IMG/VR virus record: IMGVR_UViG_2585427736_000016 | Source: a virus | Taxonomy: Duplodnaviria; Heunggongvirae; Uroviricota; Caudoviricetes | Length of the DNA stretch: 38,179 nucleotides | Reading direction: 5' to 3' (one strand) | Part shown: positions 1 through 38,179 of the stretch, piece by piece | Position numbering within the stretch: position 1 is the first letter of the stretch | Layout of the letters: the number at the start of each line of letters is the position of its first letter | Made by a program: the position numbers and the translations under genes | The notes under the pieces: generated by a model | What the model saw: only the letters and a program-made list of their open reading frames with translations | What the model was told of the DNA's origin: nothing | Database searches by the model: none

Positions 1-201
1 TTACCCATTGGCGCGGCTTAAGAGCTTATTTTTGAATTCACAATGGTCACGATATAACCATCTTGCTCGCCCGTGGATAACTTTGGCTTTTGGCAGGTCG
101 CCGGACTTAATCCGGTCATAGATGAAGGTTTTACCGAAGCCAGTATCGGCCATGATGAATTTCAAATCAACCAGTGAATCAGGCTGTAGTTCGTGTTGCA
201 T
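1..201 (-). CDS. xis: AlpA-family excisionase / transcriptional regulator (Xis-like), 66 aa from the ATG at 201
   Basis: Minus-strand ORF; translation ...DTGFGKTFIYDRIKSGDLPKAKVIHGRARW... resembles AlpA/Xis winged-helix proteins; GGAGAT SD about 9 nt upstream of the ATG; the track ORF starts earlier at a TTG (216). Stop codon at nt 1-3 abuts the int ATG at the other window end. Confidence 0.65.
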   Translation of the reverse strand: MQHELQPDSLVDLKFIMADTGFGKTFIYDRIKSGDLPKAKVIHGRARWLYRDHCEFKNKLLSRANG

Positions 202-243
202 GAGTGCTATCTCCAAATAGGGAATCGAACCTGCAAATCAGGT

Positions 244-266
244 AATAAAAAACCGCCATCAGGCGG
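244..266 (-). terminator. Candidate rho-independent terminator between the early-left genes and xis
   Basis: Minus-strand RNA forms CCGCC-UGAU-GGCGG (plus 253-266) followed by a 6-U run (plus A-run 247-252); overlaps the stop codon of the upstream small ORF. Confidence 0.45.
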
Positions 267-426
267 CTTGGTGTTCTTTCAGTTCTTCAATACAAATATT
301 GGTTACGTCTGCATGTGCTATCTGCGCCCACAGCATCCAGTGGGCATAGCAGTCGTTGATGTTCTCTGCTTCGATAACTCTGTTGAATGGCTCTCCATTC
401 CATTCTCCTGTGACTCGGAAGTGCAT
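259..426 (-). CDS. hypothetical protein, 55 aa
   Basis: Track ORF 259..441 trimmed to the ATG at 426, which has a GGAGAA SD about 9 nt upstream. Confidence 0.4.
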   Translation of the reverse strand: MHFRVTGEWNGEPFNRVIEAENINDCYAHWMLWAQIAHADVTNICIEELKEHQAA

Positions 427-461
427 TTGTGATTTCTCCAAAAGATGCTTGAGTGCGCTTC

Positions 462-761
462 TTATTCGATTCGCACACCTGGTATTTCGCCTTTTGAAAT
501 GGCTAAGTCATAAATTTGCGCGGCACTATACCCATCTCGCATCCATGAATCTAAGGCGCGAACAGCCTCGCTACGCTTTTTATCTTCTCTCTCATTTTTG
601 ATATCAACGAGGACATCAACGCAATTAAGGCATATGTGGATTTTGTCCTTACATTCGATCATGGCGGCTTTGCCATGATTTCCGCCACACAGTGAGCATA
701 AATCTTCAGGGTCTGGCTGGTATTTCTGTAACGTTAGAGGGTTGAATGTTGAACAGACCAT
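462..761 (-). CDS. hypothetical Cys-rich protein, about 99 aa
   Basis: Track ORF 462..773; the third in-frame ATG (761) has a GGAG SD; CxxC...CxxC pattern (CSLCGG...CLNC) suggests a small zinc-binding protein. Confidence 0.5.
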   Translation of the reverse strand: MVCSTFNPLTLQKYQPDPEDLCSLCGGNHGKAAMIECKDKIHICLNCVDVLVDIKNEREDKKRSEAVRALDSWMRDGYSAAQIYDLAISKGEIPGVRIE

Positions 762-918
762 AATCATCTCCATAAAACAAAACCCGCCGTAGCGAGTTCA
801 GATAAAAGAAATCCCCGCGAGTGCGAGGATTGTTATTGTCTTTTCTTCGTGCATTTGTCGCACTTTCGGCACCATCCAGATAGGCACATCCGTCCGCAAT
901 TAACACATATAGGCCACA

Positions 919-1197
919 TCATTTTTCCTCTTTTGGTTTATGAATCTGAATGGTCATGCCGCTTTGAGTGGTGACTACAATGACAGAACCAGGCTGAAGG
1001 CTGTTAAGATTGAATGCTTCGTAAAACGAATCCAATGCCAGTGCTTTTTTATTCTTTCTGTTCCACCAACGCCATCCCTTGCTACAGGCTACACTGACAA
1101 TCCACTGTCCACTCCTGTAAGCCATATAAAACCAGATGAGCAAAACCTGAAGGAAGGCTATCCAGTCAATAATTGTATATTTCGCGAAGGAGTCCAT
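919..1197 (-). CDS. hypothetical membrane protein, 92 aa
   Basis: ATG overlaps the upstream stop (TAATG); hydrophobic segment IIDWIAFLQVLLIWFYMAY. Confidence 0.5.
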   Translation of the reverse strand: MDSFAKYTIIDWIAFLQVLLIWFYMAYRSGQWIVSVACSKGWRWWNRKNKKALALDSFYEAFNLNSLQPGSVIVVTTQSGMTIQIHKPKEEK

Positions 1198-1715
1198 TAC
1201 TTCACCTCCTGCGGCGGTTCTGGTAGCGGCATCCAGTCGGTTACATTGCGGCTCTGTGTTTCAAAAAATTCATCACCATTGCGGACAATATCGAAAAACT
1301 CACCGTCTCGATATTGCGCATGAAGAACGAATGCGCCATCACATAAAATAATTACGTGCTGACCATCCTCTGGCATTCGCTCACTACAGCTTATCCAACC
1401 ATCCGGAGTTACCGGCACTGGCTTGGCGGTATAAAGCGGTGTTATATCTGCCCGAAAATTACATGCTTTATGCAGCCGCACCCACCGTTCGACTTCTGCT
1501 TTGTCAGAATACATACCAGTGAACGTGTTATATTCACGGTCAATTTGCGTGAATGTTACCTTCCACGCCACCGGCTCTGCTTCCAGTGACGCCAGTGCGA
1601 TACGAAACACATTGGCAAGCAGGCTGTCTGAAGATTGGTTATCGTGCGCCGGGTCGCTCAGGAAACCAGTGATGAATGATTTAATTTCCGCGTTTTCTCT
1701 GGTAATAGTGGTCAT
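1197..1715 (-). CDS. DUF551-like prophage protein, 172 aa
   Basis: Track ORF trimmed to the ATG at 1715 with AAGGAGAA SD; C-terminal ...DGWISCSERMPEDGQHVIILCDGAFVLHAQYRDGEFFD... is the recurring DUF551-type motif of enterobacterial prophage early regions. Confidence 0.55.
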   Translation of the reverse strand: MTTITRENAEIKSFITGFLSDPAHDNQSSDSLLANVFRIALASLEAEPVAWKVTFTQIDREYNTFTGMYSDKAEVERWVRLHKACNFRADITPLYTAKPVPVTPDGWISCSERMPEDGQHVIILCDGAFVLHAQYRDGEFFDIVRNGDEFFETQSRNVTDWMPLPEPPQEVK

Positions 1716-1716
1716 A

Positions 1717-1935
1717 TCAGTTCTCCTTATACGGATTAATTTTATTGTGCAGTGTGTTGAACGACGCCCATACCACGTCGTTATACAATTCAATAACTGG
1801 CTCAATTATTTTCCCGATTGCCCAGATAAAAATTAGCGGGGATATCGGTATCATCAACACGATAAACAGAATGAGAAACATGATTTCTATTGTCCTGCTT
1901 CTTCGCGGGTATTCTTTTCTGAATAATGTAGGCAC
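1717..1935 (-). CDS. small hydrophobic protein, 72 aa (GTG start)
   Basis: GTG start with AAGGAGAG SD 5-6 nt upstream; long hydrophobic stretch MFLILFIVLMIPISPLIFIWAIG. Confidence 0.45.
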   Translation of the reverse strand: MPTLFRKEYPRRSRTIEIMFLILFIVLMIPISPLIFIWAIGKIIEPVIELYNDVVWASFNTLHNKINPYKEN

Positions 1936-1936
1936 A

Positions 1937-2125
1937 TCACTCTCCTTTAGTGCGCAAGTGGTTTTTCCAGCGGTTTTGCGCCGCGCTGGGTTTGTTAAGA
2001 AAACACATCACGATATCAGCCGTGTTTGTGAACAATCCCATTCTGCGGTTACTGAGTTTTAACCATTGCTGGACGCCGCGCGCGTTTCTACAGGTCAAAA
2101 GAATTTTTGCTTTACGGTTTTTCAT
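1937..2125 (-). CDS. hypothetical protein, 62 aa
   Basis: ATG with AGGAGAA SD; ATGA start/stop overlap with the upstream gene. Confidence 0.5.
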   Translation of the reverse strand: MKNRKAKILLTCRNARGVQQWLKLSNRRMGLFTNTADIVMCFLNKPSAAQNRWKNHLRTKGE

Positions 2126-2304
2126 CGTTTTGTTCTCCTGCGTTTGCGTTTCTTTGCTGCTCGTCGTGCCGCTGCAATACCGGTATGGCGGCGCTTTGGT
2201 GCCGGAATGCCGCCATCAGTAGTAAAAAAATGCGTTTTTATGAGTGACATATCCGCCCAAAGGCGGATCGGATGCGGTAACAGGCCAACAAATGCCACCT
2301 GCAT
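2122..2304 (-). CDS. hypothetical protein, 60 aa, strongly basic C-terminus
   Basis: ATG with AAGGAGAA SD; C-terminus RRAAKKRKRRRTKR; start overlaps the upstream stop by 1 nt. Confidence 0.5.
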   Translation of the reverse strand: MQVAFVGLLPHPIRLWADMSLIKTHFFTTDGGIPAPKRRHTGIAAARRAAKKRKRRRTKR

Positions 2305-3185
2305 TACGAATTCTCCTTGTGCAGTTGCCTATTAACGTAATCCACAATTTCAGATGACAGTTCAAACGGCGATTTCATCGCGTCAATATCCAGGTTTCTG
2401 TCAATATGTCGGATTAAATCATTCAGGGTTTCAGCACGGATTCCAGATTCAGAAATGCTGTTTCTGCGGCGATCCTGAAGTTCAATCAGGAACTGCCGTA
2501 AAAGCGTCCACCACTCGCTGTCTATAACCGGCGAACGCATACCCAGCATTTTGTCAGCATCGGCAATCAGCTTTGTCAGCCCCTTATCGCTTATTCTGGT
2601 TTGCTGGTTCGCTTTTGTTTCCAGTTCTGCTATGTGCTTCTCTGCGGCTTCCAGCTTCTCGCGCATATCGTCAACGTACTCGACCAGAGAACCGCCAGCA
2701 GGAATTTCGCACTCCTCGACCAGTTGGAAGTAGATATCAGCTGCGGCCCGTGTGTTGCTATGCCTAGCGTCGCCCATCTCACCTTCACGAAGAGCATCGC
2801 GTTCGGCGGTAAGATTGGCTATTTTGCTGTCTTTGCCTTCCAGCTCAACGCGCAGCTTCCCTACCGTTAGCGCAATATCCTCGTTCTCCTTGTCGCGGGA
2901 TTTGATGTATTGCTGGTTTCTTTCCCGTTCATCCAGTAATGCTAGAACTTCCGGGTCGCTAACATCGATAACAGTGACGCGGGACAGCCCATAATGGTCA
3001 TCTGCGATACTGCGGCCTTCTGCGTAGTAGCAACCTTTGTCGTCGTAGGTTGCGCCTGTACATCCATACGTGATGTGTCTGCCACATATACGCTGCACTG
3101 TCATTTCATCACCACAAATGCGGCATTTTGGTACTGGTTGCTGTGAATAACGCTCACGCAGTTCCTGATAGTTAATTTCTCTCAC
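2304..3185 (-). CDS. hypothetical early protein with N-terminal zinc ribbon and central coiled coil, 293 aa
   Basis: GTG start overlapping the upstream stop (GTGA); CRICGDE...CGRHITYGC Cys cluster, then long charged heptad-like region (LTVGKLRVELEGKDSKIANLTAERDALREGE...). Confidence 0.6.
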   Translation of the reverse strand: MREINYQELRERYSQQPVPKCRICGDEMTVQRICGRHITYGCTGATYDDKGCYYAEGRSIADDHYGLSRVTVIDVSDPEVLALLDERERNQQYIKSRDKENEDIALTVGKLRVELEGKDSKIANLTAERDALREGEMGDARHSNTRAAADIYFQLVEECEIPAGGSLVEYVDDMREKLEAAEKHIAELETKANQQTRISDKGLTKLIADADKMLGMRSPVIDSEWWTLLRQFLIELQDRRRNSISESGIRAETLNDLIRHIDRNLDIDAMKSPFELSSEIVDYVNRQLHKENS

Positions 3186-3604
3186 TGGCTGCCTCCTTTG
3201 CGAAGCTCTGCAGCGAAATATACAGCTGCGGAAACAATAGCTGCATGTCGGTATTCACCATCAGAAAAGAGAGAATCTCCCTTAAGTGCATTGACGATAC
3301 TCTGATGATTTTTTGCCAGCATCTCCACACCCTGCGCCCGTACTTCAGCCAGGAAAGCATCGGTGGCTGGGGTTTCCGTGAAGTTGTCCTCCCAACCGTA
3401 GTACTCCTGACGACAGAAGTTATTAAATTCCTTCTCCGACTGTTTAAGCGCCGCATTCTCCGCTGCCAGCGCCGCGCACTTGGCCTTCGCTTCAGCAAAT
3501 TTACGCACCAGATATTCAGCGTTTGTTTCGTTAACCTTTAAATCTCGTGGGATGCATTTACCTTTCAGAAAACCATCCATTTCAATTAGTGACATTTGTT
3601 TCAT
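3182..3604 (-). CDS. hypothetical early protein, 140 aa (Ead/Ea22-like by position and composition)
   Basis: ATG overlaps the upstream stop (ATGA); Ala/Lys-rich helical protein. Confidence 0.55.
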
Positions 3605-3783
3605 TTCTTCCCACTCCGCAACATCGCATTTAGATATTTGTTTTGATTCACTGACGGAAAAGAATTTCTCTTAAGCAATTCCTCTCTCGATGGCATTGGC
3701 TTTACGCGTTGGCGAATAATCATTTCTGCCGGAAGAATGCTGGGATTGTATGCAAGTCCTCTCATGGTAAATTCCTCAGTCAT
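3601..3783 (-). CDS. hypothetical protein, 60 aa
   Basis: Track ORF 3601..3915 trimmed to the ATG at 3783, which overlaps the stop of the upstream gene (ATGACTGA). Confidence 0.4.
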
Positions 3784-4069
3784 TACTGATAGCGCCATAG
3801 CGTGAGCGGTAATTACGCAGGCGCGGGTCAATTTCAGGGAAGTGGGTATATGTGGCTTTGCGGAATGGTCTGATTGATGTCTGGTAAATTCGCTCGCGTT
3901 CTTCTTTCTCTGCAAGCCATATACAATGGCGAAATTCCTTTTCCTCTTTCGTTTCCTGCGGTAGCGACATTATCCGATCGTAGTTTTTTCTGAATTTATC
4001 CAGCACCTCCGATACGGAATTGCCGGAACAGCGGCGCGGGTCATCCGCACCATACAGAGGCGCTGGCAT
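3776..4069 (-). CDS. hypothetical protein, 97 aa
   Basis: ATG at 4069 with AAGGA SD; lies 23 nt downstream of the ssb-like gene. Confidence 0.5.
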
Positions 4070-4092
4070 AATGGAATCCTTATGTTGCTACT

Positions 4093-4476
4093 TTAGAAGG
4101 GAATTGAATCGTCGTATTCAGGAGTGTTCTGCTGGTTACTACTTTGCTGCTGCGGGCCATTTCCTGAAGTTGCAAATCCAATCTTTGCATTCAGTAATTC
4201 AAGAGTGATTGATTGACCATTTTGCCCCTGATAAACATCAACCCTGATGTTTTCTCCGGTAATTTCCACAATGCCACCTTCAACAAGAACACTACGGTAG
4301 TAATCCGCTTGCGCTCCCGGCTTGGCAAATACAACGGCGCTGTAGTTTGTCCATTCTTTCTTTTTTGTCTGGCGATCGTAATACTGAACGCCAGCACGGA
4401 TGTTGAATCCGATATTTTCCCCGGCCTGAAACTCTCTTGCGGGCTTGTTTAGTCTTACAGTAATCGAATGTGCCAT
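4093..4476 (-). CDS. ssb: phage single-stranded DNA-binding protein (short OB-fold SSB with acidic C-terminal tail), 127 aa
   Basis: Track ORF trimmed to MAHSIT (ATG 4476); C-terminus ...PEYDDSIPF matches the conserved SSB partner-binding tail (D-D-x-IPF); start overlaps the erf stop (TAATG). Confidence 0.6.
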   Translation of the reverse strand: MAHSITVRLNKPAREFQAGENIGFNIRAGVQYYDRQTKKKEWTNYSAVVFAKPGAQADYYRSVLVEGGIVEITGENIRVDVYQGQNGQSITLELLNAKIGFATSGNGPQQQSSNQQNTPEYDDSIPF

Positions 4477-5081
4477 TAAGCAGCCGCTCCTTCTAATTCG
4501 TCTCGTCTGATGTTGTAAACGTCCTGCGCTTTGTGCTGCTCCGGTGTGCCTTCGAGCATCTTCCACGCTTTGGCGAACGCCTGTTTAAGCTCTTCTACGG
4601 TGTTTTTCTGCATTGCTGCGTCAGTGAATGCTTTTAGAACCTGTTCAGGTGTAGGTGATGGTTTTGATTGCTTTGCTGCTGCGTTCTGCTGATGTTTATG
4701 CTCGTTTGTATCTGCATCTTTCGCATCATCAATGCCGAGCAAACCATTGAGGCAATACTTGCGTGCATAAGAGCTTGTGGCTCCAGTAACTTGTGCAGAA
4801 TCCATTCCTTTCTTGCTTTCTTCCTCTCGTGCAAGAGCGGTTGCCGTATGACTGTTTTCGCCATCGGTAATAGTTGCCGTGGCTTTCACGTAATACCGAT
4901 CACCAATCAACACAACTTCATCGCTGATTGATAAAAACAGGCCATTCAGTAACGGCTTAACGCCTTCAAGAATGTCTTCGCAGCTTCTGTATTTATATTT
5001 ACCGAATGAGTTGTACTGATTCTTTGGCGCGTTCAGATTCTCCTGAATAGCTGCCAGTCTTGCGTAAAATTCTTTGCTCAT
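4476..5081 (-). CDS. erf: Erf-family single-strand annealing recombinase, about 201 aa
   Basis: Translation from MSKEFYARLAAIQENLNAPKNQYNSFGKYKYRSCEDILEGVKPLL... matches the P22 Erf N-terminus as recalled; track ORF starts 10 codons earlier at a TTG. Confidence 0.8.
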   Translation of the reverse strand: MSKEFYARLAAIQENLNAPKNQYNSFGKYKYRSCEDILEGVKPLLNGLFLSISDEVVLIGDRYYVKATATITDGENSHTATALAREEESKKGMDSAQVTGATSSYARKYCLNGLLGIDDAKDADTNEHKHQQNAAAKQSKPSPTPEQVLKAFTDAAMQKNTVEELKQAFAKAWKMLEGTPEQHKAQDVYNIRRDELEGAAA

Positions 5082-5091
5082 ATGATTGTTC

Positions 5092-5262
5092 TCAGAACGG
5101 ACACGGCCCAAGGAAATAACGCTGATTTAATACTTCAGTCTTTGCCGCATTTAAAAATACGCGAACACCTTCACGATCTCCCTTCTGGCGATACATTAAC
5201 GCCTGCTGCGTGTACATGCGTCTCTGTAACTTGCTCTCCTTCACTGTGGTTGCAAGTGACAT
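5092..5262 (-). CDS. small ORF in the arf position upstream of erf, 56 aa
   Basis: Hand-translated (MSLATTVKESKLQRRMYTQQALMYRQKGDREGVRVFLNAAKTEVLNQRYFLGPCPF), below the track size cutoff; AAGGAGAT SD 7 nt upstream of the ATG at 5262. Confidence 0.4.
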   Translation of the reverse strand: MSLATTVKESKLQRRMYTQQALMYRQKGDREGVRVFLNAAKTEVLNQRYFLGPCPF

Positions 5263-5341
5263 GAATATCTCCTTCGTTACCGATTAAATCTTTCATTTGA
5301 CGAATGAATTCTTCGTCTGACCAGTTATCTGTAAAACTCAT
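5171..5341 (-). CDS. small ORF in the kil position, 56 aa
   Basis: ATG at 5341 overlaps the cIII stop (ATGA); overlaps the arf-position ORF by 92 nt in another frame, so one of the two calls may be wrong. Confidence 0.35.
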   Translation of the reverse strand: MSFTDNWSDEEFIRQMKDLIGNEGDIHVTCNHSEGEQVTETHVHAAGVNVSPEGRS

Positions 5342-5508
5342 GGACGGCCTTGTTGTTTCAAAATATCCCAAAGCTTTTCGAGCAAACTTTTCATTCTTGG
5401 TTGTTTAAAGTCTGCTCCGGTTAAAATATTTTTTCGTGAATGCTGTACCGATAAAATCGGGTTGAAAGGGCGAACCGATGCCGCCCCTGCAATAGCGAAC
5501 TGTTGCAT
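5338..5508 (-). CDS. cIII: CIII-like regulator (FtsH/HflB protease inhibitor), 56 aa
   Basis: MQQFAIAGAASV...KSLLEKLWDILKQQGRP resembles lambda CIII (MQYAIAGWPVAG...ITRKLRDGWKRLIDILNQPG) as recalled; AAGGAG SD. Confidence 0.8.
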   Translation of the reverse strand: MQQFAIAGAASVRPFNPILSVQHSRKNILTGADFKQPRMKSLLEKLWDILKQQGRP

Positions 5509-5572
5509 AGGATGCTCCTTATATTTGATTGCATAACGAAAACGCCTCAAGTGAAGCGTTATTGGTATGCAT

Positions 5573-5598
5573 ATAAAAAAGCCCTCACACTGGAGGGC
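5573..5598 (-). terminator. rho-independent terminator in the PL operon upstream of cIII (tL-type)
   Basis: Minus-strand RNA GCCCUC-cagugu-GAGGGC followed by UUUUUU (plus A-run 5575-5580). Confidence 0.6.
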
Positions 5599-5734
5599 AA
5601 AGAAGATTTCCAATAATCAGAACAAGTCGGCTCCTGTTTGGTTACGAGCGACATTGCTCCGTGTATTCACTCGTTGGAATGAATACACAGTGCAGTGTTT
5701 ATTCTGTTGTTTATGCCAAAGATAAAGGCCACTA

Positions 5735-5832
5735 TCAGGCAGCTTTGTTGTTCTGTTTACCAAGTTCTCTGGCAATCATTGCCGCCGCTCGTATTGCCCA
5801 CACCATTGATTCTTATCAATAGTCGTAGTCAT
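5735..5832 (-). pseudogene. ral: ral (restriction alleviation) remnant broken by an internal out-of-frame deletion
   Basis: One frame gives MTTTIDKNQWCGQ then YERRQ-stop (5832..5776); the other frame on overlapping DNA gives ...WAIRAAAMIARELGKQNNKAA-stop (5806..5735). Both match the N- and C-terminal parts of lambda Ral as recalled. Confidence 0.5.
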
Positions 5833-5902
5833 ACGGATAGTCCTGGTATTGTTCCATCACATCCTGAGGATGCTCTTCGAACTCTTCAAATTCTTCTTCC
5901 AT
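5816..5902 (-). CDS. 28-aa highly acidic Tyr-rich micro-ORF
   Basis: Hand-translated MEEEFEEFEEHPQDVMEQYQDYPYDYDY; GAGGTG SD 6 nt upstream; ends in tandem stops TGA-TAA and shares its frame with the ral C-terminal fragment. Confidence 0.35.
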   Translation of the reverse strand: MEEEFEEFEEHPQDVMEQYQDYPYDYDY

Positions 5903-5956
5903 ATATCACCTCAAATAAGTTGTTTGCTGCGAAAGTAAATACGCTTAAGTTACCTG

Positions 5957-6094
5957 TTATTTATCCCACCAAGTTCCGTATCTATCTATCCAGTTACACC
6001 AATCATCGACACTCCATTTTGTTGTGTCGCATTTTGGCAACTGGCATGAATATCTACCTTCTTTGTAAAGTCGGCGTTTGACTTTCTTGAGCAT
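5957..6094 (-). CDS. hypothetical small Cys/Trp-rich protein, 45 aa
   Basis: Hand-translated MLKKVKRRLYKEGRYSCQLPKCDTTKWSVDDWCNWIDRYGTWWDK; GAGGTGAG SD; begins 8 nt after the N stop. Confidence 0.45.
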   Translation of the reverse strand: MLKKVKRRLYKEGRYSCQLPKCDTTKWSVDDWCNWIDRYGTWWDK

Positions 6095-6102
6095 GGCTCA
6101 CC

Positions 6103-6408
6103 TCAATCGTAATAAGCTGGAATTGATTTTCCGCGTTGCTTCTGGCGACCAACACAAGTCACACCCATTTCACTGCGTGGCTTGCTGTAGTAAATACGGT
6201 TCTGTTTACGTTCGACTTCTTCTGCCTTCTTGCAGCGAAGGCTTCCGAGTGATGCTGCTTTATCTGCTCTGACGCAACCAGAGAGCTTTAGCGCAATTTT
6301 TCGCGCCAGTCGCTGCTCTTGCATTGCCTGTTCACGTTGAGCCTGTCTGCGTGCTCTGCGGCGATTTCTGGCGTTATCGTCAGCCAGATATGTAATGACT
6401 ACTGTCAT
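6103..6408 (-). CDS. N: N-type transcription antiterminator, 101 aa
   Basis: Arginine-rich N-terminus (NARNRRRARRQAQREQ) and C-terminus ...RKQNRIYYSKPRSEMGVTCVGRQKQRGKSIP resembling lambda N (...RKNQRTWYSKPGERGITCSGRQKIKGKSIP) as recalled; GGAGG SD; first gene after PL and nutL. Confidence 0.75.
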   Translation of the reverse strand: MTVVITYLADDNARNRRRARRQAQREQAMQEQRLARKIALKLSGCVRADKAASLGSLRCKKAEEVERKQNRIYYSKPRSEMGVTCVGRQKQRGKSIPAYYD

Positions 6409-6720
6409 GTTGACCTCCGATGAAACAACTTTGGAATTGATAGTGATTGCAAAGTGGTTTCTGGCCCCTCGAACTGAGGGGCAGAAAGAGCATCTCGCCA
6501 CCTAATAGGTCGATGCTCGGATCGAGAGATTTAATTAACCTCGGTTTTGAAGTTATGCATTCACATAAATCCTCCTACCTCTTGTGCAGCTTTCTTGAAT
6601 ATGGTGGCGGCTGCATAACGCCTATGGAATTGACTTTGGCGGTGACGCGCCGGGTGCTTATCTTCCGGTTGCCGTCGTGCAGCTGCACTTCACGTCACCC
6701 CAAAGCCAACTACTCTTTGG

Positions 6721-6764
6721 TTCCCGCATTTCGGCGGGACAATCCCATCAATGTTAAAGAGCCT
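6721..6764 (-). promoter_or_regulatory. nutL (boxA GCTCTTTAAC plus boxB hairpin)
   Basis: Minus strand carries GGCTCTTTAAC then hairpin CCCGCCGAAATGCGGGAA; the same boxA 10-mer and an 18/18-identical boxB recur at nutR downstream of cro. Confidence 0.75.
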
Positions 6765-6804
6765 GCCAATCTGTTCCGTTTGGCTACCAGCGTCCTGCTG
6801 ATGG

Positions 6805-6900
6805 CTAAAGAGTACTGTAGGTATTTTATTGTGTAAATACCCAAGGTATTTATTTTTGGTGAAATAATGATAAGCAAATGAATACAAAGGATATTTATTT
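6805..6900 (-). promoter_or_regulatory. OL operators and PL promoter region
   Basis: Three 15-bp dyads of type A(A/G)TAC-N5-GTATT (AGTACtgtagGTATT, AAATACccaagGTATTT, GAATACaaaggATATT) matching the two OR dyads; candidate -35 TTTACA and -10 about 17 bp downstream on the minus strand. Confidence 0.5.
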
Positions 6901-6982
6901 TTTTCGGTGTCTGCTTGTTCAGTGCTTTTTATGCGGGATATGTGAAGTGGATCCCGATAGCTATTGCTGCCGGGATTATGGG

Positions 6983-7351
6983 TTAGTCAGCGAAGGTTAA
7001 GACGAGAATTACCTTAATGATGTCTGCTACAACAGACACGGCCATAGATAAACCAAAGACGATCCAAGCCATAGAGATGTCTTCACTACCATCGTATAGG
7101 GTTCCGTAATCACTGGTGTAAGGCGTAAATGTCGCGCCTTGATACAATAGGTATAAGCTTGATCCATAGAGGATAAATGCAGATATCCCTTGTATTGCTA
7201 TGATCACCAGAATCATGAAACGAGCTGATCTATGCGCCCAAGCCTGGCTTATTTTTTCTGATAGAGTTTTCGCAATAAAAGCATGCGATAAGCCGTAAAT
7301 TGTCGAGATTGCCAACATCCCAAAAAAGCTTGCTATAGCGGTTCCAACCAT
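6983..7351 (-). CDS. three-TM membrane protein cotranscribed downstream of the repressor (rexAB / sieB-position accessory gene), 122 aa
   Basis: Track ORF trimmed to the ATG at 7351 with AAGGGG SD, 18 nt after the repressor stop; three hydrophobic helices (VGTAIASFFGMLAISTIYGL, FMILVIIAIQGISAFILYGSSLYLLY, MAWIVFGLSMAVSVVADIIKVILVLTF); no recognisable family. Confidence 0.6.
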   Translation of the reverse strand: MVGTAIASFFGMLAISTIYGLSHAFIAKTLSEKISQAWAHRSARFMILVIIAIQGISAFILYGSSLYLLYQGATFTPYTSDYGTLYDGSEDISMAWIVFGLSMAVSVVADIIKVILVLTFAD

Positions 7352-7368
7352 AAGCGCCCCTTGCGTGA

Positions 7369-8085
7369 TCAAACCAGCCTTAGTTTTGTCTCAATTGCAA
7401 CGCCTATAATCTTGCAGTTTCCATTGATTGGCACGAGAGGCCATGCAGGGTTAAGTCCCTTGAGGTATTTATTTCCGCCGTCGATTATCAGCTTCTTGAA
7501 TGTTGCTTCGTTAGAGTCAGAAAGTTTTGCTATGACCAAGCTGCCGTTGATCGCCTCCCTTCCGGTATCGAAAAGAACGAATGTTCCCTCTGGAATGCTT
7601 AACCCAACCGGTGCCGTCATTGAATCACCTTCCACTTTAAGCCAAAACGCATTACCTTGAATATGCGCGTCAGACTCAAGCCAAACATCTATGTCTTTAA
7701 TGGTGTATGGTTCGCATGCTTCACACCACGAGCCAGCCTGGATACTGCTTAACACCGGATACCTCTTTCCTGCTCTGTATTCCCCTGCATACCTTACGTT
7801 GGCATCGCTCTTAAGGCTTTCTGCCTGTTCTGCAACCTTGGCAGCAATTGACTGGCTAAAATCAGCAATTGAGACTTGCAACAATCGTGCAAAACCAGAT
7901 GCAACCTCAACGTTTAGCGCGTTTCTGCCATTAAGATAATGTCCTACCGCTCCTTGGGTGATACCCAGTTCATCAGCGATTGAGTATTGGGTTATTCCCA
8001 ATTCTTTCTTTTTTGACTCATACAAAGCCTTAAGCCGCTTAGCGTCTTCGAGCTGTTCTGTCGTCAGTGATTTTTTATTTTCCAT
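7369..8085 (-). CDS. cI: CI/C2-type prophage repressor (HTH plus LexA-like S24 autopeptidase domain), 238 aa
   Basis: C-terminal half (...WLKVEGDSMTAPVGLSIPEGTFVLFD...ATFKKLIIDGGNKYLKGLNPAWPLVPINGNCKIIGVAIE) closely resembles the P22 C2 cleavage/dimerisation domain as recalled; N-terminal HTH (ITQYSIADELGITQGAVGHY); ATG lacks an SD, consistent with leaderless PRM mRNA. Confidence 0.9.
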   Translation of the reverse strand: MENKKSLTTEQLEDAKRLKALYESKKKELGITQYSIADELGITQGAVGHYLNGRNALNVEVASGFARLLQVSIADFSQSIAAKVAEQAESLKSDANVRYAGEYRAGKRYPVLSSIQAGSWCEACEPYTIKDIDVWLESDAHIQGNAFWLKVEGDSMTAPVGLSIPEGTFVLFDTGREAINGSLVIAKLSDSNEATFKKLIIDGGNKYLKGLNPAWPLVPINGNCKIIGVAIETKLRLV

Positions 8086-8091
8086 AGCTTA

Positions 8092-8165
8092 ATTCTAATA
8101 GCTAAGGTACTTAAACTAAAAATACCCTGAGTATTGATTGCTTTGAATACCTGTAGTATTCTTTG
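8092..8165. promoter_or_regulatory. OR operators with divergent PRM and PR
   Basis: Dyads AATACcctgaGTATT (8121-8135) and AATACctgtaGTATT (8146-8160) plus a weaker AATAGctaagGTACT (8097-8111); PRM -10 TAGAAT at 8092-8097, 6 nt before the cI ATG; PR candidate -35 TTGATT (8134-8139) and -10 TATTCT (8157-8162). Confidence 0.55.
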
Positions 8166-8191
8166 TTCATGGTTAATAACGGAGAGTGCAT

Positions 8192-8386
8192 ATGATTCGA
8201 ATGACACTTGCCGATTACGCCAAAATCCATGGACAGGCTAAAGCAGCCAGTGACTTTGGTGTAATCCAGTGCGCTATCAGCAAGGCCATTCTGGCAGGCC
8301 GTAACATCATGGTTACGGTAAAGCCTGATGGCAGTGTGATTGGAGAGGAAGTTCGTCCTTTCCCAAGCAACAAGAAAAACAAATAG
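8192..8386 (+). CDS. cro: Cro repressor, 64 aa
   Basis: [62 protein letters not shown] resembles lambda Cro ([63 protein letters not shown]) as recalled; GGAGAG SD. Confidence 0.85.
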
Positions 8387-8402
8387 TAACACCGCTCTTT
8401 AA

Positions 8403-8447
8403 CAGTCATGGTCATCATTCCCGCCGAAATGCGGGAATACAACGCGC
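8403..8447 (+). promoter_or_regulatory. nutR (boxA CGCTCTTTAAC plus boxB hairpin)
   Basis: boxA 8403-8413, boxB TTCCCGC-cgaaat-GCGGGAA 8428-8447; matches nutL. Confidence 0.75.
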
Positions 8448-8494
8448 ATAATTTGATGCGCATAACTTCTTATTTGTTAAGGAAATACTTACAT

Positions 8495-8773
8495 ATGCAA
8501 CTTACAAGTACTCGCAAGAAAGCGAATGCAATTACAAGCAACATCCTGAATCGAATTGCTGTACGTGGTCAGCGAAAGGTTGCCGACGCGTTAGGGATTA
8601 ATGAATCGCAAATTTCGCGATGGAAAGATAGCTTCATCCCCAAAATGGGAATGCTTCTGGCTGTTCTTGAATGGGGTGTTGAAGACGAGGAGTTGGCGGA
8701 ACTGGCTAAGAAAGTAGCCAGAATGCTGACAAAAGAAAAAGCCCCGAAGAACGGCGAATTCTTCGAGGCCTGA
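8495..8773 (+). CDS. cII: CII transcriptional activator, 92 aa
   Basis: ...GINESQISRWKDSFIPKMGMLLAVLEWGVEDEELAELAKKVARML resembles lambda CII (...VDKSQISRWKRDWIPKFSMLLAVLEWGVVDDDMARLARQVAAIL) as recalled; AAGGAAA SD. Confidence 0.85.
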   Translation: MQLTSTRKKANAITSNILNRIAVRGQRKVADALGINESQISRWKDSFIPKMGMLLAVLEWGVEDEELAELAKKVARMLTKEKAPKNGEFFEA

Positions 8774-8807
8774 TGTAGAAAGACTGGATCAATCCACAGG
8801 AGTAATT

Positions 8808-8969
8808 ATGACAAAACGTCGTAAGAAATACCAGGAAAAAGAAGAGATTCGACACCCTGATTCACCTGAGGGATTAGTGGTAGCCGCAGCAAATAACAGG
8901 GCGTTCGCAGAGCGCCTTGTTGGTGTTTACAGACTAGCCAAAGCAGGAGTGAAACATGGGCGTCGTTAA
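8808..8969 (+). CDS. hypothetical small basic protein, 53 aa
   Basis: Hand-translated [53 protein letters not shown]; AGGAG SD 7 nt upstream; 3' end overlaps the O start by 14 nt. Confidence 0.35.
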   Translation: MTKRRKKYQEKEEIRHPDSPEGLVVAAANNRAFAERLVGVYRLAKAGVKHGRR

Positions 8970-9777
8970 GTTAGCTGATTACAGGCCTCAACTTGAGGTC
9001 GTGGAGCATCGCGTGGCAGATACCGAAGATGGTTTCATGCGCGTTGCTAACGAGATTACCGACAGTCTGCTGATGGCTGATTTAACAGTCCGGCAGTTGA
9101 AGGTGATGCTCGCTATCATGCGCAAGACATACGGATTCAATAAGCCGATGGATCGACTCACAAACACGCAGATAGCAGCCATGACAGGTATTCATCACAC
9201 TCATGTTTGCGCTGCCAAGCGCCAGCTTATTGAGCGTAAATTCCTCATTGCTGATGGCGTGAAAATCGGAGTGAACAAGGTGGTTTCTCAGTGGATTAGC
9301 CAGGACAGCTTAACATTAGCTAAAACAGCTAACAAAACATTAGCCAAGTCGGCTAACGGGTATAAGCCAAGTCAGCTAAACACAAAAGACAATATACAAA
9401 AGACAATAAATACAAATACCCCCTTACCCCCTAACGGGGGAGGCGATGGGCAGGTTAAACCTGAACGTCGCAAGGCAGAACGAATCGACTATGAATCCTT
9501 CCTGAACGCCTACAACACCGAAGTCGGTGACAGACTGCCACACGCTGTTGCGGTCAACGAGAAACGCAAACGCCGCCTGAAGAAAATCATCCCGCAACTG
9601 AAAACGCCAAACGTGGACGGTTTCAGAGCGTATGTCAGGGCGTTTGTACATCAGGCCAAGCCGTTTTACTTCGGAGACAACGACACTGGCTGGACGGCAG
9701 ATTTTGATTACCTGCTGAGGGAAGATTCGTTAACGGGAGTACGGGAAGGGAAGTTTGCAGACAGGGGGATTGCATGA
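8956..9777 (+). CDS. O: replication initiation protein (lambda O-like), 273 aa
   Basis: N-terminal lambda-O-type domain (...[56 protein letters not shown]...); contains internal iterons and an AT-rich tract; AGGAG SD. Confidence 0.8.
9303..9420 (+). repeat. replication origin inside the O gene: 3-4 dyad iterons plus AT-rich tract
   Basis: Tandem about 24-bp units each with a short dyad (TAGCTaaaacAGCTA, TAGCCaagtcGGCTA, AAGCCaagtcAGCTA) at about 9310-9384, then AT-rich cacaaaagacaatatacaaaagacaataaatacaaatac; encodes the [20 protein letters not shown] linker. Confidence 0.6.
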
Positions 9778-11150
9778 GACAGGATATCGAAGCGAGCGTT
9801 ATCGGTGGCCTGCTGATTGGTGGATTAACTCCAACCGCCAGCGACGTTCTGGCAACGCTGGAGCCGGAAGCGTTTTCAATTCCGCTCTACCGGAAAGCCT
9901 TCGAGGTTATCCGCAAGCAGGCGAGAAACAGAAACCTAATCGATGCGCTGATGGTTGCCGAGGCGTGCGGAGAGGAGCATTTCACGTCAATCCTGATGAC
10001 CAGCAAAAACTGCCCGAGTGCCGCAAACCTGAAGGGATATGCCGGAATGGTCGCGGATAACTATCACCGCCGTCTGGTACTGGAAATCATGGATGAAATG
10101 CGTGAACCAATTCAGAGCGGAACCATCGACGCATCGAGTCAGGCGATGGATGAACTTGTAAAGCGTCTTTCAGCCATCAGAAAGCCCCGTGACGAGGTTA
10201 AACCTGTACGGTTAGGGGAAATCATTACTGACTACACTGACACGCTTGACAGGCGTCTGAGGAACGGAGAAGAGTCAGATACCCTGAAGACCGGAATCGA
10301 AGAACTTGACGCCATCACCGGAGGGATGAACGCGGAAGACCTGGTGATTATCGCCGCTCGTCCTGGTATGGGGAAAACCGAACTGGCGCTGAAGATTGCC
10401 GAAGGCGTTGCAAGCCGCGTTATCCCTGGTTCTGACGTTCGGCGCGGAGTGTTGATTTTCTCGATGGAAATGAGCGCATTGCAGATTGCAGAGCGAAGCA
10501 TCGCCAACGCCGGGAGGATGTCGGTTAGCGTGCTGCGAAATCCTGCATCGATGGATGACGAAGGATGGGCGCGTGTTGCTAACGGCATGAGTCAGCTTGC
10601 AGATTTGGATGTATGGGTAGTCGATGCCTCGCGGTTATCGGTCGAAGAAATACGCTCAATCGCAGAACGGCACAAACAGGAAAATCCAAACCTGTCACTC
10701 ATCATGGCGGATTATCTTGGCCTGATTGAGAAGCCGAAAGCAGATCGCAACGACCTCGCAATTGCTCACATCTCCGGAAGCCTGAAGGCGATGGCGAAAG
10801 ACCTGAAAACGCCTGTTATCTCCCTGAGTCAGCTTTCGCGCGATGTTGAGAAGCGACCAAACAAACGCCCGACAAACGCAGATTTGCGTGATTCAGGAAG
10901 CATTGAACAGGACGCAGACTCAATCATCATGCTCTATCGGGAAGCTGTATATGACGAGAACAGTAGCGCCGCGCCATTTGCTGAAATCATTGTGACGAAA
11001 AACCGTTTTGGCTCGCTTGGTACGGTTTACCAGCGGTTCTGCAACGGACACTTTGTTGCATGTGACCAGGATGAAGCCAGACAGATTTGCACAGCATCAA
11101 ATGCACCTGCTGCGCGTGGCAGACGATATGCACAAGGGGCTGACGTATGA
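9774..11150 (+). CDS. DnaB-family replicative helicase, 458 aa
   Basis: Walker A ([13 protein letters not shown]), DnaB motifs ([46 protein letters not shown]); ATGA overlap with O. Confidence 0.9.
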
Positions 11151-11174
11151 CCATCTACATCACTGAGCTAATAA

Positions 11175-11207
11175 CAGGCCTGCTGGTAATCGCAGGCCTT
11201 TTTATTT
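11175..11207 (+). terminator. rho-independent terminator after the replication genes
   Basis: AGGCCTGC-tggtaatc-GCAGGCCT then TTTTTATTT. Confidence 0.6.
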
Positions 11208-11222
11208 GGGGGAGAGTAAATC

Positions 11223-11429
11223 GTGGTTAAGTTTATGCTCGTCGCACTCAAATGCGTTGGCGTTGGATGGATTCTTCTTACGTTTTTTATTGTTCTGCAT
11301 AGCTACATTCGTCTTGTGAATGACGGTAAAGATCCATGGTATACGTTGTTTGGCGCTGCATTTGTCTGGGTGATTATCGGTGTTATGCCTGTCGCTGTAG
11401 CAAAAATGGCGTGGCGTTTTGTGAGTTGA
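11223..11429 (+). CDS. small membrane protein, 68 aa (GTG start)
   Basis: Two hydrophobic helices (VGVGWILLTFFIVL, FGAAFVWVIIGVMPVAV); GGGGGAGAG upstream. Confidence 0.45.
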   Translation: MVKFMLVALKCVGVGWILLTFFIVLHSYIRLVNDGKDPWYTLFGAAFVWVIIGVMPVAVAKMAWRFVS

Positions 11430-11446
11430 ACTGAGGGTAAGTACCG

Positions 11447-11818
11447 ATGGACGAATCAAGAAAGAAGTTTGAGGAATACGTTGCCAAAAAATTGAGATTA
11501 CCATTCGAGATGATAACCGAGGCAAGAAATGGTGATAGGTACTTCGCATTTTCAAGTATGGATATTCGTCACTCCTTAAATGAGTGGTGGGCTTTATGGC
11601 AGGCATCGCGAGCAGCTATTGAACTGGATATCGACTGGCCCGAATCGAATGACGACTTTTGGAAAGATGGTGAAGAAGGTGCTTATGCGATGGGTTATGA
11701 GGATGGGAGAGACAAAACGGTAATTGCAGTAATGAAAGCTATCAGAGCCGCTGGAATTAAAGAGAAGAATTTCGATGAAGCAAATATACATGCTTCGCAA
11801 CGAAGCAATCAGAAATAA
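11447..11818 (+). CDS. hypothetical nin-region protein, 123 aa
   Basis: ORF with AGGG/GTA upstream context; acidic Trp-rich protein; no family recognised. Confidence 0.55.
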   Translation: MDESRKKFEEYVAKKLRLPFEMITEARNGDRYFAFSSMDIRHSLNEWWALWQASRAAIELDIDWPESNDDFWKDGEEGAYAMGYEDGRDKTVIAVMKAIRAAGIKEKNFDEANIHASQRSNQK

Positions 11819-12221
11819 CGCCATAGACGCAATACTCTCACTTCCCATCGACGACAAGTCACCTCACGAAGTCCACATTAAAGAACCAAAGCGGAGCAAT
11901 CCTCAAAACCGCCTTATGTGGGCGTTATTGCAGGACGTATCGCGTCAGGTGCTTTGGCATGGAGAGAGACTTGCGCCGGAGGACTGGAAAGACCTGTTCA
12001 CTGCCCTGTGGCTTAAGACCAAAAAACTGGAGCAACGAAGTGCGCCTGGTATCGACGGTGGCGTTGTTATGCTTGGCGTGCGTACCAGCAAAATGCGAAA
12101 GGCCAGCATGACTGAGCTTATCGAAATCATGTTCTGGTTCGGCTCAGAGCGCAACGTGCGGTGGAGTGATGACTCCCGGCGAGAGTATGAATGGTCACAA
12201 CGAAAAGGGAAGGCTGCATGA
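11775..12221 (+). CDS. ninB: NinB/Orf-family recombination mediator, 148 aa
   Basis: ...PKRSNPQNRLMWALLQDVSRQVLWHGERLAPEDWKDLFTAL...[25 protein letters not shown] parallels lambda NinB (...DQNRKLWACLGDVSRQVEWHGRWL...GVKWSDEARLALEWKARWGDRAA) as recalled. Confidence 0.8.
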   Translation: MKQIYMLRNEAIRNNAIDAILSLPIDDKSPHEVHIKEPKRSNPQNRLMWALLQDVSRQVLWHGERLAPEDWKDLFTALWLKTKKLEQRSAPGIDGGVVMLGVRTSKMRKASMTELIEIMFWFGSERNVRWSDDSRREYEWSQRKGKAA

Positions 12222-12745
12222 CTATCAAATCAAATACGCCAGCACACGACAAGGACTGCTGGCAAACGCCGCTTTGGCTTTTTGATGCGCTGGATATTGA
12301 GTTTGGATTCTGGCTGGATTCAGCTGCGAGCGACAAAAACGCTCTGTGCGCTCACTGGCTAACTGAGGCCGACGACGCGCTAAATTCTGAGTGGATAAGC
12401 CACGGTGCAATCTGGAATAACCCACCGTACAGCAATATCAGGCCGTGGGTGGAAAAAGCCGCTGAGCAGTGCATACAACAGCGACAGACGGTAGTTATGC
12501 TTGTGCCAGAGGATATGTCAGTCGGATGGTTCAGCAAGGCTCTGGAGAGTGTCGACGAAGTTCGCATTATCACTGATGGACGGATTAATTTTATCGAACC
12601 ATCGACAGGGCTGGAGAAGAAGGGAAACAGCAAAGGCTCCATGCTGCTGATTTGGCGACCGTTCATCAGTCCTCGACGGATGTTTACTACCGTATCCAAA
12701 GCGGCATTGATGGCGATCGGGCAGGGCGTCAGGAGGGCGGCATGA
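12218..12745 (+). CDS. phage N6-adenine DNA methyltransferase (Dam-like), 175 aa
   Basis: NPPY catalytic motif ([18 protein letters not shown]), typical of phage N6A methyltransferases; ATGA overlap with ninB; AAGGGAAGG SD. Confidence 0.75.
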
Positions 12746-12918
12746 GACGACAGCGACGAAGTTTCACCGACATCATCTGCGAAAACTGCAAATACCTTCC
12801 AACGAAACGCTCCAGAAATAAACGCAAGACAATCCCAAAAGAATCTGACGTAAAAACCTTCAACTACACGGCTCACCTGTGGGATATCCGGTGGCTAAGA
12901 CATTGTGCGAGGAAATGA
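12742..12918 (+). CDS. ninE: NinE protein, 58 aa
   Basis: [53 protein letters not shown]... matches the NinE family as recalled; AGGAGGG SD; ATGA overlap upstream. Confidence 0.7.
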
Positions 12919-13322
12919 CAATGCTTTTAATTCAACCTGGATTTGGCCTTAGCATCAAAAAAGGGCACATGTTTGGCGAGAAAGAGTCTCAACGAAAAAT
13001 GGTGTCGATACAGTTGCCATTTATCAGTATTTATTGGCTAAACAGGGAGGCAACAAATTATTGGTATACATGCGCCAGAGCAGCATTTAACGACCCTGAC
13101 TGGTTTGTGAAAAACCACCACGCAGTTCGTCAGGCAAAGAGAAAGGCCAATACGACATACATGAAGGCGTATCGAAAAGCATGGAAAGAACACCGCGATC
13201 GATACCAACAAGACATGGAAAAACTTGAATCAGAAAACATGGAATTAAGACGAAAGCTTGGTGAAGAAAAACGAGACATTGATGCTTACAAGCGACTTTT
13301 TAATGGTGAAAGCCATGCTTAG
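12915..13322 (+). CDS. NinX-position protein, 135 aa
   Basis: ATGA overlap with ninE; GAGGAA SD; coiled-coil C-terminus. Confidence 0.5.
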
Positions 13323-13491
13323 CCCATCCCAATCCCTTCAATACCAGAAAGAAAGCGTCGAGCGGGCTTTAACGTGCGCTAACTGCGGTCAGAAGCTGCA
13401 TGTGCTGGAAGTTCATGTATGTGAAGCGTGCTGCGCAGAACTGATGAGCGATCCGAATAGCTCAATGTACGAGGAAGAAGACGATGAATGA
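13315..13491 (+). CDS. ninF: NinF protein, 58 aa
   Basis: [58 protein letters not shown] matches lambda NinF as recalled. Confidence 0.7.
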   Translation: MLSPSQSLQYQKESVERALTCANCGQKLHVLEVHVCEACCAELMSDPNSSMYEEEDDE

Positions 13492-14206
13492 GTTAATAAA
13501 TGGCAATGCCATCAAAATGACAAGCATTGAAATCGCTGAGTTGGTGGGTAAGCGTCATGACAATGTGAAACGTACCATCGAAACGCTGGCTAAAAATGGT
13601 GTTATCCGGCTTCCTCAAATTGAGGTTTCCGAAAGAATCAATAACTTAGGGTTCAATGTTCAGTACGAGCATTACGTCTTCGAAGGCGAACAAGGTAAGC
13701 GAGATAGTATTGTTGTTGTTGCCCAGTTGTCGCCAGAGTTCACCGCTCGCCTTGTTGACCGCTGGCGAGATCTTGAAGAAGCTGCGGTTAATATCCCCAA
13801 AACGCTACCGGAAGCGTTGCGCCTTGCTGCTGATCTTGCTGAGCAGAAAATGCAACTGGAAAACCAGCTTGCAATTGCCGCACCTAAAGTTGAGTTTGCC
13901 GATCGCGTTGGCGAGGCCAGCGGAATTTTGATTGGAAACTTTGCAAAGGTTGTCGGTATTGGTCCAAACAAACTGTTTGCGTGGATGCGCGATCACAAAA
14001 TCCTTATTGCTTCAGGTTCCCGGCGCAATGTGCCAATGCAGGAATATATGGATCGCGGCTATTTCACAGTGAAAGAAACAGCGGTCAACACAAATCACGG
14101 AATACAGATATCGTTCACCACAAAAATCACCGGGCGTGGTCAACAGTGGCTGACCAGAAAGCTGCTCGATAACGGAATGCTGAAAGTAACAGGGGAGGCT
14201 GCTTAA
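13484..14206 (+). CDS. antirepressor-like regulator (Rha-type N-terminal domain, KilA-C-type C-terminal domain), 240 aa
   Basis: N-terminus MNELINGNAIKMTSIEIAELVGKRHDNVKRTIETLAKNG is the Rha signature; C-terminal part resembles the KilAC antirepressor domain. Confidence 0.7.
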   Translation: MNELINGNAIKMTSIEIAELVGKRHDNVKRTIETLAKNGVIRLPQIEVSERINNLGFNVQYEHYVFEGEQGKRDSIVVVAQLSPEFTARLVDRWRDLEEAAVNIPKTLPEALRLAADLAEQKMQLENQLAIAAPKVEFADRVGEASGILIGNFAKVVGIGPNKLFAWMRDHKILIASGSRRNVPMQEYMDRGYFTVKETAVNTNHGIQISFTTKITGRGQQWLTRKLLDNGMLKVTGEAA

Positions 14207-14496
14207 TGGCTAATCTACGCAAAGAAGCACGCGGCAGAGAATGCCAGGTACGTATTTACGGCGTATGCAATGGTAATCCTGAAACTACAGTTCTGGCACA
14301 TTACCGGATGGCTGGAATTTGCGGAACGGGAATGAAGCCTGACGACCTGATCGGCGCATGGGCTTGTAGCGCGTGTCACGATGAAATCGACCGACGCACC
14401 CATAATCTCGACAACAAAGACGCCAGACTTTACCACCTCGAAGGCGTGATCAGGACGCAGGCGATACTACTGAAGGAGGGGAAGATTAAGCCATGA
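14206..14496 (+). CDS. YbcO-like DUF1364 protein (putative Zn-binding nuclease), 96 aa
   Basis: MANLRKEARGRECQVRIYGVCNGNPETTVLAHYRMAGICGTGMKPDDLIGAWACSACHDEIDRRTH... resembles E. coli prophage YbcO as recalled. Confidence 0.6.
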   Translation: MANLRKEARGRECQVRIYGVCNGNPETTVLAHYRMAGICGTGMKPDDLIGAWACSACHDEIDRRTHNLDNKDARLYHLEGVIRTQAILLKEGKIKP

Positions 14497-14855
14497 ACGA
14501 ATATCAGTTTGTGCTTCCATACCCGCCGTCGGTGAATACCTACTGGCGAAGACGGGGAAGCCAATACTACATCAGCGATAAAGGCCAGAAATACCGAAAA
14601 GACGTTCAGCAAATCATCCGCCAACTTAAGTTAGACATTTTCACCAAATCACGACTCCGCATCAAAGTAATCGCAGACGTTCCGGACTCCCGCCGCCGCG
14701 ACCTCGACAACATCCTGAAAGGTTTACTCGACTCCCTTATCCACGCCGGATTTGCGGAAGACGACGAGCAATTCGATGACATTCGCGTAATTCGTGGTGT
14801 GAAAGTACCAGGTGGAAGGCTTGGAATAAAAATCACCGAACTGGAGAACGCATGA
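14493..14855 (+). CDS. rusA: RusA Holliday-junction resolvase, 120 aa
   Basis: ...PDSRRRDLDNILKGLLDSLIHAGFAEDDEQFDDIRVIRGVKVPGGRLGIKITE matches the RusA family (...PDRRRRDLDNLQKAAFDAL...GGRLELTITE) as recalled. Confidence 0.85.
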   Translation: MNEYQFVLPYPPSVNTYWRRRGSQYYISDKGQKYRKDVQQIIRQLKLDIFTKSRLRIKVIADVPDSRRRDLDNILKGLLDSLIHAGFAEDDEQFDDIRVIRGVKVPGGRLGIKITELENA

Positions 14856-15040
14856 ACGCCACAATTCAAACGATACCAGAGCTTCTTATCCAGACACGAG
14901 GCAATCAGACCGAAGTGGCAAGGATGCTTTCCTGCGCAAGAGGAACAGTGCTCAAGTACAACCGAGACAGCAAAGGCGAGCGTCACGTAATAGTTAACGG
15001 CGTCCTGATGGTCAAACAGGGCAAGAGGGGAAGGCCATGA
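14852..15040 (+). CDS. ninH: NinH protein, 62 aa
   Basis: ...TIPELLIQTRGNQTEVARMLSCARGTVLKYNRD... resembles lambda NinH (...TIPDMLVEAYGNQTEVARRLKCSRGTVRKY...) as recalled. Confidence 0.7.
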   Translation: MNATIQTIPELLIQTRGNQTEVARMLSCARGTVLKYNRDSKGERHVIVNGVLMVKQGKRGRP

Positions 15041-15660
15041 GACTCGAAAGCGTAGCTAAATTTCATTCGCCAAAAAGCCCGATGATGAGCGACTCACCAC
15101 GGGCCACGGCTTCTGACTCTCTTTCCGGTACTGATGTGATGGCTGCTATGGGGATGGCGCAATCACAAGCCGGATTCGGCATGGCTGCATTCTGTGGTAA
15201 GCACGAACTCAGCCAGAACGACAAACAAAAGGCTATCAACTATCTGATGCAATTTGCACACAAGGTATCGGGGAAATACCGTGGTGTGGCAAAGCTCGAA
15301 GGAAATACTAAGGCAAAGGTACTGCAAGTGCTCGCAACATTCGCTTATGCGGATTATTGCCGTAGTGCCGCGACGCCGGGCGCAAGATGCAGAGATTGCC
15401 ACGGTACAGGTCGTGCGGTCGATATTGCCAAAACAGAGCTGTTGGGTAGAGTTGTTGAGAAAGAATGCGGAAGATGCAAAGGTGTCGGCTATTCAAGAAT
15501 GCCAGCAAGCGCCGCATATCGCGCTGTAACGATGCTAATCCCAAACCTTACCCAACCAACCTGGTCACGCACTGTTAAGCCGCTGTATGACGCTCTGGTG
15601 GTGCAATGCCACAAGGAAGAGTCAATTGCAGACAATATTTTGAATGCAGTCACACGTTAG
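15037..15660 (+). CDS. Q: lambda-type late antiterminator Q, 207 aa
   Basis: Translation matches lambda Q as recalled essentially along its whole length (MRLESVAKFHSPKSPMMSDSPRATASDS...CRDCHGTGRAVDIAKTEL...), including the zinc-finger region; followed by a PR'-type promoter. Confidence 0.85.
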   Translation: MRLESVAKFHSPKSPMMSDSPRATASDSLSGTDVMAAMGMAQSQAGFGMAAFCGKHELSQNDKQKAINYLMQFAHKVSGKYRGVAKLEGNTKAKVLQVLATFAYADYCRSAATPGARCRDCHGTGRAVDIAKTELLGRVVEKECGRCKGVGYSRMPASAAYRAVTMLIPNLTQPTWSRTVKPLYDALVVQCHKEESIADNILNAVTR

Positions 15661-15702
15661 CAGCATGATTGCCACGGATGGCAACATATTAACGGCATGA
15701 TA

Positions 15703-15740
15703 TTGACTTTTTGAATAAAGTTGGGTAAATTTGACTCAAG
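15703..15740 (+). promoter_or_regulatory. late promoter PR' with Q-utilisation region
   Basis: -35 TTGACT (15703-15708), 17-bp spacer, -10 TAAATT (15726-15731); flanking sequence matches lambda PR' as recalled. Confidence 0.65.
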
Positions 15741-16423
15741 AATGGCAGATTTATATCCGTTCACATTCTTTCAGTTTTTACCCACCTCATCTTTAAGTTC
15801 TAAGCGCACTGACATGCGCATCATAAACTCGAGAGCACATAGGAATAGAGCCTGAGAAATATCGCTTTTGGCGACTTCTCTCGTGGTGATATTTCTATGT
15901 CAGCAGGCTCTAATATCTATGTGGTTCGCCTATGTTAAAACGTGAAGATGCATTGAGACTTTTTAATTACAATCCAGATACTGGAATTCTTACATGGAAG
16001 AATCCACCTCGGTCTTCTAGATTTATTTATGGCGCTGTTGTTGGCTATAAAACAAATGGATATCTGCAGGTAAAACTTTATGGAATGCGGCTATATGTCC
16101 ATAGAATTGCATGGCTGATGGTTTACAATGATTGGCCAACCGATGTGATTGACCATATTAATGGTGATAGGTCTGATAACCGGATAGCCAATCTTCGTGT
16201 TGTTACTAACACTCAAAACTCATGGAACAGCAAGATGAGGAAAAACAATTCATCTGGTGTGAAGGGGGTGACTTTTAATTCTGCTGCAAACAAGTGGGTT
16301 GGAAGAATTAGGGTCAATGGTAAAAGGATTCATGTAGGGTGTTTTGACGATATCGAGGAGGCGAGAAAGGCAATGGAAAATGCCAGGATAAAATATCATG
16401 GTGAATTCTCCAGTATGGGATAG
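15741..16423 (+). mobile_element. about 0.68-kb AT-rich insertion in the PR' leader carrying a freestanding HNH homing-endonuclease gene
   Basis: Relative to recalled lambda, where PR' runs directly into the 6S leader (...TTGACTCAACGATGGGTTAATTCGCTCG...), the window has TTGACTCAAG, about 680 bp of lower-GC DNA, then GATGGGTTAATTCGCTCG. Confidence 0.5.
15932..16423 (+). CDS. HNH homing endonuclease with C-terminal AP2-type DNA-binding domain, 163 aa
   Basis: HNH motif region ...VIDHINGDRSDNRIANLRVVTNTQNSWN...; C-terminal GVKGVTFNSAANKWVGRIRVNGKRIHVGCFDDIEEARKAMENARIKYHGEF is an AP2-like domain; no obvious SD; stop codon lies at the right insertion junction. Confidence 0.8.
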   Translation: MLKREDALRLFNYNPDTGILTWKNPPRSSRFIYGAVVGYKTNGYLQVKLYGMRLYVHRIAWLMVYNDWPTDVIDHINGDRSDNRIANLRVVTNTQNSWNSKMRKNNSSGVKGVTFNSAANKWVGRIRVNGKRIHVGCFDDIEEARKAMENARIKYHGEFSSMG

Positions 16424-16552
16424 ATGGGTTAATTCGCTCGTTGTGGTAGTGAGATGAAAAGAGGCGGCGCTTACTACCGATTCCGCCTAGTTGGTCACTT
16501 CGACGCATCGTCTGGAACTCCAACCACCGCAGGCTGAGAGGTCTGTAGAATG

Positions 16553-16613
16553 CAATCCCGAAACAGTTAGCAGGTAATAGTTAGAGCCTGCATAACGGTT
16601 TCGGGATTTTTTA
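16553..16613 (+). terminator. tR'-type terminator (end of the lambda-like 6S leader)
   Basis: Long hairpin AATCCCGAAAC...GTTTCGGGATT followed by TTTTTT; region 16424-16613 matches the lambda 6S RNA region as recalled. Confidence 0.65.
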
Positions 16614-17012
16614 TATCTGTGTAACAGGTAAGAGCATTCTCCCTTATGGGGCTTGGCTTAAATGCATTGAGTGCTCTTTCCGTTGTGCTGAATTAAGCGA
16701 ACACCGGAAGCAGAACCGGATCACCAAATGCGTACAGGCGTCATCGCCGCCCAGCAACAGCACAACCCAAACTGAGCCGTAGCCACTGGCTATCATGAAC
16801 TCATCAGTGATAGTTACGCTGCGGCCTTCTACACATGATCTTCGTGAAAGCGGGTGGCAGGAGGTCGCGCTAACAACCTCCTGCCGTTTTGCCCGTGCAT
16901 ATCGGTCACGAACAAATCTGATTACTAAACACAGTAGCCTGGATTTGTTCTATCAGTAATCGACCTTATTCCTAATTAAATAGAGCAAATCCCCTCAATG
17001 AAGGGGTAGAGC

Positions 17013-17216
17013 ATGTACCGTATGGACAAAATCAGAGAATGGTTCAGTTACAGCTTCGGAGGACTGACTGCGATGGGTGGCATTCTCTCCCTGAATGACT
17101 GGGCTGTCATCATTGGTATTCTTTGTACTGTCGGCACATTTGGCATCAACTGGTACTACAAGCGCAAAGAGCGCGAGGACAGATTGAATGGCAATGTCAC
17201 CGGCACTACGAAATAG
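17013..17216 (+). CDS. class II holin, dual-start (probable pinholin / antiholin pair), 67 aa
   Basis: Two in-frame starts, MYRMDK (ATG 17013 and ATG 17022); two TM helices; SD AAGGGG lies in hairpin CCCCT-caatga-AGGGG (16991-17006); followed by a SAR endolysin. Confidence 0.75.
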
Positions 17217-17691
17217 CGTAATAGCGGCGATAAGTGGCGGGGCTATTGCTATAGCATCTGTGTTAATCACTGGCCCGAGTGGTAACGATGGTCTGGAAGG
17301 TGTCAGCTACATACCATATAAAGATATCGTTGGTGTATGGACTGTATGTCACGGACACACCGGAAAAGACATCATGCTCGGTAAAACGTATACCGAAGCA
17401 GAATGCAAAGCCCTCCTGAATAAAGACCTTTCCACGGTCGCCAGACAAATTAACCCGTACATCAAAGTCGATATACCGGAAACAACGCGCGGCGCTCTTT
17501 ATTCGTTCGTCTATAACGTGGGCGCAGGCAATTTCAGAACATCGACGCTTCTTCGCAAAATCAACCAGGGCGATATCAAGGGCGCATGTGACCAGCTACG
17601 TCGCTGGACATACGCTGGCGGTAAGCAATGGAAAGGGCTGATGACTCGCCGTGAGATTGAGCGTGAAGTCTGTTTGTGGGGGCAACAATGA
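17188..17691 (+). CDS. SAR endolysin (T4-lysozyme-type muramidase with N-terminal signal-anchor-release domain), 167 aa
   Basis: Gly/Ala-rich weakly hydrophobic N-terminal segment ([19 protein letters not shown]) then a lysozyme core; resembles the phage 21 endolysin as recalled. Confidence 0.85.
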
Positions 17692-18125
17692 GCAGAGTAA
17701 CCGCGATTATCTCCGCTCTGGTTATCTGCATCATCGTCTGCCTGTCATGGGCTGTTAATCATTACCGTGATAACGCCATCGCCTACAAAGAACAGCGAGA
17801 TAAAGCCACATCCACAATCGCTGATATGCAGAAGCGTCAACGTGACGTAGCAGAACTCGACGCCAGATATACAAAGGAGCTTGCTGATGCTAACGCGACT
17901 ATCGAAAGTCTCCGTGCTGATGTTTCTGCTGGTCGTAAGCGCCTGCAAGTCGCCGCCACCTGTGCAAAGTCAACGACCGGAGCCAGCAGCATGGGCGATG
18001 GAGAAAGCCCAGGACTTACAGCAGATGCTGAACTCAATTATTACCGTCTCCGAAGTGGAATCGACAGGATAACCGCGCAGGTTAACTACCTGCAGGAATA
18101 CATCAGGACGCAATGCCTTCGATGA
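17688..18125 (+). CDS. Rz: Rz i-spanin, 145 aa
   Basis: [31 protein letters not shown]... matches the lambda Rz N-terminus as recalled; ATGA overlap with the endolysin. Confidence 0.85.
17887..18072 (+). CDS. Rz1: Rz1 o-spanin lipoprotein embedded in the +1 frame of Rz, 61 aa
   Basis: Signal peptide with lipobox LVVSAC then proline-rich segment ([16 protein letters not shown]), entirely inside Rz. Confidence 0.7.
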
Positions 18126-18300
18126 TAGCGATAATTTTACTCATCATCCTTCACATCTGGCTCTGTAGACAGGGTGGTGATCACTTCTGGAGTGAATCCA
18201 GATTAAACATCTCATTGCTGATGCTTGATATTGAGCATCTGGCGCGCGGTAAGGGGCTGCGTTGAGATAAGAGCCAGTCATCACAAACACCAGGATTTAG

Positions 18301-18322
18301 CCTCGCATTCGCGGGGTTTTTT
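18301..18322 (+). terminator. candidate rho-independent terminator after the lysis cassette
   Basis: CCUCGC-auuc-GCGGGG (one G-U pair) then TTTTTTATT. Confidence 0.5.
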
Positions 18323-18346
18323 ATTCCCAACTCCATAGGTAATTTT

Positions 18347-18826
18347 ATGACCCAGCATATTGGCGTAAAACTGATTAACGCCTTTCCGATGACGAGACAG
18401 GCATATAACGATTTTCGTGGCTGGCAGCTTCCTGCCGGAGAAAACGGCGAGGACGAAGGCTATCTGGTTGAATATCTGGATGGCGGAAAACCTAACACCG
18501 ATCGCTTTGATGGCTACGTTAGCTGGAGTCCAAAAGAAGTATTCGAAAAGGCTTATCGTCCGGTATCAGGACTAAGTTTCGGCCTTGCCATGGAAGCGTT
18601 AAAACAGGGCAAAAGTTTGCAGCGGGCAGGATGGAATGGGAAAGACCAGTTTGTTTATCTCGTGAAAGGGGAAAAATTAGCGTCTGCGTTGGGTTATGGT
18701 TTTGGCGAATATGTTGGCGAGCCAACTTTCAATGACACGCTTGTATTGAAAAACTCACAGAACCGCCTTGCTACATGGGTTCCATCCATTGGTGACATGA
18801 TGGCTGAAGACTGGCAAATCATTTAA
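18347..18826 (+). CDS. two-domain accessory protein, 159 aa; C-terminal half possibly DUF2829/Tad2-like
   Basis: C-terminal ...AMEALKQGKSLQRAGWNGKDQFVYL...WVPSIGDMMAEDWQII fits my recollection of the DUF2829 signature (A-L-K-x-G-K...R-x-G-W-N-G); N-terminal 70 aa unassigned. Confidence 0.55.
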   Translation: MTQHIGVKLINAFPMTRQAYNDFRGWQLPAGENGEDEGYLVEYLDGGKPNTDRFDGYVSWSPKEVFEKAYRPVSGLSFGLAMEALKQGKSLQRAGWNGKDQFVYLVKGEKLASALGYGFGEYVGEPTFNDTLVLKNSQNRLATWVPSIGDMMAEDWQII

Positions 18827-18836
18827 CCATGTAGGC

Positions 18837-18871
18837 ATTACAAAGCCCATCTACGGGTGGGCTTGATAATG
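18837..18871 (+). repeat. stem-loop repeat unit 1 (ATTACAAAGCC...GGGCTTGATAATG)
   Basis: Begins 11 nt after the stop of the 18347 gene; hairpin AAGCCCA-tctacggg-TGGGCTT then GATAATG; near-copy after the next gene. Confidence 0.5.
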
Positions 18872-19062
18872 AAACCGGAGTTAATTTCTGGTCACTAATT
18901 AACGGCAGTACAGCGAAACAACCCAAGCCAGTAAGTGGGGAAATAACACTGGCAGCCACTGAAAGATGAACCTCCTGCCTTATGGCAAAAAAAAGATTCT
19001 TTGTGGTGGCGGACTGATGGAAAGACATCCTAATCAAGCAACCACTCCACAGGGTCATAATT

Positions 19063-19443
19063 ATGAACGACCAGCAAATCGAAAAAGAAATCGTTGAGAA
19101 AGGCAAAACCGCTCCGAGAATCACTCCGCAGCACATCGAAGACGTGATTAAAAGCGAGCATTACTTTGCTGCTTATGATGGACGTAATGGTGCCATTTCC
19201 AGCAACGAATATTGTGGCAGGGAAAAACCAGAAGAAGGCGATCGTGATTTATCACCATTGAAGTTGCTCACTTTCTGCGTACTGGTGCTGAAGAATGGCT
19301 TCACCGTCACCGGAGAGAGTGCCTGTGCAAGCCCGGAAAACTTTGATGCAGAAATTGGTCGGAAGATTGCCCGGCAAAATGCTGTAAACAAAATCTGGAT
19401 GCTCGAAGGTTACTTGCTGAAGCAGAAGCTAAGCGAACAGTAG
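19063..19443 (+). CDS. Gp49-like / Sf6 gp66-like conserved phage protein, 126 aa
   Basis: Position just upstream of terS and sequence (...HYFAAYDGRNGA...LLTFCVLVLKNGFTVTGESACASPENFDAEIGRKIARQNAVNKIW) fit the Gp49-family protein of P22-like phages as recalled. Confidence 0.55.
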   Translation: MNDQQIEKEIVEKGKTAPRITPQHIEDVIKSEHYFAAYDGRNGAISSNEYCGREKPEEGDRDLSPLKLLTFCVLVLKNGFTVTGESACASPENFDAEIGRKIARQNAVNKIWMLEGYLLKQKLSEQ

Positions 19444-19445
19444 TT

Positions 19446-19485
19446 ATTACAAAAGCCATTCCCTACTGAGTGGCTTTGATAATGG
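19446..19485 (+). repeat. stem-loop repeat unit 2 (ATTACAAAAGCC...TGGCTTTGATAATGG)
   Basis: Begins 3 nt after the stop of the 19063 gene; hairpin AAAGCCA-ttccctactgag-TGGCTTT then GATAATGG; a further hairpin GGGATA-N10-TATCCC at 19501-19522. Confidence 0.5.
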
Positions 19486-19546
19486 CTTATACCCTACACG
19501 GGATAACTTAACTGATATCCCTTTTAACGGATAAACGGAGCCAACA

Positions 19547-19789
19547 ATGGCAGAGATTATTCCCATGACTGAAGAACAGAAATTCCAGTTAGAGATTTAC
19601 AAACTGGTCATGAACCAGAACGCAGCCGCAGAGGAAGCATTTCAATTCATTGGCACTGACGAGCTGAAGCTTGAGCTATTCAAAATTCACTTCCAGTCAG
19701 GTGGCGCTAATTCAGATATCACGACCCGCACAATCGAAGCGGTACGTAAATCGAAGGAAGCGTTAGACCTGTTTACTACCGGAGCATAA
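19547..19789 (+). CDS. hypothetical small protein, 80 aa
   Basis: ORF with AACGGAG upstream; helical, acidic. Confidence 0.5.
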   Translation: MAEIIPMTEEQKFQLEIYKLVMNQNAAAEEAFQFIGTDELKLELFKIHFQSGGANSDITTRTIEAVRKSKEALDLFTTGA

Positions 19790-19791
19790 AC

Positions 19792-19863
19792 ATGGCAACT
19801 CAAGGTTTCGACAACCCATCCAAATTCCGCGATGAATGGGATAAGCAAGCAGAAGGGAAATAA
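19792..19863 (+). CDS. possible 23-aa micro-ORF upstream of terS
   Basis: Hand-translated MATQGFDNPSKFRDEWDKQAEGK; GGAGCA SD; too short to assess. Confidence 0.25.
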   Translation: MATQGFDNPSKFRDEWDKQAEGK

Positions 19864-19868
19864 TCAAT

Positions 19869-20294
19869 ATGGCGACTGAGAAAAAGAAAGGTGGTCGCCC
19901 CTCTGATTATATGCCGGAGGTGGCTAATGACATTTGCGCATTGCTTTCCTCCGGCGAGAGTCTGCGCAAAGTTTGCGAACGCCCAGGAATGCCGAGCAAA
20001 ACATCAGTTTTTCGCTGGCTGGCTGAACATCAGGAGTTTCGTGACCAGTACGCGAAGGCAACAGAGACTCGGGCCGACTCTATTTTCGAAGAGATATTCG
20101 AAATTGCTGACGACGTAATCCCTGATGCCGCCGAGGTGGCAAAGGCAAGACTTCGCGTTGATACCCGCAAATGGGCGCTGGCCCGAATGAATCCCCGTAA
20201 GTATGGCGACAAGGTAACTAATGAGCTTGTCGGCAAAGACGGCGGCGCAATCCAGATTGAAACATCACCGATGAGCACTCTATTCGGAAAATGA
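19869..20294 (+). CDS. terminase small subunit (Sf6 gp1-type), 141 aa
   Basis: MATEKKKGGRPSDYMPEVANDICALLSSGESLRKVCERPGMP...RLRVDTRKWALARMNPRKYGDKVTNELVGKDGGAIQ matches the Sf6-type TerS as recalled. Confidence 0.85.
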   Translation: MATEKKKGGRPSDYMPEVANDICALLSSGESLRKVCERPGMPSKTSVFRWLAEHQEFRDQYAKATETRADSIFEEIFEIADDVIPDAAEVAKARLRVDTRKWALARMNPRKYGDKVTNELVGKDGGAIQIETSPMSTLFGK

Positions 20295-21703
20295 CCTCGA
20301 TTAATCCTATCTTTGAACCGTTCATTGAGGCGCATCGCTACAAAGTCGCCAAAGGCGGTCGAGGTAGCGGTAAGTCATGGGCAATTGCGAGGCTGCTTGT
20401 TGAAGCGGCGCGTCGGCAGCCAGTGCGTATTCTCTGCGCTCGTGAACTGCAAAACAGTATCAGCGATTCGGTAATCCGGTTGCTTGAAGACACCATCGAG
20501 CGTGAAGGGTATTCGGCTGAGTTTGAAATTCAGCGTTCAATGATCCGTCATCTCGGAACGAATGCTGAATTCATGTTCTACGGCATCAAAAACAACCCGA
20601 CGAAGATTAAATCGCTCGAAGGCATTGATATCTGCTGGGTGGAAGAAGCGGAAGCGGTAACGAAGGAATCATGGGACATCCTGATACCAACCATCCGTAA
20701 GCCGTTCTCTGAAATATGGGTGAGCTTTAACCCGAAGAACATACTCGACGATACCTATCAGCGATTCGTTGTAAATCCTCCCGATGATATTTGTCTGCTG
20801 ACGGTGAACTACACCGACAATCCGCATTTTCCTGAAGTTCTCCGTCTGGAGATGGAAGAGTGTAAACGCAGAAATCCGACACTGTATCGTCACATCTGGC
20901 TGGGTGAGCCAGTGAGCGCAAGTGATATGGCAATCATCAAACGTGAATGGCTTGAAGCTGCTACCGATGCGCACAAGAAACTCGGATGGAAAGCGAAAGG
21001 CGCGGTTGTTTCTGCTCATGACCCATCAGATACAGGGCCAGATGCTAAAGGTTATGCATCGCGTCACGGTTCGGTAGTTAAGCGCATTGCCGAAGGTCTG
21101 CTGATGGACATCAACGAGGGTGCTGACTGGGCTACTTCGCTGGTGATTGAAGACGGCGCTGACCACTACCTGTGGGATGGTGATGGTGTTGGTGCAGGTC
21201 TACGCAGACAGACAGCGGAAGCGTTCTCCGGTAAGAAAATCACCGCCACGATGTTCAAGGGCAGCGAATCGCCATTTGATGAAGATGCGCCTTATCAGGC
21301 CGGAGCATGGGCTGATGAAGTCGTACAGGGCGACAACGTTCGCACTATTGGTGATGTGTTCCGCAATAAGCGAGCGCAATTCTATTACGCGCTGGCTGAC
21401 AGGCTTTATCTGACATATCGGGCGGTTGTCCACGGTGAGTATGCAGACCCCGACGACATGCTGAGTTTCGACAAAGAAGCAATAGGCGAGAAGATGCTGG
21501 AGAAGCTGTTTGCAGAACTGACGCAGATTCAGCGCAAATTCAATAATAACGGGAAGCTGGAGCTTATGACTAAGGTCGAAATGAAGCAGAAGCTCGGTAT
21601 TCCATCTCCTAACCTGGCTGATGCGCTGATGATGTGTATGCATTGCCCGGCATTGGTCCGCGAAGAAACAGAAATATACGTTCCCTCATCCTCCGGTTGG
21701 TAA
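20291..21703 (+). CDS. terminase large subunit (ATPase plus RNaseH-like nuclease), 470 aa
   Basis: Walker A VAKGGRGSGKSWAIA, Walker B ICWVEEAE, C-terminal nuclease domain; ATGA overlap with terS. Confidence 0.95.
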   Translation: MTSINPIFEPFIEAHRYKVAKGGRGSGKSWAIARLLVEAARRQPVRILCARELQNSISDSVIRLLEDTIEREGYSAEFEIQRSMIRHLGTNAEFMFYGIKNNPTKIKSLEGIDICWVEEAEAVTKESWDILIPTIRKPFSEIWVSFNPKNILDDTYQRFVVNPPDDICLLTVNYTDNPHFPEVLRLEMEECKRRNPTLYRHIWLGEPVSASDMAIIKREWLEAATDAHKKLGWKAKGAVVSAHDPSDTGPDAKGYASRHGSVVKRIAEGLLMDINEGADWATSLVIEDGADHYLWDGDGVGAGLRRQTAEAFSGKKITATMFKGSESPFDEDAPYQAGAWADEVVQGDNVRTIGDVFRNKRAQFYYALADRLYLTYRAVVHGEYADPDDMLSFDKEAIGEKMLEKLFAELTQIQRKFNNNGKLELMTKVEMKQKLGIPSPNLADALMMCMHCPALVREETEIYVPSSSGW

Positions 21704-21705
21704 AC

Positions 21706-23832
21706 ATGGCAGAGACATTAGAGAAAAAACATGAGCGGATCATGCTCAGGTTTGACCGCGCCTATTCTCCACAGAAGGAAGTGCGCGAAAAGTGCATTGA
21801 AGCTACGAGGTTTGCTCGTGTCCCCGGAGGTCAATGGGAAGGAGCAACGGCGGCTGGAACTAAGCTTGATGAGCAGTTCGAGAAGTATCCTAAGTTTGAA
21901 ATCAATAAGGTAGCAACTGAACTTAACCGCATCATTGCAGAATACCGCAATAACAGAATCACCGTTAAGTTTCGTCCTGGTGACAGAGAGGCAAGCGAAG
22001 AGTTAGCCAATAAATTAAATGGTCTGTTCCGTGCTGACTACGAAGAAACTGATGGCGGTGAGGCTTGCGATAATGCATTTGACGACGCTGCTACTGGTGG
22101 TTTCGGTTGCTTCCGTTTGACGTCGATGCTGGTCAATGAATACGACCCCATGGACGATCGTCAGCGTATTGCTATTGAACCAATATACGACCCGTCGCGC
22201 TCTGTGTGGTTTGACCCTGACGCTAAGAAGTACGACAAATCTGACGCGTTGTGGGCGTTCTGTATGTATTCGTTGTCACCTGAAAAATATGAGGCTGAAT
22301 ACGGAAAGAAACCTCCTACTTCTCTGGATGTAACGTCTATGACCAGTTGGGAATATAACTGGTTTGGTGCAGATGTTATTTACATAGCGAAGTATTACGA
22401 AGTTCGTAAAGAGTCTGTTGACGTCATCAGTTATCGACATCCAATCACTGGAGAGATTGCAACATACGACAGTGATCAGGTTGAAGATATTGAAGATGAA
22501 CTGGCAATAGCTGGATTTCAGGAAGTGGCAAGGCGCTCAGTGAAGCGCCGTCGTGTGTATGTATCCGTAGTGGATGGTGATGGTTTCCTTGAGAAACCTC
22601 GACGTATTCCTGGTGAGCATATCCCCCTCATCCCGGTTTATGGAAAACGCTGGTTCATTGATGACATTGAGCGTGTCGAAGGGCACATTGCAAAAGCAAT
22701 GGATCCACAGCGTTTGTACAACCTTCAGGTTTCAATGCTGGCTGATACTGCAGCGCAAGACCCCGGTCAGATCCCTATAGTTGGCATGGAGCAAATTCGT
22801 GGACTTGAGAAGCACTGGGAGGCTCGCAACAAGAAACGCCCAGCGTTCTTGCCGTTGCGCGAAGTGAGAGATAAATCTGGCAACATTATCGCTGGAGCTA
22901 CCCCGGCAGGATATACACAGCCTGCGGTTATGAATCAGGCATTGGCTGCATTACTACAGCAAACCAGTGCTGATATTCAGGAGGTTACAGGCGGCAGTCA
23001 GGCCATGCAGCAGATGCCAAGTAATATTGCTCAGGAAACGGTTAACAACTTGATGAACAGAGCAGATATGGCTTCGTTTATCTATCTGGACAATATGGCG
23101 AAAAGTCTTAAACGCGCTGGTGAAGTATGGCTGTCAATGGCGCGTGAAGTGTACGGTTCAGAACGTGAAGTGCGCATCGTTAACGAAGATGGAAGTGATG
23201 ATATCGCTGTCCTGAGCGCACAGGTTGTTGACAGGCAAACAGGGGCTGTTGTTGCGTTAAATGACCTTTCTGTCGGTCGATACGATGTGACGGTTGATGT
23301 TGGACCAAGCTACACAGCACGACGTGATGCAACGGTTTCTGTACTGACAAATGTCCTTAGCTCTATGCTTCCAACAGACCCAATGCGCCCGGCAATTCAG
23401 GGTATTATTCTGGACAATATCGATGGCGAAGGCCTTGATGACTTCAAAGAGTACAACCGAAACCAACTGCTGATATCTGGTATTGCAAAACCACGCAATG
23501 AGAAAGAGCAGCAGATTGTTCAACAGGCGCAAATGGCAGCACAAAGCCAGCCAAATCCTGAAATGGTTCTCGCTCAGGCGCAAATGGTAGCAGCGCAGGC
23601 AGAAGCGCAAAAAGCAACTAACGAAACTGCTCAAACTCAAATCAAAGCATTTACTGCCCAGCAGGATGCGATGGAGAGTCAGGCAAACACTGTCTATAAA
23701 CTGGCTCAAGCCAGAAACATCGATGACAAAGCAGTGATGGAGGCAATACGCCTTCTGAAAGATGTCGCCGAGTCACAACAACAGCAACTCCAGTCACCAC
23801 CACAGTCACCGGCAGACTTAATGCCGAGTTAA
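21706..23832 (+). CDS. portal protein, 708 aa
   Basis: Starts 3 nt after the terL stop; length, position and C-terminal Gln/Ala-rich barrel region are typical of P22-like portals; track ORF begins upstream in frame. Confidence 0.9.
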   Translation: MAETLEKKHERIMLRFDRAYSPQKEVREKCIEATRFARVPGGQWEGATAAGTKLDEQFEKYPKFEINKVATELNRIIAEYRNNRITVKFRPGDREASEELANKLNGLFRADYEETDGGEACDNAFDDAATGGFGCFRLTSMLVNEYDPMDDRQRIAIEPIYDPSRSVWFDPDAKKYDKSDALWAFCMYSLSPEKYEAEYGKKPPTSLDVTSMTSWEYNWFGADVIYIAKYYEVRKESVDVISYRHPITGEIATYDSDQVEDIEDELAIAGFQEVARRSVKRRRVYVSVVDGDGFLEKPRRIPGEHIPLIPVYGKRWFIDDIERVEGHIAKAMDPQRLYNLQVSMLADTAAQDPGQIPIVGMEQIRGLEKHWEARNKKRPAFLPLREVRDKSGNIIAGATPAGYTQPAVMNQALAALLQQTSADIQEVTGGSQAMQQMPSNIAQETVNNLMNRADMASFIYLDNMAKSLKRAGEVWLSMAREVYGSEREVRIVNEDGSDDIAVLSAQVVDRQTGAVVALNDLSVGRYDVTVDVGPSYTARRDATVSVLTNVLSSMLPTDPMRPAIQGIILDNIDGEGLDDFKEYNRNQLLISGIAKPRNEKEQQIVQQAQMAAQSQPNPEMVLAQAQMVAAQAEAQKATNETAQTQIKAFTAQQDAMESQANTVYKLAQARNIDDKAVMEAIRLLKDVAESQQQQLQSPPQSPADLMPS

Positions 23833-23845
23833 CCAGGAGTAATCA

Positions 23846-24730
23846 ATGGAAAACGAACTGATCATCGACGGTCAGGTTATTGACCTGTCTGAAACACAGG
23901 AAAATGCAGAAGAAACCATCATCCAAACAGAGTCACAGCCTGAGAATGAAAGCCAGGATGACAACGGTAAAGAGGTGGCAACTGAGCCTGAAAAAACCGA
24001 AGAGACACCAGAAGATTACGCCTTGCGTATTGGTGATGAAGAAATTCAGCTTAACGCTGACGATGATGATCACATTGACGGGCAACCTGCACCGCAATGG
24101 GTGAAAGATCTTCGCAAAGGCTTCAAAGAAACACAGAAAGAAAACCGTGAGTTGCGCCGCCAGCTTGAGGAAGCATTAGCCAAGCCAGCGGAACATCAGC
24201 AACCACAACCAGACGCTATTCCACCAAAACCGACTCTTGAGTCGTGTGATTATGACGAACAGGCGTTTGAACAGGCATTGACTGATTGGCATGAGAAAAA
24301 AGGCCGTGTCGAACAGCAGCAGCAACAAAAACTACGTCAGCAACAGGAATACCAGCAGCGTTTCCAGCAAAGGGTAGAAGCGCATAAACAACGGGCAGCC
24401 AAACTTCCTGTGAAAGATTATCAGGAAATGGAAGCCATTGTTCTTAGTGAGCTACCACCAATTCAGCAGGAAATCATCATTCACTGTGCAGACGAAGGCT
24501 CTGAACTACTCGCCTATGGCTTAGGTAAGAGTCAGCAATTACGCCAGCGTGTAGCCGCTGAGACAGATCCAATTCGCGCAGCATTCCTCTTGGGGCAGAT
24601 TAGCAAACAGGTAAGCCTTGCTCCAAAACCAAAGAAAGCCATCAAGCCAGAGCCGGAAGTACGTGGTGGCGGTGCTGATGCGAAACAAGACGAATTCAAC
24701 AAATTATGCCCCGGCGCAAAAATCGAATAA
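23846..24730 (+). CDS. scaffolding protein, 294 aa
   Basis: Highly acidic N-terminus, Gln-rich helical middle, basic C-terminal coat-binding tail; between portal and coat. Confidence 0.8.
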   Translation: MENELIIDGQVIDLSETQENAEETIIQTESQPENESQDDNGKEVATEPEKTEETPEDYALRIGDEEIQLNADDDDHIDGQPAPQWVKDLRKGFKETQKENRELRRQLEEALAKPAEHQQPQPDAIPPKPTLESCDYDEQAFEQALTDWHEKKGRVEQQQQQKLRQQQEYQQRFQQRVEAHKQRAAKLPVKDYQEMEAIVLSELPPIQQEIIIHCADEGSELLAYGLGKSQQLRQRVAAETDPIRAAFLLGQISKQVSLAPKPKKAIKPEPEVRGGGADAKQDEFNKLCPGAKIE

Positions 24731-24741
24731 GGAAAAGATAA

Positions 24742-26013
24742 ATGCCTAACAATCTCGACAGTAACGTCAGTCAAATCGTTCTGAAAAAATTCCTTCCGGG
24801 TTTTATGTCAGATTTAGTTCTGGCGAAAACCGTAGACCGTCAGTTGCTGGCAGGTGAAATCAACTCCAGCACTGGCGATAGCGTTAGCTTTAAACGTCCG
24901 CATCAATTCTCATCCCTCCGTACTCCCACTGGTGATATTTCAGGGCAAAATAAAAACAACCTGATCTCAGGTAAAGCTACGGGGCGTGTAGGTAACTACA
25001 TCACTGTTGCTGTTGAATATCAGCAACTGGAGGAAGCGATCAAGCTTAACCAGCTGGAAGAAATTCTCGCGCCGATTCGCCAGCGAATCGTTACCGACCT
25101 TGAAACAGAGCTTGCTCACTTCATGATGAATAACGGTGCGTTGTCACTTGGTAGCCCCAATACTCCAATCACCAAATGGTCTGATGTTGCGCAGACGGCA
25201 TCTTTCCTGAAAGACCTCGGCGTTAATGAAGGTGAAAACTATGCTGTAATGGATCCATGGTCTGCACAGCGACTTGCTGATGCGCAGACTGGTTTGCACG
25301 CTTCAGATCAATTGGTTCGTACTGCATGGGAGAATGCACAGATCCCAACCAATTTTGGCGGCATTCGCGCACTGATGTCTAATGGGCTTGCCTCTCGTAC
25401 GCAGGGGGCATTTGGCGGAACACTGACAGTCAAAACACAGCCAAATGTTACCTATAACGCAGTTAAAGACTCATACCAGTTCACTGTAACATTGACCGGA
25501 GCGACAGCCAGCGTTACAGGTTTTCTGAAAGCTGGTGATCAGGTTAAATTCACCAATACCTACTGGCTGCAACAGCAGACCAAACAGGCGTTGTATAACG
25601 GAGCCACACCAATTAGCTTCACTGCAACGGTTACTGCTGATGCTGATTCAGACAGCAGTGGCGATGTGACGGTTACGCTTTCTGGTGTTCCGATTTATGA
25701 CACTACAAACCCGCAGTACAACTCTGTAAGTCGTCAGGTAGCGGCAGGCGATGCCGTATCTGTAGTAGGCACTGCTAGCCAGACAATGAAGCCAAACCTG
25801 TTCTATAACAAGTTCTTCTGTGGACTTGGCTCTATCCCACTGCCGAAACTGCACAGTATTGATTCTGCTGTTGCAACATATGAAGGTTTCTCCATCCGCG
25901 TACATAAATACGCAGATGGCGATGCCAACGTGCAAAAAATGCGCTTTGACTTACTGCCTGCATATGTGTGCTTTAACCCTCACATGGGCGGTCAGTTCTT
26001 CGGTAATCCGTAA
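24742..26013 (+). CDS. major capsid (coat) protein, 423 aa
   Basis: Position after scaffold, length and sequence consistent with an Sf6/P22-type coat; followed by a strong terminator. Confidence 0.9.
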   Translation: MPNNLDSNVSQIVLKKFLPGFMSDLVLAKTVDRQLLAGEINSSTGDSVSFKRPHQFSSLRTPTGDISGQNKNNLISGKATGRVGNYITVAVEYQQLEEAIKLNQLEEILAPIRQRIVTDLETELAHFMMNNGALSLGSPNTPITKWSDVAQTASFLKDLGVNEGENYAVMDPWSAQRLADAQTGLHASDQLVRTAWENAQIPTNFGGIRALMSNGLASRTQGAFGGTLTVKTQPNVTYNAVKDSYQFTVTLTGATASVTGFLKAGDQVKFTNTYWLQQQTKQALYNGATPISFTATVTADADSDSSGDVTVTLSGVPIYDTTNPQYNSVSRQVAAGDAVSVVGTASQTMKPNLFYNKFFCGLGSIPLPKLHSIDSAVATYEGFSIRVHKYADGDANVQKMRFDLLPAYVCFNPHMGGQFFGNP

Positions 26014-26017
26014 TAAC

Positions 26018-26044
26018 AAGGGGCTTCCGCCCCTTTTATGTTTT
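26018..26044 (+). terminator. rho-independent terminator after the coat gene
   Basis: AGGGGC-ttcc-GCCCCT then TTTTATGTTTT. Confidence 0.65.
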
Positions 26045-26055
26045 AAGGAAACAAT

Positions 26056-26241
26056 ATGGATCGCATGAGTGTATTCCTTGCCGCAGATAACGAATCCGGA
26101 CATGTACAGGCCGTTATCGCAGAAAAAGACTTCCAGTTTTTCGAAAAGTTGGGCTTTGTTGCCTCAGTTGATGAATTGAAACCGACCAGTAAGCGAGGTC
26201 GTAAGGCGGCAGACAATGGCAACAGTACTGACAAAGGGTGA
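26056..26241 (+). CDS. hypothetical small protein, 61 aa
   Basis: AAGGAAA SD; overlaps the next gene start by 26 nt. Confidence 0.4.
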   Translation: MDRMSVFLAADNESGHVQAVIAEKDFQFFEKLGFVASVDELKPTSKRGRKAADNGNSTDKG

Positions 26242-26698
26242 GATCGTCCTTTTTGCGCTTCGTAAGTTTGCTATTGCTTCTAATGCATCGCTGACTGATG
26301 TTGAGCCGCAATCAATTGAAGATGGTGTAAATGATCTGGAAGATATGATGTCCGAGTGGATGATTAACCCCGGCGACATTGGTTACGCTTTCGCAACTGG
26401 AGATGAGCAGCCATTACCAGATGATGAGTCAGGTCTTCCAAGAAAATACAAACACGCAGTAGGCTATCAGTTATTGCTGAGAATGCTATCTGATTACAGC
26501 CTTGAGCCAACTCCGCAAGTTCTCAGTAACGCCCAACGCTCATATGATGCCTTGATGACCGACACTCTGGTTGTTCCTTCAATGCGACGACGTGGAGATT
26601 TTCCTGTAGGACAGGGTAATAAATATGACGTGTTTACATCTGACCGATATTATCCAGGCGATCTCCCTATGATTGATGGCGATATCCCAAACGCATAG
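26216..26698 (+). CDS. head-to-tail adaptor (P22 gp4-like), 160 aa
   Basis: ...[35 protein letters not shown]... parallels P22 gp4 (...[35 protein letters not shown]...) as recalled. Confidence 0.75.
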   Translation: [160 protein letters not shown]

Positions 26699-26706
26699 GT
26701 GAATAA

Positions 26707-28125
26707 ATGCCGATTCAGCAACTTCCGCTTATGAAAGGTGTCGGCAAAGACTTTCGAAACGCCGACTATATCGACTATCTGCCAGTGAATATGCTGGCTA
26801 CACCCAAAGAAATCCTCAACAGCAGCGGATATCTTCGATCATTCCCGGGCATTGCCAAACGTTCTGATGTGAACGGTGTATCTCGAGGCGTCGAGTACAA
26901 CATGGCGCAGAATGCTGTCTATCGTGTGTGTGGGGGCAAGCTGTATAAGGGCGAAAGCGAAGTCGGTGATGTTGCCGGAAGTGGTCGCGTATCAATGGCG
27001 CATGGTAGAACATCACAGGCGGTAGGCGTTAATGGTCAACTGGTCGAATACCGCTATGATGGCACGGTTAAAACCGTCTCAAACTGGCCTACAGACAGCG
27101 GATTCACGCAGTATGAGTTAGGTTCGGTCCGTGACATTACGCGCTTACGTGGGCGTTATGCGTGGTCAAAAGACGGTACTGATTCATGGTTTATCACTGA
27201 CCTTGAAGACGAATCGCATCCTGACCGCTACAGTGCACAATATCGTGCCGAGTCTCAGCCTGACGGAATCATCGGCATAGGTACATGGCGAGACTTCATC
27301 GTCTGCTTTGGTTCATCGACGATTGAATATTTCTCCCTGACTGGCGCAACCACTGTTGGTGCCGCTTTATATGTCGCACAGCCATCGCTGATGGTGCAAA
27401 AAGGTATTGCCGGGACTTACTGCAAAACACCATTCGCTGATTCGTATGCGTTCATCAGCAATCCGGCAACAGGTGCGCCGTCTGTATACATCATCGGATC
27501 CGGTCAGGTGTCACCAATCGCCAGCGCGAGCATTGAGAAAATACTCCGCTCCTACACTGCTGATGAACTGGCTGATGGTGTGATGGAGTCTCTGCGATTT
27601 GATGCGCATGAGTTGCTGATTATCCATCTTCCGCGCCATGTTCTTGTTTACGACGCATCTTCAAGCGCTAATGGTCCGCAATGGTGTGTGCTGAAAACAG
27701 GCCTGTATAACGATGTGTACCGCGCTATCGACTTCATTTACGAAGGCAATCAGATAACGTGCGGCGATAAGCTGGAATCGGTGACCGGGAAATTGCAGTT
27801 CGATATCAGCAGCCAGTACGACAAGCAACAGGAACATCTGCTGTTTACTCCTCTGTTCAAAGCGGATAACGCCAGAGTTTTCGACCTTGAAGTTGAATCT
27901 TCAACTGGCGTTGCTCAGTACGCCGACCGCCTTTTTCTCTCTGCAACCACTGACGGCATAAATTATGGTCGTGAGCAGATGATTGAGCAGAATGAACCGT
28001 TCGTTTACGACAAACGTGTTTTGTGGAAGCGAGTCGGGCGCATCAGGAAAAATGTCGGCTTCAAATTGCGCGTTATTACGAAGTCACCAGTCACTCTGTC
28101 TGGCTGCCAGATAAGGATTGAGTAA
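26707..28125 (+). CDS. tail hub protein (P22 gp10-like), 472 aa
   Basis: Position between the gp4-like and needle genes; length equals P22 gp10. Confidence 0.75.
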
Positions 28126-28973
28126 TGGCGGATTCGAATCTCAATGTGCCGGTAATCATTCAGGCTACACGGCTCGACACATCAGTCCTTCCACGCAATA
28201 TCTTCTCGCAGTCGTATCTGCTTTACGTTATCGCACAGGGCACTGATGTTGGTAACGTGGCTAACAAAGCCAACGAGGCCGGACAGGGCGCTTATGATGC
28301 ACAGGTCAGGAACGATGAGCAGGATGTGATTCTCGCTGACCATGAGCAGCGAATTTCTGCTGCGGAAGCAACGCTTGTTAATCATGAGGAGCGAATCAGC
28401 CAGGCAGAATCAACTCTTCAGGAACATGAAACGCGAATCGCTCAGAATGAAAGCGATATTGCGTCTCTTGATACCAGAGTTCAGTCGCTGGAGTCGCAGG
28501 TTTCAGACCATGAATCGCGCATCGATTCTCTGGAGTATGCCACTACTCGCAAGAAGTCAGAGGTTGTTTACTCTGGCGTATCAGTAACCATCCCGATAGC
28601 GCCGACCAACCTTGTTAGCCTGCTGAAAACGCTCACGCCGTCATCCGGCACGTTGGCACCATTCTTCGACACCGTTAACAACAAGATGGTTGTGTTCAAC
28701 GAGAACAAAACCTTGCTCTTCAAGCTGTCGATTGTCGGGACATGGCCCAGCGGAACCGCCAACAGATCAATGCAGCTAACCTTTTCCGGCTCTGTTCCTG
28801 ACACGTTGGTCAGCAGTCGTAATGCGGCGACAACGACCGATAACATCCTGTTAGCTACGTTCTTCAGTGTGGATAAAGACGGCTTTCTTGCCACAAATGG
28901 CAGCACGTTAACCATTCAGTCAAATGGTGCGGCGTTTACTGCCACAACCATCAAAATCATTGCGGAGCAGTGA
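28125..28973 (+). CDS. tail needle (P22 gp26-like N-terminus, coiled coil, C-terminal knob), 282 aa
   Basis: N-terminus [43 protein letters not shown]...[22 protein letters not shown] matches P22 gp26 as recalled; central HE-x-RI repeats; about 130-aa beta-rich C-terminal knob. Confidence 0.85.
28330..28530 (+). repeat. imperfect 42-bp tandem repeats encoding the needle coiled coil
   Basis: DNA repeats of CATGAG..CGAAT..; protein repeats [14 protein letters not shown] / [14 protein letters not shown] / [14 protein letters not shown] / HESRIDSLE. Confidence 0.5.
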
Positions 28974-29452
28974 TGGAAATAAAGCTCATCGATAATCCGG
29001 TGAAGCTTGCAGAATTCCTCAACAACCCGGCAAACACGGGAAATATCGTAGACAGTGGAGATAAATACTACATCAAGCCTGATGCGGTATATCTCGGCAT
29101 CTACGAAGGATTAGTGCTGGCTGGCGTTCATGAAGTGCGTAACTTCTGGCATAGCGTTGTTGAATGCCATGCGGTGTACGACCCCGGATTCCGTGGTGAA
29201 TATGCACTGCAAGGGCATCGATTATTCTGCAAATGGCTTCTCGAAAACTCACCATTCCTTAACAGCATCACTATGGTTCCTGACACCACGAAATACGGAC
29301 GGTCAATTATCCGTTTGCTTGGCGCTACCCGTGTTGGTCACCTTGATGATGCTTATACCAGCAATGGAAAGCCTGTAGGCATCACAATTTATCAGTTATC
29401 GCGCTCAAAATACGAGGAGCTAAAGAATGTTAATTTTCCAGATTGCCAATAA
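28970..29452 (+). CDS. P22 gp14-like head/ejection accessory protein, 160 aa
   Basis: Position after the needle; ATGA overlap; conserved order in P22-like phages. Confidence 0.55.
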
Positions 29453-30101
29453 GCACCTCAGCAAAGCTGTGTACTGCAAAGGGGGCAGTGATAGCGGAGC
29501 AAAAGAGCAGGCACGCGCAACTGAAAAGGGAATCGAATTGCAGCGTGAAATGTGGCAAACGAACATGCAAAACCTTGCACCGTTCACGCCACTCGCTCAG
29601 CAGTACGTATCACAGTTGCAGAATCTTTCCTCTCTTCAGGGGCAAGGTCAGGCGCTTAACCAGTATTACAACTCCCAGCAGTACAAAGACCTTGCAGGGC
29701 AGGCGCGCTATCAGAGTCTGGCAGCAGCAGAGGCAACGGGTGGATTAGGTTCTACAGCAACAGGAAACCAGTTAGCAGCAATCGCACCTACACTCGGTCA
29801 AAACTGGCTGTCAGGTCAGATGAACAACTACAACAATCTGGCAAATATCGGCCTTGGTGCTCTTACAGGTCAGGCAAACGCTGGGCAGAACTACGCTAAC
29901 AACGTCAGCCAGTTGTATCAACAGCAGGCAGCAGCATCTGCGGCTAATGCTAACCGACCATCAGGACTGCAATCAGCCTTGGGAGGTGCCATGAGCGGTG
30001 CGGCATCAGGGGCGATGATTGGCTCTGTGGTGCCAGGAATAGGTACAGCTGTTGGCGCTATTGGTGGCGGTATTATCGGTGGTCTTGGATCATTGTTTTA
30101 A
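29427..30101 (+). CDS. ejection (internal virion) protein, gp7-like, 224 aa
   Basis: GAGGAG SD; Gln/Gly/Ala-rich low-complexity protein with Gly-rich hydrophobic C-terminus (GAIGGGIIGGLGSLF). Confidence 0.65.
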   Translation: MLIFQIANKHLSKAVYCKGGSDSGAKEQARATEKGIELQREMWQTNMQNLAPFTPLAQQYVSQLQNLSSLQGQGQALNQYYNSQQYKDLAGQARYQSLAAAEATGGLGSTATGNQLAAIAPTLGQNWLSGQMNNYNNLANIGLGALTGQANAGQNYANNVSQLYQQQAAASAANANRPSGLQSALGGAMSGAASGAMIGSVVPGIGTAVGAIGGGIIGGLGSLF

Positions 30102-30110
30102 GGTGGGAAT

Positions 30111-31412
30111 ATGGCTACTTGGCAACAAGGAATCAACTCAGGCGGCTTTCTTGCTGGTATCGGTGGGCAAAACTCAAATGCGCCAAAGGCAAGTGATGTA
30201 AGTGAGGCGTTGGCCTATATTCGCCAGAACAACGAAATGGAGCGCTCAGGTCGCAATAACATCGGCCTTCAGGCGTTGCAGGGGCTTGGTAGTGTCGCTC
30301 AAACATATCAAGCCGCAAAGCAACAGGAAGCGGATGCTGCATTCCAAAAAGAATATGCGGCAGCCATCCAGTCAGGTGATCGGCAGCAGGTGCGAGATCT
30401 GATGACCAAATATCCTGGTCAATTAGAGAAGATTCAGTCTGGTATGAAGTGGGCAGACGAAGACCAGCGCAATTCTATCGGCACCTTAGCGGCTGGCGCA
30501 CGCCTTGCTGCCTCGTCTCCAGAAGCAATGCAATCATGGCTGCAAAACAACGCCAAGGAACTGACTCGCGTAGGTGTTGACCCTAACAGCGTTGCTCAGA
30601 TGTATCAGCAGAATCCTTCAGGATTTGGTGAGTTTGTTGATCACCTTGGGATGGCTGCTCTTGGTCCGATTGATTACTTCAATGTTCAGGACAAGATGGC
30701 TGGTCGTGAGATTGATCGCGGAAAACTTGCAGAGACAATCCGCAGCAATCAGGCTGGAGAAGCACTAACAGCGCGTGGTCAGGACATCCAGATACGTGGA
30801 CAGAACATCAGCGCACAGAATGCTGCTCTTTCCCGCGAAATACAAAGAGCAGAATTACAAGAAAAGGCTCTGGACAGACAGATAGCCAGAGAAAGCAATC
30901 AGTTAAAGCTTGAAGAGCTAAAACAGAAACAGGTAGATGTTCGGCAAAAGGCTGACATAGCCCGCGCTGACAGGCAGGCCGCCGCTCAGGGTGCAGTTGA
31001 TACGTTCAGCACAGCGCTTGATTCTCTCAACGAGATAGAGCAAAGCCCCGGCCTTTCAAAAGCAGTAGGAATTCGCTCAGCGTTTCCAACAGTTCCTGGC
31101 TCTGATGCGGCTAACTTTGAAGCAAGGCTCGACACCTTTAAAGCTCAAACTTTCCTTCCTATGGTGCAGTCCCTTAAGGGTATGGGGGCTCTTTCAGATG
31201 CTGAGGGTAAAAAATTATCCGATGCGGTTGGTGCCCTAAGCCCCAAAATGAGCGAAAAGGCTTTTCGTGACTCTATCGGAAAGATTAGAAATCAGCTTGA
31301 AAGCAAGTTGAGCACTGTTAAAAAACAGTTTGATTATCAGGAGCCAGTACAGAATACGCCAGGACAACAATCTACTGCTGGCAGTAACTTTTCTTCACTA
31401 TGGGGTGATTAA
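30111..31412 (+). CDS. ejection protein, gp20-like, 433 aa
   Basis: Position and composition (Gln/Ala-rich, coiled coil). Confidence 0.65.
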   Translation: MATWQQGINSGGFLAGIGGQNSNAPKASDVSEALAYIRQNNEMERSGRNNIGLQALQGLGSVAQTYQAAKQQEADAAFQKEYAAAIQSGDRQQVRDLMTKYPGQLEKIQSGMKWADEDQRNSIGTLAAGARLAASSPEAMQSWLQNNAKELTRVGVDPNSVAQMYQQNPSGFGEFVDHLGMAALGPIDYFNVQDKMAGREIDRGKLAETIRSNQAGEALTARGQDIQIRGQNISAQNAALSREIQRAELQEKALDRQIARESNQLKLEELKQKQVDVRQKADIARADRQAAAQGAVDTFSTALDSLNEIEQSPGLSKAVGIRSAFPTVPGSDAANFEARLDTFKAQTFLPMVQSLKGMGALSDAEGKKLSDAVGALSPKMSEKAFRDSIGKIRNQLESKLSTVKKQFDYQEPVQNTPGQQSTAGSNFSSLWGD

Positions 31413-33409
31413 TGGCTAAAGCATGGAAAGATGTTATCGCCTCTCCACAGTATCAGGCGTTAGCACCAGAACAAAAAGCGCAGGCTCAGGAGCAATACTT
31501 CAATGAAGTCGTTGCCCCGCAAGCCGGAGAAAATGCAGAGCAGGCTAAGCAAGCTTTCTATGCTGCCTATCCATTGCCATCTGTGCAGCCAGTGGAGACA
31601 CAACAACCAGTAGCACAGCAACAACCACAGCAAAGTGGATTTATGTCTGATCTTGGTGAAGCAGTAAAAGAGACTGGTCGCGGACTGGTGCAGGCTGGCG
31701 TGAACGTGGCAAACATACCTGCATCAGTTGCCGATGCTGTAACAAGCGCGGCTGCTTGGGCTGGCGGTAAACTCGGTATTGGCGATGGTACATATCAACC
31801 AGCACCACGAGTAACAACGCAGGGATTAGAGCAGGACTTTGGCCTTCAGCAAGGTGCGCTGACTCCACAAACGACAGAGGGAAGGGTATTTGCTGAAGCA
31901 TTGCCTTACCTCACTCCTGCTGGCGTTGAGAGAGCGGCGGCACAGGCACCAACACTTGCTGGTCGAATTGCTCAGGGGGCAACTCGACTTCTCGCAGAAA
32001 ACGCAGTTGGATCACTTGCTGCAAACAGTATGAAAGATGATGCGGAAGCACTCGCTACCGATTTAGGTGTTGGCGTTCTGGCAGGCGGCGCTATTAACGC
32101 TGCTGGACGTGGATTAGGTGCTGCTTATCGTGGCGTTCGCGGTGCTATTGCGCCAGAAGCGCAGCAAGCTATCAGATTTGCAGAGCGTGAAGGAGTTCCT
32201 CTGCACACCACAGACCTGTTACAACCCACTTCCCGCGTCGGAAAAATGGCGCAGACTACAGCAGAAAATATCCCTCTGGCTGGCACAAGCGGAATGAGAG
32301 CAACGCAACAGGAAGCGAGAAGCCAGTTGGTGCAGAGATTTGCCGATAAATTCGGTGAGTATGATCCAGCGGTTGTTATTGACAGCCTTAAAGCGAAAAC
32401 ATCAGGAATTCGTCGTGCCGCCGGTAATCGACTGGAGCAGGTTCAGAATGCTATGGCTGGAGTAAACATTCAGCCTGCGCGAGCAATTCAGCAGATTGAT
32501 ACAGAAATATCTAATCTGCAGAAGCTTGGTAAGGTAGCTGATAACGAGACAATTTCAAAACTTCAGTCATATCGTGATGAGCTTGTTCGCAATGCTGGCC
32601 CTGATGGTCCGGTTAATCTGGATTTGAAGCAATTAAGCGATCTGCGCAGCCAGTTCAGAATGGACGTGAAGGGGGAGCGACCAGTGTTACCAAACCGTTC
32701 CGATGCCGCCATTCAACGTGTTTACAAGGCGATGACCGACGATATCAATGGTGCCATTGGTCAGAATCTTGGCAACGATACTCTTCGTAAATATCAGCAG
32801 GCCAATGCCGTCTACGCTGACGAAGCGGCGAAACTAAAGAATACCAGGCTGAAGAATGTTCTCATGAAAGGCGACCTGACGCCGGAAGTTGTGAATAACA
32901 TGCTATTCAGCAAGAACAAATCGGAAATTAAGACGCTGTATAACTCAGTTGGTCGCGTTGGAAGAGCGCAAATGCGCAATGGCATCATTGGAAAGGCGAT
33001 GGAGAAATCTGGCGGATCCCCTGACCAGTTCCTTCGACAGCTTAACATCCTGCAAAACCAAACGGGTATCACATTTAAGGGGCAGGATGCTGCTTACCTG
33101 AGGGGATTGAAAAACTACCTGCAATCCACGCAGCAGGCTGCAAAAGCGGCAGTAACAACACCAACAGGGCAGCAAACCATCCCGTTCATTATTGGATATG
33201 GGACGGCAATGAACCCGGCGACAACTGGCGCAGCAGTAAGCTACGGCCTTCTTGCTCGCGCCTATGAGAGCGAGTCATTCAGAAATGCAATGCTCCGAAT
33301 GGCAAACACCCCACGCGGATCAACAGCCTTTGAGAAAGCAATGCATCAGGCACAAAAGGCAATTAACGCCCTGACTCAAGGTGCCAAGTCTGATGCGTTG
33401 TCAGAATAG
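31412..33409 (+). CDS. ejection protein, gp16-like, 665 aa
   Basis: Position and length; ATGA overlap with the gp20-like gene; Ala/Gly-rich. Confidence 0.65.
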   Translation: MAKAWKDVIASPQYQALAPEQKAQAQEQYFNEVVAPQAGENAEQAKQAFYAAYPLPSVQPVETQQPVAQQQPQQSGFMSDLGEAVKETGRGLVQAGVNVANIPASVADAVTSAAAWAGGKLGIGDGTYQPAPRVTTQGLEQDFGLQQGALTPQTTEGRVFAEALPYLTPAGVERAAAQAPTLAGRIAQGATRLLAENAVGSLAANSMKDDAEALATDLGVGVLAGGAINAAGRGLGAAYRGVRGAIAPEAQQAIRFAEREGVPLHTTDLLQPTSRVGKMAQTTAENIPLAGTSGMRATQQEARSQLVQRFADKFGEYDPAVVIDSLKAKTSGIRRAAGNRLEQVQNAMAGVNIQPARAIQQIDTEISNLQKLGKVADNETISKLQSYRDELVRNAGPDGPVNLDLKQLSDLRSQFRMDVKGERPVLPNRSDAAIQRVYKAMTDDINGAIGQNLGNDTLRKYQQANAVYADEAAKLKNTRLKNVLMKGDLTPEVVNNMLFSKNKSEIKTLYNSVGRVGRAQMRNGIIGKAMEKSGGSPDQFLRQLNILQNQTGITFKGQDAAYLRGLKNYLQSTQQAAKAAVTTPTGQQTIPFIIGYGTAMNPATTGAAVSYGLLARAYESESFRNAMLRMANTPRGSTAFEKAMHQAQKAINALTQGAKSDALSE

Positions 33410-33498
33410 CTTCGCAAACACCAGGAACGCGCAAAAACCAAATATGTAGAACGCAATATTCAGCATATCTCTTTGCATAAATCCTCCGTAACTGATAG

Positions 33499-33759
33499 TT
33501 AGCTGCTGTCTTTTTTATATAGCTCTTTGAGCGTATCAAAGACAATTTTCTTAACCATATCAGATTGTTGTTCTGCCATACGCTCTGCATCGTCAATGTA
33601 AACAGATGCAGAGCTTTGTTTAGCCAATGATTCTTCAATCGCTGCAATTATCTCTGAGTTCAGCGACCTGTTATTCATCTTCGCACGCTGCTTAATTTTC
33701 GCGTGGAGTTCATGCGGAAGTCTCAAGTGAAACTGCGCCTCGTCGTATTTGCTGTACAT
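33499..33759 (-). CDS. mnt: Mnt-type ribbon-helix-helix repressor, 86 aa
   Basis: ...MNNRSLNSEIIAAIEESLAK...DAERMAEQQSDMVKKIVFDTLKELYKK parallels P22 Mnt (...NGRSMNSELLQIVQDALSK...DAERLADEQSELVKKMVFDTLKDLYKK) as recalled; divergent from the tailspike. Confidence 0.75.
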   Translation of the reverse strand: MYSKYDEAQFHLRLPHELHAKIKQRAKMNNRSLNSEIIAAIEESLAKQSSASVYIDDAERMAEQQSDMVKKIVFDTLKELYKKDSS

Positions 33760-33880
33760 CCTTGATGCCTCACCAGTTGGGTGGAATGGCATCGTAACCT
33801 ACTGGATAAATACTCAATAGTACCATTTCGGTATTCAATCACATCATGGTTGCATCATATCATTCGTCTGGAGCAATGAA

Positions 33881-35698
33881 ATGTCAGATATCACCGCAAA
33901 TGTTGTGGTAAGCATGCCTTCTCAACTCTTCACTATGGCTCGTTCTTTTAAAGCCGTAGCTAATGGAAAGATTTATATCGGAAAAATTGACACTGATCCG
34001 GTAAATACTGAAAACCAGATCCAGGTTTATGTGGAGAACGAAGACGGCTCTCATGTTCCTGTATCGCAACCAATCATCATTAACGCTGCTGGTTACCCGG
34101 TATATAACGGACAGATCGCCAAGTTCGTAACTGTGCAAGGCCATTCTATGGCTGTTTATGATGCATATGGGGCGCAGCAGTTCTATTTTCCTAATGTGTT
34201 GAAGTACGACCCTGACCAGGGAATTATCAGGTTAAAAGAAGAAATTGCGAAAGATGATGGAGAGAAATATATCGGAATATGCCCTGACGTTTTTACGCTC
34301 AGAACAATTGAGCCATCATTCGTCGGGCAAAATATAACTGTTCGTGGATACTACTCTGACACACCCGGGCTTGGGGGAGGAACGTTTATAGCCTTTTCCA
34401 GTTCTGAAGCTGACGATGGTGTGAATATTTTTGTTACCCCCGGCGGTAAGCGATGGAAGAGAGCAGGAAGCCACATCGATATTCCGGTAGAGAACGGTGG
34501 CATGATGACATCATGTACGGCTGAGCAAAACAGTGAAGCCTTTGAACGCCTGACTGCATGCCTTCCATATGAAGGAGGTACGCTCAGACTCAATGGATTT
34601 TACGATATTAAGTATGGCGCTATCGTGCCTCCACGTGTCACGCTGGAGGGGTGCGGTATGGATTCCTGTGGATTAATTAAAACAGGTAACGATATTAAAA
34701 CCGTTCCGGATCGCATGTGGCAGGGTGTACCACACAGCTTCTCCAAAGACTTTATTGTTGCGGTAGATATGGATAGTGACACATCAGGTGATTTAAGCGG
34801 GACACAAACAAGAAGCACCAGAATAATTGGATTGAGTATTCTAAATACTGCGCCCAATCCTTGTGATTACGGGATATATAGCGCTATCAGTTACAATGTG
34901 CGCCTTCAGGACCTGTATATTCATAGGGTGAAAACCGGTTATCGCACTAGTGATAGTTGGTTGCAGACATGGGAAAACATTACTATTCAGGATGTCGTTA
35001 CTGGAGTTAAAATCGAAGCAGGTGGAACCACATATAATTTAAACAATATTTATGTGAAAACATGTTCAGGTGTTGCATATGATTTTAATAACATTACATA
35101 TAGCAGCCTGACTTGTTTGGCTGCTGACTTCGTTAATGGTACTGGCTATAAATTTAAAGATTGTACTGGAGTGAATCTATCTGGATGCGGAAGCGAAGAA
35201 AGCACTGGTAAAATATTTGATATAAATGGTAGTCGAATTAACGTAACTGCATTTAGAGGGGTTAATCATCATGATGGAGGAGTTGAAGCTGTATCTCTGG
35301 AATCGTGTTTCATCTCATTGGTTTCATCTCATTTTTCTAGTTACTCTGGAGGCTCATCTAGCAAATACATATATCTTAATGATGCAACTGCAAATTTTAA
35401 TGGTACGGTAATTCCCGACAACACCACTGATTCTATTAGATGGGGTAGTGGGCAGAGCAGGATCAACAAGGTTGATTCAGGCGGCACCTATAGTATAACC
35501 GGAAACTCATCATGGACTGCATTATGCAGACTTGAGTCAGGATATATAACGGTTCTATCAGTATCACCACCCACGGGAGATACAACTAATTTCCCGTTTG
35601 GCACCAAGTGGGAATTGCTTGGTCAGGTTTCTACCGGACCGTGGAAGTGGACATACGTATCAACTGGTGAATGGAAGGTATCCGCAACTACCACGTAA
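33881..35698 (+). CDS. tailspike protein (conserved P22-type head-binding domain plus distinct beta-helix receptor-binding domain), 605 aa
   Basis: First about 113 aa ([42 protein letters not shown]...NVLKYDPDQ) match the P22/Sf6 N-terminal domain as recalled; remainder is Gly/Asn/Thr/Ser-rich repeats in AT-rich DNA. Confidence 0.9.
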
Positions 35699-35700
35699 AA

Positions 35701-35726
35701 AAAAGGGGCTTTCAGCCCCTTTTTAT
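35701..35726. terminator. bidirectional rho-independent terminator between convergent tailspike and acyltransferase genes
   Basis: AAAAAAAA-AGGGGCT-ttc-AGCCCCT-TTTTTAT; A-run one side and T-run the other. Confidence 0.7.
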
Positions 35727-36779
35727 CTAATATCTGAATTTGTTTGATATCTTTTTCCCAATATCCATTGCTGGTTTTTCTATCGCAATAAATGATATCA
35801 GTCCAGCAATAAGTGATAGTGCTATGCATAAAACTTGATTTAAGTACAGGTTTATATCAGGTAATAACCTGAATGTTATCTGCTGTATTAAAAATCCCCA
35901 CAAGTAAACGCCATATGACACATCATGTTTTATTCTTACTGATTTTATTATTTTTGTTGTTGATAAATACACGAAAAATGTACATGCGCAAAAGTAAAAA
36001 AGCATATGCTTGAGTGTTGGGTCTGACACAAAATTATATAATATTGCAAATCCTATTGGTGCATGTGGTGAAATGTATATTTTGTCCTTGTTTATAGCAT
36101 ACAATGCGCCAAGAGCAAAGCATGGAGCCATTAAAAACACATCTGCATTATCGTTATTTATAAAAATTAATTTGTTCCATCCCAATACTGGAAGCGCTAT
36201 TATTGATAAGCATATGATGCTAGGTATTATTCTTCCTCTGCTCTGAGTTATCATGTAGCATGCTAGGAGCACGACATAAGATGCAACTTCATATGGTATT
36301 GTCCATAAGGAACCATTAACTGAGCTTTTATATATATTTTCCTCAAAAACACCAGGAAGAAAAAATTGCATATCCAAATATGAGCTTTTAAATAGATAGC
36401 TGTACGTCAGTGTATCTTTTAAATAAGATGTCATTGAGTGCGTTGTAAGTAATGGTCCAACAATGAATGTCGCGAATAATAAAACAAAAATGAATGCGGG
36501 GAATATTCTAAAAAATCTAGATGAAATAAAGTGTGGTATGTTGCGCGTTGTTAATAAACTATTAGTTACAAGCATTCCACTAATAAAGAAAAATATTTTT
36601 ACAGCAATGGAACCAGTATATGTAAATGTGAAAACAGACTGAACCGGCTCCTGGGCTCCATCAGAATTTGCAAGATAATATGAATGGGCAAATATTACAG
36701 AAATTGCACAAAAAATACGTATTAAGTCAAGGTTATTGTTATCCCTTTTTAGCGCATCTTTGACCAACATAAAAATCAC
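35727..36779 (-). CDS. membrane acyltransferase-3 family protein (O-antigen O-acetyltransferase-like serotype-conversion gene), 350 aa
   Basis: About 10 predicted TM helices; N-terminal ...DLIRIFCAISVIFAHS... with conserved His/Arg typical of the OafA/Oac family; strongly AT-rich; sits between tailspike and int as oac does in Sf6. Confidence 0.8.
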   Translation of the reverse strand: MIFMLVKDALKRDNNNLDLIRIFCAISVIFAHSYYLANSDGAQEPVQSVFTFTYTGSIAVKIFFFISGMLVTNSLLTTRNIPHFISSRFFRIFPAFIFVLLFATFIVGPLLTTHSMTSYLKDTLTYSYLFKSSYLDMQFFLPGVFEENIYKSSVNGSLWTIPYEVASYVVLLACYMITQSRGRIIPSIICLSIIALPVLGWNKLIFINNDNADVFLMAPCFALGALYAINKDKIYISPHAPIGFAILYNFVSDPTLKHMLFYFCACTFFVYLSTTKIIKSVRIKHDVSYGVYLWGFLIQQITFRLLPDINLYLNQVLCIALSLIAGLISFIAIEKPAMDIGKKISNKFRY

Positions 36780-37021
36780 CTAACTGTTTATTTTGAAGAG
36801 CATTGTATCATCAGATAGCCGCACTTTCACTCCCATCAGATCACCGTCAGAAATTATCATAAGCGCCAGTTCATCATGTGCAATTGCGTGCAAACAAAAT
36901 ATTCACTGCAGAGAGATTAAGTAGATTGATTCTACTGGGTTGGCATGAGACAAAACTGAGACACAGAAAGCTTTGCACTGGATTGCAAGGCTTTGTGCTC
37001 TTCGATAGTGGTTAAGGTGGA
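36780..37021. other. intergenic region downstream of int, expected location of attP (core not identified)
   Basis: Non-coding 242 bp between int 3' end and the acyltransferase start; direct repeats ATCAGAT (about 36810 and 36836) and dyad GCAC-N16-GTGC; no tRNA-like core seen. Confidence 0.3.
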
Positions 37022-38179
37022 TCACCCCCCCTTTTCATCAAGCCAGTCCGCCCACCACTGCATCATTTCTCTGCGCTTATCGAGATACTGAGCATGGTTG
37101 TAAATCCCGCGCACAGAACCGCCGTTAGCATGTGCCAGTTGCACTTCAATGGCGTCGGCGGGCCATTCGTGCTCGTTCATAATCGTGCTGAATTCATGCC
37201 TGAATCCGTGACCGCTTTCCAGACCTTCATAGCCGATTTGTTTGATCACAAGTAGCACCGCGTTCTCGCAGATTGGCTTTTTCTTATCGTTGCGCCCGGC
37301 AAAAACAAACTCTGATACTGGTTTGGTGATAGAGCTTAGCGTAGTGAGAAGTTCAACCACTTGGTCTGACATCGGGACCACATGAATTTTGCGTCCCTTC
37401 ATCACACTGGCGTCGATGGTGATAATCCTGTTTTCAAAATCGACGTTCTTCCATAGCATGGAACGAAGCTCTTTTGTTCTGAGGGCTGTGTAGCGTAAAA
37501 CTTTGGTCGCAATGAGCGATACGATGCTTCCTGAAAATGTTGCCAGTGCTTTGTTAAATGCCGGGATCTGGTCTGCAGGAAGAAACGGGAAGTTTTTCTT
37601 GCGGTATCCCTTCATGGCGTCAGCAAGGTCAGGTGCCGGGTTATATTTAGCCCTACCAGTGACAATAGCGTAACGGAAAACCTCGCCGCATCTTCTGCGG
37701 GCTTTGTTGGCTCGCTCCATTGCACCGCGATCTTCAAATCTGCGGATTACTTCAAGAAGTTGCATCGGCTCAATATCCTGAATTTCAAGGCCGCCGATGA
37801 TGGGTAAAATGTCGTCATCAAACATTTTTGCAAGTTCATTTGCATAGCCTACTGACCAGACTTGCTTCTTGTGCTCGTACCATTCCTTGTAAATGGCGCT
37901 AAAGGAATTGTTGTTAGACGAAGCCTTTTTCGCTTTTACCGGATCGATGCCAACCGAGATGTCTTTCCTCGCGGTCCATGCTTTATCCCTTGCCTCCTGC
38001 AAAGTCATAAGCGGATATTTTCCGACGGTCAGGATTTTCTCCTTACCGTCAATCTTGTAGCGAAGCTGCCATACCTTTTTCCCTGACACAGGGACATAAA
38101 GGTACAGGCCATTACCATCGAGAAGGCGGTATGGTTTTTCTTTCGGCTTTGCTGCTTCAATCTGCTTAACGGTGAGCAT
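37022..38179 (-). CDS. int: tyrosine site-specific integrase (P4/IntA-like arm-binding N-terminus), 385 aa
   Basis: N-terminus MLTVKQIEAAKPKEKPYRLLDGNGLYLYV (DUF4102-type) and C-terminal catalytic region (...HGFRHEF..., ...RGIYNHAQY with the catalytic Tyr); ATG is the last codon of the window, immediately after the xis stop in a circular reading. Confidence 0.9.
   Translation of the reverse strand: MLTVKQIEAAKPKEKPYRLLDGNGLYLYVPVSGKKVWQLRYKIDGKEKILTVGKYPLMTLQEARDKAWTARKDISVGIDPVKAKKASSNNNSFSAIYKEWYEHKKQVWSVGYANELAKMFDDDILPIIGGLEIQDIEPMQLLEVIRRFEDRGAMERANKARRRCGEVFRYAIVTGRAKYNPAPDLADAMKGYRKKNFPFLPADQIPAFNKALATFSGSIVSLIATKVLRYTALRTKELRSMLWKNVDFENRIITIDASVMKGRKIHVVPMSDQVVELLTTLSSITKPVSEFVFAGRNDKKKPICENAVLLVIKQIGYEGLESGHGFRHEFSTIMNEHEWPADAIEVQLAHANGGSVRGIYNHAQYLDKRREMMQWWADWLDEKGG

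Follow-up and report, generated by a model that had tools for sequence, protein, structure and literature searches.

orf28 and a deletion allele of ral in the early-left operon of an HK620/P22-like lambdoid phage

Gene order around orf28 and ral

The window, that is, the whole 38,179-nt stretch of viral DNA that was analyzed, is overall a mosaic lambdoid phage whose nearest relatives are HK620 and other P22-like phages. The segment studied here is the orf28–ral part of the early-left (pL) operon of this HK620/P22-like phage, and all the features of orf28 and ral lie on the minus strand (Table 1). On that strand, an N-like gene is followed by an ORF of the DUF5484 family, orf28, the ral remnant, terminator-like hairpins, and a cIII-like gene, and then by a small ORF belonging to a PHROG family labeled "recombinase," an Erf-family recombinase, and SSB. 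The ral remnant is therefore in the early-left position downstream of N in which members of the Ral family are expected. The true start of the N-like antiterminator is probably an internal ATG near 6408, and the DUF5484 ORF sits between N and orf28, where lambda has sieB.

The DNA from ral to the hairpin at 5581..5598 was nearly identical across lambda, SfI, E212, and ECP1. When positions 4500–8500 were scanned against Rfam at E ≤ 1, the only match was a meaningless one to a eukaryotic scaRNA; thus, the conserved stretch downstream of ral is not accounted for by any known RNA family. On the plus strand, the ORFs at 5695–6081, 5661–5822, and 5567–5725 had no PHROG match and were rejected as candidate genes. 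The 128-aa ORF among them owes its open frame entirely to the deletion described below, which connects two antisense frames; in lambda this ORF is interrupted.

Table 1. Features of the orf28–ral segment and its surroundings, with positions in the window
Feature	Position	Strand	Basis
N-like antiterminator, first gene of the pL operon	6103..6501	-	PHROG 271, E 1e-37; arginine-rich motif NARNRRRARRQ
DUF5484 ORF, 45 aa, similar to Sf6 gene 36	5957..6094	-	Pfam PF17583, 46.7 bits; PHROG 1871; SfI annotation
orf28 Shine-Dalgarno sequence GAGGTGA	5906..5912	-	Read from the sequence
orf28 orthologue, 28 codons, intact, MEEEFEEFEEHPQDVMEQYQDYPYDYDY	5816..5902	-	Identity to lambda orf28; PHROG 16060
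ral N-terminal stub, MTTTIDKNQWCGQYERRQ*	5776..5832	-	Alignment with lambda ral; Pfam Ral model positions 1–16
C-terminal ral remnant, 23-codon ATG ORF, MVWAIRAAAMIARELGKQNNKAA	5735..5806	-	Pfam Ral model positions 46–66, E 1e-8
Deletion junction, single surviving repeat copy, TGGGCAATACGAGCG	5786..5800	-	Lambda alignment and repeat comparison
Intrinsic-terminator-like hairpin, GCCCTCCAGTGTGAGGGC then TTTTTT, downstream of the ral remnant	5581..5598	-	
Second terminator-like hairpin	5541..5560	-	

A 103-nt deletion in ral

Pairwise alignment with lambda (NC_001416, positions 33950–34420, where ral at 34087..34287 encodes the 66-aa Ral and orf28, or lambdap47, occupies 34271..34357) revealed one clean 103-nt gap inside ral, which begins after ...CAATGGTG and ends before TGGGCAATACGA. 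Outside the gap, the alignment was near-perfect from the orf28 ribosome-binding site to about 130 nt past ral, and upstream of that site the window had diverged from lambda, with a mean column identity of 85% over the whole alignment. The similarity of the locus to lambda is not due to chance, as the megablast E-value was 1e-92. The gap length is not divisible by three, and the frame is therefore broken after Ral codon 13. The resulting stub of 18 codons comprises Ral codons 1–13 and five out-of-frame codons before a stop; as in lambda, its first 17 nt, from the ATG at 5832, also belong to the end of orf28. The C-terminal piece corresponds to Ral residues 46–66 (21 codons) and lies out of the Ral frame and in the frame of orf28; the sequence between orf28 and the 23-codon ORF is TGA TAA GAA TCA. 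The Pfam Ral model (PF11058) matched at model positions 1–16 and 46–66 in two different frames, and no continuous ORF of approximately 59–69 aa matched it from end to end. An earlier note, made from the letters of this DNA alone, had proposed that ral survives only as a frame-broken remnant, that its two fragments match the N- and C-terminal ends of lambda Ral, and that about 100 nt had been deleted internally, and the alignment and the Pfam matches bear out all three proposals. In the whole window, phmmer detected no other Ral or Lar ORF.

All full-length Ral relatives have the four cysteines of a W-C-x5-C-x2-C-x5-C cluster; the window keeps only C11 and has lost C17, C20, and C26. The locus resembles that of lambda Ral in its position in the pL operon, the overlap with orf28, and the nearly identical downstream flank, and its first 13 and last 21 codons are recognizably Ral; however, with 103 nt absent, the frame broken, and three of the four conserved cysteines missing, no Ral protein is possible.

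In lambda, the deleted segment is bounded by two imperfect copies of a 15-nt direct repeat. The first copy, TGGACAATTCAAGCG, begins at ral nt 33 and the second, TGGGCAATACGAACG, at nt 136, and the distance between these starts, exactly 103 nt, equals the deletion size. The TGG repeats that the earlier note had seen at the deletion are the first 3 nt of this repeat. Its two copies are identical at 11 of the 15 positions in lambda, or at 12 of the 15 when the C-side variant of the window is considered, and one hybrid copy is left in the window. The deletion would arise by replication slippage or short-homology recombination between the copies. Phages E212 and ECP1 each gave a single-piece match to a 361-nt query with the same 103-nt gap in the alignment; of the two repeat copies, the N-side one survives in E212 and the C-side one in the window and ECP1. 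Eighteen deletion alleles fell into three junction classes, on both of the common downstream haplotypes: 11 alleles, including the window, had the junction TGGGCAAT..., six had TGGACAATACGA... (one of them reading TAGACAAT), and in one, E212, TGGACAATTCAAGCG was joined to GCGG. Every departure from the commonest junction form matched the N-side repeat copy, as is expected from differing crossover points within the repeat. These junctions suggest that the deletion arose independently at least two, and probably three, times by recombination or slippage. It is also possible that a single old deletion was followed by recombination or conversion against intact alleles, which gave some of the junction variants; the weak microhomology of the repeat, in which the longest perfect runs are only 3–4 nt, is in keeping with this.

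To estimate how common the allele is, 51-nt junction queries were used at E ≤ 1e-7, a threshold meant to bar full-length matches from intact alleles. The deletion-junction 51-mer had a full-length match in 101 of 5,426 complete E. coli genomes and the intact-junction 51-mer in 790 of them, so that approximately 11% of the lambda-type ral copies carry the deletion. In a spot check, a match with 76% coverage proved to be an intact 201-nt ral, and the full-length matches were deletion alleles. A scan of IMG/VR with an orf28 word returned at least 120 loci, and the 18-codon stub was present in 13 of 125 copies among the matches listed (IMG/VR and reference loci). The 103-nt ral deletion is a natural allele that is common among lambdoid phages and the prophages of E. 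coli, and RefSeq already labels such loci as a frameshifted Ral gene. There is next to no chance that it is a sequencing or assembly artifact of the window: short repeats can in general collapse during assembly, but two independently sequenced phages, several metagenomic contigs, and the 101 complete E. coli genomes all share the 103-nt gap. What is new here, in a modest way, is that the deletion is repeat-bounded, apparently recurrent, and present at a frequency of about 11%; in other words, roughly one in ten lambda-type copies of ral has been lost through a repeat within the gene that is prone to deletion.

Since mutations have accumulated in the deletion alleles, the remnant is judged to be a decaying pseudogene. 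The C-terminal 21 codons matched lambda exactly in 60 of 103 intact alleles, whereas only one of the 17 alleles with the deletion did so (Fisher p = 4e-5, only indicative given the phylogenetic non-independence of the samples, although the direction is clear), and the remnants of the deletion alleles include W→stop and K→stop variants. In the window, the remnant reads RAAAM where lambda has RTTAM. It is very unlikely that the 23-codon ORF (MVWAIR...KAA) is a functional "mini-Ral" translated by re-initiation, which would explain why the allele is so common, at about 11% of lambda-type ral copies. Its ATG does lie 9 nt past the orf28 stop in the same frame, and PGAP, which flags some deletion loci as "frameshifted" and gives others a 23-aa CDS named "antirestriction Ral family protein," has done the latter in several RefSeq genomes. 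However, 16 of the 17 deletion alleles differ from lambda, compared with 43 of the 103 intact ones, with stops among the changes; moreover, the remnant is without the whole conserved cysteine cluster, and the ORF has no ribosome-binding site of its own. In our view, the PGAP call of a 23-aa CDS is wrong, and the 23-aa RefSeq entries are pseudogene fragments. A read-through fusion of orf28 with the Ral remnant was also rejected, as the tandem stops TGA TAA intervene.

Ral accelerates first-strand methylation by type IA enzymes via HsdM's N-terminal domain (PMC12707154). The gene is conditionally needed, in that its knock-down has consequences only where the host has an active type I system (PMC10695390), and because ral is dead here, this phage should behave as ral-minus. 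It would make no Ral; without the de novo methylation by type IA systems (EcoKI/EcoBI) that Ral stimulates, its unmodified progeny would be restricted more strongly. The remnant thus predicts a greater sensitivity of the phage to EcoKI-type restriction; beyond annotation, it carries little weight.

Identity and conservation of orf28

The protein encoded by the acidic 28-codon ORF was 100% identical to that of lambda orf28 (lambdap47, NP_040623), which the lambda record annotates as "hypothetical protein," and matched PHROG 16060 over positions 1–28 of 28 with an E-value of 7e-19. The Shine-Dalgarno sequence GAGGTGA lies 4 nt before the ATG, and the 3' end overlaps the ral start by 17 nt. The description in the earlier note of an acidic 28-codon ORF with a good Shine-Dalgarno sequence, in frame with the C-terminal ral piece and separated from it by TGA TAA, was accurate at the coordinates of Table 1. 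Of the 28 residues in the peptide, 12 are Asp/Glu, 5 are Tyr, 2 are Phe, and none is Lys or Arg; the calculated charge is about −12.4 at pH 7 and the pI about 4. Pfam and NCBIfam contained no match to orf28, and in a PDB sequence search neither orf28 (none at E ≤ 10) nor Ral matched a solved structure. The window and lambda share the same orf28 protein, ribosome-binding site, length, and ral overlap, but in the window the downstream ral is dead, and a DUF5484 gene stands upstream instead of sieB. In the window's phage, orf28 would still be transcribed from pL and translated into a 3.7-kDa peptide with a charge of −12.

To avoid selection on the orf28 sequence itself, loci from other genera were gathered via the Ral protein. 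Ral was confined to Enterobacterales in this protein search; a Ral search of species-representative genomes gave mainly contaminating lambda DNA. An acidic ORF overlapped the ral start in 9 of 14 Ral-anchored loci, in which Ral was 61–79% identical to that of lambda. These ORFs encode peptides of 22–28 aa with the core F[DE]EHPxD[DV]MxQYQDYPY[DE], namely, MEEEFEEFEEHPQDVMEQYQDYPYEYDY in Cronobacter, MEEDIEEFDEHPDDDMRQYQDYPYEYDY in Providencia, (M/V)EDDIEEFDEHPDDDMSQYQDYPYEHDY in two Proteus loci (one with a GTG start), MDEEEFDEHPADDMSQYQDYPYEFDY in Pantoea, MEEFDQHPDDDMSQYQDYRYEY in Erwinia, EDEFDEHPDDDMSRYQDYPYDH in Kluyvera (GTG start), and 28-aa peptides of the same type in two further contigs. 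The Providencia, Kluyvera, and Erwinia loci retain an equivalent of the orf28 Shine-Dalgarno sequence. The five Ral loci without orf28 comprised three of a Citrobacter type, with an unrelated 66-aa ORF instead, one from Salmonella, with an internal deletion in orf28, and one from Kluyvera georgiana, which has lost the orf28 body and has ral joined to the orf28 ribosome-binding site and start.

Over the 16 orf28 codons outside the ral overlap, the pooled pN/pS of the Ral-anchored set was about 0.15. The Proteus and Pantoea sequences, for example, differ by seven synonymous changes and one non-synonymous change, and the non-synonymous changes were mostly E/D swaps. A wider codon tally of all the collected peptides pointed to the same third-position bias, with 14 of 15 third positions variable and all four proline codons used, a result that we discount because the set was partly selected by motif. 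Conservation across genera with a pN/pS of about 0.15 indicates that purifying selection maintains orf28 as a genuine protein-coding micro-gene, which has a strong ribosome-binding site of its own. This conservation contradicts the suggestion in the earlier note that the acidic peptide might equally be non-functional debris. Selection on its codons supports translation indirectly; a literature search turned up no data on orf28 expression or on its peptide during infection.

Relatives of orf28 in loci without ral were found by tblastn and two motif scans. In the tblastn search against phages, the low-complexity filter masked lambda-type copies, and the fused Klebsiella and Brenneria forms described below were still found. 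In one arrangement, which occurs in two divergent Lar lineages, an orf28-type peptide directly follows, and overlaps, a 77-aa Cys-rich ORF of the Lar family (Pfam PF14354, 36.6 bits against a cut-off of 28.6; PHROG 599), with a terminator at once after it and no ral. The Lar family, named after Lar of the Rac prophage, which we take to be the same protein as RalR, belongs to the same functional class as Ral, and acidic-peptide relatives directly follow its ORFs in ral-less phages; however, it is unrelated in sequence to Ral and orf28, and phmmer detected no member in the window. Solitary copies lie downstream of an N-like gene and directly before a terminator. In Klebsiella phage vB_KpnP_XY3 and its relatives, the peptide forms the last ~20 residues of a 56-aa Cys-rich protein, and in Brenneria phage BREN6, it is the C-terminal tail of an 81-aa protein. 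A second, divergent Lar-like ORF directly precedes the fused gene in the XY3 relatives L193, L211, and L217; the ORF upstream of the fused gene in XY3 itself had no family match. Wider motif scans of IMG/VR and JGI metagenomes yielded only chance matches or duplicates, with no new fusion partners.

Among 172 collected copies, a non-independent sample, a Ral ORF lay downstream in 134. Lar lay just upstream in 10, with the fused L193 protein, preceded by a Lar-like ORF, as an eleventh; about 20 had a ral deletion remnant, and the rest were solitary, fused, or at a contig edge. The commonest neighbors of orf28 are thus two unrelated families, Ral and Lar, whose reported function is the same. The link with Lar is a thin one, in that it covers two lineages, and several copies lie near neither Ral nor Lar; the constant feature of the context may be that of an early gene just after N.

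Both features of the segment are already annotated elsewhere: the ral remnant is an ordinary pseudogene allele, and orf28 is known but uncharacterized. That the acidic ORF is the annotated orf28 of lambda, and that the ral allele is a widespread natural polymorphism, had escaped the earlier note. The modest novelty concerning orf28 lies in the codon-level proof of selection and in the association with Ral and Lar, fused forms included.

Possible roles of the orf28 peptide

The locus is best explained, with a probability that we put at roughly 0.85, by a repeat-bounded 103-bp deletion that killed ral and left an intact orf28 that would still be expressed. The role of its peptide is a more tentative matter. 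Because orf28 repeatedly adjoins Ral or Lar genes, the function that we favor, as one possibility suggested by the gene neighborhood, is that it aids the evasion or modulation of type I restriction, for instance through its charge or by imitating DNA on a basic surface; the charge of −12 and the neighbors would both suit the DNA mimic or decoy envisaged in the earlier note. The family, with the core F[DE]EHPxD[DE]MSQYQDYPY[DE]YDY, occurs as a free peptide of 22–30 residues coupled to Ral or Lar, as a solitary gene before a terminator, or as a tail fused to the C-terminus of other small early proteins, and might, again tentatively, constitute an unrecognized, portable acidic module of lambdoid phages that evades or tunes type I restriction. 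If so, the phage of the window retains half of a two-part anti-restriction cassette despite its dead ral. The gene has been annotated for about 40 years in the best-studied phage, and its neighborhood gives a concrete and cheaply testable hypothesis.

A literature search found no paper giving a function for orf28. Some results count against the favored role: CRISPRi knock-down of lambda orf28 caused no plaque defect (PMC10695390), and lambda strains with orf28–ral deleted are viable (PMC2327257). Ral alone, as an accessory gene, gives a counter-defense phenotype; orf28 is not required for Ral activity, because Ral works when expressed alone (PMC12373910). The orf28 peptide may act independently of Ral. 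On the other hand, variants or breaks of orf28 were enriched in ral-deleted alleles (9 of 17 vs. 6 of 103, p = 8e-6), in samples that are non-independent and partly selected on orf28 sequence and with several of the changes in the ral overlap. This enrichment could hint that the usefulness of orf28 depends on ral, which argues against autonomy.

Two other readings tie the peptide more closely to its neighbors. The enrichment would also suit a gene that is only an upstream leader, delivering ribosomes to the ral start by translational coupling and encoding a peptide without function, as would the 17-nt overlap with the ral ATG, which is kept in most Ral loci, and the location of the ral ribosome-binding site (CAGGA) inside orf28. 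This is nevertheless unlikely, as selection acts at the amino acid level (pN/pS about 0.15, with conservative E/D exchanges) and Ral genes without orf28 exist (L199, L200, and the Citrobacter type). Furthermore, because the peptide persists without ral, whether beside Lar, alone before a terminator, or as a C-terminal tail, orf28 is not merely a ral leader. Alternatively, the acidic peptide might neutralize or regulate the small, basic, zinc-finger-like Ral and Lar proteins in the manner of an antitoxin or chaperone, rather than act on a host restriction enzyme. The peptide lies next to Ral (downstream) or Lar (upstream) and is coupled to it in translation, its variants are enriched once ral is dead, and RalR of the Rac prophage is a toxic DNase restrained by an antitoxin (PMC4041452). 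We consider this, too, rather unlikely, given that solitary copies have neither partner nearby and that Ral works when expressed alone (PMC12373910).

With regard to type I restriction, which remains our favored though tentative reading, established anti-restriction proteins offer a partial comparison. The DNA mimics T7 Ocr and ArdA, which target type I restriction enzymes (PMC12373910; PMC2731889), are strongly acidic and encoded early, and orf28 has the negative charge density of such mimics. However, Ocr and ArdA are folded proteins of >100 residues that mimic the shape of DNA, whereas orf28 has 28 residues, and searches of PDB sequences, Pfam, and NCBIfam revealed no relationship in sequence or fold between orf28 and a known mimic. 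A precedent for a very short phage peptide that acts on a type I restriction-modification enzyme is T4 Stp, whose 26 residues inhibit EcoprrI, an enzyme of type IC. Stp is non-acidic and does not resemble orf28 in sequence, and the comparison is one of functional speculation.

Annotation and breakage of ral and orf28

In the RefSeq E. coli genomes of loci L158, L159, and L161, PGAP treats the 23-codon out-of-frame remnant of ral, the lambda restriction-alleviation gene, as a real coding sequence, naming its 23-aa product "antirestriction Ral family protein" (WP_106425302.1, WP_231793225.1, and WP_353654437.1). All three are most probably fragments of a pseudogene; orf28, the gene for the 28-codon acidic micro-protein, is left unannotated in the same genomes.

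Further kinds of breakage in both genes were found among the IMG/VR loci. A Lys60-to-stop allele encoding a 59-aa Ral occurred in about 15% of the lambda-type copies, including that of phage SfI (L004), while a nonsense change of Gly19 (GGA to TGA) in L072 leaves 18 codons, and ral of the Kluyvera locus L147 is frameshifted close to the C-side copy of the imperfect 15-nt direct repeat. L199 combines an internally deleted orf28 with an intact ral, and in L200 the start of orf28 is fused to ral.

Ral sequences 100% identical to that of lambda were also present on low-coverage contigs of about 20 assemblies from unrelated taxa among the GTDB species-representative genomes (L125–L140, L143, L145, L146, and L148), for example, Pseudoxanthomonas, Nocardioides, Shewanella, Paenibacillus, Bradyrhizobium, and Enterococcus. 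These are almost certainly contamination by lambda control or cloning DNA.

Sequences flanking the orf28–ral region

In the window, N and orf28 are separated by the DUF5484 ORF, whereas lambda has sieB, on the opposite strand, in this region. The arginine-rich motif of the N-like antiterminator and comparison with its relatives suggest that translation truly starts at an internal ATG near position 6408 (MTVVITYLADDNARNRRRARRQ...). Downstream of ral, a non-coding stretch is more highly conserved than ral itself among lambda, SfI, E212, ECP1, and the window, and contains a hairpin, GTGTATTCA...TGAATACAC. No Rfam family matched this stretch, which may be part of the lambda tL2 terminator cluster.

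Features of the window and orf28-tailed proteins of other phages
Feature	Source	Coordinates	Strand	Description
Non-coding stretch	Window	5600..5735	-	Downstream of ral
Hairpin	Window	about 5661..5688	-	Perfect 9-bp stem
DUF5484 ORF	Window	5957..6094	-	45 aa, Trp/Cys-rich; Pfam DUF5484, PHROG 1871; like Sf6 gene 36
N-like antiterminator	Window	6103..6501	-	Mechanical ORF, GTG start, 132 aa
orf28-tailed protein (L162)	Klebsiella phage vB_KpnP_XY3, PV296009	1735..1905		56 aa, Cys-rich
orf28-tailed protein (L163)	Brenneria phage BREN6, PQ031257	20728..20973		81 aa

Acidic peptides and orf28-like tails elsewhere

In one phage lineage (L165, L168, L169, L174, L176, L183, L185, L186, L188, and L205–L216), a gene of the Lar restriction-alleviation family is followed by a 28-aa acidic peptide, (M/V)SVGEDEFEEHPDDDMSQYQDYPFDYDY, and then by an intrinsic terminator, GGCTGCCTAACCCGCAGCC and a T-run; ral is absent from these loci. 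The peptide and terminator look like one unit in this lineage.

The orf28 core motif, HPxD[DE]MSQYQDY..., also occurs as a C-terminal tail on small early proteins that are longer than the free peptide and otherwise unrelated, one of 56 aa and one of 81 aa; the 56-aa gene recurs in relatives at L193, L211, and L217. The ORF upstream of this gene in XY3 itself had no family match; in the three relatives, a divergent Lar-like ORF lies immediately 5' of the 56-aa gene and overlaps it by 4 nt.

Follow-up and report, generated by a model that had tools for sequence, protein, structure and literature searches.

A candidate anti-phage membrane gene, hkaS, downstream of the cI repressor in enterobacterial lambdoid prophages

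The gene directly downstream of the cI repressor in the phage genome analysed here (IMG/VR record IMGVR_UViG_2585427736_000016, 38,179 nt, referred to as the window) is hkaS. Our best inference, which we hold with a little under even confidence and which is built on sequence comparison, is that HkaS has an anti-phage role at the inner membrane of the lysogen, where it would be expressed from PRM. hkaS is best filed with the accessory genes that lambdoid immunity operons express in the lysogen. As a sequence feature it is already known, having long been annotated in phage HK620. New here are the strict linkage of hkaS to cI, the contrast between the evolutionary rates of the two genes, the variable loop that is predicted to be periplasmic, a survey of what occupies the same slot in relatives, and a second, late-operon context for the gene.

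The preliminary description of this DNA had called the protein unassigned and without a recognisable family. The first statement needs correcting, as the protein is the annotated hkaS product of HK620 and belongs to PHROG 6534. The second is right for Pfam, NCBIfam and PADLOC but not for PHROG, where the profile phrog_6534 (unknown function) matches it end to end (E 3.5e-78, residues 1-122 of 122); no other PHROG profile rose above noise. NCBIfam and PADLOC gave no match even at E<=10, a PDB sequence-profile search gave none, and a Pfam match to Cation_ATPase_C, at 17.3 bits against a cut-off of 27.3, was taken as hydrophobic-composition noise. Structure prediction and structural search, which had been suggested as a check, returned generic helical bundles as the only fold matches. 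Across the PHROG, Pfam, NCBIfam, PADLOC, PDB and fold searches there was no sequence, profile or fold similarity to characterised exclusion or defence proteins.

The HK620 protein (AAK28867.1) shares 96% aa identity with that of the window over an equal length and is its orthologue, and identities to HkaS of HK620, HK140, mEpX2 and HK630 range from 96 to 98%. The window allele carries two private conservative substitutions, A22S and S29T, relative to the common E. coli allele. By tblastn, hkaS was found in 16 of 50,697 phage records at 92-98% identity, including HK620, HK630, HK140, mEpX2, HZ41, vB_EcoP-611R6, phi296, phi367, HF4s and two Stx2c-converting phages. The HK620 record gives the gene name hkaS with the product "unknown", and that of HK630 reads "HkaS protein". 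A word-indexed search of 5.8 billion proteins recovered 12 HkaS clusters at 52-98% identity, all close relatives, with sources in E. coli, Salmonella and Hafnia and members also in Enterobacter; all are entered at source as a "hypothetical", "uncharacterized", "predicted" or "putative phage" protein. When 1.84 billion 50%-identity representatives were searched exhaustively with an HMMER profile, only one full-length cluster and a 44-aa fragment were recovered. Literature searches for hkaS gave no relevant paper; among searchable texts, no paper naming hkaS together with HK620 was found, and the mEpX2 and HK620/RNA-seq literature contained nothing bearing on hkaS by title or abstract. HkaS is an orphan family, restricted to lambdoid prophages of enterobacteria.

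The open reading frame and its translation bear out a 122-aa gene at 6983-7351, on the same strand as cI and directly downstream of it. The gap between cI and hkaS, earlier given as 18 nt, is 17 nt (7352-7368, with the cI stop codon at 7369-7371). The claim that the gene has its own Shine-Dalgarno sequence was confirmed, as AAGGGG lies 5 nt before the ATG (Table 1). Sequence comparison revealed that an AAGG(A/G) motif is kept at equal distance in the homologues from Salmonella, Hafnia and the metagenomic loci L010 and L205, and the ATG start, the Shine-Dalgarno sequence and a spacing of 17-20 nt are common to homologues from other genera. A longer form starting at the TTG at 7372 (129 aa, overlapping the cI stop codon) is excluded by an in-frame stop in Salmonella. 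The length of 122 aa is kept exactly in homologues even at 50-60% identity. Among the loci recovered, 111 E. coli-type copies are intact at 122 aa, a minority of copies are truncated to 77-aa and 111-aa forms, and the copy in phage HF4s carries a frameshift. Since these 111 copies are full-length and dN/dS is 0.15-0.20, hkaS is not a chance reading frame.

Table 1. Features of the immunity region around hkaS in the window.
Feature	Position	Strand	Description and basis
N-type antiterminator	6103..6408	-	First gene of the PL operon, left neighbour of the immunity region; PHROG 271, E 1.3e-36
Three OL operator sites and PL	6811-6825, 6836-6850, 6881-6895	.	Left boundary of the immunity region; AATAY-N5-GTAYT search
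Stem-loop	6951..6976	-	Starts 7 nt after the hkaS stop, without a U-tract; RNA fold
hkaS coding sequence	6983..7351	-	369 nt including stop, 122 aa; ORF and translation
hkaS codons 71-92	7076..7141	-	Acidic Tyr/Gly-rich loop with predicted beta-hairpin, inferred to be periplasmic; charge, model and conservation
Shine-Dalgarno AAGGGG	7357..7362	-	5 nt upstream of the hkaS ATG; read from sequence
cI prophage repressor	7369..8085	-	238 aa; Pfam Peptidase_S24 E 5e-24, HTH_3 E 8e-10
OR operator sites	8121-8135, 8146-8160	.	cI-cro interval, PRM/PR region; AATAY-N5-GTAYT search

The window is a mosaic P22-like (Lederbergvirus-type) genome, with vB_EcoP-611R6 and HK620 as its best matches, and is identical to IMG/VR contig UViG_2609459831_000013. 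Its cI, predicted to be the first gene of the PRM operon, is 99.6-100% identical at the amino acid level to cI of HK620, mEpX2 and HK140, and the segment cro-OR-cI-hkaS-OL is ~99% identical in nucleotides to HK620 over ~1570 nt. The HK620 annotation lists cI, hkaS, tIMM, OL3-OL1/pL, nutL and N in this order, and also marks OR1-3 and pR. The whole window contains five distinct sites of the operator pattern AATAY-N5-GTAYT (eight strand matches), where 0.28 would be expected, and all of them are in OL or OR. Because the operator sites are confined to these two flanks, hkaS lies inside the immunity region proper. The N-type antiterminator beyond OL also has a weak Pfam N_peptide match.

Neither the cI-hkaS interval nor the hkaS-OL interval of the window holds a further ORF, and the 17 nt between cI and hkaS are too close for an intervening terminator. 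This spacing, together with the placement of tIMM after hkaS in HK620, suggests that hkaS would be expressed in the lysogen. The stem-loop that follows the gene is possibly a weak terminator or a 3' mRNA-stabilising hairpin, and the Hafnia, Salmonella and L010 loci have a hairpin of different sequence in the equivalent place. A sigma-70 promoter scan of positions 6400-8400 returned no sites; it also missed pR and pL as annotated in HK620 and is therefore silent on an internal hkaS promoter.

To establish how closely hkaS follows cI, 128 hkaS loci from IMG/VR, JGI/ENA metagenomes and earlier look-ups were examined. This cI family lies 17-20 nt upstream of hkaS in 125 of the 126 loci with enough upstream DNA. 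Three loci gave no cI match, two of them having short upstream sequence (L115 and L206) and one genuinely being without cI (L205). Among 5426 complete E. coli genomes, hkaS is present in 146 (~2.7%) at 147 places; this cI is likewise present in exactly 146 genomes at 147 places, and all 146 carry hkaS. Similarly, the 16 records of the phage collection with a cI of at least 99% identity are the same 16 that carry hkaS, and hkaS is absent from Serratia phage OS31, whose cI (71%) is the next closest, as well as from every phage with a more distant cI. The carriers span podoviral HK620, HK630, HK140, mEpX2 and Stx2c phages. In Salmonella (L002-L005), Hafnia-type metagenome contigs (L006-L009) and contig L010, hkaS lies directly 3' of a 238-240-aa HTH_3/S24 repressor and always precedes the leftward N operon, and the surrounding replication and recombination genes are freely swapped. 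More distantly, an uncultured Buttiauxella (L036) has a 122-aa homologue, 54% identical (E 2e-48), 24 nt after a 60%-identical cI, and the metagenome contig L208 has the same arrangement, again with a 60%-identical cI. The strict linkage could be due to hitch-hiking between cI and OL.

A second genomic context was found in L205 and the overlapping L206, where a 61%-identical HkaS homologue has no cI in front. In L205 a Q antiterminator (PF06530, E 6e-23) comes first, followed by a tRNA-Met/Phe/Thr cluster and, 21 nt beyond it, the start of the homologue; a P21-type holin (~600 nt on) and a lysozyme lie further downstream. This is the late-operon moron site that stx genes occupy in Stx phages. 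An integrase C-terminal fragment lies beside a tRNA-Arg gene at this locus, and for this reason L205 looks like a decayed prophage. A TAAGGAC ribosome-binding site has stayed with the gene. Given the Q-tRNA-holin context and the retained ribosome-binding site, hkaS is a mobile, self-contained moron with no obligate cI partner. A strict functional tie of HkaS to cI is weakened both by these two loci and by L036 and L208, with their 60%-identical cI.

We compared the evolutionary rates of hkaS and its neighbours. Relative to the Hafnia, Salmonella and L010 lineages, cI of the window is 96, 86 and 89% identical and HkaS 81, 61 and 52% identical, respectively, with Cro at 81-95% and N unrelated. 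Nei-Gojobori dN/dS was 0.15-0.20 for hkaS compared to 0.02-0.03 for cI in comparisons where synonymous sites were unsaturated. The E. coli-type alleles of hkaS segregate for 28 non-synonymous and 25 synonymous changes (pN/pS 0.34) and those of cI for 7 and 47 (pN/pS 0.04); in all there are 35 distinct HkaS proteins and 13 distinct cI proteins. By these sequence comparisons, hkaS is under purifying selection, yet changes ~5-10 times faster than cI. The change is unevenly placed: invariant positions across the family make up 33-37% of each helix and of the predicted cytoplasmic loop, but only 2 of 22 (9%) in the predicted periplasmic loop (71-92), the fastest-evolving part of HkaS. Q54 in helix 2 and S106, D110 and K113 in helix 3 are invariant, and the conserved motifs are K33-x2-Q-x-W-x-H-x2-ARF, YLL (67-69) and VLTFAD (117-122). 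The rate contrast and the variable loop would fit contact with fast-evolving partners, although the faster evolution of hkaS could reflect relaxed constraint instead of an arms race.

The three hydrophobic helices noted in the preliminary description are borne out by hydropathy and by an AlphaFold2 model with three long helices. A hydropathy scan with a 19-residue window placed hydrophobic segments at ~1-27, 45-70 and 93-121. In the model, which is confident and was computed from an 8-sequence alignment (mean pLDDT 89.6, pTM 0.76), residues 2-29, 31-38, 41-74 and 89-121 are helical and residues 78-86 form a small beta-hairpin. HkaS is thus predicted to be a three-TM inner-membrane protein. The loop 28-44 carries K28, K33, R41, R44 and E32 (net +3) and the loop 71-92 carries D81, D87, E90 and D91 (net -4). 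By the positive-inside rule, these charges predict that the N-terminus and loop 2 are periplasmic and that loop 1 and the C-terminus are cytoplasmic. The predicted cytoplasmic parts amount to the 17-aa loop and a 4-aa tail, and the protein ends in ...LVLTFAD without a basic tail. Since HkaS would have almost no cytoplasmic mass, action in the membrane or periplasm is favoured over cytoplasmic sensing.

The argument that the slot downstream of cI carries exclusion genes was supported by a survey, which found RexA, BstA and candidate defence genes behind related cI. When one genome per GTDB species was scanned with the cI protein, relatives of cI at 40-76% identity turned up at 80 loci, including Lelliottia, Siccibacter, Enterobacter, Tatumella, Lonsdalea, Serratia, Pantoea, Proteus, Yersinia and Vibrio; an HkaS homologue is present in one of the 80 (L036). 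The slot ORF, defined as the first same-strand ORF of at least 80 aa within 350 nt downstream of cI, was obtained for 64 loci and searched against PADLOC at E<=1e-5. RexA occupies the slot of L012 (Siccibacter; PADLOC E 1.7e-109, and Pfam RexA too), and BstA that of two loci (best E 1.2e-115), including L015 (Lonsdalea). Matches to the PADLOC PDC families, which are themselves candidates only, were to PDC-S42, PDC-S43 and PDC-M63A (two each) and PDC-M03A and PDC-M53A (one each), and capP, mad2 and RmrA were each matched once. By summed per-family counts, ~14 of the 64 slot ORFs have a PADLOC match, and most have no defence match. Pfam adds NYN, the SocA/Panacea antitoxin domain, HATPase_c_3 and several DUFs, and three of the 64 are simply N. 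Behind this repressor family the cargo of the slot varies, and defence genes, both validated (RexA, BstA) and candidate, are enriched there.

This agrees with earlier work, in which genes cotranscribed with lambdoid repressors commonly exclude phages, as do RexAB, 933W Stk, 434 Hex and BstA (PMC3564112, PMC8585504); Shkilnyj et al. list the first three among the accessory genes cotranscribed from PRM (PMC3564112). Owen et al. regard the interval from cI to N as a hotspot, home to rexAB in lambda, and note bstA downstream of its repressor, whose promoter it presumably shares (PMC8585504); RexAB, BstA, Stk and Hex are all described from this interval (PMC8585504, PMC3564112). Genes 44 and 45 of epsilon34 are in an equivalent position (PMC2629481). 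An argument from position is weak, because genes with other functions occupy the slot too, among them 434 Hex with its stabilising effect on the repressor (PMC3564112), and because most slot ORFs have no defence match.

HkaS was compared with known proteins of similar position or architecture. The slot had been described as equivalent to that of rexAB. This stands for the position between cI and OL, but not for homology to RexB or for a RexA partner. Lambda RexB is a polytopic inner-membrane protein encoded downstream of cI and before OL (PMC8585504), and HkaS, as predicted, would resemble it in this; RexB has four TM segments in 144 aa, however, compared to three predicted in the 122 aa of HkaS. 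The HkaS profile aligned with RexB at an hhalign probability of 0.9%, with no match in Pfam at E<=1 or PADLOC at E<=10. A gene for the sensor RexA is absent beside hkaS, with only 17 nt towards cI and no ORF before OL. A genuine RexA sits in the slot of a related cI (L012), which shows HkaS to be a different cargo of the slot and not a Rex protein that has diverged.

T4 Imm and HK97 gp15 each block DNA entry at the inner membrane as single proteins. HkaS resembles these two and P22 SieA in being small, membrane-embedded (as predicted) and without a partner gene, but has no homology to any of them in Pfam, PHROG or PADLOC. SieA, which is encoded by the phage and resides in the inner membrane, is both necessary and sufficient for the block of DNA delivery (PMC10883804). 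Its gene sits in the immI/ant moron, whereas hkaS lies elsewhere, in the immunity region.

With 434 Hex, HkaS shares the slot and the PRM-cI-X layout, and 434 cI is 52% identical to cI of the window. Hex excludes P22 and lowers spontaneous induction (PMC3564112). However, the hhalign probability between HkaS and Hex is 0.09%, and Hex combines a signal-peptide-like N-terminus with a soluble body and has no three-TM architecture, whereas HkaS is predicted to be almost wholly membrane-embedded. BstA, of BTP1 and other prophages, is similarly encoded directly downstream of the prophage repressor and has been reported at replicating phage DNA (PMC8585504). The BstA homologue in the Lonsdalea slot (L015) is ~300 aa with no predicted TM segment, unlike HkaS, and HkaS does not match PADLOC BstA.

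The predicted topology of HkaS can be set beside that of holins. Class I holins have three TM helices in an N-out/C-in arrangement. The topology predicted for HkaS would match theirs, but HkaS lacks a charged C-terminal tail, its gene is in the immunity region rather than a lysis cassette, and no Pfam or PHROG holin family matches it.

From these results we propose a model in which PRM in the lysogen, and PRE during establishment, would drive transcription of cI and hkaS together, and HkaS would be translated from its own ribosome-binding site alongside the repressor. The protein would reside in the inner membrane, exposing its N-terminus and the acidic Tyr-rich beta-hairpin loop to the periplasm, and the basic 17-residue loop with its short amphipathic helix, as well as the C-terminus, to the cytoplasm. 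There it would shield the lysogen from superinfecting heteroimmune phages. Interference with genome entry, as by SieA, Imm or HK97 gp15, is favoured over abortive infection because HkaS has almost no cytoplasmic surface and no sensor partner, and because its only well-exposed part is predicted to be periplasmic and is fast-evolving. The conserved buried Q, D and K residues nevertheless keep a pore or oligomer model alive. A more specific proposal, which we consider somewhat unlikely, is that HkaS belongs to a new family of anti-phage determinants and acts alone, with almost no soluble mass, either plugging or mis-gating the inner-membrane route of incoming phage genomes or serving as a membrane tripwire that ejection proteins of a superinfecting phage turn into a lethal pore. 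If true, the occurrence of hkaS in both the cI-OL and the Q-tRNA-holin slots, two classical moron sites, would mark it as a single-gene defence module that is mobile among enterobacterial lambdoid phages, Stx2c phages included.

Four other explanations were weighed against an anti-phage role at genome entry. HkaS may serve a lysogenic conversion unrelated to phages, modulating a host inner-membrane transporter, sensor kinase or protease and altering physiology or fitness, which we judge unlikely. Small membrane proteins such as MgrB, AcrZ and MgtS bind and modulate host inner-membrane proteins. Across E. coli, Salmonella, Hafnia, Buttiauxella and metagenomic lineages, conservation is high in the predicted cytoplasmic loop (KISQAW.HR.ARF) and in the C-terminal half of TM3 (D..K.I.VLTFAD), as expected with a conserved host partner. 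The retention of hkaS in the apparently degraded remnant L205, and its carriage by phages with very different virions, would also be consistent with a host target. Against this, HkaS has no homology to known regulators of the MgrB, AcrZ and MgtS kind, the slot in relatives is enriched in defence genes, and the exposed periplasmic loop is poorly conserved.

Abortive infection by an oligomer of HkaS that forms a latent ion-conducting pore, RexB- or holin-like, which infection would trigger to depolarise and kill or arrest the lysogen, seems to us quite unlikely. It would be in keeping with the rexB position of the gene, the three TM segments and predicted N-out/C-in topology, as in class I holins, the invariance of the intrahelical polar and charged residues Q54, S106, D110 and K113, and the location of the L205 homologue ~600 nt upstream of a holin in a late operon. 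However, nothing is encoded between cI and hkaS that could be a RexA-like sensor, HkaS offers very little cytoplasmic surface for sensing infection, homology to RexB or holin families was not found, and the holin-type charged tail is absent.

An improbable alternative is that HkaS is directed at the prophage itself, tuning lysogen stability or induction in the manner of Hex, or the timing of lysis. 434 Hex blocks RecA-stimulated repressor cleavage and is a precedent from the same position behind a 52%-identical cI (PMC3564112), and hkaS goes one-to-one with a single cI family in five genera. HkaS is nonetheless unrelated to Hex (hhalign 0.09%) and different in architecture, has almost no cytoplasmic surface with which to touch cI or RecA, and is not obligately tied to this repressor, given the 60%-identical cI of L036 and L208 and the absence of cI from L205/L206. 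Finally, a non-functional passenger ORF hitch-hiking between cI and OL, two elements that must remain together, would account for the orphan status and the occasional truncated copies, but is largely refuted by the selection data and very improbable, given dN/dS of 0.15-0.20 across lineages near synonymous saturation, a constant 122 aa at 50-60% identity, a conserved Shine-Dalgarno sequence, 111 intact E. coli-type copies, and a second genomic context in which that sequence is retained.

The immunity cassette with hkaS is present in ~2.7% of complete E. coli genomes, in the model phages HK620, mEpX2, HK140 and HK630, and in Stx2c-converting phages. If HkaS excludes other phages, it would be a new and very small single-protein membrane defence that is easily studied in established genetic systems, would be relevant to the host range of phages used for therapy in E. 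coli, and would help to explain how the DNA of an incoming phage passes through the inner membrane. If HkaS instead modulates host physiology or prophage stability, this would explain a conserved lysogen-expressed gene in the prophages of pathogens. Either way, the slot survey provides quantitative support for the cI-N slot as a hotspot of defence genes in this repressor family.

A stable stem-loop lies right behind the hkaS stop codon in each of the four lineages compared, namely the window, the Hafnia-type contig L007, the Salmonella locus L002 and the unassigned contig L010. The sequences of these stem-loops are unrelated between lineages and a clear U-tract is absent. The structure of the 3' hairpin is kept across lineages while its sequence is not. 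Weak termination, stabilisation of the RNA by a 3' hairpin, or RNA processing at this site are its possible roles. In HK620, the terminator tIMM is annotated beside OL3, further downstream than the hkaS stem-loop. The stretch from the nutL region to the start codon of N is ~200 nt longer in the window than in HK620. The extra nucleotides (window ~6426-6627) include a GC-rich hairpin, and identity picks up again at the N ribosome-binding site.

Features in and around the slot downstream of cI
Feature	Coordinates	Strand	Context
Stem-loop	window 6951-6976	(-)	directly 3' of hkaS stop codon
GC-rich hairpin GCCCCTC-AGTTC-GAGGGGC	window ~6462-6480		inside ~200-nt extra stretch relative to HK620
ORF of 122 aa, unrelated to HkaS	L081:2991-3359		Ewingella genome, 59 nt after cI relative
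Hex gene, annotated 'repressor protection protein'	L209:2109-2513		phage 434, slot equivalent to hkaS

The hkaS match in phage HF4s (MT833387.1 28106-28464) is split into two pieces and, at 359 nt, is one nucleotide short, pointing to a frameshift. HkaS forms of 77 aa and 111 aa are found in E. coli genomes (protein clusters P0031, P0032 and others). Such damaged or shortened copies are a minority, and the gene is therefore lost occasionally. Between L010 and its close lineage L207, the dS of hkaS was 0.35, threefold that of the adjacent cI (0.11), which suggests that recombination breakpoints fall within the immunity cassette, between these two genes.

An HkaS homologue with 61% identity was also found in a different setting, on the overlapping contigs L205 (2393-4475) and L206. 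A tRNA-Met/Phe/Thr cluster ends 21 nt before its start; in L205 the Q antiterminator precedes this cluster, and a P21-type holin and lysozyme follow the homologue. This position is the late-operon moron slot of the stx type. The L205 locus, which lies beside tRNA-Arg, looks like a decayed prophage.

In phage 434, the Hex gene overlaps the cI stop. The N-terminus of Hex resembles a signal peptide or lipoprotein start (MIRIAALLSILLTTSANSEC), which fits poorly with the report that Hex acts in the cytoplasm on RecA-stimulated cleavage of the repressor (PMC3564112). The Ewingella ORF has three hydrophobic segments by a crude hydropathy count and a zinc-ribbon-like CPFC...CKHC motif in its central loop; it is a second, independent predicted small membrane protein at the cI-downstream position.

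In other Enterobacterales and in Vibrionaceae, we surveyed ~0-1000 nt downstream of relatives of cI with 40-76% identity (loci L011-L090). The slot contained RexA, BstA and capP-, mad2- and RmrA-like genes, together with the PADLOC candidates PDC-S42, PDC-S43, PDC-M63A, PDC-M53A and PDC-M03A. Many other ORFs in these slots match no family at all; they are a reservoir of candidate defence genes.

Follow-up and report, generated by a model that had tools for sequence, protein, structure and literature searches.

A putative HNH-AP2 homing endonuclease cassette with a pseudoknotted leader RNA at the start of a lambda-type late transcript

Free-standing genes of the HNN-AP2 family were described in Xanthomonas phages, where they are present or absent between related genomes and form a decay series (PMC2248197). 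Members are known from Xop411, Xp10 and OP1 and from siphophages of Salmonella, Escherichia and Klebsiella. I-HmuI of Bacillus phage SPO1 is an intron-encoded HNH nicking homing endonuclease. Its DNA-binding modules are other than AP2.

Few regulatory sequences have been studied as closely as the first 20 nt of the lambda late transcript, known for a sigma-dependent pause and for Q loading. The sigma-dependent -10-like element of lambda, AACGAT, was defined at +1 to +6, and the need for A+2 and T+6 in this hexamer is taken from the same work (PMC4005639). PR' is constitutive in lysogens and its transcript ends at tR', as in Stx phages (PMC7547250). StxS of the latter and the PR'-qut-6S RNA-tR' leader of lambda are among the closest counterparts of the locus described here. 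In phage HK620 the late leader is long and mosaic, spanning about 650 nt from pR' to the annotated late terminator, with a joint right after AACGATGG; its extra DNA carries no annotated gene and no HNH domain, and an early terminator-like hairpin lies at about +30 to +65.

The window analyzed here is a stretch of 38,179 nt from a virus of the Caudoviricetes (IMG/VR record IMGVR_UViG_2585427736_000016); its features are collected in Table 1. The sequence-only reading had proposed that a nuclease gene lies within a lambda-type late leader, and alignment to lambda and Pfam searches confirmed this. Downstream of Q, whose homologue in L002, L003 and L037 carries the RefSeq annotation "antitermination protein", the predicted PR' promoter was found as described and proved near-identical to lambda PR'. 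It also aligned with PR' of mEp506 and HK620, the record of the latter labeling the sequence as pR'. From the -35 hexamer to +2, the window is identical to these two functional phages except for one base in the -35-like TTGACT at 15731-15736, just 5' of the pause hexamer (TGACT in the window, TGACC in mEp506 and HK620). By homology to lambda, transcription starts at A15738 (+1).

Table 1. Features of the late promoter region and the inserted cassette
Feature	Position	Strand	Basis
Q antiterminator gene, lambda type, 207 aa	15037-15660	+	Pfam Antiterm, 6.6e-57
PR' late promoter: -35 TTGACT (15703-15708), 17-nt spacer with Q-binding element, -10 TAAATT (15726-15731)	15703-15731	+	Promoter scan, alignments
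-10-like hexamer AAGAAT (lambda AACGAT), +1 to +6, candidate sigma70-dependent pause element	15738-15743	+	Homology to lambda
Weak 5'-terminal hairpin AAGAAUG.../...CAUUCUU, then U-rich run	15738-15770	+	Predicted fold
Inserted cassette, 683 bp, 40% GC	15740-16422	+	Junctions versus lambda
Conserved leader RNA, 119 nt, doubly pseudoknotted	15804-15922	+	Covariance model R1
H1; loop CUGACA (15809-15814)	15804-15808 with 15815-15819	+	Covariance model R1
PK2a CGAGAG	15830-15835	+	Covariance model R1
H0	15837-15843 with 15916-15922	+	Covariance model R1
H2 outer	15846-15854 with 15904-15912	+	Covariance model R1
9-bp direct repeat TAGAGCCTG	15846-15854; second copy 16582-16590, inside tR'	+	blastn pieces of L004
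H2 inner	15855-15865 with 15886-15896	+	Covariance model R1
PK2b CUCUCG, apical loop	15878-15883	+	Covariance model R1
PK1b UGUCAG, in bulge	15898-15903	+	Covariance model R1
HNH-AP2 ("HNN-AP2") endonuclease ORF, 163 aa	15932-16423	+	Pfam
HNH_3 domain (PF13392), aa 55-97	16094-16222	+	Pfam, 61.5 bits (cut-off 24.8)
AP2 domain (PF00847), aa 108-157	16253-16402	+	Pfam, 33.6 bits (cut-off 33.3; marginal)
6S leader of lambda type (from lambda +4), with tR' at its 3' end	16423-16613	+	92-97% identity to lambda, mEp506
Holin (17013-17216), endolysin (17188-17691), Rz (17676-18125)	17013-18125	+	ORF list, annotation of homologous prophages

The insert stands in place of a single lambda base, C(+3). 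Lambda homology is lost after 15739 (+2) and is back at G16423 (lambda +4), from where it extends across 6S and tR' as far as about 16613 and further into the lysis genes, which are the first Q-dependent late genes 3' of the leader. This G is also the last base of the TAG stop codon of the ORF (16421-16423), so that the claimed coincidence of stop codon and right junction was exact. The expected block of about 680 bp of lower-GC DNA was recovered as a clean insertion with a GC content of 0.400, the corresponding values being 0.505 (Q) and 0.495 (6S leader). Its distance had been given as 2-5 nt after the promoter; the insert does begin directly downstream, but 8 nt after the -10 hexamer and hence 2 nt past the start of transcription. 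The 6S/tR'-type leader and terminator matched lambda as had been proposed, the tR' hairpin (about 16554-16606, followed by a U tract) folding at -31.3 kcal/mol with z = -7.1. Lambda and the window have in common the promoter, the Q-binding element, the -35-like TTGACT, a -10-like element at +1 to +6, 6S and tR'; lambda 6S starts at +1, whereas in the window it comes after the insert, where it would form the 3' end of an mRNA.

The cassette supplies its own pause element from +3 on (AAGAAT GG). This hexamer, a candidate binding element for sigma70 region 2, matches TATAAT at 4/6 positions versus 3/6 for lambda AACGAT, and the claim that a -10-like sequence is kept held more widely: each of six cassette lineages has a -10-like pause hexamer of its own, and none departs from A+2 or T+6. 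A+1, A+2, T+6 and G+8 were invariant in leaders with and without the nuclease gene (HEG-plus and HEG-less; alignment A10, with nine leaders for A+2 and T+6). Positions +3, +4 and +9 onward (+9 to +36, including the +16/+17 pause site) are exchanged relative to lambda. Because the pause-site C16-G17 of lambda is now A16-T17, the pause and the loading of Q may both be affected. The 5'-terminal hairpin that follows is not significant alone (-6.2 kcal/mol, z = -1.0), and stems of other sequence occupy the same place in relatives (GGGAGA/UCUCCC in L007, GCUGGGAG/CUCCCAGC in L008).

In the window, no terminator was predicted on the + strand between +1 and tR', which makes constitutive expression of the nuclease ORF from PR' plausible. 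This would not be general to the cassette clade, since in L011 and L042 an intrinsic terminator follows the promoter and precedes the leader RNA. An internal promoter for the ORF was considered and rejected: the sole sigma70-like site on the + strand of the insert lies inside the ORF (15953-15982), and none was found 5' of the ATG. Promoter hexamers near H1, as judged by eye, are poor, and covariation favors an RNA over a promoter there.

By its profile matches, the ORF product is a bona fide HNH_3 plus AP2 protein, as had been predicted. The HNH_3 match covers profile positions 2-45 of 46. Loss of the HNH catalytic residues had been named as grounds for abandoning the nuclease assignment; they are conserved in the family profile alignment. 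All 27 homologues have H57, D74, H75, N83, N87, R89 and N99, and N96 shows at least 90% conservation. The D-H...N...N motif is intact and aligns with that of I-HmuI, with which the ORF shares the D-H dyad and the downstream Asn residues; the similarity is confined to about 60 residues, and no intron is present at the window locus. Against solved structures, the family profile matched the plant AP2 protein WRI1 (7wq5, 8.2e-8), I-HmuI (1u3e, 5.3e-7) and TEM1 (5.9e-5). A dN/dS of 0.077 for the ORF versus L007 indicates strong purifying selection.

The ORF shares the two-domain architecture of the free-standing HNN-AP2 genes and their common boxes HR.AW, WP, DH, DNR, NLR and N. Sequence identity to them is modest: with 3,810 phage records matched, the best values were 46.6% for coliphage copies and 45.5% for Xop411, and none of the phage relatives among the matches listed reached 60%. 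In contrast to other HNN-AP2 genes, the window clade is bound to one slot in temperate lambdoid phages, the start of the late transcript behind Q, and is distinguished from the free-standing genes by a conserved structured leader RNA.

An accessory packaging nuclease acting with terminase, like HK97 gp74, was weighed as a rival reading. HNH proteins of this kind are common in lambdoid phages, and examples lie beside terminase in L023 (5121-5492) and HK106. HNH proteins of the gp74 type are encoded beside the terminase genes and are needed for cos cleavage. The window gene, placed after Q and before the holin gene and not beside terminase, encodes an HNH_3 plus AP2 protein rather than a gp74-type HNH. 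Its carrier is a P22-like prophage with a terminase large subunit of the PBSX family, and near-identical prophages have no such gene or have broken copies. We regard a packaging role as extremely improbable.

The insert is a cassette of leader plus ORF rather than a bare gene, as judged from its conserved parts. The 192 nt ahead of the ATG include a conserved structured RNA, in which a long hairpin is joined by two pseudoknots, PK1 (CUGACA/UGUCAG) and PK2 (CGAGAG/CUCUCG). The nested helices were 93.4% paired, with compensatory changes in 17/25 pairs, a result equaled by none of 500 shuffles. Since the MAFFT alignment of diverged copies (A7) misaligns the H1 loops, the pseudoknots were scored by register-free duplex and complementarity scripts and not by column counts. 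For PK1, the cognate partner ranked first in 21 of the 23 sequences; for PK2, cognates paired with at least 6 Watson-Crick bp in all 14 types. Whereas the stems are conserved, the loop pairings are hypervariable yet always complementary, with at least nine versions of PK1 and about nine of PK2. The long hairpin and both pseudoknots are preserved in all groups. An alternative fold from RNAalifold, pairing CAUAGGAAUAGA with UAUUUCUAUG and GCCUGAGA with UCUCGUGG, breaks in the Xenorhabdus group and was rejected. Two short reading frames were also set aside: a 44-aa ORF with a TTG start (15721-15855) has no Pfam match and overlaps the leader RNA, and a 13-codon uORF from 15898 is not conserved, its ATG being ACG in the Xenorhabdus group and in L011.

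The leader RNA appears to be undescribed. Rfam 15, including c4 (RF01695), ribozymes and riboswitches, gave no match at E ≤ 1 for the window and four loci with diverged copies, and at E ≤ 10 short stretches returned chance-level hairpin matches only. The literature searched held no report of this RNA, nor of late leaders of lambdoid phages that contain a homing endonuclease gene. The closest parallels are the c4 antisense RNA of P1 and P7 and kindred processed RNAs governing antirepressor genes, which resemble the leader RNA in logic only. In c4-type systems, a structured RNA precedes antirepressor-type genes, and its two loops pair with two upstream complements that vary between phages but stay complementary. 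cmscan gave no match of c4 to the leader RNA even at E = 10, and no a2/b2-type target sites of the c4 kind were found by eye downstream of it.

This leader RNA is also found ahead of Rha, KilA-N, P22AR_N, GIY-YIG and HNH genes in late operons across many lambdoid phages. Its hosts are lambdoid prophages of Escherichia coli, Salmonella, Klebsiella, Xenorhabdus, Morganella and Providencia, and it was found in Stx2a-converting phages too. At these other loci it comes after the terminator of the upstream gene; in the window, no further copy was found after Rz with filters off. In the cassette, the leader RNA ends beside the ribosome-binding site of the ORF, which is weak, and it may hold down nuclease translation despite transcription from PR'. 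Going further, we tentatively suggest, with some doubt, that it could represent an undescribed, doubly pseudoknotted regulatory class that gates nuclease and antirepressor-like morons in lambdoid late operons, those of Stx2a phages among them. The loop pairings would then serve as specificity determinants, like the a'/b' loops of P1/P7 c4 RNA, in cis or in trans between co-resident phages.

That the leader RNA is common to the ORF and to regulator-like morons also raises the reading that the protein is a domesticated AP2 DNA-binding regulator or anti-defense factor whose function would place it among the Rha, KilA-N and antirepressor-like genes, its nuclease activity being irrelevant. An anti-CRISPR preprint of 2026, on DNA-binding proteins of phages, mentions the AP2 domain 14 times, which would be in keeping with such a role. 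The invariance of the HNH catalytic dyad and Asn residues across the 27 homologues and the low dN/dS over the whole ORF speak against it, and we consider it quite improbable.

In lambda, PR' and 6S are contiguous, as the sequence-only reading had stated; a comparable insert in lambda, which would have undone its argument, was not seen. The insertion-free relatives that it had proposed to seek turned out to be numerous. An uninterrupted lambda-type leader was found in about 397 of 5,426 E. coli genomes, placing the junctions at +2/+4, and the cassette was found in 16, an occupancy of available leaders of about 4%. The 16 copies are 98.9-100% identical and lie in prophages that differ in nin and moron content. 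The cassette was absent from all 50,697 sequenced phage records or isolates, so that its carriers are putative rather than established viable phages.

Copies in various states of decay were also found. L012 and L020 have a 320-bp internal deletion, and in L016 and L031 the ORF is broken by a 1-nt length difference, an apparent frameshift. In the scar leaders L004 and L006, the leader RNA is reduced to its 5' half, which is joined to tR' at a 9-bp repeat, and the 9 nt of TAGAGCCTG are precisely the overlap between the blastn pieces of L004. Because the two-armed RNA is represented by its 5' half alone, which ends exactly at the tR' repeat, these leaders are, as read from their sequences, products of deletion between the TAGAGCCTG copies; their interpretation as an independent ancestral "type B leader" was rejected. 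At the right flank, GAGAT(G/A)AAAAG, the G and A variants occur in both HEG-plus and HEG-less alleles, which fits repeated invasion or later recombination. Two hallmarks of free-standing HEGs are present here, namely presence or absence at one precise site and a cycle of invasion, degeneration and loss.

The slot recurs among diverged relatives. All six that could be retrieved (56-86% identity) lie directly 3' of Q (Antiterm), at a distance of 247-271 nt, and these Q genes are of several types, with lengths of 254, 273 and 276 aa and two truncated ones. The cassettes join at the initial transcribed sequence in leaders of the lambda, SI8/ES18 and HK620 types; that of L009 has an HK620-type leader as its right flank, and that of L008, which is no clean insertion, stands in place of about 270 nt of leader and a tRNA. 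A 48%-identical relative is located in an unrelated context, and in phage Dewey a related cassette landed within a resident leader element.

These observations can also be read as those of a passive moron, in which a module of leader RNA and ORF recombined at microhomology in the initial transcribed sequence and was kept for a benefit to the phage or lysogen, such as cutting competing superinfecting phages, rather than by self-spread. PR' +1 to +8 is a general mosaic joint in lambdoid phages, even without a nuclease, as in HK620, which leaves lambda there, so that the slot could reflect ordinary recombination and not nuclease targeting. Since the leader RNA also occupies fixed slots of late operons ahead of non-nuclease genes (Rha, KilA-N, P22AR_N), GIY-YIG genes and others, the cassette may act as a moron and not as a selfish element, and the purifying selection on the ORF would suit a gene kept for its benefit. 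Yet the protein family is recurrently found as free-standing, decaying endonuclease genes, the decayed and deleted copies suggest that the gene is dispensable to its carrier, few of the available leaders are occupied, and the Dewey cassette lies inside a resident leader element. In the window, the cassette also does not have the promoter and terminator of its own that mark a moron. We judge the moron reading unlikely, if less so than the packaging and regulator roles.

The reading that we favor, and hold to be probably correct, is that the window contains a free-standing, homing-endonuclease-like HNH-AP2 cassette that invaded the initial transcribed region of the lambda-type late promoter of a P22-like prophage. 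We infer homing from the presence/absence polymorphism, the recurrence of the slot and the decay. From 5' to 3', the cassette consists of the pause element from +3, the short 5' hairpin, the leader RNA and the nuclease ORF ending at lambda +4. In the lysogen, a constitutive PR' RNA of about 875 nt, comprising leader, HNH mRNA and 6S, would run to tR' and replace the 194-nt 6S RNA, and the leader RNA would throttle or condition translation of the nuclease. Upon induction, Q should still load on the window PR', since the Q-binding element, the -35-like TTGACT and A+2 and T+6 of the pause hexamer are retained. In co-infection or superinfection, the nuclease would nick or cut the late leaders of HEG-less lambdoid phages, or conserved DNA next to them, and repair from the HEG-plus copy would spread the cassette; the insertion would split the nuclease target and so protect the carrier.

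From +3 onward, then, a mobile cassette with its own pause hexamer would have taken over the start of a lambda-type late transcript. Its lineages offer a ready set of initial transcribed sequences for comparison, all presumably compatible with Q. The cassette also led to a widespread, covariation-supported and apparently undescribed leader RNA, which, if it gates translation as suggested, would let the nuclease gene ride the constitutive PR' transcript without free translation in the lysogen. The constitutive 6S-type RNA of the lysogen would thus have been turned into a nuclease mRNA, which suggests prophage-expressed homing or exclusion of incoming relatives.

The window holds a complete P22-like prophage with annotated homologues among E. 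coli prophages. The sequence-only reading had proposed a PR'-type promoter after Q, then about 680 bp of lower-GC DNA, and then a lambda-like 6S leader and tR' terminator, and alignment to lambda, mEp506 and HK620 proved this right. PR' differs from that of lambda by two substitutions and is identical to those of mEp506 and HK620. AACGAT forms +1 to +6 of the lambda late transcript (PMC4005639). The lambda transcript starts with AACGATGGGTTAATTCG, whereas from 15738 onward the window reads AA followed by GAATGGCAGATTT. Lambda sequence (GATGGGTTAATTCG) picks up again at 16423 and extends across the 6S leader and tR' at 92-97% identity (tR' hairpin, -31.3 kcal/mol, z = -7.1). Relative to lambda, the single base C(+3) is replaced by 683 bp, with a GC content of 0.400 as opposed to 0.505 and 0.495 in the flanks. 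The last base of the TAG stop of the HNH-AP2 ORF is the first base of the regained lambda homology, so the predicted coincidence of stop codon and right junction is exact.

Features of the cassette, its relatives and the compared loci (L numbers are locus handles)
Feature	Locus	Coordinates	Strand	Remarks
Q antiterminator, lambda-type	window	15037-15660	+	Pfam Antiterm 6.6e-57
PR', TTGACT-17-TAAATT	window	15703-15731	+	starts 43 bases 3' of Q
Insert	window	15740-16422		
Possible terminator remnant	window	15775-15803		judged by eye
Leader RNA	window	15804-15922		
HNH-AP2 ORF	window	15932-16423		
Stretch in the position of the tRNA genes of relatives	window	16614-16770		different DNA
Terminator ahead of Tad2-like gene	window	~18300-18322		
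Tad2-like gene	window	18347-18826		Pfam 2.9e-22
Late leader without HNH gene, deletion scar	L004	3001-3146		leader RNA 5' half plus tR' 3' arm at TAGAGCCTG
Late leader without HNH gene, deletion scar	L006	2890-3075		as in L004
Intrinsic terminator between promoter and leader RNA	L011	~1195-1240		GGCCUC..GAGGUC-U5
Intrinsic terminator between promoter and leader RNA	L042	~615-645		GCCCC..GGGGC-U5
Leader RNA	L004	4663-4811		
Leader RNA	L005 (mEp506)	3501-3653		
Leader RNA	L043 (HK106)	1221-1366		
Leader RNA, two copies	L044 (Stx2a phage)	152-300; 1518-1667		
Leader RNA	L045; L046; L018-L036; L048-L068			
Rz to second leader remnant	L047 (Dewey)	835-1539		
Leader RNA with 80-aa ORF	L058 (Xenorhabdus beddingii)	1139-1530		
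Late leader	L039 (HK620)	1434-2106		
NUMOD4-motif HNH gene	L002 (CH4794)	985-1494		nin region
tRNA-Asn and tRNA-Thr genes	L037	20882-21037		directly 3' of tR'
tRNA-Asn and tRNA-Thr genes	L005	1836-1991		directly 3' of tR'
tRNA-Asn and tRNA-Thr genes	L004	3148-3303		directly 3' of tR'

All readable relatives of 56-86% identity (L007, L008, L009/L010, L011 and L042) lie 247-271 nt after a Q gene; these Q genes vary in length and type, and L011 is from Xenorhabdus. The 48%-identity relative has an unrelated context. Judged by gene order, the clade is tied to the slot behind Q. The initial transcribed sequences of nine leaders, from six cassette lineages and three phages lacking the cassette, were aligned. 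All three cassette-less phages have AACGATGG(G), and the cassette lineages have AAGAATGGC, AAGAATGGG, AATGCTGGG, AATGCTAGG (two lineages) and AATGATAGG. The cassette lineages thus supply their own sequence from +3 onward. A+1, A+2, T+6 and G+8 are constant in all nine, so the -10-like hexamer is retained, as had been suggested; this constancy is consistent with selection for retention of the sigma70-dependent pause needed by Q. Two points call for caution here. At the pause site, lambda C16-G17 is A-T in the window. HK620 departs from lambda directly past AACGATGG without a cassette, and the point just after it is therefore a general mosaic joint. Salmonella phage SI8, also cassette-less, shares the promoter of L008, after which come AACGATGGG, a 6S-like leader and a tRNA; L009 has an HK620-type leader as its right flank.

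The HK620 leader runs for ~650 nt from pR' to the annotated late terminator and has an early terminator-like hairpin (~+30 to +65, labelled 'qut' in the record); part of it also occurs in Klebsiella phages and 3' of the cassette in L009. tRNA insertions near tR' occur both with and without the HNH cassette.

Both domains proposed for the ORF were recovered by Pfam (HNH_3, 61.5 bits; AP2, 33.6 bits, barely past threshold), and the HNH catalytic residues are present: when the protein is aligned with 26 homologues, none of H57, D74, H75, N83, N87, R89 and N99 varies. The profile of this alignment matches the homing endonuclease I-HmuI across the HNH motif (1u3e, 5.3e-7) and plant AP2 domains in the C-terminal half (WRI1, 8.2e-8). 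By tblastn, relatives were found in 3810 phage records, the best at 46.6% identity and none at 60% or more. These are members of the 'HNN-AP2' free-standing endonuclease genes, known with their decay series from Xanthomonas phages (PMC2248197); the nuclease family is thus already known. The protein is under selection, since comparison with its 86%-identical relative in L007 gives a dN/dS of 0.077. The carrier prophage of E. coli CH4794 has an additional HNH endonuclease gene, and ~420 bp of extra sequence separates its 6S leader from the holin gene.

The insert was absent from all 50,697 phage genomes searched and present in 16 of 5426 complete E. coli genomes (98.9-100% identity), about 397 of which carry an uninterrupted lambda-type PR'-6S-tR' leader. 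Three carriers compared differ in their nin genes and in the gene 3' of the lysis cassette. Among IMG/VR copies, L012 and L020 have a 320-bp internal deletion, and L016 and L031 a 1-nt length change that disrupts the ORF, apparently by frameshift. In prophages L004 and L006, sequence corresponding to 15740-15854 is joined straight to the 3' half of tR' at TAGAGCCTG, a 9-bp repeat found at 15846-15854 and 16582-16590. These leaders are deletion scars, since of the leader RNA they preserve the 5' half alone. In the predicted fold, their terminator is rebuilt from that 5' half and the tR' 3' arm, CUCGAGAG(CA) pairing with (UGC)UUUCGGG. In the L006 leader, a GC-rich hairpin ending in a U-rich tail is also inserted.

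Inside the insert, 192 nt precede the ATG, and 15804-15920 is conserved at 74-95% between lineages with saturated synonymous sites (pS 0.76-0.88). This leader folds into two hairpins, the short H1 and a long one made up of H0, H2 outer and H2 inner. Pairing in the nested helices is 93.4%, in an alignment itself fitted to the covariance model, as opposed to 31-46% in slid controls; compensatory changes occur in 17 of 25 pairs, and none of 500 shuffles came up to this level. A first pseudoknot, PK1, joins the H1 loop to a bulge in the 3' arm and has nine versions: CUGACA/UGUCAG (window), CUGACG/CGUCAG, UCUCAC/GUGAGA, UCGCA/UGCGA, UCGCAC/GUGCGA, UUCUCG/CGAGAA, CCGCA/UGCGG, UCACAC/GUGUGA and UAGCAC/GUGCUA. 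The cognate partner ranked top in 21 of 23 sequences. PK2 joins the H1-H2 linker to the apical loop, in versions including CGAGAG/CUCUCG (window), CAUGAG/CUCAUG, CCCGAG/CUCGGG, CCAAGAGC/GCUCUUGG, CACCGA/UCGGUG and CACAGAA/UUCUGUG; in all 14 types, cognate pairs form 6 or more Watson-Crick bp (non-cognate mean, 4.1). The pairings of both pseudoknots show striking covariation: across copies, the loop-loop sequences are hypervariable and the stems conserved. G-U pairs occur in the sense orientation only and the reverse-strand model scores low, two indications of a + strand RNA. On its 3' side, the basal helix either borders on the Shine-Dalgarno sequence or contains it. The leader had no match in Rfam 15, and no description was found in the literature searched.

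Scanning for its motif located the element in 25 IMG/VR contigs and at 21 loci of species-representative genomes (20 Xenorhabdus, 1 Morganella). In the Xenorhabdus/Morganella group it lies 3' of the endolysin gene and its terminator, ahead of Rz, and heads P22AR_N-type, Rha-type or HNH-AP2 ORFs. The covariance model added diverged copies in the E. coli prophages themselves, mEp506, HK106, Klebsiella and Providencia phages and, twice, an Stx2a phage, all past the terminator of the lysis genes and immediately 5' of Rha, KilA-N, GIY-YIG or other ORFs. With one diverged copy as query, blastn matched 155 phage records, and 73 of these are Stx2a-converting phages. Copies are ~120-150 nt long and, overall, follow a late-operon terminator directly 5' of Rha, KilA-N, P22AR_N, GIY-YIG, HNH-AP2 or similar ORFs. 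Phage Dewey has Rz, a terminator, a full leader RNA, an HNH-AP2-type ORF and then the 3'-terminal ~37 nt of a second leader copy that differs from the first, adjoining a downstream regulator gene; it looks as if the cassette landed inside a resident leader element. In X. beddingii, the leader heads an 80-aa ORF (MENQHRKINGYRELTQDEID...) unrelated to the rest of the cargo genes compared. After Rz, the window has a gene for a protein with a Tad2-like (Thoeris anti-defence 2) domain; the gene follows a terminator and has no leader copy ahead of it.

The sequence-only reading is borne out and its interpretation supported; homing, expression and a function for the RNA are putative. In lysogens PR' is active constitutively, and its usual product is a short terminated RNA (PMC7547250). 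Because terminator prediction gave none on the + strand of the window from +1 up to tR', a lysogen should make an ~875-nt RNA comprising the leader, the HNH ORF and 6S sequence. L011 and L042, cassette lineages behind other Q types, have a terminator 5' of the leader RNA, from which we infer that constitutive expression would be confined to the window/L007/L008 type; such a terminator may survive in degraded form within the window's insert (15775-15803). Upon induction, Q should still load at PR', since the window retains TTGACT and A+2/T+6 as well as the Q-binding element. Translation is probably limited or conditioned by the leader RNA. Two things are new: the slot occupied, at the very first bases of the Q-dependent late transcript, where the cassette itself supplies the pause hexamer, and the double-pseudoknot leader RNA attached to a nuclease gene. 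Empty late leaders of related phages are the probable target of the nuclease, and the cassette would spread via their repair.

What the first reader, a model, noticed from the sequence alone, without database searches (positions are those of the whole stretch)
18347..19789. Accessory gene cluster between lysis genes and terminase, including a possible Tad2/DUF2829-like protein
Three small genes (159, 126 and 80 aa) sit between Rz and terS, each followed by conserved stem-loops. The 159-aa protein has a C-terminal region whose motif (ALKQGKSLQRAGWNGK...) fits my recollection of the DUF2829 family, to which the Thoeris anti-defence protein Tad2 belongs, fused to an unassigned 70-aa N-terminal domain. 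The second is Gp49-family and the third unassigned. A late-expressed slot beside the packaging genes is a plausible home for anti-defence or host-takeover functions.
Basis: partly seen in the sequence, partly recalled or inferred. Interest (0 to 1): 0.6.

Follow-up and report, generated by a model that had tools for sequence, protein, structure and literature searches.

The report
Two-sponge anti-defence island in phage
Between the lysis and DNA-packaging genes of this P22-like phage sit two genes from known families of phage "sponge" proteins that soak up bacterial immune alarm molecules (Tad2 and Acb4); the first carries an extra, uncharacterised domain that is found almost only attached to such sponges.

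Summary
The three ORFs exist exactly as described (159, 126 and 80 aa). Stem-loops follow the first two only.

Gene A (18347-18826) has a C-terminal Tad2/DUF2829 domain. It scores PF11195 E 2.9e-22 and E 3e-26 (about 58% identity by my count of the printed alignment) to crystallised SPO1 Tad2. The four main gcADPR contacts are conserved.

Gene B (19063-19443) belongs to PF13876, now known as the Acb4 anti-CBASS sponge family. It is the Sf6 gp66 orthologue and 45% identical to the phage N4 PF13876 protein.

Gene C is P22 Orf80 (DUF2560), a conserved backbone gene rather than an accessory one.

The slot between Rz and Orf80 is a mosaic cassette site. In 64 related contigs, 15 carry the Acb4-like gene and 4 carry gene A.

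These are new members of known kinds, already annotated as DUF2829.

The less ordinary part is the 72-aa N-terminal domain. It has no Pfam model and no solved-fold match. It is more conserved than its partners. It also occurs alone or fused to five separate sponge families: Tad2, Acb4, Sequestin, RyR-Tad and Lockin. Its function is unknown.

The parts
18113..18265 (+). 50-aa ORF, homologue of Sf6 gene 65. It overlaps the end of Rz and is a common first cassette of the variable slot.
   Evidence: ORF list. Sf6 annotation and 98% DNA identity over 18000-18287. Present in many of the 64 related loci. No Pfam hit.
18299..18325 (+). Intrinsic-terminator-like hairpin (8-bp stem, 5 G-C pairs) followed by TTTTTTATT. 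It travels with gene A as one inserted cassette (18288-18835 relative to Sf6).
   Evidence: Terminator scan. RNA fold -14 kcal/mol, z -3.2. Insertion limits from the comparison with Sf6 and IME10.
18347..18568 (+). Gene A, N-terminal domain (residues 1-74). Uncharacterised beta-beta-alpha-beta-beta-alpha module found alone or fused to phage sponge domains.
18575..18826 (+). Gene A, C-terminal Tad2-like (DUF2829) domain (residues 77-159) with a short SPO1-type beta2-beta3 insertion. Predicted sponge for TIR-derived ADPR signals. Coordinates include the stop codon.
   Evidence: PF11195 E 2.9e-22. SPO1 Tad2 8SME E 3.3e-26, ModTad2 E 2e-18. Foldseek matches Tad2 structures only. W96, N97, W144, S147 and D150 are at least 90% conserved in 27 fusion homologues.
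18836..18871 (+). Hairpin 1: ATTACAAA, 9-bp stem, 4-nt loop, TTGATAATG. Lies 3' of gene A; in Sf6 the same element follows gene 65.
   Evidence: z -3.4; covariation.
19063..19443 (+). Gene B: PF13876 (Acb4 family) protein, orthologue of Sf6 gene 66. Predicted cyclic-dinucleotide sponge.
   Evidence: PF13876 E 1e-34. SPO1 Acb4 9E4W E 0.007. 45% identity to the N4 PF13876 protein gp48. Sf6 gp66 is listed in Table S3 of the Acb4 paper.
19446..19483 (+). Hairpin 2, same family as hairpin 1 (10-bp stem, 6-nt loop). Lies 3' of gene B.
   Evidence: (z -4.8).
19547..19789 (+). Gene C: DUF2560, i.e. P22 Orf80 / Sf6 gene 67 / HK620 hkbM. A conserved backbone gene just upstream of terS, not a variable cassette. 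Function unknown.
   Evidence: PF10834 E 1.1e-43. 98.8% identity to P22 Orf80; found in 171 phage records. The 80 kept IMG/VR loci are 99-100% identical while the upstream content varies.

Best explanation
The window is a temperate P22-like (Lederbergvirus-type) genome. The stretch between Rz and the conserved Orf80/terS genes is a cassette slot in the Q-dependent late operon. In this phage it holds two anti-signalling genes.

**Gene A.** Its C-terminal domain is a Tad2-family sponge. By homology it should assemble as a tetramer and sequester TIR-made ADP-ribose-derived alarm molecules, most likely 3'cADPR (1''-3' gcADPR). Binding the signal keeps the Thoeris effector switched off.

**Gene B.** It is an Acb4-family sponge, also expected to be a tetramer. 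It would sequester CBASS cyclic dinucleotides such as 3'3'-cGAMP. Like other Gram-negative members, it probably binds 3'3'-c-di-AMP too.

**Expression (inferred).** Both genes would be transcribed with the lysis and head genes, by Q-modified RNA polymerase reading through the terminator at 18299-18325. That timing suits signals triggered by late proteins.

**The N-terminal domain of gene A.** This 72-aa module recurs on phage sponges. By homology with RyR-Tad gp68 it probably dimerises. Its own contribution is unknown.

**What is shown and what is inferred.** Family membership, fold, conservation of contact residues and cassette behaviour are shown. Oligomeric state, ligand identity, timing and the effect on defence systems are inferred.
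For: **Gene A**
- PF11195 at 79.4 bits against a cut-off of 25.
- E 3e-26 and about 58% identity (my count from the printed alignment) over 85 residues to SPO1 Tad2.
- The AF2 model matches only Tad2 structures.
- SPO1 contact residues W25, N26, W73 and D79, plus S76 (bioRxiv 10.1101/2023.05.01.538930), map to W96, N97, W144, D150 and S147. These are at least 90% conserved across 27 fusion homologues.

**Gene B**
- PF13876 at 119 bits.
- PF13876 is the Acb4 family. All eight tested homologues bound 3'3'-cGAMP, and those from phages of Gram-negative hosts also bound 3'3'-cAA.
- Sf6 gp66 is in that paper's family table and differs from gene B at two residues by my comparison of the two sequences.
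- Gene B is 45% identical to the N4 PF13876 protein. N4 Acb4 binds c-di-AMP at 111 nM (bioRxiv 10.64898/2026.08.10.743972).

**Linkage of the two families**
- N4 encodes the same pair side by side: gp48 is PF13876 and gp49 is N-domain plus Tad2, 44% identical to gene A over its full length.
- Tad2-Acb4 fusions are common, and one blocks both Thoeris and CBASS (bioRxiv 10.1101/2025.07.12.664507).

**Cassette behaviour**
- Sf6 lacks 18288-18835.
- In 64 loci with an identical gene C, the slot holds KilA-N/Rha-like genes most often, the Acb4-like gene in 15, and N-Tad2 in 4.

**Late-operon position**
- The Q antiterminator is at 15037-15660, followed by holin, endolysin and Rz upstream of the cluster.
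- No promoter-like site lies on the + strand before gene A or gene B.
Against: - No binding or phage assay exists for these exact proteins.
- Secondary Tad2 contacts differ from SPO1: T65N, D67Q, H71A, T78G and I63L.
- Tad2 homologues vary widely in ligand. Known targets include 3'cADPR, His-ADPR, N7-cADPR, cyclic dinucleotides and cCMP/cUMP. The specific ligand is therefore a guess.
- Similarity of gene B to the only solved Acb4 is weak (E 0.007). Of the ten SPO1 ligand residues, only F48, F62 and I66 are kept; E49, V56, Y57, N63 and T70 differ, and K36 and K81 fall outside the aligned stretch.
- Tetramer formation could not be modelled with the tools available.
- Late expression is inferred from gene order, not measured.
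Confidence: 0.8

Rival explanations
1. The N-terminal domain of gene A is only a structural add-on. It would be a dimerising or stabilising handle that ties sponge oligomers together or raises their avidity, with no target of its own.
For: In the RyR-Tad (CB1 gp68) crystal the homologous N-domain forms a domain-swapped dimer. On its own (residues 1-86) it showed no activity against type I Thoeris, while the C-terminal domain alone was sufficient (bioRxiv 10.64898/2026.06.04.730250). Homology to gp68 is supported by BLASTP E 2e-6 and hhalign probability 96.8%. The domain carries net charge -3, unlike the positively charged pockets described for known sponges.
Against: - It is often a stand-alone 73-86-aa protein. 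Examples are one at the N4 gp49 position in phage phiEaP8 and one between RNR and glutaredoxin genes.
- It is more conserved than its partners: mean pairwise identity 0.73 against 0.38-0.64.
- It sits at the N-terminus, the middle or the C-terminus of multi-sponge chains.
- It joins partners with different oligomeric states: dimers, tetramers and hexamers.
Confidence: 0.35
2. Genes A and B are anti-CRISPR proteins, as they are labelled in the phage Huey record, in line with the original AcrIIA7 (DUF2829) report.
For: The Huey annotation calls both homologues 'anti-CRISPR protein'. HgmTad2 was first deposited as AcrIIA7, 'Inhibitor of Type II CRISPR-Cas system'.
Against: The Tad2 papers argue that DUF2829 proteins are anti-Thoeris sponges. 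[quoted passage not shown] From my own knowledge, E. coli hosts of P22-like phages carry type I, not type II, CRISPR systems. The domain is far closer to SPO1 Tad2 (E 3e-26) than to AcrIIA7 (E 2e-6).
Confidence: 0.03
3. The proteins are true sponge-family members, but they are used mainly to manipulate housekeeping second messengers such as c-di-AMP or c-di-GMP, or for some other phage function, rather than to evade immunity.
For: Acb4 homologues from phages of Gram-negative hosts bind 3'3'-c-di-AMP. Some long-insertion Tad2 proteins bind c-di-GMP very tightly. The genes sit in a structural/lysis operon rather than among early genes.
Against: No tested Acb4 homologue bound c-di-GMP. Gene A has the short SPO1-type insertion, not the long dinucleotide-binding one. 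From my own knowledge, E. coli does not use c-di-AMP as a housekeeping signal. The same families are experimentally anti-Thoeris and anti-CBASS in several phages.
Confidence: 0.07

Closest known systems
Tad2 (Thoeris anti-defence 2; SPO1 gp34.65; Pfam PF11195/DUF2829)
   Same: Residues 75-159 of gene A align end to end with SPO1 Tad2, at about 58% identity by my count and E 3e-26. The predicted fold is the same. The W/N/W/D ligand contacts and helix alpha1 are conserved. The short beta2-beta3 insertion is of the SPO1 type.
   Different: Gene A carries a 74-aa N-terminal domain that SPO1, Mod, Hgm and Spt Tad2 lack. Five secondary or water-mediating contacts differ. It comes from a temperate enterobacterial podophage and sits in a late operon. 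Its ligand has not been tested.
Phage N4 gp49 (GenBank EF056009 numbering) and the adjacent gp48 (the PF13876 protein; presumably the 'N4 Acb4' of the PanDA preprint)
   Same: The two-gene content is the same. gp49 is N-domain plus Tad2, 44% identical to gene A over its full length. gp48 is PF13876, 45% identical to gene B.
   Different: The gene order is reversed. In N4 the pair lies in the N4-like anti-signalling hotspot next to the virion RNA polymerase gene, in a lytic Schitoviridae phage, not in a lysis-terS slot.
Acb4 (anti-CBASS 4; SPO1; PDB 9E4W; Pfam PF13876)
   Same: Gene B is a full-length, high-scoring PF13876 member. It has the conserved NGF..GES.C..P.NFD.EIG...A motif. Its Sf6 orthologue is in the published family list.
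   Different: Only weak direct similarity to SPO1 Acb4 (E 0.007). Only F48, F62 and I66 of the ten SPO1 ligand residues are kept. Gene B has a longer N-terminal region with an insertion (126 aa against 96 aa).
RyR Tad (Pectobacterium phage CB1 gp68)
   Same: It shares the N-terminal domain with gene A (34% identity, E 2e-6; hhalign probability 96.8%). Its architecture is also N-domain plus a gcADPR sponge.
   Different: The sponge domain is a RyR Repeat12-like helical domain, unrelated to Tad2. The protein is a dimer.
Multi-sponge fusions (Tad2-Acb4, Acb4-Sequestin) of Tal et al. 2025 and the Ab09 gp59 study
   Same: The logic is the same: several signal-binding modules are combined in one locus or one chain. 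N-domain-containing chains such as Acb4-N-Sequestin and N-Sequestin-Tad2 exist.
   Different: Here Tad2 and Acb4 are separate genes divided by a hairpin and a 236-nt spacer. The extra fused module is the uncharacterised N-domain, not a known sponge.

Membership tests
Tad2 / PF11195 (DUF2829) | Profile match above Pfam's gathering score | tested here: met
   79.4 bits against a cut-off of 25, E 2.9e-22, residues 77-159 covering profile positions 2-73 of 73.
Tad2 / PF11195 (DUF2829) | Sequence and fold similarity to an experimentally characterised Tad2 | tested here: met
   SPO1 Tad2 E 3.3e-26, ModTad2 E 2e-18. Foldseek probability 1.0 and TM 0.77-0.89 (normalised to the target) to 8WJE, 8SMF and 8SMG, with no other fold at E<0.4.
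Tad2 / PF11195 (DUF2829) | gcADPR pocket residues (SPO1 W25, N26, W73, D79; also S76, T78, I63, T65, D67, H71) | tested here: inconclusive
   W96, N97, W144, D150 and S147 are conserved. I63L, T65N, D67Q, H71A and T78G differ. The core is kept, but the effect of the changes on specificity is unknown.
Tad2 / PF11195 (DUF2829) | Homotetramer with two inter-protomer pockets; binds the signal and inhibits Thoeris | not testable with these tools
   Only monomer prediction is available, and there are no wet-lab data for this protein.
Acb4 / PF13876 | Profile match above Pfam's gathering score | tested here: met
   119.3 bits against a cut-off of 27, E 1e-34, residues 20-123 covering profile positions 1-82 of 82.
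Acb4 / PF13876 | Similarity to characterised members | tested here: met
   45% identity (E 4e-29) to the N4 PF13876 protein gp48. N4 Acb4 binds c-di-AMP. SPO1 Acb4 E 0.007. The Sf6 orthologue is in Table S3 of the Acb4 paper.
Acb4 / PF13876 | SPO1 ligand-contact residues (K36, F48, E49, V56, Y57, F62, N63, I66, T70, K81) | tested here: inconclusive
   F80, F94 and I98 are kept. E49T, V56C, Y57A, N63D and T70I differ. K36 and K81 fall outside the aligned stretch. Divergent Gram-negative homologues nevertheless bound cGAMP.
Acb4 / PF13876 | Tetrameric pinwheel that binds four cyclic dinucleotides and inhibits CBASS | not testable with these tools
   No multimer or ligand modelling tool, and no assay.
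Moron (self-contained promoter-gene-terminator insert) | Own promoter upstream and terminator downstream of the inserted gene | tested here: not met
   No promoter-like site on the + strand before gene A or gene B. The terminator-like hairpin lies upstream of gene A, and the downstream hairpins lack a T-run.
Anti-CRISPR AcrIIA7 | Inhibition of Cas9 | not tested
   Considered only because of the Huey annotation. The literature reassigns DUF2829 to Thoeris inhibition.
Known sponge folds, tested for the N-domain (Tad1, Tad2, Acb2, Acb4, TadIV-1 and any other deposited sponge) | Fold or sequence match of residues 1-76 to a solved sponge | tested here: not met

The most novel reading that the evidence does not exclude
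The 72-aa N-terminal domain of gene A (18347-18562) may be an autonomous anti-defence module. It could be a new ligand-binding sponge for an immune signal not yet assigned, or an inhibitor that binds a host immune protein. Phages would deploy it alone or string it together with Tad2, Acb4, Sequestin, RyR-Tad and Lockin domains.

The 'guilt by fusion' rule that uncovered Sequestin points to this domain just as strongly. A Pfam-based search for fusion partners cannot see it, because it has no Pfam model.
Probability: 0.4. Interest if true: 0.75.

Novelty: new member of a known kind. Interest (0 to 1): 0.5.

Why it matters
P22, Sf6, HK620 and their relatives are classic model phages. This work shows that their variable lysis-to-terminase slot can carry a Tad2-type and an Acb4-type sponge as hairpin-bounded cassettes. 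That gives tractable E. coli and Shigella phages (Kapi1, HZ41, Huey, IME10, Sf6) for studying how temperate phages evade Thoeris and CBASS.

The wider point concerns the N-terminal domain. It is a very conserved, unannotated module found in about 1,500 protein clusters. Its recognisable partners are almost only immune-signal sponges from five unrelated families. If it has its own target, it would be another widespread anti-defence family, and a marker for finding further sponges among its still-unassigned fusion partners.

Tried and rejected
**Searches that returned nothing useful**
- PADLOC and NCBIfam gave nothing for the three proteins.
- Rfam found no known RNA family in 17900-20000; the only hit was sX6 at E 0.37.
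- No tRNA genes in the window.
- The afdb50 fold library was unavailable.
- The Cell 2025 paper describing Tad3-Tad8 is not held. Identity of the N-domain with one of those proteins is therefore excluded only indirectly: no PDB fold or sequence match, and the RyR-Tad authors call the domain a fold of unknown function.
- A motif search of the supplement to the 'Functional diversity of phage sponge proteins' preprint found no N-domain sequences.
- No held paper mentions both Tad2 and P22-like phages.
- The ModTad2 preprint gave no residue-level rule for choosing between 3'cADPR and His-ADPR as ligand.

**Ideas dropped**
- Gene C as a third anti-defence gene. It is near-invariant backbone (P22 Orf80) while the slot upstream varies.
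- Gene A as a moron with its own promoter.
- The 43-aa ORF at 18966-19097, which overlaps the start of gene B and which Huey annotates. I treated it as probably spurious and did not test it.
- My first assumption that N4 'gp49' was the Acb4 protein. BLASTP found no similarity to gene B. In that GenBank record gp49 is N-domain plus Tad2 and gp48 is the PF13876 protein.
Full report
**Observation.** ORF listing confirms three + strand genes at exactly the stated coordinates: 18347-18826 (159 aa, gene A), 19063-19443 (126 aa, gene B) and 19547-19789 (80 aa, gene C). Upstream are a holin (17013-17216), an endolysin (17188-17691) and Rz (17676-18125) with an embedded Rz1-like ORF. Downstream are an Sf6-type terS (19869-20294) and terL (20291-21703). 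The window as a whole is a temperate P22-like genome. It carries a cI-like repressor (7369-8085, minus strand), DnaB (9774-11150), a Q antiterminator (15037-15660), a P22-type tailspike head-binding domain (33881-35698) and an integrase (37022-38179, minus strand). The closest phage records for this region are Huey, IME10, HZ41, Sf6 and Kapi1 at 96-98% DNA identity.

The claim that each gene is followed by a stem-loop is only partly right. Strong hairpins follow gene A (18836-18871) and gene B (19446-19483); none of 200 shuffles folds as well (z -3.4 and -4.8). The sequence after gene C folds no better than chance (z +1.4). A canonical terminator-like hairpin with a T-run lies just upstream of gene A (18299-18325). 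A 50-aa Sf6 gene-65 homologue (18113-18265) precedes it.

**Gene A, C-terminal half.**
- Pfam PF11195, now named 'Tad2-like', matches residues 77-159 at E 2.9e-22.
- A search of PDB sequences finds SPO1 Tad2 (8SME/8WJE) at E 3e-26, with an ungapped 85-residue alignment at about 58% identity by my count.
- It also finds Myroides ModTad2 at E 2e-18, and more weakly SptTad2 and HgmTad2/AcrIIA7.
- An AlphaFold2 model built on 30 homologues (pLDDT 86.7) matches only Tad2 structures in the PDB. Foldseek probability is 1.0 and TM-score 0.77-0.89 relative to the target; nothing else scores below E 0.4.

The SPO1 structure paper names W25, W73, N26 and D79 as the main gcADPR contacts. It names T78, I63 and T65 as adenine contacts, and D67, H71 and S76 as water-coordinating residues. 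In gene A these map to W96, W144, N97, D150 and S147, all conserved. The others are changed: G149, L134, N136, Q138 and A142. The conserved five are at least 90% invariant in 27 full-length homologues. The beta2-beta3 insertion is the short SPO1 type. It is not the long insertion through which HgmTad2 and SptTad2 bind cyclic dinucleotides.

Which ligand is bound stays open. Tad2 homologues have been shown to inhibit type I, II and IV Thoeris, CBASS and Pycsar in various combinations. Overall similarity favours a 3'cADPR binder like SPO1 Tad2.

**Gene B.** PF13876 ('N4 Gp49/Sf6 gene 66') matches at E 1e-34. This family is now the Acb4 anti-CBASS sponge family. SPO1 Acb4 is a tetramer that binds four 3'3'-cGAMP molecules. 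All eight tested homologues bound cGAMP, and those from phages of Gram-negative hosts also bound 3'3'-c-di-AMP.

Sf6 gp66 is in that paper's family table and differs from gene B at two residues by my comparison. Gene B is 45% identical to the N4 PF13876 protein. N4 Acb4 binds c-di-AMP at 111 nM and triggers the PanDA guard system. Direct similarity to the solved SPO1 protein is weak (E 0.007), and only three of its ten ligand residues are kept. Family membership is therefore firm, but specificity is not.

**Gene C.** It matches DUF2560 at E 1e-43 and is 98.8% identical to P22 Orf80. It occurs in 171 phage records. The 80 IMG/VR loci that were kept are 99-100% identical in gene C, while the genes upstream of it vary. 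I therefore read it as conserved backbone next to terS, not as part of the accessory set. Its function is unknown.

**The slot is a cassette site.**
- Relative to Sf6, the window has an insertion of 18288-18835, comprising the terminator plus gene A. The hairpin that follows gene A here follows gene 65 in Sf6.
- In 64 IMG/VR loci with enough upstream sequence, the Rz-to-Orf80 interval most often holds KilA-N/Rha-like genes. The Acb4-like gene is present in 15 loci and N-Tad2 in 4, in all combinations with the gene-65-like ORF. This sample is not dereplicated.
- The exact gene A allele is in 37 of 5426 complete E. coli genomes. All twelve listed records annotate it 'DUF2829 domain-containing protein'.

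The two hairpins belong to a family with fixed flanks (ATTACAAA ... TTGATAATG) and a variable stem. It turns up after many unrelated genes in phage contigs. On 18 distinct 35-nt versions, 98.7% of cells pair, five pairs show changes on both sides, and no shuffle or slid register comes close. Two caveats apply. The flanks were fixed by my search pattern. I also left out one sequence that did not fold, which looked like a chance match, together with near-duplicate rows.

No promoter-like site precedes gene A or gene B on the + strand. Transcription is therefore most simply read-through from the Q-dependent late promoter. This is an inference from gene order and from the established layout of P22-like late operons.

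**The N-terminal domain.**
- *Abundance.* The domain is common: 1566 cluster representatives at E<=1e-3 and 137 phage genomes.
- *Fusion partners.* Among the best 142 representatives, the Pfam partners are Tad2-like (50), PF21825 (38) and PF13876 (22), plus four singletons. PF21825 is the Sequestin sponge family. Multi-bead chains also occur, namely Acb4-N-Sequestin and N-Sequestin-Tad2.
- *Two further sponge families.* The domain is homologous to the N-terminal domain of RyR Tad (CB1 gp68): BLASTP E 2e-6, hhalign probability 96.8%. It is also homologous to the N-terminus of a Lockin homologue listed by Tal et al. (probability 97.3%).
- *Stand-alone forms.* It exists as a 73-86-aa protein. In phiEaP8 it sits at the position N4 uses for gp49. 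In one metagenomic contig it lies immediately upstream of a stand-alone RyR-domain gene. In another it lies between RNR and glutaredoxin genes.
- *Conservation.* Within the N-Tad2 fusions it is more conserved than the sponge half: mean pairwise identity 0.73, against 0.64, 0.38 and 0.52 for the three Tad2 segments.

The only published remarks I found are in the RyR Tad preprint. [quoted passage not shown] It reports a domain-swapped dimer in the crystal, with no anti-type-I-Thoeris activity on its own. The list of tested candidates in Tal et al. contains none of the domain's motifs.

Two readings remain open. The domain may be a dimerising scaffold, or it may be an independent anti-defence module. 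I lean slightly towards the second because of the stand-alone genes and the strong conservation, but nothing here decides between them.

**Comparison with what is known, and verdict.** N4 carries the same pair side by side. gp48 is PF13876, and gp49 is N-domain plus Tad2, 44% identical to gene A. Clustering and fusion of these sponge families is already documented.

The locus is therefore a new instance of known families, in a genomic position that none of the held papers I found discusses. The part that could repay experiments is the N-terminal domain.

Noticed in passing
window 18836-18871 and 19446-19483; also loci L008-L127: A hairpin family with fixed flanks (ATTACAAA ... TTGATAATG) and a covarying 9-10-bp stem bounds the accessory cassettes. 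It recurs in more than 50 IMG/VR phage contigs after unrelated genes. It has no T-run and no Rfam match. It could be a transcript 3' stabiliser, a processing site or a recombination linker.
   Followed up: partly
window 18645-18800 (inside gene A): There is a mosaic joint inside the Tad2 domain. In phages Huey and IME10 this 156-nt stretch, which encodes the beta2-beta3 insertion and beta3, is replaced by an unrelated 177 nt, while both flanks stay 94-100% identical. This suggests allele swapping of the specificity-determining insertion.
   Followed up: partly
L005 (phage N4, EF056009) 2109-2962: In this GenBank record 'gp49' is the N-domain plus Tad2 protein, and gp48 is the PF13876 (Acb4-family) protein. 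The Pfam name 'N4 Gp49' therefore does not fit this numbering.
   Followed up: yes
L212 3001-3641: A stand-alone N-domain gene (86 aa) is immediately followed by a stand-alone RyR-domain gene (117 aa). This is a split version of the RyR-Tad fusion, located in a podophage-like structural region.
   Followed up: partly
window 15932-16423: An HNH plus AP2-domain ORF, resembling a homing endonuclease, sits between the Q antiterminator gene and the holin. A similar HNH-AP2 unit is inserted inside an N-Tad2 gene in protein P0308.
   Followed up: no
window 19547-19630 (first 28 codons of gene C): The first 28 residues of Orf80 are about 93% identical in HK97-like phages (HK97, HK106, mEpX2, mEp235), where the rest of the gene is absent. 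This looks like a mosaic boundary shared with an unrelated head-gene module (phrog_23132).
   Followed up: no
window 18872-19062: A 190-nt stretch with no convincing ORF lies between hairpin 1 and gene B, and most of it (from 18902) is 97% identical in Sf6. Only a 43-aa ORF (18966-19097) overlaps the start of gene B. Its role is unknown.
   Followed up: no
window 12191-12745, 13484-14206, 35727-36779 (minus strand): Three other accessory genes were seen: a Dam-type N6-adenine methyltransferase and a Rha/ANT antirepressor-like gene in the nin region, and an Acyl_transf_3 gene next to the tailspike, possibly for O-antigen modification.
   Followed up: no
proteins P0067, P0068, P0032, P0105 (N-domain fusions without a Pfam partner): Several N-domain proteins carry C-terminal domains of 45-60 aa with no Pfam family. 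By the same association logic, these are candidate new sponge or anti-defence domains.
   Followed up: no

Follow-up and report, generated by a model that had tools for sequence, protein, structure and literature searches.

Why should two consecutive accessory genes of a P22-like phage each end in a copy of the same short stem-loop, and what would that stem-loop do? The question arose from an earlier note on this DNA, which described two repeated elements with a 7-bp stem, placed right after the stop codons of both genes, and suggested several late-transcript functions. In our analysis the element is an evolutionarily maintained stem-loop at the ends of two anti-defence-type genes in a P22-like phage. 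The window referred to below is the whole stretch of phage DNA analysed, 38,179 nucleotides in length. The features of the locus, all on the plus strand, are as follows.

18299-18326, plus strand: canonical intrinsic terminator from the terminator scan, 3' of Rz and a 50-aa gene
18347-18826, plus strand: accessory gene 1, Tad2-like (DUF2829; Pfam PF11195, E 2.9e-22); its cassette ends at hairpin copy 1
18836-18871, plus strand: hairpin copy 1, type A, CAUUA-CA-AAGCCCAUC-UACG-GGUGGGCUU-GA-UAAUG
18872-19062, plus strand: non-coding spacer, beginning AAACCGGAG..., which in sequence comparisons is always 3' of type A hairpins
19063-19443, plus strand: accessory gene 2, N4 gp49 / Sf6 gene 66 family (PF13876, E 1e-34); its cassette ends at hairpin copy 2
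19442-19487, plus strand: hairpin copy 2, type B, with an 8-bp outer stem, a CA/GA internal loop and the inner stem AAAGCCAUUC/GAGUGGCUUU
19488-19546, plus strand: conserved 57-nt hkbM leader, including a GGGATA/TATCCC stem at 19500-19521 (z -3.4)
19547-19789, plus strand: hkbM / P22 orf80 homologue (DUF2560; PF10834, E 1.1e-43)

Two copies of one fold

The pattern ATTACAAA-N18-30-GATAATG has two matches in the 38-kb window (18837-18871 and 19446-19484), against an expected count of 0.00 from 100 dinucleotide shuffles of the window. Direct inspection of the sequence found both elements exactly where the earlier note had placed them. The two copies share one two-tier RNA fold. Its outer stem, AUUA/UAAU, has 5-8 bp, and a 2x2 internal loop (CA/GA) separates this from a 9-10 bp inner stem, in which 4-6 pairs are G-C. 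The stem thus exceeds the 7 bp first described and gains an outer tier, which places the elements at 18836-18871 and 19442-19487. Copy 1 has a calculated RNA fold energy of -20.6 kcal/mol (z -3.7) and copy 2 of -20.4 kcal/mol (z -4.9), and in each case none of 200 shuffles was as stable. A covariance model run over the 38-kb window matched these two copies only, at 18832-18876 (54.7 bits) and 19441-19489 (66.9 bits).

Placement right after a stop codon holds for copy 1, the 5' edge of which is 9 nt 3' of the TAA of the Tad2-like gene, but not for copy 2, which overlaps the TAG stop (19441-19443) of the gp49-family gene. Similarly, the copies had been called near-identical, which is true of the arms: ATTACA...GATAATG and the unpaired CA/GA internal loop are common to both. 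It is not true of the inner stems, where two positions differ and each difference is compensated (G-C/A-U and C-G/G-C). The supposed third partial copy, CCCTACACGGG, escaped the covariance model even when filters were off and the threshold was E<=10, and it is an 11-nt likeness to a loop and nothing more. The GGGATA-N10-TATCCC hairpin reported next to it is real, and belongs to the hkbM leader. This leader is identical in 64 of 91; changes elsewhere are wobbles or lie in the loop, with no compensatory pair, and the GGGATA hairpin is absent from two relatives (L009 and L091).

Pairing is maintained on the transcribed strand

The earlier note had proposed a search for covariation across P22-like genomes; alignments of the element show conserved pairing and compensatory changes. 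In an alignment of 13 hand-picked variants, 96% of the stem was paired, both sides had changed in 9 of 17 pairs and none of 500 shuffles was as good; when the partner was slid by 1-3 columns, pairing fell to 32-50%. For the 51 distinct copies from 84 loci, 94% was paired with both sides changed in 11 of 17 pairs, and again none of 500 shuffles was as good. One stem position, for example, shows A-U, G.U and G-C: GAGACCA and GAGGCCA occur with TGGTCTC, and P22 has GAGGCCA with TGGCCTC.

The two strands are not equivalent. RNA fold energies average -19.1 kcal/mol on the plus strand and -13.7 kcal/mol on the minus strand, a difference of 5.4, and the plus strand fold is the better one in 48 of 52 variants. 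Wobble cells in the inner stem are G.U in 104 cases and A.C in one. The outer stem does not share this asymmetry (29 G.U versus 25 A.C cells), which counts against an RNA reading, and a DNA hairpin is also favoured on the plus strand by G.T wobbles, though more weakly (-8.0 versus -6.7 kcal/mol). The unpaired CA/GA bases are invariant while the stems vary, which argues for recognition of a folded single strand and not of a duplex palindrome. Given the double changes in 11 of 17 pairs and the 104 G.U against one A.C, the pairing is selected on the transcribed strand.

These results bear on a DNA-level explanation, in which the element is a "linker", a short patch of homology for the exchange of accessory modules with no RNA function. 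This explanation corresponds to the Susskind-Botstein linker or "boundary sequence" idea. Mosaic joints at both edges of the element fit it, as do the "boundary sequences" annotated elsewhere in Sf6 (bsq7), and the T4-type PeSL motifs are a precedent for small shuffling repeats (PMC2839356). However, homology requires identity and not a fold, and the stems drift while pairing is kept, the wobbles are nearly all of the sense-strand type and two unpaired positions are invariant. In addition, the copies within one genome have diverged, which lowers their homology. A purely DNA-level linker is considered unlikely.

The same invariant unpaired nucleotides within a covarying helix would suit an RNA operator, in which the CA/GA loop and AUUA/UAAU stem are bound by a phage or host protein, such as the DUF2560 protein hkbM, to control translation or decay of a neighbour. 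In P22-like phages the hairpin is also about 60 nt 5' of hkbM in nearly all of the 84 loci. But the hairpin occurs in mEp043, CobraSix and ECP1 with no DUF2560/hkbM gene annotated downstream, hkbM has no recognizable RNA-binding relative among solved structures (best E 0.14) and the ribosome-binding site of the following gene lies outside the hairpin. An operator of this kind is improbable.

Distribution among lambdoid phages

The element was found one or two times per genome in P22, Sf6, HK620, HK97, HK022, mEp and Stx phages, with whole-genome counts of one in P22 and two in HK022. Its place in the loci examined is between the lysis cassette and terminase, on the strand of the late operon. 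The type A hairpin is present in 146 phage records. The type B query matched 78 phage records, 47 of them at just 80-90% identity, including P22, the hairpin of which is type C. BLAST similarity in mEp043, mEp213 and others is confined to window positions 18836-18871, and in distant phages it is frequently reduced to the 36-nt hairpin. A pattern scan of IMG/VR gave 34 true hairpins and 46 chance matches, which separate cleanly by inner stem (at least 7 bp versus at most 3 bp), and added few new stem variants. A scan of genome contigs gave only seven loci, four of which were in MAGs of implausible taxa. RNase III maps have been published for E. coli K-12, in which the two cryptic prophages searched, DLP12 and Qin, lack the element.

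Rfam 15 gave no match at the gathering threshold anywhere in the window, and at E<=10 the region 18250-19600 gave two sub-threshold chance matches, neither on a hairpin. The hairpin is not annotated in the full records of Huey, Sf6, HK620, epsilon34, P22, HK022, mEpX1 and others, and literature searches by gene name, motif sequence and topic found no description of it. The earlier note had missed that the element is a lambdoid-phage family which coincides with mosaic joints of the accessory region.

Accessory cassettes and mosaic joints

In "empty-site" relatives the hairpin directly follows the terminator; for example, the L032 and L073 contexts read ...GGGGCTTTTTATTGCCATTACAAAAGCC..., so the cassette slot has its left edge at the 18299-18326 terminator. 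Megablast alignments to relatives are interrupted at window positions 18836 and 18299. At least 12 genes with no relation to each other end at the hairpin or close to it, among them Tad2-like, Acb2/Tad1, gp49, Rha and GIY-YIG genes. Upstream of the hairpin 13 ORF families were found, with a terminator between in some and with one or two short ORFs doubtful, and in five or six upstream gene families the stop codon is 2-3 nt 5' of ATTAC. On the other side, the conserved gene is hkbM, which lies just 5' of the small terminase gene (19869). The core types of the hairpin follow the downstream sequence more than the upstream gene, so the hairpin may serve either the preceding gene or the following message. 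Mini-ORFs starting at the conserved AUG of the 3' arm (MKPELISGH and MAYTLHGIT, each followed by a stop) were rejected as chance, since they are not kept in short-leader relatives or in P22, which has a different ORF ("orf25") annotated.

A GC-rich stem-loop directly past stop codons could also be a non-canonical terminator or attenuator within the late operon, and intra-operon terminators with no assigned role have been noted in P22-like phages (PMC8022706). Here the judgment that these are not classic terminators was borne out. The U-tract (at least five U in 8 nt) is lacking and GAUAAUG stands in its place, the 3' tail pairs back as the outer stem, and the terminator scan that detected the true terminator at 18299-18326 made no call at either hairpin. 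Termination would also be redundant in the empty-site relatives, where a canonical terminator lies immediately 5', and essential head genes are downstream. This explanation is very unlikely. A minus-strand terminator was rejected, since a T-rich tail exists in types A and B only and the minus strand pairs worse.

The spacer between the two cassettes suggests one more explanation. Its conserved part extends to about 19027, and in HK620, HK022 and P22 a type C hairpin follows that part directly; the remainder in the window is 5' leader sequence of the gp49-family gene. Similarity of the spacer to the N-terminus of ST64T orf118 is noted in the epsilon34 record, and an A-run of eight A in the window versus six in P22 and HK022 breaks a small ORF. 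By these sequence features the spacer is probably a gene remnant. Alternatively, hairpins A and C would flank a spacer of about 150-190 nt that is cut from the late transcript as a stable non-coding RNA ("P22G"). Its conservation in P22, HK022, HK620 and the window and a small-RNA-seq locus covering it in P22 point that way. However, the 3' hairpin of the spacer is replaced by a gene in the window, P22 lacks the 5' hairpin and P22G begins inside rha. The spacer fold is marginal (z -2.2) and resembles a gene remnant, and many phages carry the hairpin with no spacer. Release of a small RNA appears most improbable.

A proposed boundary in the late mRNA

The reading we prefer, with a probability of about 0.5, is that the element is a cis-acting hairpin of the late mRNA which sets a boundary of processing or stability, and that its conservation also supplies homology for cassette exchange. 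The earlier note had listed several functions in the late transcript and chosen none; a late-transcript role is now the best lead, through the covariation and strand asymmetry. RNA polymerase antiterminated by Q/gp23 would read the lysis genes, pass the terminator at 18299-18326 and continue across the accessory genes to hkbM and the terminase genes. The element would fold (about -20 kcal/mol) at or next to the stop codon of an accessory gene and act in cis as a boundary between mRNA segments. It may do so as a barrier against 3'-to-5' exonucleases, or its internal loop may be cut by a double-strand-specific nuclease such as RNase III. In either case, the stretch of transcript with the lysis and accessory genes would have a stability and expression separate from those of the morphogenesis stretch.

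As a second role, the hairpin may be a homology patch for phage or host recombination. It is the only conserved 36-45 nt between unrelated cassettes, which would make it such a patch, and mosaic joints cluster at both of its edges. The two copies share a fold and differ in stem sequence, so direct-repeat identity between them is cut to 8 + 7 nt. This reduced identity should guard the intervening gene against deletion.

One experimental result touches the proposed mRNA boundary. In P22 the small-RNA locus "P22G" spans the upstream spacer and ends at the 5' arm of the hairpin (PMC13397905). Its 3' boundary lies at the loop of the P22 hairpin, and the P22 reference sequence is correct there. This is a weak hint of an mRNA boundary, and it may be an artefact of 101-nt single-end reads. 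The length of the helix may count against an RNase III site: the hairpin has 16-20 stacked positions (5-8 bp, the 2x2 loop and 9-10 bp), and RNase III accommodates about 22 bp (PMC6212723), or about two helical turns of coaxial duplex, which often has an internal loop. Separately, a general mRNA stabilizer might be expected elsewhere in the genome too, and the confinement of the element to one region counts against that function.

Comparison with known systems

In T4-type phages, PeSL (promoter-early stem-loop) cassettes carry a strong sigma-70 promoter and an effective terminator, with many per genome (PMC2839356, PMC4122927). Like the PeSL, the element is a small repeated stem-loop motif between non-essential, fast-changing ORFs in a hyperplastic region and coincides with joints of insertion, deletion or replacement in related phages. 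Unlike them, it lacks a promoter and a U-tract, is limited to one locus with one or two copies per genome, keeps a conserved internal loop and belongs to temperate lambdoid phages. The promoter scan found no promoter-like site at either copy, and the 22-26 nt between ATTACA and GATAAT exceed the spacing of a -35/-10 pair. The lambdoid boundary-sequence concept reportedly comes from the HK620 and Sf6 genome papers. Boundary sequences (bsq in the Sf6 record) are likewise short, conserved and at junctions of mosaic modules, but they are defined by identity alone, whereas the element is defined by a covarying fold; nor do the Sf6, HK620, epsilon34, P22 or mEpX1 records annotate it at these positions.

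In the T7 early R1.1-type RNase III sites and the lambda sib retroregulator, the hairpin that remains after processing determines how stable the upstream message is. These too are sense-strand intercistronic hairpins in long phage transcripts, built of upper and lower stems around an internal loop, but the helix of the element has 16-20 positions versus approximately 22 bp and there is no sequence similarity. REP/BIME elements, which are extragenic palindromes of enterobacteria, are chromosomal, exist in hundreds of copies, occur together with RAYT transposases and differ in consensus. They and the coat-gene stem-loop of P22, HK97 and lambda (NC_002371, 6102-6119) resemble the element as stable hairpins past an intra-operon stop codon, and are thought to shield upstream mRNA from 3' exonucleases. 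The GTAG 5' of both window copies comes from TAG stop codons and the family does not conserve it; there the 5' flanks of the hairpin vary (TAGCC, TGACC, TAACC, AGTTC, CGGTT and others). REP/BIME membership was dropped for this reason and for the count of only one or two copies per genome.

Integron attC sites close the 3' end of a cassette with an imperfect hairpin, in which the outer arms are conserved, a spacer is unpaired and the top varies, and the element likewise ends cassettes of unrelated genes. It could accordingly be imagined as a site of single-stranded DNA at which a recombinase or structure-specific nuclease acts on the folded hairpin to move cassettes, and GIY-YIG and HNH nuclease genes are sometimes found in the same slot. 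However, the RYYYAAC/GTTRRRY cores are absent (the arms are ATTACA...GATAATG), and an integron-type integrase is not annotated in the whole P22 and HK022 records. The evidence points to a fold at the RNA level, the core type co-segregates with the downstream neighbour and not with its own cassette, no dedicated recombinase gene is linked to the element and each genome has one locus. An attC-like site is extremely unlikely. A broader version takes the hairpin as the mark of a cassette system for anti-defence genes in the lysis-to-terminase hot spot of lambdoid phages, where it would label cassette ends and actively direct their capture or exchange via phage single-strand annealing proteins or a structure-specific nuclease that acts on the folded strand; this version is quite doubtful.

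Mimicry of a CRISPR repeat (an RNA anti-CRISPR) was considered and dropped, as the similarity was not significant. Against host type I-E and I-F repeats, the best local matches had 5-14 aligned positions and copy 1 was beaten or equalled by 197 of 500 shuffles. The sole marginal match, GGATAAAC (17 of 500), is in the hkbM leader and not in the hairpin.

Significance

Few phages have been studied as well as P22, HK97, HK022, Sf6, HK620 and the Stx phages, and this covarying hairpin is still unannotated in every record examined in full. It lies in the region where lambdoid phages keep swappable counter-defence genes (Tad2-like and gp49-family here, Acb2/Tad1 in a relative). The 36-45-nt motif and its covariance model provide a cheap marker that delimits accessory cassettes and nominates anti-defence candidates, for example the ORFs of 62, 85 and 95 aa that adjoin the motif. 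If the hairpin were the signature of a cassette system, it would be a temperate-phage counterpart of integron attC or of the T4 PeSL mini-circles, and a hairpin search would be a direct route to new counter-defence genes. If it guides recombination, it would give a testable handle on lambdoid mosaicism at a hot spot. If it is an mRNA boundary, it would explain how accessory genes can be expressed from the late operon while expression of the head genes is left undisturbed.

Gene order of the late region

The window covers the late region of a P22-like (Lederbergvirus) phage, and sequence searches identified Escherichia phages Huey, IME10 and HZ41 as its nearest relatives, followed by Sf6 and HK620. 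The features surrounding the hairpins are as follows:

17188-17691, + strand, endolysin
17676-18125, + strand, Rz
18113-18265, + strand, hydrophobic 50-aa ORF, Sf6 gene 65 homologue, overlapping the end of Rz and preceding the terminator
18299-18326, + strand, canonical intrinsic terminator
18347-18826, + strand, Tad2-like/DUF2829 gene (PF11195)
18836-18871, + strand, hairpin copy 1
18872-19062, + strand, non-coding spacer, 190 nt
19063-19443, + strand, N4 gp49 / Sf6 gene 66 family gene (PF13876)
19442-19487, + strand, hairpin copy 2
between hairpin copy 2 and hkbM, + strand, hkbM leader, 57 nt
19547-19789, + strand, hkbM/DUF2560
19869-20294, + strand, small terminase gene
20291-21703, + strand, large terminase gene

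The 50-aa ORF is kept in many relatives and had no match in Pfam.

The two hairpins

Both sequences quoted in the earlier note were found where it had placed them, and the stem-loops exist, with spans (18836-18871 and 19442-19487) that differ from those it reported. The pattern ATTACAAA-N18-30-GATAATG occurs twice in the window, against 0.00 occurrences expected from shuffles. RNA folding predicts the same two-tier hairpin for both copies, in which a 5-8 bp outer stem, (C)AUUA/UAAU(G), is separated from an inner stem of 9-10 bp by a symmetric 2x2 internal loop (5'-CA / 5'-GA). The fold energies are -20.6 kcal/mol (z -3.7) for copy 1 and -20.4 kcal/mol (z -4.9) for copy 2. The description of the copies as near-identical holds only in part, as the inner stems (AAGCCCA/UGGGCUU versus AAAGCCA/UGGCUUU) differ at two positions, both compensated, and only 8 + 7 arm bases are identical. 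Likewise, placement immediately after the stop codons is approximate: copy 1 begins 9 nt past the TAA, and copy 2 overlaps the TAG of its gene. The family's covariance model did not recognise the supposed third partial copy, even with E<=10 and filters off, and that sequence is regarded as a chance 11-mer. The GGGATA/TATCCC stem is real, at 19500-19521, and belongs to the almost invariant hkbM leader; in the leaders of relatives it changes only in the loop or by wobble, and it is missing in two of them.

The conserved AUG of the 3' arm starts a 9-codon mini-ORF after each copy (MKPELISGH* at 18868-18897 and MAYTLHGIT* at 19481-19510). Their equal length is curious, and they are lost in relatives with short leaders.

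A hairpin family with covarying stems

The sample comprised 80 IMG/VR loci fetched via the downstream hkbM gene, plus several GenBank phages. A hairpin was present about 60 nt 5' of hkbM in nearly all loci sampled, with a second hairpin 200-650 nt further 5' in most, so the element is a family rather than a local repeat. At least six stem types were seen among these loci:

Inner-stem sequences of the hairpin types
Type A: AAGCCCAUC.../...GGUGGGCUU
Type B: AAAGCCAUUC/GAGUGGCUUU
Type C: GAGACCAUUC/GAGUGGUCUC, with outer stem AUUG/CAAU
Type D: GGAGCUCUUC/GAGGGGCUUC
Type E: GCAGCCCUUC/GAGGGGCUGC
Type F (Citrobacter): AAGCGUCUC/GGGGCGCUU

Covariation in relatives, which the earlier note had proposed as a check, was found. 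In a plain MAFFT alignment of 13 hand-picked variants, 9 of 17 pairs were doubly changed with 96% paired, none of 500 shuffles equalled this, and pairing collapsed once the partner was slid. Among 51 distinct sequences found by the covariance model, 94% were paired and both sides had changed in 11 of 17 pairs (0/500 shuffles equal), in an alignment that was fitted to the model and thus leans towards structure. A-U, G.U and G-C were all seen at one stem position. The outer stem's AU core, the unpaired CA and GA bases, and AAUG in the 3' arm are invariant.

Folding favours the + strand, the late operon's sense strand, by 5.4 kcal/mol on average over its complement; this strand is the stabler one in 48 of 52 variants. 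The inner stem contains 104 G.U cells versus 1 A.C cell; although single cells cannot be counted as independent events, they point unambiguously one way, to pairing kept on the transcribed strand. This asymmetry and the invariant mismatched loop disfavour both a protein site in duplex DNA and a simple homology patch. A fold selected on the sense strand is considered probable (about 0.8).

Distribution

Within the 38-kb window the covariance model detected only the two copies. Across whole genomes it gave one copy in P22 (40307-40352, beneath 'orf25', a doubtful ORF) and two in HK022 (39677-39721 and 39872-39917). Type A was present in 146 phage records; with copy 2 (type B) as the query there were 78 matching records, of which 47 reached only 80-90% identity. 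Among the records are Lederbergvirus, Hendrixvirinae (HK97, HK022, mEpX1, ECP1), Aguilavirus mEp043, Cobrasixvirus and Stx phages of several genera. In all loci with gene context examined, the hairpin lies 3' of the lysis cassette and 5' of terminase in sense orientation. DLP12 and Qin, two cryptic prophages of K-12, lack it. An IMG/VR scan for CCATTACA-N24-32-GATAATGG returned 34 true hairpins (inner stem >=7 bp) and 46 chance matches (stem <=3 bp).

P22 'orf25' (NC_002371 40329-40406) has its ATG within the loop of the hairpin and continues through the 3' arm; because of the covarying fold there, it is likely a spurious ORF call. Four loci 99-100% identical to the window's hkbM (L087-L090) sit on short contigs in MAGs that are labelled Cellvibrionaceae, Bacillota and Collinsella; these contigs almost certainly come from E. 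coli phages and were mis-binned or are contaminants.

Accessory genes and mosaic joints

Thirteen unrelated ORF families occur directly 5' of a hairpin, and in 5-6 of the 13 a stop codon (TAG, TGA or TAA) lies 2-3 nt before ATTAC, abutting the outer stem. Genes upstream of a hairpin include Tad2-like, Acb2/Tad1, gp49-family, Rha, GIY-YIG/T5orf172, DUF551, a trypsin-like peptidase and several unknowns. For example, an Acb2/Tad1 sponge gene (PF24729) occupies the same slot of a relative (L018:3423-3704), and the Huey record labels homologues of both window genes (18347-18826 and 19063-19443) 'anti-CRISPR protein'. KilA-N genes occur in the same slot one gene further 5', before an hkbL-like ORF that abuts the hairpin. 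The slot is a counter-defence and accessory hot spot, and the genes that the hairpins bound are cassettes of counter-defence type.

Megablast pieces of relatives start at 18836 in the window, where copy 1 has its first base, and at the terminator (18299). Phages such as mEp043 and mEp213 resemble the query only over the hairpin (window 18836-18871). Relatives with an 'empty site' have the hairpin and hkbM leader directly behind the terminator that follows Rz; in the window, the Tad2-like gene has been placed between terminator and hairpin. Hairpin type tends to track the downstream sequence, type A with the AAACCGGAG spacer and types B and C with the hkbM leader; L030, L064, L091 and the Stx phages are exceptions, and several further 3' contexts occur in the wider set.

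In P22, a segment inserted within 40353-40480 parts orf80/hkbM from the hairpin and from the first part of the hkbM leader, and is a third insertion slot, just 3' of the hairpin. It begins with a G10 run and a terminator well formed on the reverse strand, and judged by eye it appears to encode a reverse-strand gene; the P22 record has no such gene annotated there.

The spacer and the P22G small RNA

The first ~155 nt of the spacer (to about 19027) are conserved in P22 (NC_002371 40181-40306), HK022 and HK620, and correspond to the small-RNA-seq locus 'P22G' (PMC13397905). P22G was reported (PMC13397905) as a 204-nt species spanning the spacer, with its end at the 5' arm of the hairpin in P22; given the 101-nt reads, this boundary may be technical. 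The epsilon34 record describes the homologous stretch as a remnant of the ST64T orf118 N-terminus. A 43-aa ORF at 18966-19097 is probably not real, since the A-run length in the spacer varies (8 versus 6). A sub-threshold Rfam match to Proteo-phage-1 RNA (RF03044) at 18922-18957 (E 4.6; 16.8 bits, where the gathering score is 42) is probably chance.

Identity and proposed function

The earlier note's statement that the hairpins are not classic terminators agrees with the negative result of the terminator scan. A promoter scan rejected promoter identity, and a REP element, an attC site (by core sequence) and a CRISPR-repeat mimic were also rejected. No Rfam family was matched, and the Huey, Sf6, HK620, epsilon34, P22, HK022 and mEpX1 records carry no annotation of the hairpin; the Sf6 record annotates 'boundary sequences' at other places. 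The motif sequence was not found in any phage paper of the literature searched, and the 28 papers containing one 11-mer concerned unrelated subjects. The hairpin is real and conserved; it is a structured element without earlier annotation, of the intercistronic hairpin or module-boundary kind.

From the fold, the sense-strand selection, the fixed place in the late operon and the position at stop codons, we infer a cis-acting RNA element that would mark a boundary within the long late transcript. The hairpin may block 3' exonucleases, a role also proposed for REP elements and the coat-gene stem-loop. Alternatively, cleavage could occur at the internal loop, as in RNase III sites of the T7 R1.1 type, and a protective 3' hairpin would then stay on the upstream message; the helix is somewhat short for RNase III (PMC6212723 as yardstick). 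A role in recombination is suggested as well, because the 36-45 nt patch is the sole homology between unrelated cassettes and the joints fall exactly at its edges. It would then serve as a homology patch for cassette exchange, and having so few arm bases identical between copies (8 + 7) would limit loss of the gene between them. T4-type PeSLs, regulatory stem-loop motifs that mediate modular shuffling, are a documented precedent (PMC2839356, PMC4122927). Combined processing or stability and homology-patch functions are given roughly even odds, with the remaining probability divided among a pure DNA linker, a protein operator, an odd terminator, sRNA release and an attC-like site. Textbook phages carry the hairpin, and it lies within an anti-defence hot spot; its putative function is directly testable.

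Follow-up and report, generated by a model that had tools for sequence, protein, structure and literature searches.

In phage P22, Mnt is an immunity function within immI. To our knowledge, the biology of this textbook DNA-binding protein has been studied only in its role as the controller of ant in P22. The interval between gene 16 and the tailspike gene was named the "ant moron" by Villafane et al (2008; PMC2629481), who described ten types in sixteen genomes and found that ST64T, ST104 and Para1 have kept only mnt and one gene of unknown function. Mnt-only ant morons have been described in the Salmonella phages ST64T, ST104, L and ST160/SE1 (PMC2629481; bioRxiv 10.1101/2020.10.05.325894). 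The mnt-only layout was already known in 2008 and 2020, and the module analysed here is present in phages that had already been sequenced, so that it is in this respect ordinary. What we add, from sequence comparison, is an operator assigned by positional homology, three matched classes of protein–operator specificity, and evidence of selection.

The window, as we call the whole 38,179-nt stretch of DNA that was analysed (IMG/VR record IMGVR_UViG_2585427736_000016), is a complete P22-like (Lederbergvirus) prophage contig, and a second IMG/VR contig, IMGVR_UViG_2609459831_000013 (L024), is identical to it. Its sequence is a mosaic of HK620, Sf101, IME10 and Sf6, with an immunity region of the HK620 type. 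The gp16-like gene is the final gene of the late operon ahead of the mnt module, and an integrase gene follows the acyltransferase-like gene at the right end of the window (Table 1). The first-pass annotation of this DNA had described a lone mnt gene 90 bp after the gp16-like gene and divergent from the tailspike by 121 bp, with arc, ant and sieA missing. This description holds: the gap to the gp16-like gene measures 89 bp, the region from ATG to ATG (33760–33880) is 121 bp long, and tblastn searches of the window with P22 Arc, Ant and SieA returned nothing significant, the single match to Ant (E = 0.098) falling in the KilAC gene at 13892. The mnt gene lies between gene 16 and the tailspike, is transcribed opposite to the late operon and shares its interval with neither arc nor ant. 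No arc gene was found divergent from mnt, the divergent gene being the tailspike. We also found no counterpart of the sar antisense RNA of P22 immI: there is no arc–ant junction here, and Rfam gave no significant family in 33200–34100, its only match being a meaningless snoRNA (E = 0.75). RNA folding of the intergenic region on both strands was no better than that of shuffled sequence. No terminator was predicted in the 89-bp spacer between the convergent gp16 and mnt stops; the first ~80 bp of this spacer are also present in Sf6, which has no mnt.

Table 1. Features of the mnt module and of related sites in the window.
Feature	Position	Strand	Basis or remark
HK620-type cI operators, OL and OR, six sites: AGTACTGTAGGTATT, AATACCCAAGGTATT, AATACAAAGGATATT, AATAGCTAAGGTACT, AATACCCTGAGTATT, AATACCTGTAGTATT	6811–6895 and 8097–8160
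gp16-like DNA ejection/transfer protein	31412–33409	+	ORF; homologous records: DNA transfer protein / P22-gp16 family
Spacer, 89 bp, convergent gp16 and mnt stops	33410–33498	.	Sequence reading
mnt homolog, 86 aa	33499–33759	-	Pfam and PDB matches
Perfect 10-bp inverted repeat with 13-nt loop, within mnt; followed on + strand by TTTGTTTAG	33582–33614	+	Folding
mnt Shine-Dalgarno GGTGAGG	33768–33774	-	Sequence; aligned with GGAG preceding P22 mnt
Putative Pmnt -10, TACGAT	33791–33796	-	Aligned with annotated P22 Pmnt -10 TATCAT
Putative Pmnt -35, TTGAGT	33812–33817	-	Same columns as P22 Pmnt TTGAGA
17-bp dyad AGTACCATTTCGGTATT, putative Mnt operator	33819–33835	.	Positional homology, co-variation
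Tailspike leader and ribosome-binding site (GGAG, 33870–33873)	33836–33880	+	No consensus-grade sigma-70 promoter
Tailspike, P22-type head-binding N-terminal domain	33881–35698	+	Pfam Head_binding 9.4e-67
O-antigen acyltransferase-like gene	35727–36779	-	Right end of window, after tailspike

By its sequence, the mnt product is a true member of the Mnt repressor family, including the C-terminal helix for tetramer formation. The N-terminal ribbon-helix-helix matches Pfam PF03869 (Arc, 1e-14) and PDB 1mnt (3.4e-19, residues 6–79), and the C-terminal tetramerisation helix matches PF11423 (Repressor_Mnt, 3.3e-14) and PDB 1qey (1.7e-08). The protein has the same two-domain build as P22 Mnt, with 48% identity, but three of the four DNA-contact residues of P22 Mnt are changed (R2 to Y, H6 to Q and N8 to H); we take residues 2, 6 and 8 to be among these four contacts from the list in the Mnt literature. 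The mechanical mnt ORF encodes 97 aa and extends to 33792. This start is probably not used, and the ATG at 33759, giving 86 aa, is probably the real one, because the upstream ATG falls within the putative Pmnt -10, because the matching upstream ATG of Gally-type relatives is not in frame, and because the Shine-Dalgarno sequence lies 8 nt ahead of the ATG at 33759.

The best PHROG match to the window Mnt is PHROG 795 (1.4e-35), which is labelled "partition protein ATPase". Many RefSeq phage records give Mnt this label too, among them those for the mnt of P22 itself (NC_002371) and for gp14 of Sf101 (NC_027398), which is mnt; the IME10 mnt carries no annotation. As a practical point, this label is wrong.

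We aligned the mnt-proximal intergenic regions of the window, Sf101, JEP4, VSe13, Gally, ST160, Brookers, P22 and epsilon34 with MAFFT. The window dyad occupies the exact columns of the annotated P22 Omnt, AGGTCCACGGTGGACCT. An invariant CAAT precedes the dyad in every aligned sequence and, read on the mnt strand, corresponds to the TTG of the annotated P22 Pmnt -35 (TTGAGA-17 bp-TATCAT). Since the dyad, the -35 and the -10 all share P22 alignment columns, the promoter–operator architecture of P22 appears to be retained in the window. The 17-bp dyad directly upstream of the -35 is best read as the Mnt operator: the comparative evidence argues strongly for it, and we infer that Mnt binds there. 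Its perfect TACC-N5-GGTA core is present in a single copy in the 38-kb window, and cores with one mismatch are about as frequent as chance predicts (7 found, 6.1 expected). Across 150 related loci there is exactly one dyad of this type per locus, always 60–75 bp upstream of mnt.

The putative -10 is kept in all relatives that share the window type of Mnt (the QFHLR class, see below). What counts against Pmnt is its poor spacer, which is 15 bp long here compared with 17 bp in P22, JEP4, ST160 and Brookers. In lysogens of the related phage Kapi1, mnt was undetected by RNA-seq (PMC12922286), a loose comparison as that locus has both arc and ant. The sole leftward intergenic match of the consensus scan lies elsewhere, at 33887–33859, where 9 of 12 positions agree; 1.8 such matches are expected in the region by chance, it overlaps the first tailspike codons, and it is not conserved in sister classes. 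If this promoter were real, the operator would sit downstream of its start site.

Comparison of the Mnt β-strand residues with the dyads showed that the two change together, and by sequence there are three classes of matched protein and operator. In the HFNFR class (P22, epsilon34, Pluralibacter and Pectobacterium), the dyad is AGGTCCACGGTGGACC plus a variable 17th base; mnt of this class is always beside arc, and also beside ant in P22, epsilon34 and Pluralibacter. The QFNLR class (Gally, ST160/SE1, the Proteus phage Brookers and Providencia) has AAGACCAC-N and a right half that reads GTGGTCT in Gally and ST160 and is degenerate in Brookers and Providencia. The QFHLR class, to which the window belongs together with Sf101, IME10, JEP4, VSe13, Buttiauxella and Serratia, has (A/C)GTACC(A/G)TTT(C/A/T)GGTA(T/C)G. 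The CC/GG pairs hold the same dyad positions across all three classes. An arc gene adjoining mnt was found only in the HFNFR (P22) class. These classes provide natural protein–operator pairs for the study of ribbon-helix-helix specificity.

The JEP4-type Mnt (L004 2998–3252; L089–L139) has an unrelated C-terminal third, which points to an exchange of domains near residue 55. In the Proteus phage Brookers (L290 2492–3237), mnt is followed on its own strand by a gene for a putative lipoprotein, an arrangement suggesting that accessory genes expressed from the prophage can be driven by Pmnt in some relatives.

The first-pass annotation had presented the locus as a reduced immI. Read as a recent loss, this does not fit the mnt–operator–tailspike layout, which is old and widespread and is under purifying selection. 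It occurs in Escherichia, Shigella, Salmonella, Buttiauxella, Providencia and a Proteus phage; among these, the Salmonella examples ST160 and VSe13, the Buttiauxella and Providencia genomes and the Proteus phage have mnt directly divergent from a tailspike. Of 5426 complete E. coli genomes, at least 126 contain the full gp16–mnt–tailspike junction, E. coli W among them, and IMG/VR has 228 relatives of the window Mnt and 220 of the JEP4 type. In Escherichia and Shigella, mnt without ant is thus both common and conserved, and it is found in Salmonella and other genera as well.

Among the 80 nearest IMG/VR loci the 89/121-bp layout is near-invariant, and mnt, found in 78 of them, is intact at 86 aa in all but one (77/78). 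In IMG/VR relatives, mnt has a pN/pS of 0.14, with 11, 10 and 33 variable sites at the three codon positions. The 121-bp intergenic region has a mean nucleotide diversity of 0.014, which falls to 0.006, the lowest value of the region, over the -35 and the operator. For comparison, the values are 0.042 for mnt third positions, 0.146 for gp16 third positions and 0.016–0.028 for the tailspike leader; the 89-bp spacer, with 0.044, is similar to silent sites. This pattern favours a function for the lone mnt, which does not appear to be decaying and which we infer to bring a selective benefit. Broken copies of mnt are seen occasionally (L048, L295). In L295 (Citrobacter sp., ~4001), mnt has only 4 codons left and TACT stands in place of TACC in the operator core; it is the one clearly broken copy, a single example of gene and operator decaying jointly.

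Some ten relatives carry an HNH_3 + AP2 homing-endonuclease gene (~180 aa, ~540 bp) between the Mnt operator region and the tailspike (L059 2830–3369 and L043 2827–3369; also L013, L054, L062, L065, L072, L074, L080 and L085). It is oriented like mnt and lies immediately behind what is left of the first five codons of the tailspike (ATGTCAGATATCACC). Two distinct endonuclease sequences are found at this one insertion spot.

We consider it probable that the window module is a complete, working Mnt control unit in its smallest form, consisting of mnt, Pmnt and one 17-bp operator within the variable ant moron. By analogy with P22, the prophage would express mnt leftward, against the late operon, and an Mnt tetramer would bind the single dyad next to its own -35. 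Since the dyad abuts the -35 of Pmnt, Mnt would regulate its own synthesis. A self-regulating Mnt module without ant is the most likely reading, and it would have no further target in cis: the window contains neither arc nor ant, has a single operator and offers no good promoter in the rightward direction. Transcription of the tailspike most likely comes from late-operon read-through and not from a promoter controlled by Mnt. An unseen target of Mnt beyond its own operator is likely, because pure self-control gives no evident reason for strong purifying selection across genera.

We then considered a target at the tailspike itself. Mnt could repress a rightward promoter, a vestige of Pant, and so keep the tailspike silent in the lysogen, much as the first-pass annotation had proposed when it named the tailspike promoter as a possible target. 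The operator does sit where P22 Omnt covers the Pant start site, and the best rightward candidate at the Pant position, ATGGCA-17 bp-AATACT (33786–33814; 8/12 matches), would start inside the dyad. The entire 121-bp region is, moreover, more conserved than silent sites. However, this candidate is below the scan threshold, and the consensus scan of the mnt–tailspike region returned neither a rightward sigma-70-like promoter nor a terminator, so that no consensus-grade promoter faces the tailspike. Nor does conservation of the candidate extend to the JEP4, Gally and ST160 classes, which have no promoter at the equivalent positions despite the same layout. Finally, the tailspike is part of the late operon, and the endonuclease gene described above separates the operator region from the tailspike in about ten relatives. 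We regard repression of a tailspike promoter as rather unlikely, and control by Mnt of such a promoter is unsupported.

The sequence ahead of the tailspike varies among relatives. In sister classes it includes a CCGTAGCC...GCTGCGG hairpin and is the P22 sequence found after the ant terminator; because of this match, the block belongs to the tailspike leader and not to mnt. P22 (L007 1560–1740), JEP4 (L004 2860–2900) and the Gally and ST160 types have a short GC-rich hairpin ahead of the ribosome-binding site of the tailspike, and the flanking block "attcaccgtagcc" is present in two copies in P22. Sf6 has a pre-tailspike hairpin of different sequence (L003 2225–2260). The window-type leader has no GC-rich hairpin; it has CAATCACATCATGGTTGCATCATATCATTCG, which shares GGTTGCATC with the loop of the Sf6 hairpin. 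Within mnt, the perfect inverted repeat listed in Table 1 has a predicted stability of -18 kcal/mol (z -3.4) on the + strand and was missed by the terminator scan owing to its loop limit. The stem is kept in relatives, including two variants whose pairing is preserved only as G-U on the + strand. We speculate that it could act as an intrinsic terminator or attenuator of rightward (late-sense) transcription.

A second explanation places the target in trans, on incoming genomes, where Mnt would either repress an antirepressor that follows the same operator or, by occupying the incoming operator, impede late transcription as it enters the tailspike, and so add a layer of immunity. This would agree with the role of Mnt as an immunity function in P22, with the existence of at least three matched protein–operator specificity classes, since immunity determinants diversify in this way, and with purifying selection in the absence of a target in cis. 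Against this, none of the ~170 QFHLR or QFNLR loci has the operator ahead of arc or ant, which weakens the simplest form of trans immunity. Transcription complexes modified by a late antiterminator usually get past bound proteins, which speaks against hindrance of late transcription. Nor do operator copies in viral contigs point to such targets. In a scan of IMG/VR with a 16-mer of the operator, 77 of 120 matches lay beside mnt, and the copies away from mnt were chance matches in unrelated low- or high-GC contigs or belonged to one unrelated family. We consider immunity in trans unlikely.

The unrelated family just mentioned consists of viral contigs with ~54% GC that carry the 16-mer GTACCGTTTCGGTATG twice, 515 bp apart (L171, L176, L191, L198, L218, L226 and L270). 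The copies, for example at 2522–2537 and 3037–3052 of L176, lie in a repeated promoter-like block ~20 bp upstream of small genes, with terminase and DNA methylase genes nearby. Neither the phage collection nor the complete E. coli genomes that were searched contained a match to this family.

It is also conceivable, if improbable, that Mnt has a job independent of ant that went unnoticed in P22, either as a gate on the operator upstream of the tailspike or as a transcription factor with host targets. We raise this because a lone Mnt persists in at least two of the matched classes and in several enterobacterial genera under purifying selection. If true, the gate would restrict transcription running into the tailspike, in the resident prophage as well as in incoming heteroimmune relatives that share the operator.

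That mnt is a functionless and decaying leftover of immI after the loss of arc and ant is very improbable. The authors of the phage L study raised this possibility for its own poorly conserved mnt homolog (bioRxiv 10.1101/2020.10.05.325894), Sf6 does well without any mnt, and broken copies such as those noted above are occasionally seen. These points are outweighed by the low pN/pS, the concentration of variable sites at third codon positions and the near-complete set of intact copies, as well as by an operator–promoter region that is the most conserved stretch locally and a layout that persists across several genera.

The dyad also resembles the cI operators of the prophage, a likeness to which the first-pass annotation had drawn attention. 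The six HK620-type cI sites fit AATAC-N5-GTATT (15 bp), with AATACC-CAA-GGTATT as the best copy, and the AGTACC and GGTATT of the dyad match hexamers of these sites. This part of the observation stands, whereas the link to cI does not. In the dyad the hexamers are 5 bp apart, giving 17 bp, and in the cI sites 3 bp. The last T of the dyad (33835) is replaced by G in the other 75 IMG/VR relatives comparable upstream, a T being found in only one other lineage (L291). The dyad lies 25 kb away from OL and OR. Sf101 and IME10 carry both dyad and mnt, although they have a different immunity and are absent among the matches to the window immunity region; HK620, which has the window-type cI, has neither mnt nor dyad. 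The likeness is best taken as coincidental because of the spacing, the terminal T and the fact that the dyad travels with mnt and not with cI.

The Rha/KilAC antirepressor-like gene that the first-pass annotation placed far from mnt is indeed there, at 13484–14206 (Pfam ANT 7.7e-33, Phage_pRha 1.9e-08). Its suggested control by Mnt finds no support, as there is no operator-like site near 13484; the gene overlaps the upstream ORF within the nin operon and has no intergenic or promoter region of its own. The genome-wide search for operator-like dyads that had been proposed, with 13484 as a place of special interest, gave no second operator in the window and none upstream of that gene. A search with the 17-mer allowing up to 3 mismatches found only a broken match inside the portal gene, and searches with RTACC-N5-GGTAY and TACC-N5-GGTA gave only chance-level matches in coding regions. 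The chance that the dyad is a cI site of the prophage, or that Mnt controls the Rha/KilAC gene, is on this evidence very small.

The present analysis thus sharpens a small question, namely what Mnt does without ant. Sf101 (NC_027398), IME10 (NC_019501) and the E. coli W prophage carry the same module with 96–99% nucleotide identity (96–97% for Sf101 and IME10, 99.2% for E. coli W) and the same 89/121-bp layout; their operators end in G, whereas that of the window ends in T. The ant morons of the JEP4/CUS-3 type share with the window the N-terminal QFHLR, the dyad core and the direct divergence from the tailspike. They differ in that Rha, KilA and a C2-like repressor separate gene 16 from mnt, and the JEP4-type Mnt has another C-terminal domain, with no match to Pfam Repressor_Mnt. 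In ST64T, ST104, L and ST160/SE1, mnt is present without arc and ant as in the window, but together with one extra gene, whereas the window has mnt alone. ST160 also has mnt directly divergent from the tailspike and a dyad of its own, which, unlike that of the window, belongs to the QFNLR/AAGACCAC class. Compared with P22, the window lacks arc, ant, sar, sieA, orf59a and the strong Pant promoter, and its operator has GTACC-N5-GGTA in place of GGTCCAC-G-GTGGACC. Common to both are the position and orientation of mnt, a dyad that abuts the Pmnt -35, and CC/GG pairs at the same positions of that dyad.

Follow-up and report, generated by a model that had tools for sequence, protein, structure and literature searches.

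A putative host-recognition and seroconversion cassette at the right end of an Sf6/P22-like Escherichia coli prophage

The window analyzed in this study, a stretch of 38,179 nucleotides from virus record IMGVR_UViG_2585427736_000016, has the backbone of an Sf6/P22-like E. coli prophage, with genes for a tailspike and a membrane acyltransferase at its right end (Table 1). Together, the two genes probably make up a cassette for host recognition and seroconversion similar to those of Sf6 and phiV10; O-antigen would be cleaved by one product and acetylated by the other. A P22-type head-binding domain would hold the spike on the virion, and the beta-helix domain of the spike would bind the E. coli O107/O117 O-antigen and most likely hydrolyze it. 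Once a lysogen is established, the convergent gene, which is AT-rich and moron-like and has its own terminator and probably a promoter of its own, would give rise to the AT3 acyltransferase. This enzyme would take acyl groups from a donor in the cytoplasm and attach them to the O-antigen, which would then no longer be bound or cut by such spikes, leading to superinfection exclusion. The acetylation target and the tailspike activity are proposed from context and precedent. Modules that recognize the host sugar coat and then alter it are well known, and the one described here is not a new kind of system.

Table 1. Features at the right end of the 38-kb window
Feature	Coordinates	Strand	Basis or remark
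Tailspike ORF	33881..35698	+	605 aa
Head-binding domain, tailspike aa 1-113, spike anchor to tail hub	33881..34219	+	PF09008
Tailspike aa 114-303, conserved "left arm"	34220..34789	+	aa identity, AF2 model
Tailspike aa 304-395, central beta-helix rungs	34790..35065	+	aa identity, invariant residues
Tailspike aa 396-605 and stop, variable third	35066..35698	+	aa identity, co-variation
Cassette by cross-genus comparison: most of receptor-binding domain, terminator, acyltransferase, upstream region	34358..36981	.	L023 match
Bidirectional intrinsic terminator	35700..35724	.	sequence and RNA folding
AT3-only integral-membrane acyltransferase, 347 aa, putative O-antigen O-acetyltransferase	35727..36770	-	PF01757, PHROG 3333
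Acyltransferase upstream region, moves with cassette	36771..36945	-	inside L023 match
Right-boundary motif TGAGACAAAACTGAGACACAGAAAGCTTTGCA, proposed "right arm" of exchange	36946..36977	.	conserved in 11 loci
IntS-type tyrosine integrase	37022..38179	-	Pfam PF00589, PF22022, PF13356; window ends at int start codon

The window reproduces the Sf6-type module (tailspike, convergent oac, and integrase in succession, within an argW-integrated P22-like prophage), with the argW site taken from the copy in strain VE-T9. This copy is 99.9% identical, has the same arrangement, and adjoins the tRNA-Arg gene argW. In the 38-kb window itself, no tRNA gene was detected.

The N terminus of the tailspike matched PF09008 (Head_binding) over the full length of the profile (aa 1 to 113 on profile positions 1 to 113 of 113; E 9e-67; 222.8 bits versus a cutoff of 24). 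This confirmed the first-pass annotation, which had proposed a head-binding domain of about 113 aa ending in LKYDPDQ. Codon 114 begins at nucleotide 34220, and the domain border reads NVLKYDPDQ followed by GIIRLKEE. PDB sequence matches to Sf6 gp14 and the P22 tailspike were confined to aa 1 to 124 (Sf6: 7sg7, E 2e-63), and the PDB sequence search with the receptor-binding part returned no match beyond aa 195. WceF (6tgf) aligns only to aa 7 to 195. Domain limits were taken from an AF2 model of the monomer, which displayed a right-handed parallel beta-helix most similar to solved tailspikes. The C-terminal domain, predicted earlier to be beta-helix-like, has a receptor-binding fold and not that of an unrelated structural protein. 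According to the model, aa 114 to 303 comprise a linker, a small N-terminal beta domain (aa ~130 to 208), a capping helix (aa ~214 to 227), and the first beta-helix rungs, while aa 396 to 605 hold the last rungs and a C-terminal beta-sandwich (aa ~519 to 603). The domain had also been described as rich in Gly, Asn, and Thr. This holds for Gly (11.6%) and Thr (10.2%) but not for Asn (only 5.5%), with Ser (10.4%) being abundant instead. Across 23 homologues, D290, D296, D298, D344, D358, and E439 are invariant and thereby candidates for catalysis. The first three lie in aa 114 to 303, and D344 and D358, which are located in aa 304 to 395, may be the catalytic carboxylates. The receptor-binding family, PF27114 (Phage_tail_beta), is borne on three N-terminal anchors: PF09008, PF18668, and the phiV10 type.

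According to the first-pass annotation, a single exchange at 34220 had brought in a uniformly AT-rich block consisting of the whole receptor-binding domain and the acyltransferase gene. We consider this very unlikely, even though two observations speak for it. In all 58 phage records that match, including every deposited P22-like phage match, DNA similarity ends at 34219/34220, and the receptor-binding family occurs on three anchors. Because of these two observations, the head-binding boundary is a genuine, old exchange point, and to this extent the proposed exchange at the classic domain boundary was retained. Base composition, however, did not follow the predicted pattern. GC content varies across the region, but no step at 34220 was detected by segment GC, flanking windows, or likelihood change-points, and the marked shift toward AT-rich DNA expected from there was absent. 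Tailspike GC, 0.42 to 0.43 on average, is 0.42 to 0.46 on both sides of the boundary, with 0.437 in the head-binding part, 0.461 in 34220 to 34789, and about 0.43 in the receptor-binding part. Flanking windows to the left and right of 34220 yielded 0.437 and 0.453 for 300 nt and 0.436 and 0.462 for 500 nt. Binary segmentation placed change-points only at 33433, 35720, and 36935. The block from 35720 to 36935 is the only strongly AT-rich one, with a GC content of about 0.33 versus 0.48 for the phage. Within it, the acyltransferase gene has a GC of 0.324 and a GC3 of 0.277, whereas the lowest value of any 1,053-nt window elsewhere in the phage is 0.415, which supports the view that the gene is compositionally foreign. 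It is AT-rich, as had been claimed, but not equally so as the receptor-binding part. A local dip to a GC of 0.34 to 0.39 at about 34980 to 35430, returning to 0.45 to 0.47 in the last 300 nt of the tailspike gene, was rejected as a second junction because all diverged variants of the domain have the same dip, even at 30 to 56% identity there.

The location of sequence divergence also argues against a single exchange at 34220. In six of seven P22-like relatives, which carry four other cassettes, aa 114 to 303 are 98 to 100% identical to the window (91 to 92% in the seventh, L004), exceeding the 84 to 99% identity of their head-binding domains. Identity of aa 304 to 395 is 99 to 100% in L005 and L001, 91 to 92% in L004, L008, and L009, and 56% in the gtr-linked loci L002 and L006. 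Over aa 396 to 605, P22-like relatives other than VE-T9 are only 30 to 55% identical. The nearest relatives are thus separated not at 34220 but inside the beta-helix, with breakpoints at about 34790, at about 34900, and at 35050 to 35090, and 34220 is not the sole exchange point. The breakpoint at about 34790 falls in a low-confidence loop (model residues 192 to 197).

Comparison with a phiV10/epsilon15-like prophage (L023) substantiated the earlier proposal that tailspike and acyltransferase were horizontally acquired as a unit. The window and L023 share 98.3% nucleotide identity over 2,624 nt, and this match starts at 34358, again not at 34220. A second locus, L029, is 98.5% identical from 34679 to 36981. 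The rest of the 38-kb window is without similarity to either locus. At its N terminus, the L023 tailspike shares 88% identity with phiV10 gp25, and the L023 cassette is followed by a holin, GH19 endolysin, and DUF2514 cassette, the last being an Rz-like spanin in phiV10. Tailspike residues 396 to 605 are 96.7 to 99.5% identical in L001, L022, L023, and L029, each of which carries the same acyltransferase. Taken together, these comparisons show that the receptor-binding part of the tailspike and the acyltransferase are one horizontally mobile unit that passes between unrelated phage types. In 15 loci, five C-terminal tailspike variants were paired one-to-one with five modification modules, with no exception, and two of the five pairs were found on both phage backbones. 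It should be noted that the tailspike and acyltransferase genes lie 28 nt apart, and co-variation is equally expected from plain physical linkage without selection.

At the right edge of the cassette, TGAGACAAAACTGAGACACAGAAAGCTTTGCA was present in 11 loci regardless of cassette type. It occurs once in the window, with 0 occurrences expected by chance. The 66 nt around it were matched in 1,387 of 5,426 E. coli genomes and, where annotated, lay at the edge of intS. A weak hairpin, possibly an int terminator, overlaps the motif downstream of int (z of -2.06 for the minus strand and -0.63 for the plus strand relative to shuffles). The exchanged unit would extend from inside the tailspike gene to this motif, approximately 45 to 75 nt past the int stop codon. 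Exchange would proceed by homologous recombination, for which the conserved two-thirds at the 5' end of the tailspike gene would act as the left arm; on the right, the boundary motif or int would play this part. With such arms, the C-terminal third of the tailspike would always stay with its modification gene or genes.

The acyltransferase matched PF01757 (Acyl_transf_3) over aa 15 to 327 (profile positions 2 to 318 of 326; E 2e-25; 89.9 bits versus a cutoff of 31) and PHROG 3333, "O-acetyltransferase" (E 3.5e-37). This is the single Pfam domain in the 347 aa, and there is no fused SGNH domain. AT3-only enzymes such as Sf6 Oac have about 10 transmembrane helices; a crude Kyte-Doolittle scan of the window protein revealed 10 peaks, several of them overlapping, and a PDB sequence search with the protein gave zero matches. 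Two motifs characterize AT3 proteins, R/K-X10-H in TM1 and, in the first cytoplasmic loop, RXXR (PMC9558356). Both are intact. An alignment of 11 sequences including Sf6 Oac showed no variation at R21, H32, and R91 and almost none at R88, as numbered in the 350-aa ORF. The end of the gene had been placed at 36779, the GTG of the longest ORF. Its likely start is the ATG at 36770, which is preceded by AGGTGA and is common to homologues and the RefSeq annotation.

Between the convergent genes, a GGGGCT/AGCCCC stem flanked by an A-run and a T-run folds with -15.7 kcal/mol on both strands (z of -4.35 and -3.19). The hairpin was missed by a consensus terminator scan, and RNA folding was used instead. 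A candidate extended -10 promoter, GTGAAA-17-TGaTACAAT, extends from 36830 to 36802, with such sites being no more numerous in the region than in shuffles. An aberrant GC of 0.329, bounded by the change-points at 35720 and 36935, and its own terminator are moron traits of the acyltransferase unit.

The nearest AT3 relatives, at 50 to 55% identity, are all prophage-borne, occur in three phage types, and adjoin a tailspike or tail-fiber gene, to which they are convergent where one was called. The codirectional acyltransferases of L005 and L008 were rejected as members of the same lineage (20 to 21% identity), and so was orthology with phiV10 Oac (31% identity over 65 aa, E 0.001).

Spike specificity and acetylase target were suggested earlier to be matched. 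For this, the support is circumstantial and comes from the co-variation, the AT3 relatives beside tailspikes, and the Sf6 and phiV10 precedents. Alternatively, the acyltransferase could be an independent moron that occupies a permissive site behind the late-operon terminator and modifies a target unrelated to the spike receptor, for instance ECA, colanic acid, or another glycan. AT3 proteins do modify many different surface glycans (PMC9558356), relatives fill the same slot with gtr or unrelated AT3 genes, and expression of the acyltransferase-like gene in this slot of Kapi1 left the LPS profile unchanged (bioRxiv 10.1101/2021.04.09.439263). On the other hand, every occupant of the slot, whether AT3 or a gtrA/gtrB/GtrC-like set, is of an O-antigen modification class. 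Furthermore, the AT3 clade lies beside tailspikes in three unrelated phage architectures, and in Sf6 and phiV10 this layout has been reported or annotated as a matched one. On balance, we regard linkage alone as unlikely and favor a matched cassette.

Host genomes point to the putative receptor. All four complete E. coli genomes with this receptor-binding domain carry O107/O117 wzx/wzy; O107/O117 wzy is present in only 20 of 5,426 E. coli genomes. O-antigen clusters are identical in three of the four hosts, and flanking protein accessions are common to all four. Because the four hosts look clonally related, the O-type association reflects few independent events. Between VE-T9, whose cassette is of the window type, and the three gtr-type hosts, the glycosyltransferase WclY differs at exactly three residues, R194L, P285S, and T339A. 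Three substitutions in one glycosyltransferase are also described as the difference between O107 and O117 (PMC7685785). The assignment of VE-T9 to O107 rests on this statement in a review and on the strain name. From the WclY changes it could be argued that the variable C-terminal third follows the host backbone O-unit, with GlcNAc in O107 and Glc in O117, and not the modification gene of the phage. However, this compares one genome with three clonally identical ones, the allele identity depends on a single strain name, and five C-terminal variants face only two backbone types. This explanation is therefore improbable.

A more specific form of the matched-cassette reading is put forward tentatively, as a possibility that we consider rather unlikely. 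Residues 396 to 605 may sense how the O107/O117 O-antigen is decorated or where it differs by a single sugar, and each variant would be matched to its modifier. The five pairs would then be exclusion and counter-exclusion alleles that Sf6-like and phiV10-like phages exchange while competing for a single rare serogroup. If true, cassette exchange with breakpoints inside the beta-helix would be selected and not a by-product of linkage.

At 98% nucleotide identity, the match with L023 is direct evidence that a tailspike/acyltransferase pair was transferred whole between two phage genera; the boundaries of exchange are located within the beta-helix and, beside int, at a short conserved motif. These findings can help to infer host range and serotype conversion from the sequence of a prophage. 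They also suggest sites where natural chimeras are tolerated, which is relevant to tailspike engineering.

The small set of tailspike and O-acetylase pairs, to which Sf6 and phiV10 belong, gains a defined example for E. coli O107/O117 with this cassette; both precedents are described in a review (PMC9558356). Sf6 shares the order and orientation of a gp16-like gene, the tailspike gene (gp14), a convergent AT3-only oac (gene 15), and an IntS-type int (gene 16), as well as a terminator between the convergent genes, argW-type integration, and a very similar head-binding domain. However, the receptor-binding domains have no sequence relationship past aa 124, Oac is only 27% identical to the window acyltransferase, and the host O-antigen is that of S. 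flexneri instead of E. coli O107/O117. In phiV10 (Uetakevirus), tailspike gp25 is likewise followed by a convergent Oac (gp26), whose annotation names O-antigen acetylation and, through it, superinfection immunity as its role. Its own receptor-binding domain is longer and O157-specific, its Oac is barely alignable to the window acyltransferase, and its backbone is epsilon15-like, whereas that of the window is Sf6/P22-like. Kapi1 and phages with P22/BTP1 gtr-type modules are also P22-like temperate phages that use argW or related sites and carry O-antigen modification genes between tailspike and int/att. Kapi1 has the acyltransferase-like hyp24 in the same slot (bioRxiv 10.1101/2021.04.09.439263) but shares with the window only part of the head-binding region at the DNA level, and the P22/BTP1-type gtr modules glucosylate rather than acetylate. 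The Kuttervirus (Ackermannviridae) tail spike of Salmonella phages STML-13-1, BRM 13313, and pSC20 belongs to the same receptor-binding family (PF27114), given its 56% identity over aa 127 to 603; N-terminal regions of Kuttervirus tail spikes are 31 to 40% identical to the part comprising aa 114 to 303. These phages differ in being virulent myoviruses with a PF18668-type N-terminal module and no adjacent modification gene. Belisarius gp86 (24qi, from an Acinetobacter phage), AS12 gp42 (6eu4), and CBA120 TSP2 (5w6p) are solved tailspike depolymerases with only 14 to 19% identity to the window tailspike; they act on other substrates, and their catalytic residues are not transferable.

The window is contig IMGVR_UViG_2609459831_000013. 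Its final 4.8 kb form the right end of a P22-like prophage of the Sf6/HK620 kind, where genes were assigned by ORF and domain searches.

Genes at the right end of the window (ORF and domain search)
Feature	Coordinates	Strand
gp16-like ejection protein	31412-33409	+
Mnt/Arc-type repressor	33499-33792	-
Tailspike, 605 aa	33881-35698	+
Acyltransferase, convergent, longest ORF	35727-36779	-
IntS-type integrase	37022-38179	-

The Mnt/Arc-type product (97 aa) combines an Arc-like N-terminal with an Mnt C-terminal domain; its gene has no arc or ant partner and is the only one separating the ejection genes from the tailspike. Escherichia coli VE-T9 carries a copy of 34200-37000 at 99.9% identity, adjoining the tRNA-Arg gene argW. 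In the prophage copy of VE-T9 (L001, 1-5700), an IS30 element lies upstream of the ejection genes, an HNH endonuclease gene separates the Arc-like gene from the tailspike, and the first ~15 residues of the head-binding domain differ (MPEQLYNVVVSQPSQ).

The first-pass annotation had described a P22-type head-binding domain of about 113 aa, ending at LKYDPDQ and followed by a beta-helix-like domain, and both were confirmed. Pfam Head_binding matched aa 1-113 (E 9e-67). At the boundary, LKYDPDQ is followed by GIIRLKEE, so codon 114 begins at nt 34220. With 23 homologues as input, AlphaFold modelled aa 114-605 at pLDDT 87.9 and pTM 0.85. In full-length numbering, the predicted fold has a linker and a small beta domain (~aa 130-208), then a capping helix (~aa 214-227) and a long parallel beta-helix, and at the C-terminus a beta-sandwich (~aa 519-603). 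The acidic residues D290, D296, D298, D344, D358, and E439 are invariant among the 23 homologues, and we infer only that they are candidates for catalysis. This receptor-binding domain family (precomputed label PF27114, 'Phage_tail_beta') occurs on three N-terminal anchors: the P22 head-binding domain, the Kuttervirus-type PF18668, and a ~215-aa phiV10/epsilon15-type module. The tail spike of the virulent Kuttervirus Salmonella phage STML-13-1 (L003, 2545-4437) is 56% identical to the window tailspike across aa 127-603, the whole receptor-binding domain, a likeness that hints at a related O-antigen as target. Two tailspikes of the family (proteins H34 and P0027) occur together in one O117 genome, NZ_CP172331.1 (APEC-O117H42): one is P22-type, with gtr genes behind it, and the other, of 699 aa (58% identity), belongs to another prophage.

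DNA similarity ended at 34219/34220 in all 58 matching phage records. Seven P22-like loci were compared with the window for tailspike breakpoints. Identity over aa 114-303 was 98 to 100% in six of them and 91 to 92% in locus L004, exceeding the conservation of the head-binding domain. Similarity was lost at ~34790 (L002, L006), ~34900 (L008), or ~35050-35090 (L005; more gradually in L004 and L009) and returned at 36938-37030. From aa 396 onward, only VE-T9 was window-like, all other P22-like loci being 30 to 55% identical. Judged from these alignments, the head-binding boundary at 34220 is a true junction, old and common to all relatives. The earlier model of a single exchange at this point thus holds for the junction itself but misses the active exchange boundaries, located within the beta-helix and at a conserved motif beside int.

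Base composition did not mark the old junction. GC content was 0.437 in the head-binding part, 0.461 at 34220-34789, 0.404 at 34790-35698, 0.324 in the acyltransferase gene, and 0.478 in the rest of the phage. The 300 to 500 nt flanking 34220 differed by less than 0.03, the difference running the wrong way for a turn to AT-rich DNA, and likelihood-based segmentation of 31400-38179 placed steps only at 33433, 35720, and 36935. A moderately low-GC block (0.424), beginning just upstream of the Mnt/Arc-type gene at 33433, comprises that gene and the whole tailspike; a strongly AT-rich block (0.329) is exactly the acyltransferase gene and its upstream region. The lowest GC of equal-sized windows elsewhere in the phage was 0.415, above that of the acyltransferase gene. 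AT-richness starting at about 34220, and shared equally by receptor-binding part and acyltransferase, was therefore not found. A GC dip (0.34 to 0.39) at ~34980-35430 was rejected as a junction mark: every diverged variant of the receptor-binding domain has it at the corresponding place in the gene, so it belongs to the family.

The region 34358-36981 was 98.3% identical to the phiV10/epsilon15-like prophage locus L023, which represents a different phage genus, and 34679-36981 was 98.5% identical to locus L029; the rest of the 38-kb window had no other match to either. Because nothing else is shared, the sequence comparison indicates that the receptor-binding domain, terminator, acyltransferase gene, and ~210 nt upstream of it are one moving piece, which bears out the proposal of a tailspike-acyltransferase unit. 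The L023 tailspike has 700 aa, the first 215 being 88% identical to phiV10 gp25; after the cassette come holins, a GH19 endolysin, and a DUF2514 protein (Rz-like spanin in phiV10), with no integrase there. In L029 (5061-6044), the tailspike ORF has only 327 aa and the C-terminal part and acyltransferase are intact; as similarity begins at 34679, the N-terminal part was replaced or lost. The same genome carries a second, diverged member of the tailspike family (L028).

At the right edge of the cassette lies a conserved motif, TGAGACAAAACTGAGACACAGAAAGCTTTGCA (36946-36977), present at this edge in 11 loci regardless of the cassette. The 66 nt around it (36935-37000), just past the int stop codon, matched 1,387 of 5,426 complete E. 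coli genomes at ~90 to 95% identity, at the edge of intS where annotated at all. This stretch also holds a weak hairpin and may serve as int terminator or recombination hot-spot. Homologous recombination between the conserved 5' tailspike part and the boundary motif or int would be the simplest mechanism of exchange. In L006 (10426-13488), a P22-like relative with a gtr cassette, the motif is directly followed by host genes (PBP-family, aminotransferase, radical SAM), indicating another integration site with int at the opposite prophage end (P22-type, not Sf6-type, layout).

The acyltransferase is an AT3-only membrane protein (PF01757; PHROG 'O-acetyltransferase'), likely starting at ATG 36770 after AGGTGA, with 347 aa as in homologues and RefSeq. 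It is 27% identical to Sf6 Oac, and an alignment including that protein showed that R/K-X10-H and RXXR, the essential AT3 motifs (PMC9558356), are kept. The sequence between the convergent stop codons (35700-35724) folds into a stable hairpin bordered by runs of A and T, at -15.7 kcal/mol on either strand. An extended -10 site resembling a promoter runs from 36830 to 36802, such matches being no more frequent than in shuffled sequence. The three nearest relatives of the acyltransferase (50 to 55% identity) all come from prophages, of three different architectures; each adjoins a tailspike or tail-fibre gene and is convergent with it where one is called.

When 15 loci were sorted by their downstream genes and by the variant of the tailspike C-terminus, five variants paired one-to-one with five modules. 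No mismatched pair was seen among the 15, and two pairs were found on both anchor types.

Tailspike C-terminal variants and their downstream modules
C-terminal variant	Downstream module	Loci
Window-type	This acyltransferase	L001, L022, L023, L029
Second	gtrA / gtrB / GtrC-like genes	L002, L006, L027
Third	Unrelated co-directional AT3	L005, L025, L026
Fourth	A further co-directional AT3	L008
Fifth	Convergent AT3, 48-49% identical to window acyltransferase	L004, L009

All genes that fill this place behind the tailspike in the relatives are O-antigen modification genes. Together with the nearest acyltransferase relatives lying beside spikes or tail fibres and the pair staying intact across phage genera, this is circumstantial support for the most likely mode of action, in which spike and acyltransferase would be functionally matched. 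By analogy with Sf6 and phiV10, the spike would bind O-antigen and cleave its way to the outer membrane. Once a lysogen is formed, the acyltransferase would decorate the O-antigen; spikes of this type would then no longer work, which would exclude superinfection. Physical linkage alone, with the two genes 28 nt apart, would explain the co-variation equally, and in Kapi1 an acyltransferase-like gene of the same position, when expressed, left the LPS profile unchanged.

Searching 5,426 complete E. coli genomes found the receptor-binding part in only four; each of these has a wzx/wzy cluster of the O107/O117 family, which only 20 genomes possess. The chance of this coincidence is ~1e-10 if draws are independent, but the genomes are clearly related and three have identical O-clusters, so the independent evidence amounts to about two events. 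WclY of VE-T9, with the window-type cassette, differs from that of the three gtr-type hosts by exactly three changes (R194L, P285S, and T339A), and according to a review, three substitutions in one glycosyltransferase distinguish O107 (GlcNAc) from O117 (Glc) (PMC7685785). On this basis VE-T9 is probably O107, and the other three O117, as the strain name of one of them says; the VE-T9 regions concerned are 20344-21405 and 26326-27303 of L017. In VE-T9, wzzB is a pseudogene with an internal stop, so O-antigen chain length may be unregulated. The sugars of the O107 and O117 units are neutral or N-acetylated, which would favour a hydrolase over a lyase for the spike.

The tailspike and acyltransferase are a further member of the Sf6/phiV10-type tailspike-plus-O-acetylase modules, probably specific for E. 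coli O107/O117. Within this known module type, what stands out is the clean cross-genus transfer of the cassette and the strict pairing of spike C-terminus and modifier.
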